This document shows, in pieces, positions 1 through 64,000 of a DNA stretch of 64,000 bases. The notes beneath the pieces are model-generated. The model ran no database searches and was not told the origin of the DNA. It saw nothing but the letters and a program-made list of their open reading frames with translations. Each line of letters begins with the position of its first letter. The stretch's first letter is position 1. Source of the DNA: Lingula anatina (Eukaryota; Animalia; Brachiopoda); the NCBI GenBank assembly GCA_051362555.1, contig CM120640.1:2356001-2420000 (forward strand). Reading direction: 5' to 3'. Made by a program: the position numbers and the translations under genes.

Positions 1-129
1 TAAAGAGACATCGGTGACGCAGGTCATATGGAATATTTATGTGAAGATAGTAAATCTACATGGATTTTCTGACACTTATTGGAAATGCAGCGCTGCTATT
101 TCCATAATATACCTTTAGATTATACTCAC

Positions 130-897
130 TATTTCATGTCTTAACCACTTAATAGCCGTGTCGAGATCCCTGCCTCTTGATACGAAATCATCTGGATTGC
201 CAGAATAATCTGAAACCGCATTTTTCTCCGTATCTGTGGCTTTGTCTTTAAATATATTGAACCTCGGTGGCAGGGTGATACTGGGACTCTCCGCAGGGGG
301 TCCGCTGTTACCGATAAAATTCTGCATTTCGTCTGAATTGAACCTCACCAATCTCGGTGATAGATGATGAAAATCGCCGTACTTATTAGGTGTGCTTTTG
401 AAATGTTTCTCACAGTTGGCGCTTGTTACTGATAAGTCACAATCTGTTGCTGAATTATTACACGGCGAACTACCTGTTGATCCAGCTGTCTCCACACTAC
501 TTGTGTTGCTGAGGCGAGCTATACTCCTGTTACTAACCGCGCCGTCGCTGGCATCAAAGTCAGAAAATTTCCGACTGCTTGAAAAGTCATTATTAGATTT
601 TTCTGTGAGAAGTCTATCCTCGTCTACTGTTTCAAGGTATCCGTGGCCTTTAAACGAGATATAGTGGTGTCCTTCAAAGCATTTGTGTTCCACCAGGTTG
701 TTGTTATTTTTAGACAGATGGGAGTCGAGGTTGTCCGGGTGGAGGTGAGGGGTTCCGTTAGTTTCCCAGTGATCTGCCGAGTCTCCGGGAAGTTTTCCGT
801 GGAATCCCGACTCCGAGTTCTCCACACACAAACCGTTGACTCTGATAGAGGGAGATGCTAGGGGCCACTTGACGTGCTCCCCGCTTTCATAGCTCAT
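130..897 (-). CDS. FAM167-family protein, first coding exon (gene continues beyond the left edge)
   Basis: 256 codons from ATG at 897 (MSYESGEH...). Ser-rich low-complexity body ends DLDTAIKWLRHEI, resembling the FAM167 motif 'AIxWLRxEL'. A phase-0 donor ATA|gtgagt follows at 129. Confidence 0.7.
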
Positions 898-1157
898 ATT
901 ATCAGTCACCCAACAGGACCACTTCAAAGGCGGCTGGATTTGTTTTCCTCGTGTCCTCGATAAAACCCCGCAGTGCTATGTCGGACCCCAGCATAAAACG
1001 TTGTCAAAGATAAAGAAAATACCGTTTTATTTTTGTCAGTTTTCTTCTCAACCCACCTGCTGCGCAGGACACACGAGGCTAAAGTGAGCGTGAATGTCAG
1101 CCTGATATCGTATACCTCCTTCCTTATTCAATGGGGCCTTCAGCGGTCATGCCTGCC

Positions 1158-1164
1158 TTTTATA
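1158..1164 (-). promoter_or_regulatory. TATA box of the FAM167-like gene
   Basis: GGTATAAAAGGC on the minus strand, about 260 nt upstream of the ATG at 897. Confidence 0.45.
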
Positions 1165-3293
1165 CCTGCGCTCCAAGTTCATGTTATTTTGTTATGATAA
1201 CTTTTCATCGTAAGTTCCTCGCGACTCTGTAGGTAAATACGTGATGTTTAACCACCCTTCGTTTTTCTATGTAACAAAATCATGCGTAGATAATAATGGT
1301 GTTCTTTATCAACACTAAGTTCAATCATCTATGTAATACCATGTTGTCAAACATCCCGATAGTCGTGTGAAATTCTCGTGACTATTTTCTGAAAAAATTG
1401 GTAAAGGAAAAGTCTTCGTTTCACGAAGGCAGACTATACAAACAGTACAGTAATCTCCGACCGCGAAAGCATGTAATGCTATAACTGTAGTAAAAGGTCA
1501 GTGCGAATCAAAAATGCTACTAAGCTCATAAGCAAATCTGCGTTACTAAAATTCTATTTGTTATGCGAATCACACGCACTGTCTACAGACGTGTCTTGCA
1601 ATAATACGACGTGATGGACAGCTCGTTAACGGGAAACACCGTGTTGCCTCAAGCAGTCTCCATCTTCATAGCTATGAAATATGATGATGAATTACTTTCA
1701 TGTTCAGATGTTTTTTGTCTGACAACGGCCATAGAAGAGAGAGACTGAGAATAGATAATGCACAAGGTCGCGAAATAAGAGCTCCTTTTTTCAACTTCTA
1801 AAGCAGATGTGACTCTTTAAAAGTCAAGCAACATGATATGAAGGGTTTCTACAGAGCATTACAAACTCAAATGTTAAAAATAAAATCCTGTTGTATATCT
1901 TTACAGGTGAATAGTTTATTTCATATAAATTAATGCTTATTCCGTTTCCACGAAAATCTTTAATAACGATCAGACAATTTTCAATAATAATAAGCTATGT
2001 TCTTTATGACCTTAATATATTCGGTTAGCAGTTCTTTGCTAGATTGTCATCTTGCCATGGCAACTTTATAATATCCTAGATCAACTCTGAAGGAACAAAA
2101 GATTATGAAATTTCACTTTATGGCTTTAAGGTTTAGCCCCCTCACAAAGTGTCGCGTTGGACCCGCGTTTTGTTTGGTATATTTGGATAACAGCACCCCA
2201 CAGCAGGTGTATATCGTGATTAAGTAAATAAATCTCATTTCTACCTACGACTCAGATATAAACAAAGATTCTGTAATTTGACGCCTTAACTTTAAAGGCA
2301 AAATGTGGGCGAGTAAACATCGATTAATTCCAGGTGACCTCTCTGTAACAATCCTCTAGAACAACCGTCAGCGAAAAAATAATGCGTAAGCACATCTAAC
2401 ACATTTTCTCTACAGAGCACTACCGTGAATGAAACCACGTGTACAACATCAGTAGAAGCAGGGTGGATTCCGAGGAAATCATGTTTCACAGGGAAGGCCT
2501 TGGCTTTTTATTATGCAAATGAGTGGTAAGCAATATGTTTCTATTGGCTCAAACTTCTTAATTTCCAAATCAAGGAGGCGCATTATATACATATTTCAAC
2601 AACAACGTACACACAAGAGATATCGTTCGCGATGATTTCTGTCACAATGCGAAGCTGAAGAAGCTTATTGATCCTCGTTAATGTAGTAAGTTTACATATG
2701 AAAAGGACTGTGCAAGGAATTAGAATTGTCTTATATCTACCCCTTTTTACTTTCCTTTTTTATATATCCTGTATTTTTGTGGATGTCCCATAGCACGTTT
2801 CGTACTTTTTAAGTAATGATATATTATCTTTTGTTCAAAAATTGTATTTTCACGCAACGTCAAATTCAAAGAATGTTTGAAAACCTTTGATCGACGAAAG
2901 CCAAATGAAGAAAAAACAGGGTTTATATCTGGTTAAGACACACTATTTAGATCCCGAAAAATTAATTTTCTCAACGGACTTGAATAGTGTATACTTGAAG
3001 ATAAAAGGAATATTGCTGAAACTTTCAGGAATAATAATCTTTTCCTATTTTAAGGTCTAACTCTGATTTTGTGAATAAAACTACTCCCAAAAGAAGCAAA
3101 TATGAACTCCTTGTAAAGTCAACCAATTGTTGAATCCAAATAAACAATGATTCTTTAGAACTGTCATAAGAGGATCACATTTATAGAAGCCTTAGAACTG
3201 TATAGATCACTAGTGAGCATACTACAGTATCGCTGCTGGTAACTGAAGCCAAGAGAGAGGCCAGAAGTGCAATGCACCATTACTTCAGAATCT

Positions 3294-3306
3294 GTTGCCA
3301 AGCAAC
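3294..3306. promoter_or_regulatory. RFX X-box-like motif GTTGCCAAGCAAC
   Basis: Matches GTNRCC-N(0-3)-RGYAAC. An identical copy lies at 4741-4753 and a near match CTTGCCATGGCAAC at 2051-2064. A reverse CCAAT lies near 3352. Confidence 0.4.
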
Positions 3307-3670
3307 AAACCCGATCACACGCATTGTGAACGCTGATGCTGCGCGTTTTTCATTGGTTCAAAAAGCGGATGCTTTTTAATATCGAATAATGTAAAATTGC
3401 AGACAATAATGAAAGATTGAAGCCTAACAGGCTATGTTTATCTTAATTCTTAGAATATCCTTCTCTCTGAATTAGCACCTTCGTCAATGCGAGAGAGGGT
3501 TTTATACGTGTGTCATAATAAGCCGTTCCTATTTTCGTGACACACCACGTATAATTACGCTACATTGTCTTCTTAATATTGTCTTCGGCTTGTTATTGGA
3601 ATCAACGGCTTCAAAAGCAGCTATATCAGTCTCGTAGGCTTACAGTAACCAAGTAGTGAAAGAGCAAGGC

Positions 3671-4036
3671 ATGGGCTGTAACGCCAGTAAAGACGCAATC
3701 CACGGAAAGAGGAACGTGTATAAAAATATGTCTCACTTGGACGTGAGGACCGATGAAGCGATTTCACCCAAATGCACCGTCTGCCCTTCTGCACTCATGG
3801 ATGACTCCGTCACAGATTCAATGGAAACGACGTCGTCGACATACATTCAGTCCGCGGTTCCCTCTGTTGTTGATCCCGAATCTTCGTGCGACGGCAGAAA
3901 CCAAGGCCTTCATCACAACAGGATCATAAAACATTCGCACAGAGATATTAACGAAACGCATAAAGAGTGTGAGAAGAAGAAAAAACAACCCGACATGGAA
4001 AAAAGATCCAGTTTAAAGGATCGATTGATTTATTAG
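3671..4036 (+). CDS. Orphan 121-aa hydrophilic protein with N-terminal MGCxxS myristoylation/palmitoylation motif
   Basis: Good Kozak context GGCATGG. Sequence MGCNASK..., Ser/Thr-rich middle, basic C-terminus, more GC-rich than its flanks. No family recognised. Confidence 0.45.
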   Translation: MGCNASKDAIHGKRNVYKNMSHLDVRTDEAISPKCTVCPSALMDDSVTDSMETTSSTYIQSAVPSVVDPESSCDGRNQGLHHNRIIKHSHRDINETHKECEKKKKQPDMEKRSSLKDRLIY

Positions 4037-4289
4037 CAATAAATGCCGACTTAGGTTGACATGCTCTTCATACTGTGTGCACCGTTACTTCTCAGTCTGG
4101 GTAACAGACATTTTCAGACGGCGAGTTTGCACTTTTTTAAAGCAAGGAATTCAATCCACGCCTTTGGTTAAAGTAGATTTGCTACGAGAATCAACCTCTA
4201 TCGAATTTAAAGATGTTCAATATATCTTGACCTTTTCTTGAAAAGAGAGAGAAGGAGAGAGATTGTATGCGGACGTTAAGAATCATGTG

Positions 4290-4585
4290 ACAGCAAGGCT
4301 TTTAACTAAAGCAGTTTATATGAAGAGAAATGGTTCGGATAAAGGAGAAAAAACTATAATTGCAAAGACATTTTTTTTTCAAATTCAAAGAACGAAAAAG
4401 ACAAACTAATCTCAGAATGTTGCACAGACCTGTGACAGATCACAGCAGGCCTTACGTCTAAAGCAGTTTATATGAAGACTAATGATACGGATGAGAGAGA
4501 GAAAAAAAAAAAACAATTGCAAAGAAAATAACTTTTTCAAAGAACGAAAAAGACAAATCAATCTTATAATGTTGCACAAACCTGG
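4290..4585. repeat. Diverged tandem duplication, about 150 bp x2
   Basis: ctaaagcagtttatatgaaga...ttcaaagaacgaaaaagacaaa...aatgttgcaca occurs twice. Confidence 0.75.
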
Positions 4586-6494
4586 GTGTTTGACGGATCA
4601 CGATATGAATTTTCTGGATGTATATCATTGCGATTTACAAAATCTTAAAATACTACAAAACTTCCTTGGTAAACCATAGAAAATTACACCCATATTCTCA
4701 GACCGGGTTTTCTTGCATTTTTTCGGGTTCTGCGGCCTTGGTTGCCAAGCAACAGTCTGAGAAGCAGGTGTCTAAATGAAATTAAAGACGTATGCATTGG
4801 TACGTCTCATACGCCTGTGAATGCTGAGTCTATATTTTATAATCATTGTGCAGGAAAATCTACTTGAAATGATAAATTTCTTATTGATTTTCTTATAATT
4901 CAATGATACGTCAGTCAACGTTTAATCATATTGTCGCAAGTAGATGGCAGAGACAAAGACATATGGTGCGTTACCTGCGCATATTCATTTTATTCAAATA
5001 TCGAATAATTGTTGTTGAATTATATTTTAATATAGAAATATTGATCGTGTCAGCCGTAATGGACTTTCAGTCAATTTTGAAAGGTTAGTTGAACACCAAA
5101 TCAAGTAAATAGTGCATATACGAAGGTTTTGGTTGCTTTAGTCATAGTTTTAGATGGATGACTTAATTTCTTTCTTTTCTTTTTCTAAGATTTCACAGAA
5201 TGCAAGACGTTAAAAAACACTGTGTTTAGTTTCTATAAGCTTATCAATCACCGACCACAATTTAGACTGCATACTGATATTGTATGTCCATGAATTATAT
5301 AATAATAATAATTATAATACTTAAAATAATACTTTATTGAGCACTTCAGTGTTAACAGATGCATTTTTACGGGCTCTCTACACGTTTTGCAGGCTCTCTA
5401 CATATATGTATAAACAAAATACATAGACATTAAATAAATAAGACACGAGGACTGGGAAATAAACTCATTATAATCCCTTCACACAGTTTTTCTGGCCTCC
5501 GTTTCAAAATTAAAATTAAAGTCCAAATACGGCGTCAGCTTTAAGACTGAGATGGTCTACTACTTGGACCCAATATACACCTGTAGACTGTAGTAGCTGT
5601 CGATTTACGAACTGTCGTTTGAAGAGGAGATATTCGCCCTCAGTTGTCACTTTGAGACGCTGATGAATCGAAAAATCAACTTGAACGACGCTTAAAGTGC
5701 AGGTATACATGTAGTTCATCACAAGGACACAGTGAGTAAGAAATCAAAATGGGATAAATATTAGTGCGAAATTGCGAATATAATTAAATATATATAATAT
5801 TTCATAGCACTCAATATAATCCAACTGTTGCGAGAGGAAGCAGGGTGACAAACCCAAGGAAGGCGATACATACTCTAATGTGCCAATATTAACCTGTGAG
5901 ATATAAAAAGTGGCATTATATCAGGAAGCGTTAATCACTCAATATTGCTTTGGAGGCACACAAATGAAAGCGTCAATCAAGGTATAACTGTCAAAGCATA
6001 AGATGACTTGTTGGCGAGAAAGGCGATAAATACTGAAACCGTGACTGTAACCATCTCCTCTGTATTCACGACATAAAATCAATATATCTTGTGGAAAGGT
6101 AATGCTTCCGACAATTTTTGCATGTGCTGTTGCTTTCAAAACTGAAATAATTGACCTCGAATTAAAATATTGTCGCAAAAATAATTGACCAATGAGAGCA
6201 ATCCTTCAGGAAAATAATTGGGCACAATTTGAATACATATCTAGTAAACCTACAAATGATGAGCATTTTTCTCCCCCCTCCCCCCTTATTCATAAATTGA
6301 ACTGAACACCCATTACAGCACTTGTGTCATTCCTAAATCTGCCATCTGTGATATTTTTCATTATTTTTCATTTCCATTTTTGGTTCATTTTTCAGAAAAT
6401 GTCTCACATTTGACCTCAGGTAACCTTTGACCTACTTTAATTGCTATATTGCTTAATAACAAATATACGTTTATTTTTTTAGTTTATCAATTAG

Positions 6495-6903
6495 AACTAG
6501 AAAAGCTCTCCGACAGCGCAGACCTCCGCCAAGGCAGCAAAGTCTCCACCCAATGCCGTTTCACCCCTAAATTTTCATTCTATAATGATTTAGTTTTTTA
6601 TTTTTGATTATGGATTATTGATTGATTATTGATCCGGATCACCACCAAAAACTAATCATCTGTTCCTTGGCCCACTTCTGACAGTTCCTGAAAATATCAT
6701 CAAAATCGGTGCATAACTTAGTTTTTTATTTTTGATTATTGATTGATTATTGATCCGGATCACCACCAAAAGCTAATCACTTCTAAATTAACCCATTTCT
6801 GACCTACCCTGAAAATTCCATCGAAATTCATCCAAAACTTTTTGAGTTATGTTGATGACAAACAAACAGGGGTGAAAACATAACCTCCTTGGCGGAGGTA
6901 ACA
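6495..6903. mobile_element. Non-autonomous Helentron/DINE-1-like element (HINE)
   Basis: Subterminal inverted repeat ACCTCCGCCAAGG (6522-6534) / CCTTGGCGGAGGT (6887-6899). Terminal hairpin ACCTCC-ttggc-GGAGGT. Short (ACAA)n microsatellite. Internal tandem duplication containing gatccggatcaccaccaaaa. Confidence 0.65.
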
Positions 6904-8072
6904 ATTGTTCAGCTAAATAAATGAGCATAATTTGTATCATAGTGCAGACATAAAAATACAGGCAACAATTTGCTACAATGTTAAAATGATTAGGATAGTG
7001 AGGTTATATAATAAAAGTGAACTTTTAATTAAAATTGTTTGGTCAAATTTCGAACAACCGATATCCTTTGTTGCCTTCTTTCTTGTTGTGAATGGGACTA
7101 TGAAAGTTTGTGGTACACTGGGATGGAGGATGGCATCAACACTCGCATGTCTTTGTCTGTCTCTATGTCTTGATTGCCATTTGTAGACTTTACTGACAAA
7201 AAAGGAACACAAAAGGCCCATTCTAGAGCATAATAATCTTGAGCAGTTTTAGACATGTTTTGCTGTTGCATTAAGCCAGTATCAATGTGATGACAAGAGC
7301 ATGACATGAAGCAGTAACTCGAACCACACTTATACATTTTCCATCACACTGCAATAACAGCAGAAATGTGGACTCATCTGACCTTTGTGGAAAAAGGCAC
7401 TTGGACTTGAAGATACAGTTCTGGGAACCTTAACAAGTTAATTAAGAAACGTTTCACTTTTATTTAGCACTTATAAATTTAAAGACCATGCATTTGTGAG
7501 ACTTGGAAATGACTTTTTAAATTTTTCCATATGAAAGAAGATCAAACTTCCTCCAATGAAATATACATAAAATATAAAATAAAATAAAAAACTGGCAAAA
7601 CTTTAGAAATAAAAATTTGACAAAAAGAGATAAATCAAAAATTCTCTTGGTTGTTCTCACATGGACCTGAGCTACAAACATTACATGTAATGACTGTTTA
7701 TGTGTTTTATTTTTTATCTTTGCAATTTTATTTAAAAGTATAAATTATAAAATAAGGGATAAAATTAATAAAATTAATCAAATTTTCTTTATAATCTTGA
7801 ATTTTAAAAGTTTTAGAGAGAAAGAAATTTTACCTGTTGCCTTCTTCATGTAAAAAAAGTTGCACAACATGGATTTGATATGGTATACTGGTACAGTAAT
7901 CAATTCATGGCAATGATATTAACAGGGTTAGGTAATCACACTCTTCCGTCTTCATTGAAATTAAGTTTTTCAAGGCACAGGTGACTCAAGGTAAAACATA
8001 TGATACAATGTTAAACAGTTAAAAAATCTTAAGATTTGATCAAACAGTTTAAAAGAGTTTCATATCACTGTG

Positions 8073-8260
8073 TCAGCTTGCAGTTATTTTTGGTTCCTCT
8101 TTCCTGGTGGGACTGGTATTGTCCAGAATATGAATGTCCCGTTTGGGATCAAATGTCACTTTCCTTTGTCTAAATAATAATTCTTCTTCACTGTACCATT
8201 TTTCAATGTCAAAGTCAGGGAAGAAGAAATGGATCTCTTTAGCAGCAGACTCCTCAGAAT
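8073..8260 (-). CDS. NME6: NME6 exon 6
   Basis: DSEESAAKEIHFFFPDFDIEKWY...ITAS*. Confidence 0.9.
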
Positions 8261-11238
8261 CTGAAACACATCAGACACACAGAATTACAATCATGTATTG
8301 TGATATTTTCTGGACGGCCTGACAACCTTGTGTAATCAATACTAATAATTTATGGTGTGCTTTAATACACAATTATCCTTATTATAAGAATCATGATATT
8401 TTCCAAGAAAGCTTAGCAATCTTTTTGTAATCAATGTTAATAATTCATGCTTTTCTTTAATAAACAATTAGCTTTATTCTAGTAAAATAACATATCACTC
8501 GTTTAAATCTGCATAAATTGATGACTTTGCTTCAATGTGACATCTGCAATTAATAAATCTATAACTATGTAAAAATGCATTCAATAACATGTAACTGACC
8601 ATATCAATAATTCCACATAATTGTCACACCAGTCAGACATAAGTGACAGTCAATCTAAAATTGACTTCTGTTTGTACTGGTGAGATGAAAACCAATTTAT
8701 GATATGATATTATATTACAAAGCTGCAGTATTCAATGATACTTATACCAAACATGGCATCACTGCATAGGGCTACTACTCTCTGACCACAGGGTGGACTA
8801 GTAGTCTGTTACAAAATTATTTTATCTCTGATACTTTAATTTTATATGCTATTTTAGAGTCTCCTGATATCAGAGAATAGCAAAGAGCCCAATAGAGGGT
8901 ACTGAAGGAGACTGGATTGTGATGTCATGTGATGTCAAGTGGTGCAAGACGTGAACCCAAGTGGCCATTTTTAGCTGGAGGTGAACGGGAGTGAAGATGT
9001 GAGCTCATAGAAAAATGCAGTTTTTCCAACAACAAAGTGAGATAACTTTTTTTCTTTCGATTTTTTGGGCAGAAAATACTTGTAGAAATAATAGGTACAT
9101 GATATGAAGACGTGTTACGATACCTGAGGGTGCAAAATCGTGCTCAATTTGCAGTCAATTTGTTTAGAAATATGTGCTGCATCGACCGACAGGGCGACAA
9201 AGAGTGTCAAGGGAAAAGAATTCTCGCGAGGCTCTAAATCGTTGTCATGTGGAATTGCATGTATGTAATCTGATATGCCCATATCTAATTATTTTTGGGT
9301 GATTTATGGTATGTGCTGCAATTATACCGATGTTTTAGAGTGCTTGAAGGACCTTGTGAAAACCAGGAAGTAGTTCACGACTGACAACTGAATCACACCG
9401 AACCACGATCGCTGTGTAATAGATATTGGGTGGGGTGGGGGTGGGGAAGACATCCGTCAAATACAGCCATGTCTCCAGGCAGAGAAATGCACTCTCAAAA
9501 TACTCATTTGTTTCACTTAGTCTTTGCCAATCTCTTACCAGAGCCATGTGTACAATTTCTGGTGTCAGAGAGTCCAAACTGGCCCCGGATGCTGTCTGGG
9601 TCCTCATACTGAGTCCTGAAAATGCACAAATAAAACTTTTACCTTATTTAATTCCATAATCTGAAATCATTGACTAGGGTAAGAATTCCTTTTAATTTAC
9701 AATCTTTCAAGATACATTTTTCTACCTTTTACAGATGTAAAATCAATTTCTCTTCCTCATGAATTTTATTTTTAAAATTGATAGATAACAATGTCACCTA
9801 GGGAATCAAAAGTATAGAACACAGAACTAGACTATCTGAATGAATCAACCAATTAATCAACAAAAGAACAGAGGAAAAGTAATGAAAAAACATACTGACC
9901 TAAAGACCTTTGTGGGTCCCATGAGCTTTCTCCAACAGCTTATTGCATCTTCCCTGGCTAGGATATGTGTACTGATTGGACCACTAAGGCAAAACAAAGT
10001 ATGTATATACAAATGTGGCATCTTCCCTGGCTAGGATATGTGTACTGATTGGACCACTAAGGCAAAACAAAGTATGTATATACAAATGTGGCATCTTCCC
10101 TGGCTAGGATATGTGTACTGATTGGACCACTAAGGTGAAACAAAGTATGTATATACAAATGTGGCATCTTCCCTGGCTAGGATATGTGTACTGATTGGAC
10201 CACTGAGGTGAAACAAAGTATGTATATACAAGTCTGTACATCAATTTTATAAAGTGTACAATGACAAGGCAAAGATGACAAAGGAAAATGTTCATGTTTG
10301 TATATCCCCATCTCTCTCTCTCCCCCCCTTTCTCTCTGTGTACGTGTTTTTTTTTTTTTTTTTGTGCATGAATGTCAATATATATTTCAAATAACAAGTC
10401 ACAATATGGGAGGGGGATATTAAATAATGTTTAGAGCATAAAAGCGTAAAGCGTAAAGGTGACTACAGCAAAATGCATATAAATATGTATGGCACTTGTA
10501 TTTAAAATATTCAATATTTGGCAAGATTACACAATTATTATAATTAATCTTACCTTGACATAAAAGTGACAAGCCTATTATGAAAAAATCGTCCTGAAAT
10601 TACCAAAAAAGTGACCTATATTAATACATAGTTAAACCATACTTTTCATAATGGTATTGTTTATTGCATGGTTTGTTACAGAAGATATACATTTCCTGGC
10701 CTATCAAATTAATAATTACTTAGCTCTTAAAATACAAATATCATTCTATACTCAAGTATTACCCTCACAAAACTCCTACCCTCGTGCTCTTTGTAGAACT
10801 GTTCTGCATCTGATCTTCTCCACCTCACCATGTTAGACTTCACAAAGAGGAAGTTGTTTGACAGGATTAGGTTTTTAATGTACTAAAAACAAATATACGA
10901 AAAGGATAATTTAATTTTTAAAAGTGTTTTGGTGAGATTGTTTAAACCGAATGTTTGCCAGAATGAAAAAAATTAACAAATTAGCTTAGGATCCTTATTG
11001 ATTCCTTATACTTATTAAAAAAGCAGAAGCACTGCTCAAATTACCATATTACGTAATTTAGGAAAAAATAATCAAAATCAGACTTATGAAGTTATGGGGG
11101 GGGGGGATACTGCAAAAGAGACGAGAGACGGGAGATTGTTTTGAATCAACATCCCCCTACCTTAATGACATGGGGCTGTGCAACCGCATCTGGTTTGATT
11201 ATGGCCAGTGTCAATTGAAGACGCGTTTTGGTAGTCAT
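8073..11238 (-). CDS. NME6: Nucleoside diphosphate kinase 6, 189 aa, 6 exons
   Basis: Exons 11238-11161, 10882-10780, 10593-10554, 9983-9900, 9615-9539, 8260-8073; all GT-AG and in frame (570 nt). Translation MTTKTRLQLTLAIIKPDAV...FYKEHEGRFFHNRLVTFMSSGP...LMGPTKVFR...DSIRGQFGLSDTRNCTHGSDSEESAAKEIHFFFPDF. The NDPK active-site motif NxxHGSD is present. Confidence 0.95.
9539..9615 (-). CDS. NME6: NME6 exon 5 (catalytic His)
   Basis: TQYEDPDSIRGQFGLSDTRNCTHGS. Confidence 0.92.
9900..9983 (-). CDS. NME6: NME6 exon 4
   Basis: GPISTHILAREDAISCWRKLMGPTKVFR. Confidence 0.9.
   Translation of the reverse strand, partial: WSNQYTYPSQGRCNKLLEKAHGTHKGL
9945..10231. repeat. 73-bp x4 tandem repeat spanning the NME6 intron 3/exon 4 junction
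   Basis: Unit gcatcttccctggctaggatatgtgtactgattggaccactaaggcaaaacaaagtatgtatatacaaatgtg starts at 9945, 10018, 10091 and 10164. Confidence 0.95.
10554..10593 (-). CDS. NME6: NME6 exon 3 (40 nt)
   Basis: GRFFHNRLVTFMS. Confidence 0.92.
10780..10882 (-). CDS. NME6: NME6 exon 2
   Basis: YIKNLILSNNFLFVKSNMVRWRRSDAEQFYKEHE. Confidence 0.92.
11161..11238 (-). CDS. NME6: NME6 exon 1
   Basis: MTTKTRLQLTLAIIKPDAVAQPHVIK followed by a gtagg donor. Confidence 0.92.
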
Positions 11239-14200
11239 CTACAACTGGAACAGTATGATGCAACAAGTATTATCATTTCCAAGAAAAGAACTACCGAGTT
11301 CACGTGCGGTACACGAGTTATGTAGCCTTCTTTCCGATCTCCACTTCCGAAGAAGTTATTTGCAATATTCAAACTGAAACATTTGAATGCTCAACTATCG
11401 CATTCCACGCTTTAACAGTGGCTTTCATATTTCAAGTTCTGTAGACGAAAACCACAAAAAACTTTTGATTCTGGCTCAAACCATCATATTATAACATTAC
11501 CTTTAAAGTATATTGCAGACGCTGATTATACACAATACTAATGGGAATAAAAAGCCAATACAGGGTTACTACATGAACAGGCTCTATAACCAATGTGTAA
11601 CTGTAAAAGTGAAAAAAGAAGTCGCAAACAAATGATACAGCTTGGAAGAATATTATTCGGTTTAACTTAAGTCGTTTTCCTACAAGCTCTATGAAAAAAG
11701 GGTTTTAATAACCCACTGGAAGCCTGTAATTGCCTCGGAGCTTATCCAGTAATGGGTTAACTACAGCCTTTTTCCTACTGACGCCAGGGGTATATCAGTT
11801 TGAAGACCATTTTAAACGCTGATTGGGGGTCAATATACTTATGTTACCCTCCGTTCAGCAGCTAGTTGCTATGGCGTCTAAACATAAAAAATATAACCAT
11901 ACATAACGGGTGGTCCTACCAATTTATTAATTTTTTTTCATTAGTCGTTCTATTTAATCATTAAAAAATAATTATGAGCTGATGTTTTCAAAATAAATTA
12001 ATATCTCAAATCGTCTGTACATTTAATGATAAAAATAAAATATCATTTATTATGGAGAAGTGATGCATATAATTCACCGAAAGCGTTGAGATATAGATTA
12101 CAGAAAAACCATTTTAAAATTGAATCTTACCTGATAGCTAATTAAGTAATTGCATTAGTAAAATTTAGTATTTGTAATACCAATTAGACGAAATTACTCC
12201 TAAACACTGGCAGATGGCGAAATATACCCAGGGAAAACAGATCATGTCTCTTATGGTTTGGGAGCTGAGTAACACTGTTTCTTTTACAGCTAATTAGATA
12301 ATAATCCTAGGAAATGTCGGCATCTAAATGTACTTAAACATGAACAACTTTTCACACCTGAAAACATTTTATTTTTAAAATTTAGGTAAATTTATAAAAA
12401 TCATTTCAAACAAGATTGACTTTCCGGCATAAAAACATGAAGGCTCATTTGTTTTTACTTGTATTAGTAGACCTGCTTCTGTGAAATACAACTGAGTGAC
12501 TTACCTACATAATATTAATTTACCACTAACATGATAACGGATCTTTAGTAATTAGCTATGTTACAGCTTCGTCATTATTTTGTACTCCTCTTGTTTGAAC
12601 AGGTGCGTTATCATATTCTCCGCTATGAAATTGCGTTTTATTTGTTTTGTTAATTTTGAAGTTGGTTGCATTTAGGCTTTGCTTTCCTGTTTTGCACGGT
12701 TTGTTTTAATTATAGTCTGGACTTTCGTGATGGTAGAGGGAAAACAACCTGGAGCAAATGGCATGCTGCTGTCAACATAACAGACCAGTAACCGATTTTT
12801 TTTCTGTTATTTATTCCCAAATACATGTCCATGAAGTACTACATAGCGGTGAGCTTATAATAATACGGCAAAGCTGTTAGATTTATAACCAAAATGTTAC
12901 TCAGACAAACCAACTTTATAAGATTTTAAGTTCTTTAGTTGCAGAGACGCCTAAATTCGAGATAACGCACGCAGGGGAAATTGATAATGGCTTTTGCAGA
13001 GGAGCGCCAACATTTAAAATATGATCAAAGACATTTGGATGTTGTTGTCAATGAATAATCATGACCAAAAGAGATAAATTGGCTTTGGGTATTACAGGAA
13101 GGCTAACAATAGCGAGCTTTTTCCATTTTTTTTCCCTCAATTAATCTTTTTTTCTTTAAAACATCAATAATTTTAGGCATGTACATTAATTGTAACCTTA
13201 AATTTTTTTCTGTCAAAAAAACTGCGGTGGTCGTTTAGGGAAAAAAATCCAATGGCATATGCTACATTTTTTTTTACCATGTTTGATGCTTCTATCCCAA
13301 AACGGTAAACTGTTATCCCGGTAATAGTAACAATAATCAATTGCTGCTAAGATATTATTGAATGATATTCGAACGTGCTCCTGAAAATTCAACAGTATTT
13401 GCCTGATCATGACTTTCACAATAATAAAACCAGATGAAATAAAACGCTGTGTGGTCATACCGCGACGTCTGCGGATGACGAAAATATTCAAATTCATGCT
13501 GGTTACGAAGTCTACACAGTCGCCATATATCGACGAATGATAAAACCAAACGACAATTCTTCTTAACTCTGGCGCCGGAACTTTAGGGGAAGATTTATGG
13601 TAGTTTACCTGCATCAGATTAAACATTCAAAGCCCTTTTATACAATTTCAAGTATGTATCTTTCGCGAAGTTATATTGTATGGCTCACATAAGTTGCAAC
13701 GTAAAAAGGTACGAAGGTTTTTGTCACCCTTCGCCAAAAACTCCTTTATTTACTGCTTAACATACATTTTTTAGGGGTAATAGATAAATCTTCAGTTTTC
13801 AGTGACTAAATTAATTAACATTTACACATGTCATTTTACGGGTGACGTCATAAAATCTTGCGATTTGGGAGTAAAAAATGAAAAATCGGTTTCTCAAATT
13901 TCTCCTTTACCTGAGCACCCACGATCACCGTTTTAATGCCGATTTAATGACATCATTGAGTACTCCAATACCCTGCCAGCGATTTTTCTTAGAAGTCTTA
14001 GTTAAGATTTTATCGTTGATAAAGCAAAGTAATGCCTTAGTTTAATGAAAATCAGTAATCAGGGGCTAATAATTCCATAGCAAAGATATTTAAAACAAAA
14101 TGAAGGCACGGGATTGTAGCCCATACACTCGTGGTTAACTCTGCCAATTTTCGTGATAAAATCTTGTTCAGGGACAAAGTTACGCCCCATACCGATTGCT

Positions 14201-14738
14201 ATCTCACTTAAAAATAGAGAGGTGTCATATTGACGATTAAAAAAGCTTTGACCCGATGTGACAGGAATGGAAGTCCTGGTTCCAGCATGATAAGTACAGG
14301 TTAAGGTTAGTCGGAGTATTGGGGTAAGTATATGGGACGAATGTCACCTGTACAAAGTAAAGGGAAGCCGACTACGGTTTCTAGCCGACTACCATTCCTG
14401 TTACACCGGACTTCCATTTCTAGAACTACCATTCCTGTAAAACCGGCTACATCTTTAAACGAACGGGCCCAGGTTTAAGAGAGACAACCCACTTCGCATG
14501 CAATTTTAACTTTACAGATAAAAATAGAAAAGTAAAAGAGATGCTGCAGTGACACACTCGTGTCTTGGGGCTGCGTATGTAATCAAATGAATTCGTTAAA
14601 TCATGACCAGAATCATATCAGCCTTTCAACAAATCATCCAGGATTTAACCTGGGCATATTATAAAGACTTCCAATCGATACCTCCGCAAGAGGGTAACTG
14701 CCCCCCCCCCCCCCCCCACCAAAAAAAAAAAAAAATCA

Positions 14739-14776
<38 letters not shown>

Positions 14777-15275
14777 ACATATGGGGGGGTTAGTGTCAAT
14801 AAATTATGATGGGCACCATCAGAGTTTTTAAGGCATTCGAATGTTCAACTACATAAGAGTTTTGGAGTTTTGTAATAAACTATAATCTTTATTAAGAAGT
14901 ATTGGTTTTCTTTGAAAATTCATCATAACACCCAACAGGATTTTAACAATGCAAAATTCAAAGTGGTACGTATGAGTATAGAGACTATATTCACCCATTT
15001 GGCAAGTATTATGCAGAGCCCCTAAAGTATATCTACCATTATACTAGTGCAAGCAAAGCTAAGCAGCATCCAGCTATTAATTTATCCCTTTGATCGAATT
15101 AATTTGGTTTCTAGAGAATATTAACTAAAACACAGTGTACCATACGTAATATTTCTACGTTCAAAAATTTTAACAACGTTGTGACAGGAGTGGCAGTCCT
15201 TCTTCCAACTACTTTTCAATGATAGTCATCCCATATACCAACCCCGTTACTTTCGACTATGTCTAACCTGTATTA

Positions 15276-15349
15276 GGGGCCATTCAAAATAGATGATCCG
15301 AGTACTAAATAATCAGTTAGTACTCGGATCACCTATTCTGAATGGCCCC
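15276..15349. mobile_element. 74-bp hairpin PIF/Harbinger (Tourist)-type MITE
   Basis: GGGGCCATTC...GATCCGAGTACTAA / TTAGTACTCGGATC...GAATGGCCCC, flanked by a TTA target-site duplication. Confidence 0.8.
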
Positions 15350-15350
15350 T

Positions 15351-15608
15351 TAATCATGAAGGACCACGGCCTTATTAAATCATGAAGGACCACGACCTTG
15401 TATAAATCATGAAGGACCACGGCCTTATTAAATCATGAAGGACCACGACCTTGTATTAATCATTAAGGACCACGGCCTTATTAAATCATGAAGGACCACG
15501 ACCTTGTATAAATCATGAAGGACCACGGCCTTATTAAATCATGAAGGACCACGACCTTGTATTAATCATTAAGGACCACGGCCTTATTAAATCATGAAGG
15601 ACCACGGA
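15351..15608. repeat. 26/27-bp alternating minisatellite (about 10 units)
   Basis: aatcatgaaggaccacggccttatta alternates with aatcatgaaggaccacgaccttgtat(a/t). Confidence 0.9.
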
Positions 15609-16514
15609 CTTCAATTCCCAGTCCTACCATTCCTGTCACACCGTCGTAAAACATAAGGATACTACTTCTTCAAGTACACACTTTTCTGTGAAGAGAATAA
15701 ATGGCCTTCGCCTCTCACGACACATTGCGTGTCGGCTAATCAGTAAAGGCAAATGTTAATAAACACATTCGGAATGTAAAGGTAATCACATTTAATTATT
15801 CAAAGACATACCTGTGAGATAATCCGTTTGACAGATTGACTCCGGTAATATTAAGCAATATATATAGAGATAATGGCTGTTATCGCTTGGAAACGTATAT
15901 GGAATCATGACATATTGTGGTTTGACGTATATTCGGAATGATCTCCTTGAGAGAACTAATCTAAAATCAACATAATAATGTACACTCAAAGAGAAACGGG
16001 AAGTGAGCATTTTAAATACTGAGTTGAAATACGAAAATATGGACAAAGAGGAGAGGGAAATACAACTCCTCTACTGTATGACCCCGCCGTAATAATTGGT
16101 AAATCTGATCAATTTTGTTCTTAAGTTTTCACCTGGTCACCCTCTTAATGCATACATAGATTCTTAAAACAAGACCACAACTTAATTCGAATACCTGATA
16201 AAGTAAAATAAATAAATAGAATGAATAAAACTACCTGCCAATGCGAAGCAATGGCCATGGTTACCTTAAAAATAGTACAATACTGTGATCCCTCTGAATC
16301 GGATTCGATCTACCGATCTATATTATGTCAGCAGACCATATTGTAACCGACCACGCACCCGCTGAATATGGCAAGGTCCGCTGCTGCAATAAGCATCAAA
16401 TATCCAGACCGGGTTTGCCACCTTAGTCGAAACTGAAAGTCACAGGCAGTGACGGATTTTCCCCCAATATATGATATAATATTAACCAAACAAGCAGTGT
16501 AGAAAAATACACCC

Positions 16515-16869
16515 TCAAGACCCTTTCTGACTATTAGAAAGATACGAGCTGCCATCTTTCCATCTCCCGGTAGAACACACTCCCTGTCCCCGCCACCAGT
16601 CGTCCACGTTTTCATACCACGTGTGGTGGTTCTCCGCCTCGTGGACCATGGCACACAGTCTACACCAGAAATACGTGTTGATCGTCCTCATCGTGCCTTT
16701 CCATCGGAAATATTCATTATAAAGATCATCGTTCTTGTCTAGCTCGTGTAAATATTCGGCCAAAGCTTTGGGCGATTCGAAGTCGTCCACGTTGATATAG
16801 GAGTGAGGGGGCGCCACCCTTTTATAATCGTCCGGGTGTGCCCCCATTGTTATGGGAAGAACGTCATGC
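16515..16869 (-). CDS. Fucosyltransferase last coding exon
   Basis: HDVLPITMGAHPDDYKRVAPPHSYINVDDFESPKALAEYL... Confidence 0.93.
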
Positions 16870-18718
16870 CTGAAAAATATAATATACATTTTACTGATTC
16901 TACAAATAATCATAAATGGAAATACGAGATGCTGCTGCACCCATCCCGAATATTCTGGCCCTGACAAAACTAAGGCCCGTGATGACAATTTTGTTAAATT
17001 CAAAATCAAAAAAAATGTATAGTTTAAAAATTACACAATTTCGAAAGCGGTGAGCTTTCATATGAAGACGCTAAAATACGGATAATGAAATAAGAGATGC
17101 AGTTCGTTATATCACGTTACCCGCTGATATAAATTTTGCCTGTCACATTGACAGAAGAAATGATGATGTAGTTTTAACAACGGGAATAACGAACAAAGAC
17201 GTATGACCCTAATTCATCTAAATCACTTCCATTAGAATACTTAATGAAATACTGTCACGGTCGGCGAACGTTAGTAAGGTGAGAATAAGGACACAAACAT
17301 ATGTAGAGTGACGTGTGTGTGTGCGTGTGTCTAGATCTGTGTTCGTGTGTGTACGTGTGAGCGTGTGTGTGTTTGTGCGTATGCGTGTCTGTGTGTGTTA
17401 TTGGGGGGCGGGGGAGGGCTGAAATGCATATCAAACAATTAGCAATGCATGTGTACCCAGGTTACATGGAAATCAATAATTATACTACAGACAGATTCAA
17501 CTCTGCGTCACCTCGCTGTATATGACATGAGCACGAGATGTTCTCTTTAATACACGGTGCAGTACGCAGAGGCGAATCCAGGATCATTTAAATGGGGGGG
17601 GGTCCGCGGATGCAAAGCTGACCCCCCCCCCCCCCCCCCACACACACACATACACACACACACACACGTGGCGGCCCGCTGAAGGTTTGGTATTTGAGAG
17701 GGCGAACGGTGCCATTTGGTACGGTTTAGAACTATGATTCAGCTAGTCAAAATTCTAATTTCAAGAGGGGACCAGAAATCGAAATCCGCCACCGAGTACT
17801 CCATGCTATATAGGATAGTAACCGCAGATTCTATGAGCCAACTCTTGTGGAACCTACACTCAGTGCGGTCGTGTAAAAGAGTCATTAAAACAATATGCAT
17901 TCTCAGTTGTTTGGGATGCCCCGGGCTGATATGTAAATCGACACGATAGACCAAGATATGTCTTTTTGATGATACCAGATAGCTGTAGGTTAACAAACTT
18001 TTATTTTCCAGTTGAATATACCATCACGTGACATAGACTTCAATTGTTTACATGGAATTTCAATGCAAGGTAGACACAAGACACGAAAAAACCATGTGAA
18101 TGGTAAATGATTATGACCCTGTGATATTCAACTACTATTTCATATTCAACTATATAGGGTACTTAAACATGATAACATGCATGAAATTGCAATAAATTTC
18201 ACAGCCATTATATGCTGGATTCATATATTTGCAAAAATTACCACCTTCCTGGAGGGTAGATAATATCACATTAATAGGACTATAGCGAGCAACCTGTCGA
18301 CAACAACTAGTCAATTATGGGGTGCCCACATGTACAATTACAGCTTTACTTGCCTTTATTATTATAATTCAAATTTTTGATAATATTTAAAGTTCAATAC
18401 GTCGACATCAAAAATGCACCCTCTTCTTTTTGAATTTCAGACACTGTGTCTTGGACCAAAAACGAAAAAAAAAAAGAGGAGAGAACGAGCGAGATGTTTC
18501 GATGCCCTATAGTTAGAACTATAATCATAGGAGAATACGAATTTACTTTACACAGCTTAGAAAGTGACGGATTTGTCGAAGCTAATAGGATCTGTATACC
18601 TTTGGAGAATAAAATGCTTTTACTATTCAAGCGTTTTAAGAAACTCCGAACTTTTTGATCCAGCTGGGTTAATGCGAAAAATCAGTACTGGGAAAGCTTT
18701 AGCCAAGCCGTCAATCTT

Positions 18719-18768
<50 letters not shown>

Positions 18769-21700
18769 ATCTTAACATGCATGCATTCGTGTATGTGTAA
18801 CGCATGTATGTTCAATTTATAAATGCAATATTTGGTTGGGTTACAACATACACGCCAGATATGTTTTTGTCCTCCTCCTCTTAGATAATAAAAAAGGGAA
18901 AAAAACTTAATTGTTTCATTTGATCCGTAAGTGTATAAAATATGTATTAAAAACAGATTAGCAGCTAAGCTGCTGCTACATTGTATGATGCTCGGCAATG
19001 CGTAGTTGCGTGACGTGCTGGATATAGACCTATGTAATTTTCGTTTCAAACAGGATTCGGACCGTAATTTTCAGGTACTAGTAAGAGTGGGTTAAAATCA
19101 GCCATGCGGCGCGCACTATCTGCATGTGATTAACTAGGACGGTTATTATTATTATTATTGGCAAAATGAGTAGATCTGCGATCCTTCGGTAAAACAATAT
19201 GAGGTACTTCGCTCTCATCTCCATATTGCCTGGCTCTATGTGCAGTTTGAGAAAGTCAAAGATAGTATCTAATTATAAGCGCTTGATAGCAGCAGGGGTG
19301 TTTTCTATCCAACATGAGCACCAATTTTCTGTTAAAACGCTATCTCTCTCTCTGCACATTATTTCCGCTCCAAATGAGATCCCGATCATCTTGATTTAGA
19401 GAGATTAATAGTCAGAATAGCAATGAAAGGCAGACTGCAGCATAATTCACTATGATTATGAAGTCAACATGTGTAGTTATAGTGGTTTTGACCGTAAAAT
19501 CACCATAATATCACCAATTACATCCCGTTGATCGGTCGTATTAATCTCCCAGAGGATTTTATTGTCATTCTGGGGAAAAAAAAAGAAAAAGAAATGTCAC
19601 GGTACTTATTTTCACGTCTGTACGCTGCCACGGAACCCGAAGTGCTGTCCTAAATTCCGAAGTGCGTTTTAACACTTGTATAATACAGGGGAAATTACTG
19701 AAAATATTCAGCAGTTGAAGCCCTTTTATGCATGACAGCTACGAATAAAACTCATTTTAATGGCCCATATAATACTTACATGAAAGGTATATATTACCAG
19801 TAACCGTCTTTAGCTGAAATGCGTCTTAAGCTGAAGGCAATCACCATTTTTGTGTGTTTTAATTGTAATTTTGTGTGCATACGGTATCGACATTTTTGCA
19901 TGGTAAAATATTAGATTACAATATTGTTCAAATGCTATCGGGGGGGGGGGGGGGGGGGGGGGGAGGGTATAGCTTTGTAACAATCTAACTTAGATATATT
20001 CTAGATTCTTTTATATAATTATATCAATGTTTTATTTTATATCTGATCGAGGTTTGAGCGCTGGGTAAGTTAAAATGTGTGTGTGTGTGGGGGGGGGGAT
20101 GAGTGTGTCTGTGCGTGAGCGCGTGCCCATGAGTGCGTGTGTGTGTGAGTGGGGGAGGCATCCTTAAGTGTTGACAGATAATAAACACATTTTAAGACAT
20201 AACACAATTTCATACATCATAAACACGACAATGCCTTAATCAGCAGTGTACACATAATATCAGGATAGAATCGACGAGCTACAGAATAGGGAACATCTAA
20301 TAACCAAGGTGATAAAACGGCCAGGCAGGTCAATTAGCAAGGCAACAGGACGTCAGTCTTAACTCCTAGAGATTTAATTCCGTCTTTTCTCTAGTGATAA
20401 AATACCGAATACTTTAAGTTGTTTTATCTGGCGGCAGTGGGTTTATCACGCAGGTAAAGAGAGTAATGGAATCAAGGGTAGTGCGAAAGCACTGATTCGT
20501 TATCTGTCAAGCATTTGCTTATCTTAGTATGCTGTATAGATAGGGCTTCCATATTTCAATCTACTGATGTGGGGATTTGCCATGGAATTTAAGAAAATTA
20601 TGTATGATGTGTATCTCATGAACACCCTTCTCTTGAAGGTTTTTGTTTGTTCCTCATTCATTTTAATTTTCACGTATTCCTGTACTGAAGAACCAAGGAA
20701 AGCCTACCTGATTCTGATTTCTTCTACTCTTTCAAACCTATAACTTAACCGGACGTCATTTCTGTCGTATACAAAAAGATTTTTTTAAATGAAGACTATC
20801 GATTTTTTTAACAAAGAGGGAGTACAACTGTTTACACAGTCTCTACCAGGAATTCAACAGAATTCCTCTTGTAACACTTGCATGCAATTGCATTTTTCAC
20901 TTCTCACGAAGCTGCCTTCGTTTTTGTTTATGACTTGGTTGGTTTTCAGAAGATAAACTTCCTACTTTGAAATGACCTTAAATAAGCTTAGACACACGAA
21001 CAAAACTACCGTTCGGTGCTGCATATTATCTCTGGGAAAATCAAATACAGAAATGGAAAGGGGAGACAGTATTCAGTATCGACTAAAAAGTCAATCATTG
21101 AGAATAATGAAACTTGATGACTGTGCATCCTCTGAGAGATACTTTTCTGTATTTCATGGTGAAAATTAGTCAGAGACAGAGCACTGAGCGAGGATTTTAA
21201 TGGATAACGATCAGAATGTTGATTCAAGTTTTATACATCTCTTAGCTTGCACCATCTGAGTGAGAGTGTTCATTTCATTTTCATTTCTGCGGACAGCAAT
21301 GACCGCGGTAAGCTGAGAGAAAAAAAAATAGAAACTGAAATGTCACGGGAAAGGGGAGCTTATCTGTCCAGATGACCGCGATCATAAATGCGTCTTGCAA
21401 AATGTCACGGCCCATTTTATGGTGCTCATCTTGTAATAAAAACTGCACTGGTCCTGTGGTTAATAATTGTAAAGGAGAAAACCATATAGCCAGATATAGT
21501 AATACATATAGAACTTAGACAATAATGATGTGATGAATATGGACGGAGATAAACGAGAGCAATACGGTCGACCTGTCGATGCATTGTTTTATTTGCCAGG
21601 TTATTTATCATCCTAGCTGCACCGTGACAGAAACTAGTGCTGCTATTGTGTGGTGCATTCTATTTCTCCATGAAAGAGGAGAAATGCCACCAGATCAATA

Positions 21701-21944
21701 GTTGCATACAAAGCCTCACATATGAAATTCCGGTGTAAATCAAATAGCAGTGATGTAAATTTTAAGCGACTTTAGGCTGTGTTATGCTGAAATTGTTGCT
21801 GAATGTGTTGTCCCACGTACCATATGTTACATGTAGTATATATGGTGCACACAGATGTAATGGCTCAGATGTTCGTGTTGTGTCAGGTACCAGAGTTACA
21901 GGTGCTTTCACTTGTTCAATTGGACACAGCATGCAGTTTGGGGA

Positions 21945-21988
<44 letters not shown>

Positions 21989-23248
21989 GGGGGCTTTTCG
22001 AGAGGGAAGGGAAAATACTAGGTTTTTGCAAGACGGGGACTTGTTGAGGGACGAGCTTTTAAGGCGACGGTTTTTTCTAGCAGATGTACGTGGGCGTGCT
22101 TTAGGAGTGGTGTGTGATTTTTCTTGTTCTCAGCCACACCCCCCTGCAAACAAAACCTCTGCTGATTACATATGAACTTACCCAAGGCCGTTGACGTAGA
22201 ATTTTTCAGTTATATAATCTCGACAGTTGGAGTTTTCAAAGGACAGGTAGAACTTGTAGTCTGTGTCCAACATTTCGAAACACTTCTTATCCGATCTGGG
22301 GCACCGTTTGTCTCCACAGGCCCCGTATATATCGACCTGGATATATTTACCCAGTTCTTCTGCGTATTGTCTCCTGCCATTCCTAGCGCCACAGTTGGAA
22401 ACGAACCAAGCCACCTTTTTTGTTTTACCTGCAGCGTAGTTCTTAGTCAGTGGCTTGCTTAAGACAGACGCGTTATAAGGCACGTAGACTTCGTATGGAG
22501 CTACGATGGTCGAGTCATGCCTATACGTAGCTGTCCAGTTGATCATGTCCCTCATGCCCGAAAGACTAGGTGTATGCGAGGGGGATTCCAATAAAAACAC
22601 TATCCATACTTGATTTGGTGGCTTTTTGTGCCAGGGCCTGGATATATGATTCATAAATAATATTGCGTCCGCATCAGCGGCGTCCTGGCGGTTGTCCGTC
22701 ATATGGCACGTTTTAACGGGACACTCGTCCTTAATGAGCCTACTCTGGCCTGTAGGTACGTCCCCGGGGAGACCCGTGTACACCATCACTTTCTTTAGTT
22801 TTGTTGTTGATCCTTTGTTTTTCTTTGCTAGATCCGGGACGAAACCTAACTGAGCCACTATGCGGTCATTATCGTATTTTGGATCGTACCACACTTTCCT
22901 CACTAAATTACGACCATAGGGATTTGGACTCTTCAACATTTTTTGTATAAGGACTGAATCAAAGTCGTCTTGAGATTTGATGTTTATATCACTGTCTATT
23001 TTGTTACCCCTGTCTTCGCGTGTGTACTCATTGAGCGTCTTTTTATCTGAACCGCCTTCCTCGTCGTTCTGGAATGTTATATGATCGTGAAACTTGTGTC
23101 GTATCACTCCGTCCTCGGCGTGGTCCTGTATAAACAACCTGTCCACCTCTAATGCCCTCCATGACTCCCTCAGGTACAAGTTGACCATGACTAACACCAA
23201 GACCGTACTCAGGACCAGTACGGCCACTCTTCTAAGGTAGAACCTCAT
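16515..23248 (-). CDS. Glycoprotein 3-alpha-L-fucosyltransferase (GT10, FucTA-like), about 473 aa, 2 coding exons
   Basis: Exons 23248-22182 and 16869-16515 join in phase 2 (NGLG|HDVLPI). Type II membrane anchor MRFYLRRVAVLVLSTVLVLVMVNL. Motifs LESP, INWTATYRHDS, VAWFVSNC, YKFYLSFENSNCRDYITEKF, APPHSYINVDDF, YNEYFRWK, WCRLC. Confidence 0.93.
18721..18766. repeat. (CT)n microsatellite
   Basis: Directly visible. Confidence 0.95.
21946..21987. repeat. (TG)n microsatellite
   Basis: Directly visible. Confidence 0.95.
22182..23248 (-). CDS. Fucosyltransferase main coding exon
   Basis: Signal anchor, stem and GT10 motifs; donor GG|gtaag. The start could lie further upstream. Confidence 0.9.
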
Positions 23249-24768
23249 CGCAGCCCGGCTGTGCTGTGCTACACCAGTGCTGTTATCCTGTTGTCTCCAT
23301 CCTCCTTGTCGCAAATGAAAAGAGAAACATATATTACTAGCTGCACGACAGGAGTGTGTCCAATGCGCATGTACATACCTTATATCGACTGCTTCCTTCG
23401 TCGCGGAGGAGTCCAATCTCTTATTCACCTGGGCTCAATAGCTGCATAATACATAGGCTACTGTTGACATGAATGGTGAAAATCGATCGACTTTGAGATT
23501 CTGCTGAATTTCTACTTACTTAATCTCCTATTATGTCATGAAAACTTGAATCTGCAAGTTTTTAAAAGTGAGGACGCCCAGGTTCCGCTGCAGACGAGAG
23601 GAGGTTGGACACCTGTATGCTTAACGACCGAAGCGTGAAATACATACTCGCAGTGACCTAATTTGGGACCTGTGTTATTTGCATAGAATGTACTGACAAA
23701 TTTCATGCGCCCGGTGTTATCTGAGTAACGTGTAAGGACAGTGATCCATGCGTCACGTTTATGTTGGTAGAACGCCTTTAACGCAAAATCTCAAGTCCAA
23801 AAACCTAGATTAAATCCTTGGACTCGAAGTTCGAGTTGGCTTTTAACTATTTAAATGATTAGTGGCCTATGTGGATGTATACCATGAAGGGATTTCACTG
23901 TGTAGGGCGTGGCCCTCGTTTCAAAAGTGAAACTTAAGTGTCGCTAAGGATTTCGACATGCTTTATAAATTGTAAGCGCTCGAATTCTAGTGATGAAAGA
24001 TTTTAAGATGAATGCGATCACCCGCGGTTTAACTATATAGAATTGTCTCCAAAAACGTTTTACTATATTTCTGAACTGCCTAGTTTGATCTAGTTTCAAC
24101 CGAAGATTTGGTTTATTGCGGTCTGTGGTAAAATGGCAGTCAATAGTGTCTCATGCGGTGAAGTCGTGTCTTAATTATATATGTTATCAGTAGCATGTGA
24201 AGCAGATTGTGAAGCCTATTGTGAAGCGTATATCTTAAAAGACAATATATCACTTAATTTACTGAACTGCTCAATATACTGGCGTTTAGCTTGATCATGA
24301 ATAGTTTAACGTGAAAGCTAGATCCGATTAGCCTTATAACAAAATCACCCTTCCACATAAGCGTTATACAGGATTCACTGGCCAAAATGAATTTTCCTCG
24401 AGGAAAAAAGCAATTTTTTCCTATTTATAATTCATTACAAGACCCGTCTCTGGTCTTTAATTTGACGTTTTACTCTTTTTTAAAATAGATGATTAAGTGC
24501 TAAATCACTGATGGATCATTTGGAACGCCATATCTTCCTGTACATTTCAGTAGGAACTATGAGCGTCATGTGCATTTATTTGTGGGGTTTTATAGTTTTT
24601 AAATGTGGTTTTACAGGCGAATGCTCTAAATCTCCTACATCGATCATGTTTCCAATGAAGAGGTCCTTAAACAGACTGACCAAAAAAGAAAACTCCTCAA
24701 CACCGTCAGAGATAGACGACTGAAGTTCTTGTAACATTCCATCAGAAAAGGGGGATTGGGGAATCTAA

Positions 24769-24983
24769 GGCTCTATTCCCATAGATTTTAGATCGATCTA
24801 TCCCCGCGGGGAGTCTCACTAGATTACTTTCAGATAATCCGACTTAAATGTCCGTCCCACCTACTACAAGCTGTAAGGAGGTAATTAACTTTCGTGTCCG
24901 CCCGGCTGACAGCTATTTAGCGTGAACCCCCAGGGAGTTAGGTCGATCTAAAGTAGGTCGATCTAATCTATGGAAATGGGGTG
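24769..24983. mobile_element. Diverged Tourist-like MITE
   Basis: GGCTCTATTCCCATAGATT...GATCGATCTA versus TAGGTCGATCTAATCTATGGAAATGGGGTG; TAA on both flanks. Confidence 0.55.
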
Positions 24984-27900
24984 TAAGCCTTAGTGGTAGA
25001 ATGCCTGGCATAAGTGCCCTGAGGCAGACATGGAAAGACCTTCCTTGATAATTTTAAATTAAGAACAAGACACCTTTGGTCATGGGCGAGAAATAAAACC
25101 CTTTGGCAAAATATAAACGTCAAACACCGCATCGGTGATGGCACATGAAGAAGAAGGTCTGAAGCCATGAGAACGTTGTTTCGAAGAATCATGTTAGACC
25201 CACCGTTGTCTTAACAGTGTTATCATTGTGCTAGTTGTGCTACCTGGTAGCCATTCAGCTCCTCTACCACATCTCAACACCATCTGTCACATAAGTGAGG
25301 GCGGCCCCTATGATATTTATTATATATTTACAAAACTGTTAAACACATGTATAGCATATGATTTGCGACACCTCGCTTCGATGTATAGCAGTAAGTGGCA
25401 TACATATAGGGCCTACAAAATGTACTAACTTACATCCCTCTCACCCCTTGATAGCATGGCAAAGTCCCACGCTCTTGGGCCTACTTACCCTTGTTCAAGA
25501 AAATCATAGATGCCGGAAAATTGAAAGAAAAGGATTGGTTTTATGAATTCTGAGATGCACTTTAGAGTCAATCTCAGGAAACATTGTTCATTAATTCGTG
25601 TGTGTGTGTGTGTGTGTTTAGGGTAAGGGTGGTGGAGGTCCTAATGCATCCCCCCACCCACGACCAGGGAAATTTAAGACCGAGAATATTACCATTTAAA
25701 TTTACGTCTAAAACAGTGAAACAGCCATGTTCTGAATAACTATATACTAATGAACGTTACTTTAAACAGGTTATTTTTACTGTTGTTAGGCCTAGGCCCT
25801 ATACGAAATCGTTTGGCAGGCATAAGCAAGCAACCCCCCTTTTTCAAAGATTACACGACACAATAAACTGTACCTTACCTTTCTTCTATGAAAATAAAAG
25901 TTTTAAAACAGGTATATATAAAATGAGTGACTGCCAGAAAACTGGTATTATGGGATAGATCTTTTATCGGGATGACGTCATTAACACGAAATTCGAAAAT
26001 TTTCAATTTCGCGTGCCTGATAATATTGCACTTGTTATAGAACTTGTGATTAATTTGAAAATAAACTGCAAATAAAATGTTGATATTGTGTTTTTGGACA
26101 CATTGTGAAGGTTTATGATATCTTCTGTTCAAAGCAAAATAAGTGATCTTAGTTTAAAATTACCATCAATAAATAGAAATTATTGAGATAGGCCTATCTA
26201 TGTTTAACTATTGGATTATTTGAAAATTATTGAGATAACTATTGGATTATTGACACAATATCCGTGACCTGAGAAGGAACAAACAGTTGCAAACATTGAA
26301 GAGTTGTAAGTTTTTATCTTGAAAAGTCTTCGGTGTGTTCGAAATTCCAAGCAAGCTTTAAGAACTGCGTCCGTTCAGAAAAACAACCTTAAACCCTGCT
26401 ATAGGCCTATTCACGTAGCCTAGACTACTAGTAGGACTGGGAGCGGTTGCCTCCTTATGGGTGGGGGTGGTGGGGGGGGGGGGGGGCTACTAAATTACTT
26501 AGTTACTTCTCAAATGATATGCCTACCACGAAGGACCTGTTAAAGTGGAAGTGAGTGTTGAAATTTAACTTTGAGCTAAGACGGTATATTAGATCTTAAC
26601 TTTGAGTCAGATTTAAACTGGGTAAAATCCAGAGCGAGTTCCGTACTGGATTGTCTATAATTGTATCTAACGTCATATTGGTGACAATTGACCCAATAAA
26701 TCCAATCCAATCAATCAATCAATCAATTGAATGCACAGTATGCCTGCTGCATAGGGCCTATTACTATCACCTTACCCTGATTTGATAGTCAATGGCAAAT
26801 TCGTAGGCCCACATCTGTGATAATGAACTTAAGATATTGCAGTTTTTTCTTTCTTTACATATTTGTGCAAGCGGGGCAAAATTCGTTTTCCAAGGGGTTG
26901 CCAGCCCGATGTAAGAGACGCTTAGAGGCTGTACCGACAACGCATCGATCTTCAAGGAAGTCGCACGGAAGGCGTACAGCAACTGCATTGAGACTGATAG
27001 GGCTCCGTACGTCCACTATTCAACCGACTACCGGTCTTTCCCTAAGTGACCTCGAAGTCATCTCGGAGAATACTCGCCTTAGCCCGTAGCTGCTTACGAT
27101 GTCAAAAAAAAAAATCGTTTGGGAAATCGTATACAATTCTCTGGCAAATGTAATCTATGTTTTAGTCAGCATGAACGCAATTTGCAGAATAAACTAACTG
27201 CACCCAGCACAATCAGTTCTGGAATGAATAGATTCGATATACACGGCACGGCATAATCAGCCATTTGCACGATTTTCACTGATTTCACAATGTCGTGACA
27301 AAGGAGTAGTAATGATGCATAAAATACGTTATGACGCTAACGCAAATGGAATAAAACATTCAAATTATGTATCAGCAGCTACCAAAGGTTATTTCTAACA
27401 CCTGTCCCAAATATTGAGGTCTTTGTTGTTTTTGGTGCTCAAGATTATAAAAATTACCGAATCGATGCTTAGTTTGAGTTTTAAAAAAAGTTAATTTACC
27501 TGTTACCCATGATAAAAACGAGAAGACACTGGTTGCCCAGCGCTTCCAACACCCCGTCTGAGGAAGAAATAGTGGCATATTTTCCATCAGTCGTTGAGCA
27601 CCAAGCAGAGCATGGATGGCAATAATCATGACAACGTATCAACAAGGGACCAGTAATTTTTTCACGTTATAAATTCAAACTACATTGAATTTCTCAATGG
27701 AAATTCTTTCTGGCGATTCATCCCAAGATCGATTTGGTCGTAGAGCAGAACATAAAACATGAATAAACAGACCTTAACGAATACATGTATGGCTAGCAAG
27801 TAGCGAAGAACCCTGCATATTTCCATATCTTATAAGATCGTTAATGAAGCATTTATTATTCTATACGGAGTAATTGATGGCCCCTCTTATCTAGGGAGAA

Positions 27901-29144
27901 AGATATATTACAATCAAGAATTTCATTTCAGGTCAGCGTCATCCCCAGTAATCTCGCGTTCACTGATATGATAGTGGCGGGGGTTTGGTCGCTGGCAAAT
28001 TGCAGCGGCTGAGATTATCTGCCGATTGTGTTACCTGCCACTACTCAGCTGTGTCTATCTAGGACATGGTATGGAGGTAGTGAGTGAGAGAGAGAGAGAG
28101 AGAGAGAGTTGGAGTTTGGGCAGTAAAGAGGGATGAAGGGACATTCAGTAATACAATAGCAGCAAAAATAAACCTCCAACCTTTCTGAGAATCAGTAAAA
28201 TAGAGAAAATAATTGTCGTACTTAGAGTCAATCCGAAAGAAAGACATAACCTCTGTTTCTTTTTAGTTTACCCAAAGAACTAATCCACTGCGCGCAACAA
28301 TAAGTAACTTGTGAGCAATGCACATATAATATTGGTCAAATATCGAATACCCAAGACAATTATAATCTAATGTGTGCATAACGCATGCGTTGACAGGTTT
28401 CTCAGCTATAAAGTATGCTTTGCAATTACATGGGCAAATAATGTCATATGAATAAACATACTGAAGGATTATGGCACATCTGAGTGGGGAACTTTGTTTC
28501 ATCTATATTATTAAAGTTCAACTTCGCTTTGATTGTCGCTGATAGAAAAATACAGATTTGCTTGCTACAAATAATCTTTTCAGCGTTAAAACAACAATAG
28601 AAAGCGGGGTTTCAGGCTTCGTATACACTAAAAATGAAACCCTTGCATTTTATTAATCACCCTGCTCCAAATCCCAAGGCAAGCTAACAATATTATTAGC
28701 TGCTCGGTTAGTGGGCATAAATTTCCACGTGTTGAAATGAACAAATGGCTGAATCATTTGAAATGGACACACATGTGCCTATAAGCTGGGAGGGCTGCAG
28801 AACCGTAGTTAGGAACAAATAGAACACACACACTGAGAAAGACCGGGCAAATTTCTCAATTTGCTCTCCCTCTTTTTATTCGCTGAAAGTTTTCCGCGAA
28901 CATAGGGGAGAGTTGTAGCCGAGGCAATCTGTCAGCACGCTGCGTTACATTTCAGACATTCTCTCATCCAATTACTGCGTAATTAGGGAATGGATAAATA
29001 AACATACAAGCTTTATGATCTTTGAGGGATTTATAGCAGCAGGGGAACAGGCACGCAGCAAGTTCAGGATCCTTCTTCAGTGATCTGACAGGACTTAGGG
29101 CAGCCTCCACCGGCGGTAGGGAGCGGGACAAGAGCGGCCTAACA

Positions 29145-29172
29145 ATGAACCGATTACTGTATCTTATAACAG
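29145..29172 (+). CDS. SCUBE: SCUBE alternative first exon 1a (start of signal peptide)
   Basis: [15 protein letters not shown], then CAG|gtaggt phase-1 donor. Joins exon 2a to give [21 protein letters not shown]. Confidence 0.65.
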
Positions 29173-32100
29173 GTAGGTACGCAATTCATCATTAACCTTC
29201 GGGTGAACATTTTAACTCACGTTTTCAGCCACTTTGGTGACTTGTATTTAGGAGTTTTGTGGACGGTCGTCGGGGTGGAAAGGTAACACGTTTCGGTAAT
29301 TAAGGTCAGTTTGAGGTTTGATGCAGATTTGATTAGGGCACGTTTCACGTCCAGGAGAGGAGGCAGCTGCGTTTGGAAATTAACTGTGTCTGTACATATG
29401 TAAAAACAGCATAATGCATTGACTGATACACAGGTCAGTCATAGGACCGAAGCCCATGGGGTCCCGTTAGCCGTCCCGTGGAGTATACCCGCTCACTAAT
29501 CCTGGAGTTCTTGTCCGCAAAATACACGACCGCCAATCAGTGTCAATCATTCCGGTTCTTCACAAAATTGTTCGTTAGATGAATTGCTGTATGACATCCG
29601 CTGCAAGTATCGTTACATTTATATTATGATTTATTACAGCATTCCTGTACTGGAACTTACCAACATCCAAAACTTGTGTGAACTTCCAAGTGAAAATAAT
29701 CATTATTTTTTTCATTTGCATTTCAAGTGGAATTTTAGCTCGTTGAAGACAAAATGTGGCTATGATTTCACCAACAATCTAAATGTGTGAAATATTAGAC
29801 GACGTTTGTACAAAGGCCACCGCTCTTGGACGACCTTCGAGACAACAAAAAGTGAACCACTGAAGCTACGCGCACCCACATTCTCAAGTCAGTTTGTTCT
29901 TGTGGAAAGATAAAAAATACCACTTAAAAGTGAATGGTAATAAATATTAATTAAAGTGGGATCATTGTTGAAACAGTATATTTTACTTTAAATAACAGTA
30001 AGTGTCAATACCAATTATGTACCAACATTATGATGTTATACAGACTTAGAAAATTTCACTTTTGTGTAAAGTATCAAAGACGATACAAAGTTGGAACAAG
30101 AGCCATTGTGGAAAACCTTATTTCAAATTACATCACAGCGCATTAACGCCCAGGTAAGAGCTTGTCATTTTAACCTGGAAGAGGGGAAATTGAATGAAAT
30201 ATGTCTACTGTACAGACACTGTTCTCAGGATTCGGATGGGTTCAGACGCAGTGGGATATCTGCCGAGACCAGATAGGGGCGGGGAGTTAGAAAAAAAACG
30301 AACGAAAAAGTGTTACGCCCTGTCACTCGACAGACTGAGAAGAGACGATTTAGTGGACTTCTAGAAGCCAGGAAGGCGTGGCCTTTTTATTTACAGCCAT
30401 TAACGTGTCTGTCTGGCTATTTTTGTCGTCGTCGTCATTTTCAATCCTGTTGCCGTTATATCTATATTGAACCGAAAGACTGTCCATGCTGAAAATGACT
30501 TTGATAGTTCAACGCAGAATATTTCTTAAGAATTGAGAAAAATTGTTATTGGATATAGTAAATTAGGCACCTCTTTTGCTAAACATCGATTCTGAACCCT
30601 AGCTTTATTTAAATCGAGTGATGTATACATGTACAACTCCCGCGGACAATTGTTACGAAGAGGCGGCTAGATAGAAATTGTCAGTCTCTCCTCTATCAGT
30701 AACAACCATTTCTTTACTGAGAATTTTTCTAGGCAGCAGATTTATCGTCTCACTTTTTAAACCTCTCTCTCTCTTTCTCTTTTTTCCCTATTTTCGTGCC
30801 ACTGTGCTTTGACTCGCTCCATTGTCCTTAAAATCATTATTCTTTGAAACAACAGACTAATTACATCTTTTAAACAATTTATTTGTATAGATACAATCTG
30901 TGCACGAAAAAAAGATGAAAAAATTCACAGGTTGCGTTGAAGGGGGTGATTCTGTGACAATGATAATATGGCGCGCTACTTCTTACACTTTTTGACCCCA
31001 CATATGCGGCGAGCGTCAGATGTTTCCTCGCGCTCGTGTCAAGCATGCGTCTCCTGCATCTATAAAAAAAAATCCACCAAGAAAATGACATGTTGCTCTT
31101 TGAGACATTATACGAGACTAAATCTTTGTGGTCCCTCGGTGACGGCAGTTCTAGCTTCTAGGACTGGGCACTGGGCCGTTCCTAGTTGGATATGTTGAAG
31201 TTTATATAAAAACTTTACAGGAGAGCCCACACCAAATGAAAATGATCAAGCAAAATAACACAGACATCTGGTGTAGATGTAACTGTGTTGTGATTGAACT
31301 TATGCTCCAGAATTTTGTATTGTTTTTCGTTTCAACAAATGAAAACACTCTGTCTCTCAATACAGCTACTGATGGCTTTGGTATGCCAGCATTATTGACA
31401 AACGAAAAACAATGTAAAATGAAGTTATGTGCATAAAAACATTTGTCGTCTTCGCCTAAAACCATATATACATCTGTATCATAGCTCTTAAATGTCAAGT
31501 TTCCTAAAATGTAACACTATATAATTAATAACAGTTGTCATGTAGGGCTATCATGAAGATGATTGATGTAATTGTAGGCCCAGTCTATATAGGAACAGGG
31601 ACGTTGATTTAACGGTTGAAAATGACCAGCTGGAAAGTAAAAATATTAAAACTATGATTTCAGGCCTGTATGCAGGGGTAGGGTGGGGTGAGGTGGGGTG
31701 AGGGGTCTTTTGGTGGGAAACGCCCCACACTGAATCAAATTTTGATCCAGGTTTTATGTCATTTCATGGGCCAATAACGGTGTAAAATGTTTTTTTCAGA
31801 TAAAGAATCCCCGTTTGAAATTGCTGGCTACAGGCCCAAATATGATCCATTTTAATGCTATATCAAAGTTGGGAAGTGATAAATTATTTCTCCTATAAAA
31901 TAATTCAAATACTTCTTGCATTTTAGGCTTGGTTCTGGAGTTCACCAACGGCGTCCAAAAACCAATCGTTGAAGTGGATTTACAATTTGGTTTCGTGAAG
32001 GGTTACAGCCCGTACATTACATTCATAGTGCCACCAACACCATCTCGTAATAGAAAGCAATGTACCAGTCAAGCAGTGCTTCGGTTAGATTTTTCTGGGA

Positions 32101-35100
32101 TTTACAAATACGCCAAATTCCACCTTGATTATGGAGACCGTCCTCGTCTTTGGACTCTGGATATTTCCGACTCAAAAACTGGCGACGGGTATGGAGGAGA
32201 CAATGGCACAACCAGTAACATGGCAGAAACTCACATCTTCAATCGCCAACTTCGTCTCTATGGCAACAGTCTCCCAGGTTACAATCACAATACCATTAAT
32301 GGAAACTTACTATTAAAAGTTGTCGACAATATTGTTAAAAAGGGTAGTAAAATTACAATAGAAATCGCTGATGAACGTGTCGATTGGATTGTTGGTAATG
32401 TTAAAGATTTTGTGGAATCTAAATATCTGTACACATTGGACGGCCAGGAGGCGGTATACGGTGAAAAGGACTACTACGTGTACGCAGGTTTTAACAGAGT
32501 GGTGGCGGGGACGTTCAGAAATGGCTCTGGGCTCTGTAGAGTTGGGATCAGTATGCACGAAGGTATATGCTTGATTTACATTTTTTTGATAACGATGTCT
32601 GTTTGTACATCTTACAATTGTCTTTCTACAACATGCCTACCAGTTTTTCTACCTTAAGTATTTAGAACTAAAAGAGCGAAGAGATTGTTTCTTGTGTGAA
32701 GCGTGCGTTCGTGCAGTCTTCAGCTACGCCCGATAGGTAGCGCATCGCTCGTCTGCACTTCTCTTTTCTTTCTGATTGTACTGGAAGAAGCACACAGCAG
32801 AAAGCAATCTTGCTTTTGATGAATGAACCGTGTTTTGAAGTCATATCGCGTTTCGTTAAACTACTCTTTAAATGCGCCTCTTCTAAATCTTTATCCAAAG
32901 ACTTAATGGATCTGAACCGCAAACTGTATCTGGAATGCTGCTTCAGATTAACGTTAATAGCTCCGATAAATAAAAAAAGCGTCTTAAGTCATCTTAATAA
33001 GTATAATTTGTCGGTTCCGATTTTTCCCCGAGCTGATAAATAGATGTTTAAGATCAGGAGATTAATGCAGGAGAACCGATCGGTTACGTGTGTAAACTAC
33101 TTAAAGCACAATCTTAAAACAAACGAGAAGGCATAGCTGGTCAGTGTTATTCCAGAGAGGGACATGAAGGAGATTACGTTTGACACCAAGGTGCACTAGT
33201 TTACGTGATCTGATTGACGTTTGTTTTAATGTTTGCAGATAAACACGGGGGTAATTGAGCAAGCGAGTTCAAAACTGGGGCGTCTGGCTTATGATCGCGT
33301 ATAGACGTTTCTTCCCTCTCCTTTCTGTCTCTTTTGAAAGGTATTTATTGTAATGTGTCTATGGGATAAAATGAAAAACGATCTTGGTATACTACATGCC
33401 GCTCAATCATAGACGCATTGTCAAAAAGGCTTAATCTACTTTCAAGCAGCAAATCAAATGCAAGCAGCGGCTGCTTTGGCTGCGGCATGAGGCCGACGTT
33501 CTCTTTAATTTCCACTCTTGAAAAAATAGGAAAGTGTGTGTTGTACCTTATTGGCCCCTGAGAAGAGGTGAAAGTGGGAGGAGTTTGTTCAGTAAAAGAC
33601 TGTCAGGCAAACAGCGCACTCAAGTTCATCGGGCGTTGAAATAATCAAGACAGAATCCGGATGCAGTTTATGAGCGGGCGAAATTATTACTAGTGAAACT
33701 GAATAGACACGCGGACCATGAAAGAATCTTTGATTTGCCAACTACGGTTAGAAGTAGAACTTTACATACCAACATGATTTGCGGGATCTTACGTGTAGAA
33801 ATCGCTGCTTTTTCCATTTACAAATATTGTCAAGTGCGTGAAGCCGTCGCCTACTGGCGTGCACTCCCCCCGATCATAGCATAGCATAGCATGGTATAAA
33901 GCACGGCTCTGCTCGCTAGACTTGTTGCTCGAGTGACGACGTGAAAGGTGATCAAATGACACGGCTTTTGAAGGAGTGACTCCCTGACTTAACTTTTTAC
34001 TGCTTGTACGCGGAGCTGATGCGGAGCTGTTCTTCTCTTCTTACTCCGAGCCATGAAATCTGTGTATCTGACGCGGGGAGGATATGTCAGTTTCATCCTT
34101 TTACTTTTGTCCTCGGCCTCGGTGGGCAACGCTAAAAGAAGATCGGCAAGGCGAGGTAAGAGAGGCGAAAAATAAAAGTAATTAACAATTAGTACCCCAT
34201 GCTTACGCAGAAAAAAATGTGATATTTTAGAAAAGTCTACATTGCTTTAAAGGGAAAAAAGCAACCCGATGAATGTAAGGGGAAGGTGGGGAAATAATGT
34301 CTGCGCTTTCTGCTGCTGTTTTAGCAAAAAGGATGTGTAACATGTGGCAATATTTAATAACTAGCCTACTTGAATTTGTGAATAGACAAACATGCAGCGT
34401 AGGCTGATGGAATTGATTAATCCTAGGGTAAACCGGGTCATTCTAAACATTTCTAATATTCTGTCTGGCTCTGTATATTTATCTTCCCGAAGAGGAACTA
34501 ATCATTCAAACGTATCCTCTAGATATTAGATTGCTATTTCCATTCTCTGTCTTATCTGGAGAGATTGATGATGTAATTAGCACTGTCTGGTGAAATGGCC
34601 CGCACTGTCTGGAAGGCATAACGAATGCTAATCCCATGTTCATTAATCATATTTCACGTATGTAAAGGGGTAAGTCTACTCAAAGCAGAGACTGACGGAT
34701 AAGTGCATTCCTACGTTTCTTTGCATTTCGGACTACTGTGACTAAATATAGTATAGACTCCCTTAAATACTTTTATAAAATACAGCTTTTTGCAGGTAGG
34801 AATATAGTCATGAATTTTTAGATAGTTAAGCATTTAGACGGAAAAGGGTTTAATATTTGGGGATGGGTATCACTTCTCCGTGGAGAAAATATCTGAAAGA
34901 TGAACCGCTTGCAGACAAGTTGAACAGATGAAGAATTATTGTGTGAAATGAATTGTTATCACATTGATTTGAATAAATATATTGCAATTAACGAGACAAG
35001 CCTCAAATCCCCAATGATATGATAAAGACAATAATGTCCTTGAGATAAGGGAGAAAAACAGAGAGAGGTGAATAGAGAGGGAGGGATAGCCCAAGTATTA

Positions 35101-38100
35101 GATATTGATTGACGTGTGATTAACGTTTGATAGTTTGAACAAATCTGACCCAGGCACATTTTTTTCTTTTTATTAAAGAAGATTTGCTTGATCTCAGACG
35201 GGATTAAAGATATGATTTTTGATAGTTATTGATATGTCGGAGTTATTAAGTGCATCACACCCTTTTCTTCGCCTTTTGACGCACCGCCTCTACACAATTC
35301 GCGACTTGTGAAAAATGACATCCTAACGGGACATTTGTCAGAGTAAATAAGCATGGAAAAGCCAATCGGTGACTGCTTTTCAATAGTCGGTTTGCAAAAG
35401 GGCAAATTTATTCGGTCCGCCTGGCGTCTGCCTTTTAATAATGAACAAAATTATACTTGGAGTATAAAGGCGTGTATTCTACTGTGGTGTTAAAGAAGTC
35501 GGTGTACCTCATAATTTTCAAGCACCTTTCTTGTTGTACGTCAACAGCAAATCACTGCAACCAGATCTTCTCAATGCATTTAATCCTCATTGTTAGTTTG
35601 TGTACAAACACATGAGCTCTTGCAGACGGGGAATTGAACATTTATTTGGCTTTGAAAGGCGAGTGCCAATCTGGCAATTAAACCCGAATCATTGCTATGA
35701 TTGACAACTGTAATATGCTATTACAAGCAGGCTCGGGTATCAGAGTTGGAATTTCATGCGCTCAACACCTTGTCTGCACCCAAAATAACTTTGTCCCCCT
35801 GTGATGAAAGGAAACAATGGGATTTTGCACCCAGGGTCCAGGTATTTGGCAATAATCGCTGATCAAGTGCCTGATAACTAAGGCAAGTATGCGAGGGTCT
35901 TTTTTCGACATTTTTCTACCGTAGACAGAGTTGTCAGGGGATCGGAGGCTCATATAACCGACACGTACGCCCTTGTCATTTGATTCAGGACGTAAGTTGA
36001 TGTATAATATGCCACGGTATCGAATTTTCGATTGTTAGTTACCACTTCTTTCTCTGTCTCTCCCCTCACTCCCCCCACCATTGTTCGCTCATTCTCTCTC
36101 TGTATCCCTCCTTTCCCTCTCTCTCTCTCTCTCTCCCCCTCCCTTCCTCCTCCCCCCCCCCACCCGCTACCTCTCTCCTCCCTTCCCCATCCCTCTTTCA
36201 ATGTAACAGTTTTTGCAATCAAGATTTCATGTCAGCACCCTTGTGGGGATTTCTTATTAAGCCTACACATTGTATAATAGGGGTCTAACAACAATCGAGG
36301 TCTCTTCCCTCACCGTGATTTATATGGTGGTATCTGTAAAATCAATCAGTGACAACACATTAATAATTTAATAGTCGTTTAAACTTTGATTTTAGTGCAT
36401 TAATTAATTTTAGTTTTAGTGAACTGGTCATGTCCGAAAACCAAGTGTGTGATTAATTCACTTTCACGACACTTGAAACTAAATTAGGTAAAAAATGTAG
36501 TTAAAAAAGTCAGACGCCAGTTGTCGTTAGGGATCCAATGGAATCCGACAAGGTGATCTTTTAGTATTTGAATGTAGATTTCTGTCTGGATCCAGCGGTA
36601 CAAGCTTACTTCAGTGGATGATATTGAAAAAAAAATGGACAGAACGTTTAGTTTTTCGTATGAAATGTAGGCCTATTTAAAAAAAAAAAATAATAATAAT
36701 AATAATAAGTTGTTCCTAAGGATGAAGAAAAAAAGTTTTATTGATAATTAGTTATGGAGATATTCTCTTAAGGAACAATAAATTAAATATAAATATTTTA
36801 AACAGGGAATAAATGCTGAGCTTAAATTCCGATATGAAATTTATGTACAAATAATGCGCAGCCTGCCAACGCCCCTCACCCAGAGCTTTCCCACCAAAAA
36901 TGCCTGCCGGCTTCTTCATTTTCCAATCTCCAAACGCGGAAGTGTACCGGACAAGCGCACAAATGTGAAAATGTGTAAATGAAAATCACATTGAAACTCA
37001 AGCTACGACTTTGCTACGACTGTTAGTGACATGTTACTTTCCCTAAATCAGATTGTTCTTACTTCTTTACGTAATATGGGCAAATCATACACATGGGCGT
37101 ATGAAGTGCAAGTCGTGTGTACATGAACACAAATGGTTTGATTGTCATTGGCTCCTGTTTTGGATGCCAATCTGGACTCGTATGTATAATATGGACAGTT
37201 CCCGTCTGGACTCGTATGTATGGAAGACTCACCTCTGAACTTGTATGTATGGGCGACTCACCTCTGAACTCTATGCATGGGCGACTCCCGTCTGGACTCG
37301 TATGTGTGGACTGAGGCGCTGTCAACAAAAGCTTAGTACTCATGCACTGAGCATAGCGCGGACTTAAAAGGGATATCAACGGTTCGTAAGATATCCATAT
37401 TCCACAATAAATACATTGTCAACAACTCATAGAAATATATTAAATTCTGTTTTACCACCAAAAGGGCAGTTACTACAATAATTCTGGAATTTGTGCTTGC
37501 CATTATATCACGTGACCTCCGTAGATGGTTACACTCAATAATAATCTATTAAGAGAATACTACAAAAAAAAAAAAAAAAAAAAAGGAACTAACTTTGAAT
37601 GTGGGAATGGATTCATTTACCATCGGTAAGTATGGGAAAATTGTTCTTTCCCTTTTTTTTGGCCAAAATGAACAGTTGTTATCCCTTTAAAGTTTACCAA
37701 GAATTGTATAACAAGTCCACGTGAGATGTTGTTTTTGTTTAATCAGTTACTTTTGTATTAAATATCAGCTGAAAATAGGGAAATGCTTCAACTTGAATTA
37801 ATTATTTCCATATCCCAGTATAGAAGAACAGTTGTTTCAGAAGTAACTTTGACCAAAATCAAAACTGAAGTGCAATAGGAAAAGAGGAAGAAAAATCAGA
37901 TAAATTATTTCAAAAACTTGTTTACATAAATGTATTTAAAAAAGACCTTATTCAGATTCACTCATCATACTTGATGGATCTGTGGGACATTTCTGCAGGG
38001 GATTTTTACTGAAGTGTGATCATTGGAATCAGTTTAATTGTCTGACACACCTCCCTCAGCAGCTAGGGGTAGTTAACTACCATGTGCTGAACCACTGATT

Positions 38101-39034
38101 GCACTTTAGCAAGAATCTCCCACAGACTTGGACCAACCCAGCTGGTACGATGTTTGAATTTGAATGTGCCTAAGATACAACTAATAGATACCAGTAGATA
38201 TACCAGTACAAAATTCTCTCTCTCTCCCCCTTCCACCCTTCCATCATTTCTCAGGTAGAAAATTTACCTGAGGGCCACTCATTTGTCTGGGCAACTTGTC
38301 ATCTGCTCATATCCTGTACCTTCTCTCCTGTATCCCATCCATCATCTACCTGACATTATATAACTATACAGAAGATATTCTCAGGGCTATTTCTTTATTG
38401 TAAGATCCCATTCCCATAGACACATAGTCTATTGGTCTACGTGGATTGAAAATAGTCTGGGGGGGACCCTTGCTAAATGCAGTCAGCTTCCCTGAAAGAC
38501 ACCCTCTTGTTTCCAACTTACTCATACAATCACCAGCTTTTCTGTATTCTATTTACTACCTGGCGGATGTGTCATTAATTAAGCTGATTGCAGTCAGTAA
38601 GAGTCCTGGTAGAGTTGGGTCGATGTTGTTAATGGGAAAGGGGCCTTAGATTGAATCACTACATATAAAAATTGTCACTGTATTATGTGATTGCAGTTGA
38701 GTACTTGAAAAAATGTATCTGTGAATGCCTGTGTATCTGCAGAAGCCACCATTTTGTGTTTTTGAAATTTGTTGGCCTTTGAGGTCCTATTCCGGATCTG
38801 CCTACCAGTATGGATACAAGTAACCCCAACAACACAGATATGAGATCAGAGATTAATTGCTGTGTCCAAGAGACAATTTCGGAATTGCACTTTGAACTTT
38901 GAAGAAAATGTCTAAATCCCAAGGATCTTGGTTTTGTGTACTCTGTAAATCCTTCTTTTCGGTTTTTCAACCCTTGCTGTTGATACGTAGCTTTATGAAA
39001 GGATTAATTGCCTTAGCTGTTTCTGCCATTTCAA

Positions 39035-39083
<49 letters not shown>

Positions 39084-42000
39084 GTGAATGTGATGAAATG
39101 ATTCTGTGTACAAGGAAGTTTTTTTGTGTAAATTTTAAAACATTTGAAATATAATGTGTATGTTTTAGTTAAAAATATATGCAAATATTAGCCTATTTGC
39201 TTATTAAGATAAGGTCCCATGACTTTCCCTGATGGCAATATTAAGTGGTGAATCTCAATGATGGAAATATTGACATAATTTTGAAGAAAAATAAATATGT
39301 ATCTGAAAATTCATTACCCCATAAGTTTATTTGCAGGAAAGTTGCTGTAAGCCACAGTTTCAATAACATTCTGGCTTGAAACTGTTCCTGAACTCTGAAA
39401 GCAATTGCAATTGAAGATCAGTTGAAAAAAATTTAAACCAAAGAAACATCGGAAAAATGAACCCTTGCATTGACATAGGTTTAAAAAGATTTCTTCAAAG
39501 ATAATTTATTTTGTTTTAGCCTTAGATGAGTGTGAGAATGGAGTCCATAAGTGCCACGCAGATGCTGATTGTATAGATACAAGACGAGCTTACAGGTGTA
39601 AATGTAAAGAGGGGTTCTATGGGAGTGGAAACATTTGTATAGGTAAGCCTATTAACGTCCACTTGTTTCTGTCCGTACTTGATCCTTATTGCTGAGAGTA
39701 CGGAAATTGTCAAAAAGCCTAGAGGAGTCTTCCATAGTATATTATCCAGTCATTTCAAGTGATTGAATTTAATTCCATATGATATATATTCATACTTGCT
39801 CACTTAAAAAAAGAACTACATGGAAAGCTATAAAGTTTTTACAATAATTTAGGATAAAAAGGAGAAAAAATTATTTTAAAGAAACATATGAGAACAAATT
39901 TTGTTGATCTACTAGAGATAAATTTTTTCCCTGGGTTCTTTTTCAGATGTAAATGAATGCCAATATGAAAATGGTGACTGTGTTCATAAATGTACCAATA
40001 CTCATGGTAACTATTCCTGTAGTTGCTTACAAGGATTTGTCTTAGACAGAGATGGACATAATTGTATAGGTAAGACATAGATTGTTGATATGTTAACCTC
40101 CTCTCCTCTGCCTTTACCTTGAGGGTAGGGAACACTTTTTGCATTCCATGTAATTGGCCTTATTTTTCGAGCGTGATTTGAGCCTGATATTCTATGTGAA
40201 ACATGATTTAGGAATTCTTGGTGATTGGTAATTGATCTGTTTTAATCTCGGTTTATTGGTGATTAAGGGGGGGGGGGTATTCTCTACCCTCAACTTTTGC
40301 TCTACCTCTTCTTGGCCACCTACACCATCATATCTTCTGCTCCACCTCTTACTCTCAAGAAGTCTCCCCCCTCCCCCACTTCTTCTTTTCCTCTCCCTGG
40401 ACCATCCTCTTAGGGACCATTCACAATGAATTTTGTCAACCTGGTTAATGCACACTAACTCCACGTGGACTGTTGCTGAATGCAATCAGAATAACAGATC
40501 TCTCTTCTCTGTTGACCCGCCGCTTCCTCTCAAGGAGTCTCACCTTTCCTCCACCTGTTCCTCTCCCTTCCCTAGACCTACCTTTTCCTCCACAAGTCTC
40601 ACCCCCCCCCCCCCCCCGATGCACTTCTTATTCTCAAGAAGTCCAACAGCTTCATAATCACCAGCTCCCCTGTACTAGCTCTACCAGCCCCCACCCCCTG
40701 CACTAGCTCCACCAGCCTCCCACCCCCTGTACTAGCTCCACCATGCCCCCTGCACTAGCTCTACCAGCCCCAACCCCCTGTACTAGCTCTACCAGCCCCC
40801 CACCCCCTGTACTATCTCTACCAGCCCCCCACCCCCTGAACTAGCTCTACCAGCCCCCCACCCCCTATACTAGCTCTACCAGCCCCCCACCCCTGTACTA
40901 GCTCTACCAGCTCTTAACTTTGCTTTCACTCTTCATTAATTTGCTTCCTCATTGACACTATTAGAAACAAAAATATATTCAAATCTTGAAGAAATTTTGT
41001 CAGTTTGTGTTGATATTTTGTTTTCAAATAGGATTTCAATTGTCTGTAATATAACTTAACTTTTCTTTCACTCTTCATTAATTTGCCTCATTGAGACTAT
41101 TAGAAACAAAAATATATTCCAGTCTTGAAGAAATTTTGCCAGTTTCTGTTGATATTTTGTTTTCAAAGTAGTATTTCAATTGTCTGTAATTGAATGTTTA
41201 CTTTTTTAGATAGGAATGAATGTTTTGAGAATAGGGGAGGATGTTCTCAGCAGTGCTTCAACACACTGGGGAGCTATGAATGCCGCTGTAATAATGGATA
41301 TTCTCTTCAAACAGATGGAAAAAGTTGTACAAGAGGAAGAGGTAATTTTTCTTTTTTTCTTTCTTTTCTTTCTTTCTATTTTTTCTTTATTGGAAAGAGT
41401 TGGTGTATATATACAACTGTACATAGTACTATATGGTGTAGAAGAAGTTTTATCGCTATATTTTAGAAATATATGATTGTTTTAACAATTAAAATAGAAC
41501 GAATATTAAAATAGAACGAAGCCTAAAAATTGATACTTGTAGTAGTCGGACTTCAGGTCTTTTTTGAGCAAAACAATTATTTGTTTCTCTCTGAGCTGGG
41601 ACCAAAGTTCATGTGTGAAAACATTTTTTTCCATTTTTTGATACTTTAATGTTTTTCTATTTTTCTACATGATTTATTATTTTTTTCTATCAAAATGATA
41701 TCAAATGTGGTTCTGTGAAGTAAGAGGAGGAAAGGGGCGGTGCATTGATATTGTGGTACAAAAAGTTATGGCTGAAGATGTGAAATAAATGTCTCCGAGT
41801 GTGTTTATCATTAACTCTTGTCAGAGTTGAGTAGTGTCAGAATGGTTGATGTTTATTAGTCTGAAATACGCTTCTTAAGAAACATACTTCAAAATTTGGC
41901 AATTCACACTGTTGGCAGTTGGCCACACAATCACGTGCCTTTTATAGGTTATTTGTTGGGTTTTTTATGGGTGCCTTATGACAAATTATTTGAAAGAATC

Positions 42001-45000
42001 ACAAGATGTGGGAAACAATGTAATAAGACTCTTGTTTTCTTAAATTTCCAGTCTTTATTTTATCTATGTCAGAGAGAACGTGTATATGAAAGCGCAGGCT
42101 GTGGCGTAGTGCATTGATAAAGCAAGTTGTAAATAATTCAAAGCAACCCTATTGGCCATTTGTTCTGCAAATGCTCCCATTAGGATGATCAGTGGTTTTG
42201 TCCTGACAAAGAATGTGGCATGTGGCACAGTAAATAGGCACCAATTGTTTCTTTTAACTGAAATATAGTCACATTACATACGGAGTAACAGAAACGTTCA
42301 TGCAACTTGTCTTGTAGCAGAAAAGGTTGAGTGGAGGAGTTCAAAGGCTGCATGAAAAAAGGGATAGTCACTGATTTGTAAACTCCTGGACATAATGGAT
42401 GTTATTAGGCACACTTGGCTTGGGCCATTTATTTGATGGCAGTGTAAGTTTGGATAATCGTGAAATCAGAAGGAATTGGTAACAGTTAATATTTTGATGT
42501 GATTACATGAGTTTCTGGTTACATTTGCCACAAATTACCATCCAGCTATGTTTGGGCCATTCCAAATTTCAGCTCAGTGTGTGCAGATATAGAAAACAAA
42601 CTGTACAGATGTTTGGTCTTTCTTCTTTCTCCAACAATCATTACACCTGCTGGTCGGCTGGAGCTCTCCTGCTATACTGCTTTATTGTGGTTAACAGTCG
42701 CAATAAACGCCACATTTGATGGAAGTTTGTAATAATTGCATGCATATGGTTGCAATACACTTTCAATATTTGTAAACAGAAAATGCTGGATTTAATTTGA
42801 AATCTGTTATAAAATTATGGTTAACAAAAAAGATAGGATAGTTTGTTGTATACAAATGCACCACTGTTGGGATGATTAGGTATAGCAAATAAAATAAAGT
42901 ACAATAAAATTCAATGAACAGTAAAATATATGATATACAACGTGAGAAATTCTTATAAAGTAGATTACAATATAATACAATAAACATTATAATATGAAAT
43001 AAAATGCAAGAAATTCTAATGAAGTACACTACAAATTAGTACAAGATCACAATTGAATATATTTTAAAACCAGAACTGTTTTGTTAATGTGCTTATTTAG
43101 TTTAGTAGTGTTCTTTAATATACATTTACTAATTTTGCCTTGTTCCTTTTCAGGATGGTGTGAAACATGGAAAGGATGTGCCCATCATTGCAACCCTAGG
43201 AATTATGCCTGCGCCTGTCGCGCTGGCTACGTGCTTCACAATAACGGAAAAGATTGCATAGGTGGGTAAACAGGCAATGAAAAATAAATCTGTCTGTAAA
43301 TAGGGGTGAGAAATATTTTAATTCGGAATTGCACCCTGTGTGTGCTGCCTTTGATCATCTCAATTGTTGTTATTATACAGAGTAAAGTCTAAAAGAGAAG
43401 GAAGTTAGTTTGCAAAATTCTTATTATTATTTTTGAAAAGATGCATTGTTTAAAAAAAACCAAACATTAAATTAAATAGGGAATGACACAATTGAACAAG
43501 CATGAATATATATTAAAATAAAAGAAAGAAAACATCCTGAATAGGAAGCTGTTTTATTAAAGAAATTATGCCTCGACTTATCAGCAGCATTCATTATTAC
43601 TAGACTCAAGAAAAAGAAAGCACTTTTTTCCAGCAGACACATGCTAAGAATTGCACACACCTCCAGACAGCTCTACAAATCATAAGAGCATTACAGGAAC
43701 TGGGCAGGACCCGAGAATTTGTTGAATGACGAAGCTGTCAGCAGTAGCTGTCAAAAAAGGGAAAAGATCACTTTATTGAATTAACCCGGGGGCTGACCTC
43801 TGTCATTTGTGATTATATTGGGACTAAAAGATTGCTTTTTAGATAAAACTACCCCCATTTGTTTGTGAAAAACGTGATGCAGATTCTAAAACTGTTTTGC
43901 CAAAACATGTGTTTTAAAACGGGCATCTGTGTCTTCTCAGGATTATCACTTTTAACAGTTATTAATAGTATCTCCTGCAAAGTTTCAAAGTACCTTCCTA
44001 CTGATGTTAAAATTTTTTTAACAAAAACGTTGTTACACTTGGCTGTTTTGTTGTAAAACTAAGTATACCTCTAAGAGCTTTGTGTTTATTTTGAAAAAAT
44101 ACTCAAAGATGGCAACTGAGGCATTTTTTATTGCAACTTGAAAAACAGGATATTGAAGTACAACAAATTGACATGAATTTGATTTAATCTACTGAATTTT
44201 AAGTGTGTTTTTGCTACTGGAGTCAGCCCCAGAGGATCTTGTGTACATTGTGCAAAATATTTTTTATTGATATTTTTAAGTCCTCAAAACTCTTTATACA
44301 CCATTGCTGGGGGATATGAAATACATTGTCAATCAGGAGTATTTAAATTTTATATTTTAATCCTAATTTGATCTGAAATTCTGATGTAAACTTGGAATTG
44401 TATTTGAAAAAAAGTATTCTGATTTTTTCATTCATCATATGGATCTTCAGATCCTGAAACAACAGCACAAATAAGAAAATACTCCTGGACCCCATTTTAG
44501 ATTTGTAGTGGAAATGTGCACAGAGACAAAGGGGATAACTAATCATTAGTATAAATTTTCTGAAAGTTTTCTGGAAGTCATAATGAAAAACAACTTCAGA
44601 CATAAGTTCCACACTAACAAGGAATACAAATTTACCCGTTGTAAGTGTCAAGCCATTCATAAAAAAATTTAACATTGTTTAATCCACAACAAGTGAAATG
44701 TAGCATAGAAGGTGAAAGTGGCCATGTTGGTTACCAATTTTTTTCCTAATTTCTTCATGCAAGTTGGGACAGGTTTTGTCTGGAATATTTCCAGAGCGGC
44801 TGTTTGCAAGCATTACTCAACAACGTACAAGTGCAGAATCATCATTTCTGGCTAACAAAGTCTGACAATTTACATGAGTAGTGTTCTAATTATAGACTGG
44901 TTAAAGCACATGAAGAGTTTCTGGAGATAGAATAACACAGCTAAGTGGCAGATATGCTTCATCTACATTAAAATTAAACATTAAAATAATAGTGAGGACT

Positions 45001-46090
45001 GGTCTGCCTGGACAGAGGACTGCATTCCCTGAGTGCTTTTCAAGTTTATTTATGTATTTTATTTATTTTAATAAGAACTTATATGTTATTATTTATAGAT
45101 ATTGTGTATCTACCACTAATCATAGTGATAAAGATTTTAGGTAGAAAATTAACAATTTTCTTATATATATTTTTCACACACTGTATGTACTGAGTCAAAT
45201 TTTCTCATATACACTCATGTATCTAACTTTTGAGTTGCTTTGATGTTATTGTATGATTATACTTCAGTAAGCACTATCCACCCAAGAGCTGAAAAGCCAT
45301 GTAAATCATTTTTACCCTTTTATTGAATTTTCTCAGCAACATGTGATATTGGCAATGGTGGGTGTCAGCACAAGTGTAGGAATACCCCCCAGGGTCCAGT
45401 GTGTACCTGTGCTCCCAAGTACATGGCAAGAGCTGATGGAAGGACTTGTATAGGTGGGTCTGGAGTTTGTATCATTACCATGGACAGTTTTAACTCAGGC
45501 AATTGGTAATTATCATTTATGAGGCCTGATTATGAAAATTACTGCCCTTTCCACTTTTGATATATTTTTTTTTTATTTTTCACTTGTTTTCCCCCTGATC
45601 TTGTAATTTTATCCACAAAGCACTGATAAACCCCACAGCACTACCCAAATATTTTTTTGAGGCATTAAAAATATAAAATGTCCAAAGATACGGTTTCTTT
45701 GGCACAGTCTTTTTGATTGAAAACATTTATCCACCCCCTTTATAAGCTTCTTTAAACATTTGTTTTATTGCAAACATGTTAAGCAAAACAAAGAAAAATT
45801 AACTCCCCCCCCCCTCATTTCTTCCCCCTTTACAGTATCCCTGGGTCTGAAAGTGAAATTAATAAAATTGAATTTTATTTATATCATTATGAACTTGTAT
45901 TTTAATCCTTTCTTACCTCTTCCAGCGACGTGTGATGTTAACAATGGCGGTTGTGCTCAGACGTGCAAGGATAGCAATGACGGCCCTCAGTGCAGCTGTC
46001 CTCCTGGCTATATCCTACATCAGGATAAAAAAACATGTTTAGGTAAAGAGTTGAAGTTTAACTTACTATTATTGTCATTAATATCATTAT

Positions 46091-46140
<50 letters not shown>

Positions 46141-49100
46141 CTGGAAGCTTTAACAGGAGTGGATCCAGATCTATTTTCTGACAGTCTTCCAAATTATCTT
46201 TGTTGATCCATTTCTCCATTTTTGACCGTCTTCCGACAGAAAAAATAGATACCCGTCAGTGTAAACTTGAATATCTGACAGTCTTCCTGAACACCCAGAA
46301 GATGGCCTCAATCCAGCCCTGCTTTAAGAAACAAAATAATCCATCATGTTATCCTGTACTGTGTCTCAGTTCTCATGCCTTATTTAGTTAACTGTTTTCA
46401 TAATTTGTATAAAGATATTAGTGTAGAGAGTCTATAAAAATAATTTGTAAACAGTTTAGAGCTCAGTAAAGTATTATTGATATCATTCAGCCATATGTCA
46501 GGCTTATACCTGTAACATAACAATAGAGATGAAAGGTTGCATTTAGCTTATGCAGAGTTGTTTTTAGAATAAGAAAATTCATTTGGAAAAATATTTAGAT
46601 TTTTCAGAGGGGATAAATTCCAAGCCAAAACTTACTGCTTGTAGATCTGTAATGCCTTTGAGTTTGAGTGTAGGCTTGATTTTGCCTAAATTGTTTTTGT
46701 GAGAAAAAAATGAACAGGATTGAACATGCATGTAACCAGATATGTTTTGGTGAAAAAAAATGTTTGTACAAAATAGTACTTTGGATGTTTTGATTTCATT
46801 GGCTGGGAATTAAATTAGCAAGCTGTATAATGAGCAAACAAAACAATTTGACTTTTTGTTTGTCAGGCATGACTTCTTGTTACTATGTCATTAGGGCAGG
46901 GCAACATGTTTCCTTTATTTTTTCTTTTTCTTTTTTTTAAAGTTGAATTTAAACTAGAATTTATTATAGACAGATTTGCTGTAGAAAAAAATTAGTTGAA
47001 TTTTTACACCTCCAATAAGGTAAAGGGTCACTTAATACATGTTTGACTGCCAAAATTCCCCCTTTTAATTCTGACTTGATAAATAACATTTAAATGTGAG
47101 TTGAGGGTCTTACAAAGTGATTTCAGATATCCAGTGTGAAGGAAGGACCAATTTGGAGTTTTATACAAAATTTCAGTTGGAAACTGTAATGCAATTAGTA
47201 TTTCAGACTTTATTATGTAATGTCTAATTGAAACATGGTGTAGCTCTGGAATATTCTCACATATTCCCCCTTTTTGTATATATGTTAATTTGGCGTAAAA
47301 AGAAAAGCACTATAATCATGATATATCAGCATGTTATGATAAAATCAGTGCGGTGTTTGCTACACCTTTCTCTTGTTCCTGTTTATCTGCGGAATGTTGC
47401 AATGTCTGGCATTTGTGTTGGGAGTTTACTTGTTTAATCAGGAGAAGTTGTTTAGCAGTACTTGCTCCTGTCTTTCATTTTTTTCAAGTGATGGGGGCAA
47501 CAAGGTTAGACCGGGAACAGAAGAAAAATGCATGCTGAACTGATTTTTCAATTTCATGCCTGTCAATCAAGTCTTGTTTATTCAATTTGGTAATGCTTTT
47601 TAGGCATTTACTCTAACTGGTTTCCTTTCCATCATTTGTCATTATGGTATCTGAATTGAAATTTTTCTCCCTTCTCTCTGGAATTATCTCAATCTTTCAA
47701 ATTAAAAAAAATTGAATATGATGACACATTTTTTGTATTTGATAATACATTCTTACTGTCATGTCAAATGTATTTGCATGTTTCTTTGTGAAAAAAAAAA
47801 AGGTTTCAAAGTTTAAAACTTATATGAAATTTCAATGTCATTTTAAGAATTATGAAAAACCTTGCATTTATGAGTGAAAAGATATTTTAGGCAAAGTGGA
47901 GACTGCAGTTAAAATTCAGTTATTCACACAGACAGTTCCTATGATACAATTGCAGGCCTGTTTTGGGAAGGGGGGGTTGAAATTAAGTGACATTTTGTCC
48001 AGGAAAAGCTCACTACTGAATCATTTGATCTTGGTTTTATGTCATAATAGTAAAAAGGTCCACTTTTCAGAAAAAGACTCCCCCTCTTTTGAAATTGCTG
48101 GCTGAAAACATGAGTCGGAAAGGAATTCTAATGGTAGTAATTGCTATGAATGACTTACGTATTTCTCATTTTCAGATGTAAATGAGTGTAACATCAATAA
48201 TGGCGGATGCAGCCATGAATGTGAAAATACAGATGGAAGTTATGAGTGTATTTGTCCAAAGGGTTACAAGGTGCACGCAAATGAAAAAATTTGTCAAGGT
48301 AAGTGAGGGAAAAGGATCTTTCACCAGAAAATAATTTTCTTTAATTAACTCCTGGCAGAGCCACTTGTCTGGCTGGCGTTGTAATAAGGAAAAGGTTTGG
48401 TGTTGACGGGCTCATGTCTATGATTTTGTATATATGTTCTTATTATTGTGGTAGTAGCACCTATTTAATGTAAAATATGTTTATAAACAGGAAACAGGTT
48501 TTGTAGTACATTTACCAAAAAGTAATGATATACGGGGTTCTTGCATGTAGAACAGTATGCTCCACGTCCTATGCATTATTGTTCAAGATGTTTATATGCG
48601 CCACCTGTTACTGTTTCAGCTTGTGTTATATGTGACTTGGAACAGAGAGAAAACATGTTTTATTACATCTATGGATTTCTGTCACCATTTGATTCACATT
48701 TACAGTCCACCAAATTTTAAACAAATTACATGTGAAATATCAAGTATTGACCTTGATGAACTCTGGTTCAGGTTCACTTGCTACAGATTGGAGCAGTTAC
48801 AGCAACAAACACTTGTGCTCCTCAGTAACTAAATTTGTCCAAACTGTCAAAGAGAATTGACAGAAAATGGTTGATAAGTTAATAGTTTCTACAGAAACTG
48901 ATCTTTGATCTCTCCTGCTGAAATAGAAACCGCTCTTAACAGCCATTATAAGTTTTAATTAGTCTGCACTTCTGTCGGTAACACTATCAAGTGTATGTTC
49001 TGGATCATCTTGGACCCCTTGATAAACCAGAAATAGACAGACTTTATTTGAATGCATTTAATTGGGTTGTTGTAACTAATTTAATTTTTTGACAGGTGAT

Positions 49101-52100
49101 GGCAAAATTAAGTGGGCCCTTTATACTAGAGGAAATTAAAATCTTCTGGAGAATTTGTGTAACACACAACAATTTCTTTTTGCCTTTGGTAGTGTTTAAT
49201 TAAATTTGAACCAGTTTCGTGTGACCAGATTGTGAAATGCACCGTTGGCTTTTTCCCAAACCACAAGTTAATTCATTGGTTATGTACCGAGAGGAGTGCT
49301 GCTCAAAACTGTTGGCTCTTGTGAAAATCTTTAGGAGAAGAATTTTGTTTTTAAAAAATGAATGGCTGGAACCCATGCCAGACCAACAAAGTTTGAGCAC
49401 ACTGATATGTGGTTGTCTATCTGTCTGTTTATCTGCCTGTCTGCCCATTCGTTATTCTTTTTGTGGAAGAAATCTTGCATCATCATCTCCTAGCTTCTAA
49501 GTTTATTTAGATGCACATTCAGTTCAAAGTGTTCACACAGGAAGAACTCAGTATTGAGTTCTGCAGCTGGGGATTTTATCAATTTATTTATTTATTTATT
49601 TATTTATTTTTTGTTAAATTTGAGGGTCTTGGTTAAGTTGGCAAACAGTTCAGCTTGACCTTGTTTAAGACACAGAAAAAATATCTATACTTATCTGTTT
49701 CAAGAAAGAGTTTTGCTCGATTTTTCAAACATTTTGCAATGACGTAATGGTTATGCATCTGATATATTGTTTGTGTCTATCAGTCAAAATATTTTCATGA
49801 AAACTATATCCCGTCTCCGTTGATTTCCTGTCAGACCAGTAGGTGTGGTGATTTGGAAGGGTTGTCATCGCAGTTACAGTCCTTTACATGTTCTTTATTT
49901 TATAATTTTGAGAATTAAAAAAATTTCTAGTAATATTTTACTGGCTTTTGTCGACAGGTGTGTTTCTACATGATTGTTTTATTTATTTATTTATTTATTT
50001 ATTAGAAATACAAGAACTAGACAGTGCTCAAAACAGGACTCATGATGTTTTTATTTTGCTTACGGTTGATTTATCACTAGCAATTGCAGATTGTCACAGG
50101 TATTCTTCATGGCCCCAAAAATTACCTGTAGAAAGTCTTCTGTGGTATTCAAGTTGATAGAATAGAAGCATTCTTTACTTAATATTTCTATCCACCATCT
50201 ATGGACCTTGGTCATATAAATGGTGATTTTTTATTTTTGGGTATACCGGAATCTGACACTGAAGGAACAGGACAGATACGTAAAAAATAATTCTGTTCTA
50301 TAGTGCCAGATAGAGATCACCAAAAGCCACTTTCATGGTATTTAAGTTGTTTTTGAAAGTTTTTTGTTGAAAAATACAAGACTGTCTTGAAAATATGGCT
50401 TTGTTTGTTGTAGATGTGGATGAGTGCGCTCTGAATACTACATGTGACCACACCTGTATCAATACCCCGGGGAGTTACGTCTGCTCCTGTCACAGAGGGT
50501 ATGAAAAGTATGGTGTCAGCCACTGCGGAGGTAAGGTTCACTGAGGTGAATAGAACAAATGAAATTGGGGGAGTGGAAATCAATGTGCTCTTTGTTTTAT
50601 TACCCAGCTTAATAAGTTACCTTAAAATACGACTATTTGCCATTTATATTCACAAGCACTAGCTCATGGATAACAATTAAGCTACTTTGAAGTGTCAATT
50701 GTTAGACCTATCAATTTGAAAATTAATTTGACTGAATTAAAGAACAATATGGCAAACAAGCAGAGAACTAGAATTGCAAAGTAAACTGTCTAACACAATT
50801 CTATCCATCTTTGAAAATTATTGAAAAACTCACTGTTTAATTTTCAGCATATATTTTTACAATGACATTTATTTATTTATTTATTTATTTATTTATTTGT
50901 ATAGATATCAATGAATGTTCCATCAATAATGGCGGCTGTGATCATGGGTGCCGTAACACCATGGGAAGCTTTGAATGTTACTGCCACTCTGGTCATAAGC
51001 TCCACCCCAACAAGAAAGATTGTGTAGGTATGGTATCCAAGACAAAAAGGTATTGTGATGATCAGGCACAGTGTGCTGCAACATATTGAAAATAGTGATT
51101 TTGGGATACAGTAGCAACTTTATAGCTCAGTAAATGTCTCTGAAATGATATAATAATATGTTAAGTGTAGCTACATAGCATAGTACTACATAGACCAAAA
51201 TATTTTTTGTCATTTTAGTTTTTTACACATTTAACATAATTTATTCTTCATGTATATTTTTATGTCCCTATTTTTATACAGAAAAAAGATTTTATCCAGT
51301 GTCCACAGTTTTACTTTTCTTTTCACAAACCTCATTGATCTTTACAGTTTTGGACCGTTGCACCCCTCTGAAGCCTCCAGCTAAGGCTTTACTCTCCTGT
51401 ACCCAGCAGGGTAATGATGAGGTGTGTGTCCTTAGTTGCCATAGTAACGCACATTTCACAGCCTCTGATGACCAGCAGTATACGTACACCTGTGGGCTGA
51501 GCACTCAGTTCCAGTGGACACACGAAAAAAATAACCAGACGTTACCCTCTTGTTCTGGTAAGGACGGATCTATCTTTATTATTTAATCTATTTTATCCAC
51601 ATAACCCTCTGTATATGTATGTTTTTTATGGTTTATCCTCGGTCAATTTAATTTAACTCCTGCTTTTGCAGAATGCTACAGTTTCTTACAGTGTTGTTTG
51701 CACACTTGTTCTTGCTATTAATTCATAGTTGCACCAACTTTTGACTGAGATTGATATCAATTTCTTGGAAGAGGACAAATACACACAGCGGGATGAAAAC
51801 CACTTTAAATTTGAAGTTATTTTTAATGTATCATGGTAATATGTTACAGATGTTTAAAAAAATTTATTTGTTTCTCATGCTTTCAGAGGCAGTCACCTTG
51901 CCCAGTTTTAAGAAGAGGGCCAAATTTTTTTTCAAGACTGACAAATGCAAATTGAGAAAACGTGTCAGAAGAAATGGTGCTGCAAACGAGGCTCAAGGTG
52001 AGAAATCGACAAAAGAAAGAAATAATATTCTTTAAGGCCCCATTCAGAATAGGGGACTAGCTAGTCCAAGGGTCAAATATGGCCGACCCACTTGAATTCT

Positions 52101-55100
52101 TCCCCACGGGATAGCTTTTCAATGGCTATTAGCAGATTAGATGGAAAGCTTTGTAGCCTGGATTCTTTCTTAATCACCAAATTATAATTTTGAAATGGAA
52201 TATGTGACATGGACAAACCAGTTGAATGAAAGTGAAATCAGAGAAAATTTTAAATGGAAAGGCTGGTTTAATTTGTCTCTAAGTCCCAGTAGCTGCAGTT
52301 GTTACTCATTAAGAAAATGTTAAAAACTAAAACTGTTTTTCATCTACTCAAAGCACATTTGTGAGTGTTTTCAGCAAGTTTCTTTACTTAAGATCCCAAA
52401 TCCACTTCCTGTCTATCAAAGCTGAGTTAAAGAACAACATAGTTAAAGCTATGATAACCTGTGGCCTCCCTTCTACACTAAGATGTTAAGGTAAAATTGG
52501 GCACAGCTGATAGGGAAATACAACACGTCTGTTTTACTGTTAAAACACATTAGAAATGTTTGAATAACAACTGCTTAGTGTTTGCAGCTTACTACTTTTT
52601 TTTTGTTTTTGGCAAGTGGGAAGAAAATGTGATTTATTTTGACAGCATCTTTTTGGAACTGATAAAGGTGCAGGTCTTTTAAAATATAAATATACCTTAT
52701 CTATAAATATATAGTAAATAAATGATATATTAATATATAATATGATAAATATGCATTAATAAATATAATAAATAATAAAATATATAAACATGTTAACCTG
52801 TGGAAATGTGCTATACTGGGTAATGTTAATTAGTCTCCATAAATATTAAAGTTTCTATAAAAAATAACTTTTGGGAAAGTGATGTCATTTTCAACATACA
52901 CCTCTCTCTCATTAAGGACACATTTAATGTACCCAGTGCCAAATTACCTCTTTTTCAGATGGTTCATTTTCGCTCCCTGATCAAGGGCGATTCAAGTGCT
53001 CTCAGGAGTGCCAGGTGAATTACGTGAACTTGAAGTGTGGAGCACAGAGACGGCAGTTTAGAAACCTAGCTGGCAAAGATGACTCTATTATCACAGCAGT
53101 ATTTGAAATACAAATGTCACCCGAGGCAGTCACAGGTGAGCATTTATTTAAGAATTTTGTAGGAAAGAGAAGCATATGTTTTTGTTGAAAGCCTTCTTTG
53201 ATGTTTTCTTTTTTAAAAGTTAAGAATTTTATGGCTTTGCAGGAATATTTTACAAATATAAAAGGTTTTAGCTCTGTTAATGTATGTTTTAAATAGATAA
53301 GGTTTAAATAGTTTAGATTTTTGTCCAATATTCTGAGTTTCAAGAAAGAAATGAATACTATTTTTTTCAGACCGTTGTGATGTGCACTGTGTTAAGAAAA
53401 GAACAGAACGAAAACTGAAAAAAACCATCAGAGCCCTAAGAAAATCTATTAACAAGGAAAGATTTTTTGTTAGGTGAGTAGATTATTTAGAACAAGGTTC
53501 AGTATAGAACTGTTTAGGCCCAGAGGTTGAAAGAAATGGAGGAACGCCACATCGTGCTGTGTAGATGGGTCTATAGCACTCCACTGAGGATGTCTTAGCA
53601 GCAGAACAAATCTGTGAAAGTTTGAGATGAGGCCCATGTCTAATCTACCTCAAACTAGCAACTTACATGATTAGCTATGTTCAGTGTGGTGTAATCTTAA
53701 GGCAAACTTTAAGGGACCATTCAGAATAGAAGATCTGAGTATCAACTGGTCCAAAGCTCAAATATGGCGGACCCTACATGAAAGGAAGCTTAATCCTGTA
53801 ATGGTCTTTCTGCCTCTCACACACCTCCCCATGCATCTGGTGGAATGGAGCAGAGATTTAATTACTGTGCCCCTGCAGGGACAATGCGTAGAGAGGCTGT
53901 TAGAGTCAGAGAGAGAATTACAGGATTATGCAGTCTTCCTTTCATGTAGGGTCTGCCATATTTGAGTCTTGGACCAGTTGATACTTGGATTTTCTACTCT
54001 GAATGGCCCCTAAGTATACATGAAATGCTATTACTATAATTACATTTTGGTATTTTCAGAATGTGGCCTGTCTAATTCTGTATATCAAATAGCTTTCTGT
54101 ATTTTTGTATTTCTACTTTTTAATGAAAAAGATGTTTTCGCCTCCTTCTCTTCCCCCTCCAGATATGAAGGTCAATCACTGGAGGTGGTCAAGAAATCTT
54201 TTAAGCCTTCAGGGGCTTATCAGCCAGTATGTGCCATAGGCCATGTTCTTGTAAAGAAAAGCTGTGGTAAGTCTCTCTCTGTATGATGAATCCATTTATG
54301 TACTACTTTAAAATTTGATATAATATATGCCTTATTCCTATCGTTCAGAATAGGACGGGATGAATGGGAAGTAGAACGCAATTCGTTTACGGCTCCAGGG
54401 TCGGTCCTGCCTAACTTTCATGATTGTTCTCTGGGACAGGTGTTTGTTGGAGAGTCATGTGGTAGGTTACCATGGAAACCATGCAAACCAATCAGTGTAT
54501 TGAAAAGATTGGCTATGATCACAATATGCTTTGCAGCACCGCTTTTTTTGGCAGGGACTGAGCGTGGATGATGTTGACACTAACAAGCTGCTTATTACTA
54601 ATAGATGATGGTGTCTCTAAAATATGTTTTAGATGGCAGCTGTTAAATATTCACATGAAATATTCTTGACTTATATCATTGTTAAAATTAAGTAGCCAAA
54701 ATCTTATTATTATCTGACACAACATTCTGAAAATGAAATCTTTCAGTTGACTTGAAAAAAAAACACAAAATCTAACTGTACAAAAGATGAGCAACTCCAT
54801 CCAGAAATACCAAGCATGGTGCATAAAGAGCAACAGTATCTGCTTTTTGTTTGATGTATTACAACCTTTGCTAATATTTACTGCTGGTGTGCAATTTTTT
54901 TTTGAGATAAACAAAGAAAAAAAAAAGAAAAGTGGTGTGTAGGACATGTATGGGCTGATATTAAGACTTGAATGCTGTGGTGTAGGCAATCATGAATTAA
55001 TTGGACTGACCCTGGGGCTGCATGAACATATGATATTCTGTTGCGGGTGACTTGCTATATATATCTGGTATACTTTGGGGTAATTCCTATTTTTCTGCAA

Positions 55101-58100
55101 CTGTTCATCATACGCTTACAGAATGTGAAATGAAATGAGGCTTTGGGGGAATTTCCATTAACAAGGCAATACTTAAATATCTTAAAGTTCTCTTGCATTT
55201 CCAGATGGTAATTTTTTAAACAAAGTCAATATACCAGTGTTAATTGTGGATGTTGTTTATGATTTAGATTTGCTTTAAGATTATGGGCTGATAATTGGTG
55301 ATATTTTTTGATCTTGATAAATATCTGATGATTGAAGCCATTAAAGCCATTTCCAGCTTAATTGCTATGTGAAAGCTTATGGTTATAAATAGTTTGATAA
55401 TGCAGTGCAAATGATTATTCTATACTTATGATGTTGAATTATACTAAATTATACAAGATCTCTCCTTTCTTATGTGTAACCCATACTTATAATATAAAAA
55501 GAAGAGTGATGTATTTTCTAGTGCTGATGTCCAACAGATAGAAAGAATTCAGTTTATCATTACTTGCCTCAGTTACTGAAGAAGTAGCCCATAAAGATAT
55601 AACCTTAAATATTCATTACTTCAATAATGAGTATTCATACTTCATCAACATGAACAATATTTTTTAAAGAATTTTTTTAGATTTATTTTAATCTAAAAAG
55701 TATCGTGGTTCATGAATTTCATAAATTTTGGAATCATATTAATAAAAAACATTTTGGAATAAGGAATTACTTGGTGGCTCCCAACCACTATATAACCCCC
55801 ATCCACCCCCACCCAACTCCACCCCAGCCTGAGTAAAGCCATCAGGTAGGTTGATGGAGGGATAACATGAGCTTTTTTGACAAAGACCCAGATGTAATTA
55901 TAATTGCGTACCTCCTTGGGTTAGTTTAAAATCAGGTTAAGCTAAGACAGTACTAAAGCACTCTAATTTATCCTGAAATTTTAAAACCAGAATAAGGGAC
56001 CGTTCACAGTGAATTTTGTCCACATAACTAATGGGCGCTAACTCCATGGGAACACTTTCTGAATGCAAATCAAATTAACAGATTAACACACCTTCTCTGG
56101 TTTCCAACATACCCATATAATCACCAGCTTTTCTTTACTCTGCTCAACGCCAGGAGGAGGAGTGTTAGTCTGGTAATCTGCATTCAGCAATAAAGAGACA
56201 CCCGTGGAATTAGTGCTCGCTAACTAGTGAAATACATTCATTGTGAACGTGCCTTATTCATCCCATGAATTCTGTTGATTCAGTGGCCTGTAGCATAGGG
56301 ACGTACTTCCATGTGAGCAGTGGGCAGTGCGTGCCGTGTGCCCAGGGGACGTACCAGGACCAGGAGGGACAGCTGTCATGTCAGGCGTGTCCAGATCAGT
56401 CCCTAGGGAAAGGAGTGGCCGGAGCCAGGAATATCACTGAATGTGGGGGTAAGGTTGCCCAACATAGCATTAATGTCATAAATTATGATGTTATAGAAAA
56501 ACTATACAGTGTGAGCCTGAGGTATGGACATTTGTGTGATGAAGTTTTAAATATAAGAACAATGTTTTTGATTAAAAATTTATGGGTGAACTTTTTGTAA
56601 ACTTTTTCATGTGCGGTACTGTATTTTTGTGTTATAATACATACTGCATACAGTATCTGTATAAATATGTCAGATAATTCAGTTCTGCCATATGACTACT
56701 GACAGTAATGTACTTAATTGTGTAGTACCAGTACCTTATAAAAATTCACTGGAAAAATAAACCCTCAATTCATACAGTAGTTGCACCTTGAGGTCAGACC
56801 TGGGGGTCACACATTGGAGGGGGGGGGGGGGGGGTCATGCATGGGGAGTCATGCCTGGGGGTAACACCTGGGGTCATATCAAGGTTCACACCTGAAGGTC
56901 ACACTTGAAGGTCACACTTGAGGGTAACACCTGGGTGTGACACCTGAAGTCCACAGGGGTCACTGTATTTCCTAAGACAATGTTCTTTCAGCAATACCTG
57001 TGGAAGTTGATTTATAAATTCCCAATTACTATTGAGGATCATGTGAGAAAGTGTTTTTATGAGCAACTTAAACTGAAATAAGTGAGTTGTGACTTCTTTG
57101 TAGTGTACAGTGTAGTCTGGTGCCAAGGACAACACTTGCAGCAGCTGTGTGTGCTTTTTATTTTTCAGTTAAGTGGGTGATTGCACAGTCTGGCCTGCAT
57201 TGAATGTACTTTTACATTTCAGTGAACTGACTTTTATTGCTTGAAATATTAAAAGTACGTGTTTGTATGTTTGTTCAGTAGAAGATATTGCATGCTTGTC
57301 AATGCATCAATTACTACAAATGTTGTTTCAAAACACAAGCTATGTATCATTATTGCTGATATGTATTTTTTATTTAAATTTGTATCTTTTATCATCATAA
57401 TATGATTGCTGTTCGTTTTGTTGTAATTTTGGTTGGACTTAACAAAATGGCAGACAACAGTGAAAATAGCTTTCAACTTCACCTTGCTGCATTTGTTAGT
57501 TGATATAGCTGCCTAATCTTTTCAAACCATATTTTTAAAATCTAAATTAGTAAAGTAGCTATTATCTTTTTGAAAATGACATTTAACAGTTTTGATCAAT
57601 TACCTAATTTTGAACCTGAATATGTTTCATTCTGCAGGTCAGTGCGGGAGGGGCTATTTCTCCTCGGATGGTTTTGAGCCGTGTGCACCGTGCCCCAGTG
57701 GTACATACCAGCCGGACTACGGCCGCACCCAGTGCCTGTCATGTGGTCAGGGAGTGGCTACCACTGGTGTGGCGTCCACTGGGTTTCAGGATTGTGTCGT
57801 GAAAGGTCAGTTGGAGGACAAAAAAGTTTTTTGAAGAGGGATGCTTTGTAGTAATATGGTCATCTCTTTGTAATACATATCACAGTAAATGATGGCCTGA
57901 AACCATGTGAGTGCGTGCGCACACATGCACACACAAACACACACACACACAAGTCTTCCAACAGGTAGGACAGAGGTGGGTTTCTGGGGACCTTGGGCAG
58001 TGATTTTAAAGACATAAAATAATAATACCATATCATATCTTTCGTCTTCCCCATCTTCTATTCCCAGCCAAGTGTCCCCCTGGCCAGCATTATGACCTCA

Positions 58101-60035
58101 GCCAGGAGAGGTGTGTCCACTGTCCTAAGGGGACGTACCAGCCTGCCTACGGCCAGAACTACTGTATGGACTGTCCTGGAGACACCAGCACTGACCACCA
58201 GGGGGCAGTGGACAGCTCAGAGTGCAAAGGTACAGTATGAGCATGCAATTCTTTAAGTACTGGGGTATGTACCTGATATCGAGAAATACAAATTTCTAAC
58301 ATTACTATTTAGATGCTGTTGCTTTGGATCTATTAAAAATTCAACTTTCTTTTAAGGAATAATGCCATAATGATGAAAGATACTGAAACTCTTTACACAA
58401 AATTACTCATATTTCAGACATGAAATGTGGGGGTCACATAGGTCTCCACCAGGGTTATATACAGACCCCAAATTACCCTGGCAACTACCCCAATAACGTG
58501 GAGTGCACTTGGACTATTGTCCCCGAGCAAGGAAGAAGAATTCTGGTGGTTGTCCCTGAGTTGTTCCTGTCAGGACAAGATCACTGCGGTGACAAGTTGG
58601 TGATGAGGAAGTCAGGTGAGGTGAAGGACATGTGCTGCCATCTGGTTGTCCAACTTGTCAAGAACAGAAGTTAGTCTGCCTGTTTGGAAAAATTTTACAG
58701 AATGGTTTTCATCAAAATCTGAATGGGTTTTCATCACAGGGCCTATTTGGCAAAGAAGATTTCAGTGTTTCTGAAACATTATAACACACTGGCACCCTCT
58801 CACAATACATACCTTGATCATCTCTTGCTGATGGTTGGGGTGTTCTGGCATATATCACTCGGGTGATAGTGTATGTATTATCTCACGCACATTCTTGTTC
58901 AGTTTAGTGGCACATTATAACCTGTGGTCTTGTATCCTGGCTACCAACCAACAATAACTCATAAAAGATGAAATGTGGCAATCTTGTTTCAGAATCTCCA
59001 TACTCCTTGGTGACGTTTGAGACATGCGAGTCCATGGAGAGACCCGTCGCCTTCACAGCGCGATCCCGAAAACTTTGGATCCATTTTAAGAGTGATAACA
59101 GGAATACACAGAAAGGCTTCTGGATTCCATATGTCACATATGATGGTATGTAGACAGGCTTCCACCCTCTTCCATTTGTTATTTCCCTTGTATAAATGAC
59201 ATCAAACATTTCATGGTGAAGTATCTTCATTCTATTTCTTATTATACTGACATGATATTCTTATCTACCAAATTTTAAGATCCTGATGGATATGTTGTGT
59301 TTTCAGGGATGATTGTGTAGTTAATGTTTGTTTTGTTGAGAAATGAGTAACTACTGCATTTTCTTTCAGAAGAATATCAAGACTTGATAGAAGACATAGT
59401 GAGAGATGGGAGACTGTACAGCTCTCACCAGCACAGAGAAGTACTAAAAGTATGTAGACTTACTTCTACCCGTGGCCCCTCTTTGAACATAAGCCACCTA
59501 CAAGACGCCATCATACACCCCTGTTCTGGGCTCTCATCTCTAGTTGGTTCTTATTCAGCTTAAATTTCTTGGTTTCAGTCTCCAACTCTCTTATCCAAGT
59601 GTTTCTTGACCTGTCCCCATTTCTTTTACTTTGTGGTAATTTGGCCATATAAAAAATTAGAGGAAGCAAGCTTTTAAATAACTGACAGAAAAATTTATAT
59701 GGAATATCTTATATATAGCATGCTTTTAATTGAAACACAATTGTTTAGCTTTGTAAATAAGACTACAACTAAAAGTTCATGCTTATGTTAAGTTTTGAGC
59801 TCATTTTCCCTTTTTTATTGCCACCTATATGATCAAAATAATAATGGTAAGATATAAAAAGATTAATATATTTCCCATTATCTTTCAGGATCGAAAGTTG
59901 CTGTCTGCACTTTTAGAAGTTATCGCTACTCCATACAATTATTTCAAGTATGCCAATGTTTCTGGATCAATGTTTCCAGCTTCTTTTATCAAACTACTGA
60001 CTCCAAAAGTGACAAATTTTTTCGTGGAGGGTTGA
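29145..60035 (+). CDS. SCUBE: Signal peptide-CUB-EGF domain protein; about 987 aa (exon 1b) or about 1174 aa (exons 1a+2a)
   Basis: Shared exons: 39520-39642, 39947-40069, 41210-41341, 43154-43261, 45337-45453, 45926-46042, 48176-48298, 50414-50530, 50905-51027 (9 EGF); 51348-51557, 51887-51997, 52959-53135, 53371-53473, 54163-54266 (spacer); 56284-56448, 57638-57805, 58068-58229 (Cys-rich); 58418-58615, 58993-59145 (CUB); 59370-59449, 59889-60035. The SCUBE-type tail [38 protein letters not shown]...YFKY is present. All phases are compatible. Confidence 0.93.
31661..31838. mobile_element. Short MITE with CAGGCCTGTA / TACAGGCC termini
   Basis: Terminal inverted repeat. A related decayed copy at about 47953-48104 shares tttgaaattgctggct. 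Confidence 0.5.
31927..32562 (+). CDS. SCUBE exon 2a: extracellular beta-rich domain of about 210 aa, family not recognised
   Basis: ttttag|GC...GAAG|gtatat, 636 nt, phase 1-1, open frame with protein-like composition. Confidence 0.8.
33895..33900 (+). promoter_or_regulatory. TATA box of the SCUBE internal promoter
   Basis: GGTATAAAGC about 155 nt upstream of GCCATG at 34053, in a CpG-rich context. Confidence 0.55.
34053..34155 (+). CDS. SCUBE: SCUBE alternative first exon 1b (complete signal peptide)
   Basis: [40 protein letters not shown], then consensus GAG|gtaaga phase-1 donor. Confidence 0.8.
37171..37310. repeat. Diverged minisatellite, about 29 bp x5
   Basis: tctg(g/a)actcgtatgtatgg..gactc repeated. 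Confidence 0.75.
38404..38646. mobile_element. Decayed Tourist-like MITE
   Basis: TAA-GATCCCATTCCCA...TGGGAAAGGGGCC; left end resembles the 24769 element. Confidence 0.4.
39035..39080. repeat. (TG)n microsatellite
   Basis: Directly visible. Confidence 0.95.
39520..39642 (+). CDS. SCUBE: SCUBE EGF1 exon
   Basis: [40 protein letters not shown]. Confidence 0.9.
39947..40069 (+). CDS. SCUBE: SCUBE EGF2 exon
   Basis: [41 protein letters not shown]. Confidence 0.92.
40660..40912. repeat. C-rich minisatellite, about 28-29 bp x9
   Basis: ccctgtactagctctaccagcccccaccc units. Confidence 0.9.
40923..41190. repeat. 142-bp-period tandem duplication upstream of the EGF3 acceptor
   Basis: ctttcactcttcattaatttgc...tttcaattgtctgtaat at 40923 and 41065. 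Confidence 0.85.
41210..41341 (+). CDS. SCUBE: SCUBE EGF3 exon
   Basis: [40 protein letters not shown]. Confidence 0.92.
43154..43261 (+). CDS. SCUBE: SCUBE EGF4 exon
   Basis: [35 protein letters not shown]. Confidence 0.9.
   Translation, partial: DGVKHGKDVPIIATLGIMPAPVALATCFTITEKIA
45337..45453 (+). CDS. SCUBE: SCUBE EGF5 exon
   Basis: [38 protein letters not shown]. Confidence 0.92.
45926..46042 (+). CDS. SCUBE: SCUBE EGF6 exon
   Basis: [38 protein letters not shown]. Confidence 0.92.
46094..46139. repeat. (TA)n microsatellite
   Basis: Directly visible. Confidence 0.95.
48176..48298 (+). CDS. SCUBE: SCUBE EGF7 exon
   Basis: [41 protein letters not shown]. Confidence 0.92.
50414..50530 (+). 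CDS. SCUBE: SCUBE EGF8 exon
   Basis: [39 protein letters not shown]. Confidence 0.92.
50905..51027 (+). CDS. SCUBE: SCUBE EGF9 exon
   Basis: [41 protein letters not shown]. Confidence 0.92.
51348..51557 (+). CDS. SCUBE: SCUBE spacer exon
   Basis: [17 protein letters not shown]...LPSCS. Confidence 0.88.
51887..51997 (+). CDS. SCUBE: SCUBE spacer exon (basic)
   Basis: [28 protein letters not shown]. Confidence 0.88.
52959..53135 (+). CDS. SCUBE: SCUBE spacer exon
   Basis: [15 protein letters not shown]...[10 protein letters not shown]. Confidence 0.88.
53371..53473 (+). CDS. SCUBE: SCUBE spacer exon
   Basis: [32 protein letters not shown]. Confidence 0.9.
53713..54010. mobile_element. 298-bp PIF/Harbinger (Tourist)-type MITE
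   Basis: Imperfect TIRs of about 75 bp (GGGACCATTCAGAATAG...CCCTACATGAAAGGAAG / CTTCCTTTCATGTAGGG...CTGAATGGCCCC) with TAA target-site duplication. Termini match the 15276 element; a solo end lies near 52036. Confidence 0.85.
54163..54266 (+). CDS. SCUBE: SCUBE spacer exon
   Basis: [11 protein letters not shown]...[12 protein letters not shown]. Confidence 0.88.
55996..56253. mobile_element. Tourist-like MITE
   Basis: TAA-GGGACCGTTCACAGTGAA...TTCATTGTGAACGTGCC-TTA, plus internal inverted similarity. Confidence 0.55.
56284..56448 (+). CDS. SCUBE: SCUBE Cys-rich repeat 1
   Basis: ACSIGTYF...[22 protein letters not shown]...GARNITECG. Confidence 0.92.
57638..57805 (+). CDS. SCUBE: SCUBE Cys-rich repeat 2
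   Basis: [36 protein letters not shown]. Confidence 0.92.
58068..58229 (+). CDS. SCUBE: SCUBE Cys-rich repeat 3
   Basis: [42 protein letters not shown]. Confidence 0.92.
58418..58615 (+). CDS. SCUBE: SCUBE CUB exon 1
   Basis: CGG...[22 protein letters not shown]. Confidence 0.93.
58993..59145 (+). CDS. SCUBE: SCUBE CUB exon 2
   Basis: [28 protein letters not shown]...[10 protein letters not shown]. Confidence 0.93.
59370..59449 (+). CDS. SCUBE: SCUBE penultimate exon
   Basis: [26 protein letters not shown]. Confidence 0.93.
59889..60035 (+). CDS. SCUBE: SCUBE last coding exon
   Basis: [21 protein letters not shown]...[21 protein letters not shown]. Confidence 0.93.
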   Translation, partial: DRKLLSALLEVIATPYNYFKYANVSGSMFPASFIKLLTPKVTNFFVEG

Positions 60036-61625
60036 CACTTAACAGAAGACATGAGACTGAGGACATTGGATGTGAACAATATAAATCATCTCTGTTAGAG
60101 CCTATGTATCTGTGCGTGTTGATTGATTTAAAAAAAATTTTGTGCTCTGTTCTTCTGTCCAGTCAGTTGCATGGGGAAACTCCGGTGTTGTTTGGTTTTA
60201 AAGCAACATTAAAGAATGTTTATTTGTTACATTTTTACATTGTTTTGTAATGTAAGTCTTTCTTCAATGTAAATTATAAAGCACAATTTGAGCTACACAT
60301 ATATTGCAATTATTGCAGACATGCAGAGCCTTTAAAGGCTTTTATTTCTGCAGAAATGCCAAATGATAAGCATTAAAGGGTAAAAGTTTTGTTTTTTGCA
60401 TGATGAATGATCTCATTTTTGTAAATTGTTTCGCTTTTTGCTACTGTAAGATATCAAAGCTTTACTTATTCATGAAGAGTTCTTGCTGTGTTCAAGAAAT
60501 TTGCGACTATTCAGCAAGAGAAAAAGAAACAGAAAAGAGTTGGAGATTCCATTTCACTCTTACATCCAGTATGTTAGATTGTTTTTGCGTAAATCATGCA
60601 GATTCTTGTGTATAAATGTGATTCATGTTACATTCGTAGAGTCAACAGTGTATGTAATAGTCTTGTTGATCAGCACAGGTGTCATTCAAAGAAAAAATTC
60701 TATGAAAAATCAAAATACAGCTTTAGTATAGATTTGTGTTTGTCAAAACCTAGAATGAATGCTTAACAAAAGTAAATGTGCATATAAATAAGTAGACTTT
60801 GGTTCTAAGGAATGTTCATTGGATTTGCAAAGGAGGCCTTTTAAAAAATTTCAAGCATTTTAAAAATAATTGTTAAATGAAGATTCAAAGACAATATCTT
60901 TAAAACTTTATTGCATTCAGGATATAATGTATCTTCCCATGCTAATAATAAACATTTAAATTTGCATGGATTTGTTGTAGTGTTATTTCTCCGAGAAAAA
61001 ACCAACAAGTATGCACCAATAATGGCCATTCGATAATAACATCTATAAATATCAGGTGTCCAAGAATTTCTAGATCCATTCATGGCACAATCAATCCGTG
61101 ACATGAAAACAAAACTGTATTGTATTAAAGGTAAAAGAGCTATAAGTTGGCATATAAAGGTGTGTCAATGATATAATTGGCAAAGGTACATATTAGATGT
61201 CAGTTGTACCCAGATTTGTAATACTTGATGAACCAGGAGCTTATCATCTTAAAAAAACCGAAAAAACTTCAGCTCATACATATATCAAATTAGGATTAAC
61301 AATTTGGTTCTGTAAAATCTCCCGGGTCCTGTCTTTGATGTGATATGTAAAGAACAATAGATACACCTACTTGTAGATGGAAAAAAAACTTGTTCCCAAA
61401 TATATGGAAAACTAGAGGATCAGAGAGGCGATACCGCCTCCGAATATTGTACCACCAGCTGGAGCAAGCGCATTCGTATAGACCCCCACATACACAAAAT
61501 AAGAGACACAGCCACCAGTCTTATGCTTGACAAGCTATAAAAATGCAATCAACAAGAATTTTCAAAATACGCAAAAAATATATATAACTTAAAATGGTAC
61601 AATCAAAATTAAGTTCATCGTAAGG

Positions 61626-63812
61626 TAGGTCAAAGGTCAATTTCAAGGTCACAGTAAATTGCCAGTATATGACTTCCTATTCAACTTCAATAGTAACTAT
61701 GGACCTATCTCTGCCAGGTTTGGAGTTAAAAGAGAAAGAAATTAGAGATAAAATGGAAAAAAATTGCAAAGTTCAGTTCATGATGTAAAGTAGGTCAAAG
61801 GTCAATTTCAAGGTCACATTTAGATTGCCAGTATATGACTTCCTATTCAAGTCCAATAGTAACTACGGACCTATCTCTGCCAGTTTTGGAGATAAAAGGG
61901 AAGAAAAATTTGCAATGTTCAGTTCATGGTGAAAAGTAGGTCAAAAGTCAATTTTAAGGTCACATGTAGATTGCCAGTATATGACTTCCTATTCAAGTTC
62001 AATAGAAACTATGGACCTATCTCTGCCAGTTTTGGAGATAAAAGGGAAGCAAAATTTGCAAAGTTCAGTTCATGGTGAAAAGTAGGTCAAAGGTCAATTT
62101 TAAGGTCACATTTATATTGCCAGTATACGACTTCCTATTCAAGTTCAATAGTAACTATGGACCTATCTCTGCCAGTTTTGGAGATAAAAGGGAAGCAAAA
62201 TTTGCAAAGTTCAGTTCATGGTGAAAAGTAGGTCAAAGGTCAATTTTAAGGTCACATTTAGATTGCCAGTATATGACTTCCTATTCAAGTTCAATAGTAA
62301 CTACGGACCTATCTCTGCCAGTTTTGGAGATAAAAGGGAAGCAAAATTTGCAAAGTTCAGTTCATGGTGTAAAGTAAGTCAAAGGTCAATTTCAAGGTCA
62401 CATATAGATTGCCAGTATATGACTTCCTATTCAAGTCCAATAGTAACTACGGACCTATCTCAGCCAGTTTTGGAGATAAAAGGAAAGAAAAATTTGCAAT
62501 GTTCAGTTCATGGTGTAAAGTAGGTCAAAGGTCAATTTGAAGGTCACATATAGATTGCCAGTATATGACTTCCTATTCAAGTCCAATAGTAACTACGGAC
62601 CTATCTCAGCCAGTTTTGGAGATAAAAGGAAACCAAAATTTGCAAAGTTCAGTTCATGGTGAAAAGTAGGTCAAAGGTCAATTTCAAGGTCACAGTAAGA
62701 TTGCCAGTATATGACTTCCTATTCAAGTCCAATAGAAACTACGACCTATCTCTGCCAGTTTTGGAGATAAAAGGGAAGCAAAATTTGCAATGTTCAGTTC
62801 ATGGTGAAAAGTAGGTCAAAGGTCAATTTTAAGGTCACATTTAGATTGCCAGTATATGACTTCCTACTCAAGTTCAATAGTAACTATGGACCTATCTCTG
62901 CCAGTTTTGGAGACAAAAGGGAAGCAAAATTTGCAAAGTTCAGTTCATGGTGAAAAGTAGGTCAAAGGTCAATTTTAAGGTCACATTTATATTGCCAGTA
63001 TATGACTTCCTATTCAAGTTCAATAGTAACTATGGACCTATCTCTGCCAGTTTTGGAGATAAAAGGAAAGCAAAATTTGCAAAGTTCAGTTCATGGTGAA
63101 AAGTAGGTCAAAGGTCAATTTTAAGGTCACATTTATATTGCCAGTATATGACTTCCTATTCAACTTCAATAGTAACTATGGACCTATCTCTGCCAGGTTT
63201 GGAGTTAAAAGAGAAAGAAATTAGAGATAAAATGGAAAAAAATTGCAAAGTTCAGTTCATGGTGAAAAGTAGGTCAAAGGTCAATTTTAAGGTCACATTT
63301 AGATTGCCAGTATATGACTTCCTATTCAAGTTCAATAGTAACTATGGACCTATCTCTGCCAGTTTTGGAGATAAAAGGGAAGCAAAATTTGCAAAGTTCA
63401 GTTCATGGTGAAAAGTAGGTCAAAGGTCAATTTTAAGGTCACATTTAGATTGCCAGTATATGACTTCCTATTCAAGTTCAATAGTAACTACGGACCTATC
63501 TCAGCCAGTTTTGGAGAAAAAAGGAAAGCAAAATTTGCAAAGTTCAGTTCATGGTGAAAAGTAGGTCAAAGGTCAATTTTAAGGTCACATATAAATTGCC
63601 AGTATATGACTTCCTATTCAAGTTCAATAGTAACTATGGACCTATCTCTGCCAGTTTTGGAGATAAAAGGGAAGAAAAATTTGCAAAGTTCAGTTCATGG
63701 TGAAAAGTAGGTCAAAGGTCAATTTTAAGGTCACATATAGATTGTCAGTATATGACTTCCTATTCAACTTCAATAGTAACTATAGACCTATCTCTGCCAG
63801 TTTTGGAGATAT
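61626..63812. repeat. Satellite array, about 15 monomers of 146 bp with two 165/166-bp variants
   Basis: TA(G/A)GTCAAA starts at 61626, 61791, 61937, 62083, 62229, 62375, 62521, 62667, 62812, 62958, 63104, 63270, 63416, 63562, 63708. Core tatgacttcctattcaagttcaatagtaactatggacctatct. Confidence 0.95.
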
Positions 63813-64000
63813 AAGGGACTAAATGTTATAATTTTGGAGTTACCATAATGTGCCTTAAATTTCGTACAGAAAAAATTAATTAAAATAAAGAAAATGTCAT
63901 TTTGGTCAAAATTCTTGAAATAGGAGGTGCTCTGAAGTTTCAGAAGTTCAAATTTGATGAAATAATGTCATTTTTGAACACAAGTTGTCTGCTTTGCCAA

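Follow-up and report, generated by a model that had tools for sequence, protein, structure and literature searches.

Alternative first exons of the SCUBE gene of Lingula anatina yield forms with and without a predicted concanavalin-A-like N-terminal domain

We identified the SCUBE gene of the brachiopod Lingula anatina in a 64-kb window (the whole stretch of DNA analysed) and found that two alternative first exons are spliced onto one and the same EGF1 exon (Table 1). We lean towards the reading that this arrangement provides a long form carrying a predicted lectin-fold, likely glycan-binding tether and a short form without it, and that the pair is ancient and vertebrates have lost exons 1a and 2a. 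That two leader peptides feed a single EGF1 exon had been noticed in an earlier sequence-only reading of this DNA and is confirmed here.

Table 1. Features of the SCUBE gene (positions in the window)
Feature	Position	Strand	Description
Exon 1a	28755..29172	+	Untranslated 5' part (start approximate), then the opening 9 codons of the long-form signal peptide
Exon 2a	31927..32562	+	636 nt; rest of the long signal peptide and whole extra domain
Extra domain (about 200 aa)	31956..32561	+	Unnamed; predicted concanavalin-A-like beta-sandwich
Exon 1b, 5' region	33300..34052	+	Transcribed; upstream limit approximate (RNA depth)
TATA-like motif	33895..33901	+	Lies 158 nt upstream of the exon 1b ATG; candidate proximal start
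Exon 1b, coding part	34053..34155	+	Short-form signal peptide, then basic stretch KRRSARR
EGF1 exon	39520..39642	+	First exon common to both forms (junction reads, exon map)
Remaining shared exons	39947..60035	+	EGF2-9, spacer, three cysteine-rich repeats, CUB, tail (tblastn exon map and Pfam)

The coding part of exon 1a (29145-29172, 28 nt) begins with the ATG at 29145 and ends in phase 1 before the donor GTAGGT. Exon 2a is symmetric (phase 1 to phase 1, flanked by TTTTAG and GTATAT), and its protein is 100% identical to RefSeq XP_013414319. The coding part of exon 1b (103 nt) also ends in phase 1, is followed by the donor GTAAGA and matches RefSeq XP_013414321. Both leader peptides read as previously given and fit the EGF1 exon; they contain hydrophobic cores (best 9-residue Kyte-Doolittle means 2.39 and 2.79) and have small residues where cleavage is likely. 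EGF1 begins at residue 39 in the short form and at residue 226 in the long form. RefSeq models X1-X3 (1177, 1176, and 1174 aa) start with exons 1a and 2a and model X4 (990 aa) with exon 1b, the 956 aa after the junction being identical between models X1 and X4. Of two duplicated internal exons, taking the shorter gives the lengths of 1174 and 987 aa calculated earlier. Nine tandem EGF-like repeats are present, eight recognized by pattern and the ninth by the exon map (P0020 353-395), and Pfam EGF families were found as well. Pfam also recognized three Ephrin_rec_like stretches and a CUB domain (802-911) in P0020. The region from CUB to tail, which ends at the stop codon at 60033-60035, is 61-64% identical to vertebrate SCUBEs.

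To establish which exons are joined in RNA, six of nine L. anatina runs, chosen by species label, were mapped (X1 and X4-X8; X2, X3, and X9 were left out). About 6% of runs X4-X6 was read, and counts are small. The three junctions put forward in the sequence-only reading were all present in RNA reads as GT..AG skips. Junction 29172>31927 was found in three reads of run X6 and in none of X4 or X5, junction 32562>39520 in 12 reads from three runs (X4 2, X5 2, X6 8), and junction 34155>39520 in 38 reads from five of the six runs (X4 19, X5 8, X6 6, X7 2, X8 3, X1 0). Exon 2a is therefore joined to the EGF1 exon and exon 1b is transcribed, the two points on which the earlier proposal depended. Reads of the X4-X6 library lie on a single strand over the exons. 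The exon 1a region (28600-29359) is covered by RNA in X4-X6, and in X4 coverage extends over about 17 bases ahead of 28772. The ratio of long to short junction reads was 2:19 in X4, 2:8 in X5, and 8:6 in X6; X4 and X6 differ with a Fisher p of 0.0056, in a comparison of small counts picked after these had been seen. In X7 and X8 the short junction alone was listed (both long-form junctions fell below the threshold of that listing), and in these two runs exon 1b is covered, whereas neither exon 1a nor the 32164-32587 portion of exon 2a has any depth.

In X4-X6, RNA depth is also zero at 32780-33159, between exons 2a and 1b. Depth is 0.95 at 33160-33539, in X4 only, and 8.95, 4.01, and 1.29 at 33540-33919. 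No junction into exon 1b was listed among the mapped reads, and an internal position of this exon was rejected on that ground. Because of the zero depth upstream, the lack of such a junction and the coverage of exon 1b in X7 and X8 without exons 1a and 2a, exon 1b behaves as a first exon. Together with the junctions, the gap between exons 2a and 1b gives two 5'-terminal exons spliced onto a common exon, as in an alternative-promoter pair. The TATA box ascribed to exon 1b is a less certain matter: the motif TATAAAG is indeed present at 33895, but it is only a candidate promoter, since some exon 1b RNA begins upstream. The same pattern matches seven times in 5.8 kb and RNA depth runs on upstream of the motif, with six to nine reads covering 33810-33877 in X7 and X8, so the motif marks at most one of the exon 1b starts; that it is the sole start was rejected, as RNA crosses it. 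Before the exon 1b coding start, 13 upstream ATGs are counted from 33300 and two from 33925.

The extra domain has no family name in Pfam (no match at E <= 10), in NCBIfam or in a PDB sequence search with the single domain. A PDB search with a 79-sequence profile returned T-cell receptor chains only (E 0.08-0.16), taken as chance. In the ESM Atlas the Lingula domain had no usable match, and the only leads from a bacterial member were driven by PEP-CTERM. With E <= 0.001 as the threshold, at least 535 representative proteins from animals and bacteria were collected, and by sequence the domain appears to make up its own family. Stand-alone animal members exist. Bacterial copies are found, at times in tandem, on secreted peptidases, adhesin-like proteins and PEP-CTERM proteins, and many stand alone after a signal peptide. 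Accessory binding modules are typically placed, also in tandem, on secreted proteins of that sort. The domain is 53-63% identical between the brachiopod and starfish or amphioxus, and insect-side copies are strongly diverged (about 30% identity).

Residues are numbered according to sequence P0002. D91, D101, E110, N199, R200, and R207 are common to animal and bacterial copies. Five of them (D91, E110, N199, R200, and R207) occur in 84-100% of 31 SCUBE domains and in 92-100% of 101 bacterial-side domains, a conservation that suits a putative ligand or metal site. D101 is kept in 77% of SCUBE domains and is mostly gone from the arthropod-side set. Cys55 and Cys213 are conserved among animal copies and belong, with Q117, R119, G135, and L138, to the animal-specific conserved residues that are absent from the bacterial side.

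A structural model of the domain is all-beta and of high confidence (pLDDT 96.9, pTM 0.92); a single-sequence fold reached only pLDDT 29.7 and was left out. The model is a two-sheet antiparallel beta-sandwich that matches solved members over most of the domain. The top Foldseek rows were ERGIC-53 and legume lectins (E 1e-5, TM about 0.5), and the VIA-align rows were mostly sugar-binding or sugar-processing beta-sandwiches. The best structural matches (range 1-202) had Z 9.3 (rmsd 3.1, 143 aligned) and Z 9.9 (rmsd 2.9, 138 aligned), but as a whole the matches were of intermediate strength and close to equal (Z 8-9.9, rmsd 2.7-5, mostly with less than 13% identity), and non-lectin laminin-G domains and enzymes scored alongside the rest. 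The domain is predicted to be a concanavalin-A-like beta-sandwich without one family being singled out. Known members of this fold (ERGIC-53, VIP36, legume lectins, galectins, GH16, the C-terminal sandwiches of GH32/GH43, and laminin-G) are likewise all-beta sandwiches, and the likeness spans the whole domain, but none of these families scores above the others and no Pfam or PDB-profile sequence match was found. L-type lectins head the Foldseek rows yet are tied with other families and, as said, lack a Pfam match. For a GH16- or PL7-type enzyme, D91, D101, E110, and R200 are conserved, but there is no profile match. From the model, glycan binding by the domain seems plausible.

The two-start layout was sought in other groups. 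The sequence-only reading had proposed "other molluscs," annelids, echinoderms and amphioxus for this; Lingula itself is a brachiopod. Long and short models with separate hydrophobic leaders, which outside Lingula are database models, were present in all ten clusters checked (brachiopod, annelid, molluscs, echinoderms, hemichordate, and amphioxus). The domain was also found at the N-terminus of SCUBE-type proteins in three corals and three insects. It was found in none of 91 vertebrate-named SCUBEs (91 of 1271 matches, with no mammal-, cyclostome- or tunicate-named row; 72 of the 91 include EGF1). In a midpoint-rooted FastTree of the domain, from which redundant isoforms and matches covering fewer than 140 profile positions (Ischnura included) were left out, the 27 labeled SCUBE domains form one side of a branch with support 97 and cluster for the most part according to phylum; given the midpoint root, the tree is not read as showing which way the domain moved between bacteria and animals. 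Because the domain occurs in SCUBEs of corals, insects, spiralians and invertebrate deuterostomes and in none of the vertebrate-named ones, the long form probably came first, the "canonical" short form being derived. The earlier polarity, with the vertebrate-like form as canonical and the domain as an addition, is thus likely reversed. On the same sequence comparison, the short form is likely the only one that vertebrates retained, exons 1a and 2a having been lost. An origin of the long form in the coral-bilaterian ancestor, and of the two-start layout in the protostome-deuterostome ancestor, is likely; the short leaders of spiralians do not visibly resemble those of deuterostomes, and therefore the internal start could have arisen twice.

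As described in the accessible text of PMC10214685, vertebrate SCUBE1-3 have a signal peptide on its own exon, nine EGF-like repeats, a spacer, three cysteine-rich repeats, CUB and a tail (about 1000 aa), and the Lingula short form matches this order. Vertebrates have three genes; in the single Lingula gene described here, a second, upstream start adds the 200-aa domain before EGF1. According to the same text, which does not mention the domain, invertebrates, fly and worm among them, have no identified homologue. The annelid genes Pdum-Scube and Pele-Scube (PMC9695228) resemble that of Lingula in being single invertebrate genes with nine EGF repeats, three cysteine-rich repeats and one CUB. 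They are said to share the mouse domain structure (Figure S3 caption), and the portions of PMC9695228 consulted mention neither an N-terminal domain nor a second start and draw no conclusion on Hedgehog or BMP binding by invertebrate SCUBE. The same two N-termini are already predicted for L. anatina in RefSeq (XP_013414318-XP_013414321), with matching isoform sets in other invertebrates; these models are automatic and give the N-terminal 200 aa neither name nor family. A literature search, outside of which lay most subscription journals, InterPro, CDD, and SMART, found no description of an N-terminal domain or second promoter of invertebrate SCUBE, and a Lingula BMP paper (PMC13121700) contains "scube" zero times in its main text and in three supplementary files.

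In the mechanism we favor, one start would give a long secreted form carrying the domain of about 200 residues and the other a short form without it. The lectin-fold domain would likely bind glycan and anchor the long form on certain surfaces or matrix. Because the two forms do not differ in their EGF, spacer, cysteine-rich and CUB parts, the choice of start would affect the place at which SCUBE is retained and the distance it covers, and not which ligand is bound. Of the earlier idea that promoter choice switches a binding module, the two first exons are borne out by RNA, and "binding" has support at the level of the fold. Vertebrate SCUBEs bind or release Hedgehog and modulate BMP, according to the accessible text of PMC10214685, and by analogy a Hedgehog or BMP role of Lingula SCUBE may be envisaged; the earlier term "morphogen carrier" is likewise a transfer from vertebrates. 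We put forward only tentatively a wider version, in which an ancestral animal SCUBE carried a glycan-binding (or -cutting) domain shared with bacteria, promoter-switched for more than 550 million years to tether or free SCUBE with its Hedgehog/BMP cargo, and in which vertebrate SCUBE1-3 descend from the short promoter alone, loss of the tethered form being a step to long-range Hedgehog release. SCUBE is usually viewed as a largely vertebrate Hedgehog-release helper of fixed architecture; the database models point to two forms that have been retained in spiralians and invertebrate deuterostomes alike, one of them with an unnamed, well-conserved domain that vertebrates have apparently dropped. 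The analysis also defines this animal and bacterial family, with a confident fold model, and the long and short forms offer direct experimental access to the evolution of morphogen range.

The nearest alternative keeps the two-start gene but takes the domain as a laminin-G-like protein-binding module through which, without sugar binding, the long form would dock on a receptor, a protein of the matrix or a ligand. SHBG, agrin, Gas6, the thrombospondin C-terminus, and NEL in the fold searches speak for it, as do the animal-specific conserved residues; we consider it doubtful, as most top fold rows are sugar-related and the most highly conserved polar residues also occur in bacteria, which have no animal partner proteins. 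That the two starts serve separate expression patterns, with the domain a structural or folding/secretion aid and both proteins alike outside the cell, would suit vertebrates managing without it and the divergence of insect-side copies, but is unlikely given the brachiopod-starfish/amphioxus identity and the conserved polar residues, which imply a selected surface. It is quite improbable that the domain is an enzyme of glycoside hydrolase or polysaccharide lyase type, with which the long form would trim heparan sulfate or other glycans at the site it reaches. In favor of this, the tied matches include GH16 glucanases and PL7/PL14 alginate lyases (Z 7.5-9.6), the 101 bacterial-side domains show 99-100% conservation of D91, D101, and E110, and many bacterial copies are accompanied by nothing but a signal peptide. 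Against it, sequence searches matched the catalytic motif of no family, the acidic residues are eroded in SCUBEs of corals and of the arthropod side, and tandem or accessory placement on unrelated enzymes fits a binding module. A separate gene for exon 2a, or exon 1b as noise, is barely credible despite ab initio models with the domain but no EGFs (P0091, P0016, and P0007) and the stand-alone animal members, being contradicted by the reads joining 32562 and 34155 to 39520 and by 15 of 18 long matches that carry domain, EGF and CUB in one chain.

Returning to the short form within the favored mechanism, its basic stretch was considered as a general furin site and rejected as such, RXXR being present in Lingula, Owenia, and Dreissena and absent from Haliotis and Mytilus. 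Basic clusters of Scube2 bind heparan sulfate, as reported in the accessible part of PMC4873810, and by analogy the basic cluster of the spiralian short form, which lies where the long form has its domain, might bind heparan sulfate instead. In 10 of 11 spiralian-named short forms, counted whether or not EGF1 was located, three to seven K/R residues stand before EGF1 (range 2-7 over 12 rows with the unnamed P0288 included), and vertebrate forms have zero or one in 36 of 38.

Exon 2a, translated, matches a SCUBE record of Lingula anatina at 100% identity, and therefore the window is brachiopod DNA. GT/AG is found at all borders of exons 1a, 2a, 1b and the EGF1 exon, and phase 1 closes both leaders, the long one from exons 1a and 2a and the short one from exon 1b. 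The N-termini of the RefSeq models of Lingula SCUBE, three long (1177, 1176 and 1174 aa) and one short (990 aa), are exactly the two that had been proposed from sequence alone. After the joint, 956 residues are identical between RefSeq models X1 (long) and X4 (short), and the body shared by both forms consists of nine EGF repeats, a spacer, three cysteine-rich repeats and a CUB domain. The gene has two first exons, two N-termini and one common body. Genes with alternative first exons are common, and RefSeq already carries both proteins as automatic models.

Positions of SCUBE and neighbouring features
Feature	Position	Strand	Remark
Fucosyltransferase gene (glycosyltransferase family 10)	22178-23434; another exon around 16515-17030	-	head to head with SCUBE, ~5 kb upstream
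SCUBE gene	~28.75 kb to stop 60033-60035	+	
Exon 1a, coding part	29145-29172	+	28 coding bases, phase 1 end
Long-form signal peptide	29145-29172 and 31927-31953	+	split by intron 1
Exon 2a	31927-32562	+	636 bases, symmetric
Longer exon 1b 5' region	33300-34052	+	13 upstream ATGs
Upstream ATG	34019	+	38-codon frame overlapping main exon 1b start
Exon 1b, coding part	34053-34155	+	103 coding bases, phase 1 end
KRRSARR	34128-34155	+	basic; stays on short form past likely signal cut
EGF1 exon	39520-39642	+	
Spacer-end exon	54163-54266	+	104 nt; in RefSeq X3
Spacer-end exon	54349-54461	+	113 nt; in RefSeq X1, X4
Intronic repeat pieces	31740-31850; 37340-37720; 38480-38860		many reads, both strands, loose ends
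Tandem repeat past SCUBE stop	61745-63818		146-bp unit, ~14 copies

Of nine RNA runs identified by the species label Lingula, six (X1, X4-X8) were examined, at ~6% (X1, X4-X6) or ~25% (X7, X8) of their reads. The three junctions predicted by the sequence-only reading were all recovered: 34155>39520 had 19, 8, 6, 2 and 3 reads in X4, X5, X6, X7 and X8, 32562>39520 had 2, 2 and 8 in X4, X5 and X6, and 29172>31927 had 3 in X6. The ~6% of run X1 gave no depth over the exons. Exon 1b has the marks of a first exon: depth is zero over 32780-33159 in all three runs expressing exon 2a (X4-X6), no joint into exon 1b is among those listed for these runs, and in X7 and X8, which contain the exon 1b joint, neither exon 1a nor 32164-32587 has any depth. 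The long:short ratio varied by run (Fisher p=0.0056, X4 versus X6; chi-square p=0.0066, three runs); since these tests were post hoc, on small read counts and on runs of unstated tissue, regulated use of the two starts is likely, not proven.

The TATA box assigned to exon 1b is present as a motif at 33895, but RNA depth extends upstream of it, reaching 24-54% of the exon 1b coding-bin depth in 33540-33919. Depth at 33810 in X7 and X8 (9 and 7 reads) matches that at 34070 (7 and 6). In X4 it is 2-5 at 33810-33877 versus 20 at 34070, which in these short reads fits a possible second start just downstream of the motif. Given the upstream ATGs, the two possible exon 1b starts could differ in translation.

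The extra ~200-aa domain encoded by exon 2a gave no match to Pfam, NCBIfam or PDB sequences, yet its matches at E<=0.001 number 535 representative proteins. Named bacterial carriers include the cyanobacteria Microcoleus and Dolichospermum and a Thiotrichaceae bacterium; some bacterial copies follow a signal peptide with nothing else attached, and others are in tandem or sit on larger proteins, among them M4, S8 and C1 peptidases and proteins with FG-GAP, Calx-beta, RTX, SH3 or PEP-CTERM parts. The Lingula domain is predicted to be a beta-sandwich (pLDDT 96.9, 79-sequence alignment). Foldseek ranked ERGIC-53 and legume lectins highest (E 1.2e-5, TM ~0.5), and VIA-align (best Z 9.3 and 9.9) gave no clear winner, with GH32 and GH43 sandwiches, a glycan-binding pilin domain, GH16, alginate lyases, galectins and laminin-G domains tied. 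Together these matches place the predicted structure in the concanavalin-A-like fold, without an assignable family. The polar residues D91, S92, D101, E110, N199, R200 and R207 (numbering of protein P0002) persist from the bacterial copies to most SCUBEs. Conservation of C55 and C213 is restricted to animals; we infer a C55-C213 disulfide in the animal copies.

Glycan binding by the domain is the somewhat favoured reading. If it occurs, the long form would be tethered and the short form held differently. The CUB and cysteine-rich parts of vertebrate SCUBE bind Hedgehog and BMP (PMC10214685) and basic residues of the Scube2 spacer bind heparan sulfate (PMC4873810). Because these parts are common to both Lingula forms, the switch of start would act on the location and range of SCUBE. 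Binding of the domain to protein is possible, if rather unlikely; a domain without external effect and a catalytic one are both improbable.

Searching longer proteins with exon 2a gave 18 matches, 15 with EGF and CUB in one chain, at 53-63% identity beyond Lingula. The pair of forms, whose two-start layout the sequence-only reading had suggested seeking in other animals, recurs among database protein models: long and short models within one species, the short with its own hydrophobic leader, were found in all ten clusters looked up (Lingula, Owenia, Haliotis, Mytilus, Dreissena, Ptychodera, Branchiostoma, Patiria, Asterias and Anneissia). Unique N-termini are 221-264 residues (long) versus 21-36 (short). 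One Mytilus-cluster model carries domain, short leader and EGF1 in series, and in a scallop-like model the domain is followed by a stretch resembling a leader, which suggests that bivalves share the Lingula exon order. The long models of Mytilus and Dreissena switch sequence at the point matching the Lingula intron 1 split, and Dreissena has three different starts ahead of exon 2a. The last 14 residues of short leaders contain 2-7 K/R in spiralians (12 rows, one unnamed and one without the first EGF) and 0-2 in invertebrate deuterostomes (five rows); in vertebrates, leader ends have 0-1 in 36 of 38 rows. KRRSARR-like clusters occur in other spiralian short forms and not in deuterostomes.

The domain also stands at the N-terminus of SCUBE-type proteins of three corals (Porites, Oculina and Pocillopora), where EGF and cysteine-rich repeats are fewer, and of three insects (Gryllus, Ischnura and Timema). 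The cricket, damselfly and stick insect proteins P0218, P0223 and P0158 retain it, and some insect SCUBE-type proteins are misleadingly named vitellogenin receptor, cubilin or Notch. Among the few coral and cricket records that were listed, none was a short form. The domain profile matched none of 91 vertebrate-named SCUBEs; these came from the 120 best among 1271 CUB-tail matches and include no mammal, cyclostome or tunicate rows. Wherever EGF1 was located in them (72 proteins), it lies within residues 1-75. Mammalian SCUBEs are covered by the ~1000-aa, five-part architecture given in a review (PMC10214685). Among 162 domain copies placed in a FastTree tree (101 rows unlabelled), those labelled as SCUBE, 27 in all, lie together on one side of a branch (support 97), adjoining stand-alone animal-side proteins, and all 31 bacterial-labelled copies fall on the opposite side (support 98). 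These sequences would be read most simply as inheritance of the domain from a coral-bilaterian ancestor, followed by loss in the lineage leading to vertebrates; the internal start may have arisen once or more than once. Twelve animal-side stand-alone or tandem members (P0273, P0186, P0137, P0149, P0151, P0199, P0211, P0219, P0221, P0222, P0239 and P0240) are sister to the SCUBE copies; those named are from Stylophora and Rotaria, and some unnamed ones have Gly-Pro-Pro repeats.

A 2023 review reports no SCUBE homologues in invertebrates such as fly or worm (PMC10214685), and a 2022 annelid study describes single invertebrate Scube genes with the domain structure of mouse (PMC9695228). No description of the extra domain or of a second SCUBE start was found in the literature searched, which lay outside subscription journals and InterPro. 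The long form is a real and conserved member of the known SCUBE family, with an unnamed domain.

The two spacer-end exons are similar and of equal phases, and their use in the RefSeq models suggests a duplicated pair of which each transcript takes one. The intronic repeat pieces are likely dispersed inverted-repeat elements transcribed elsewhere.
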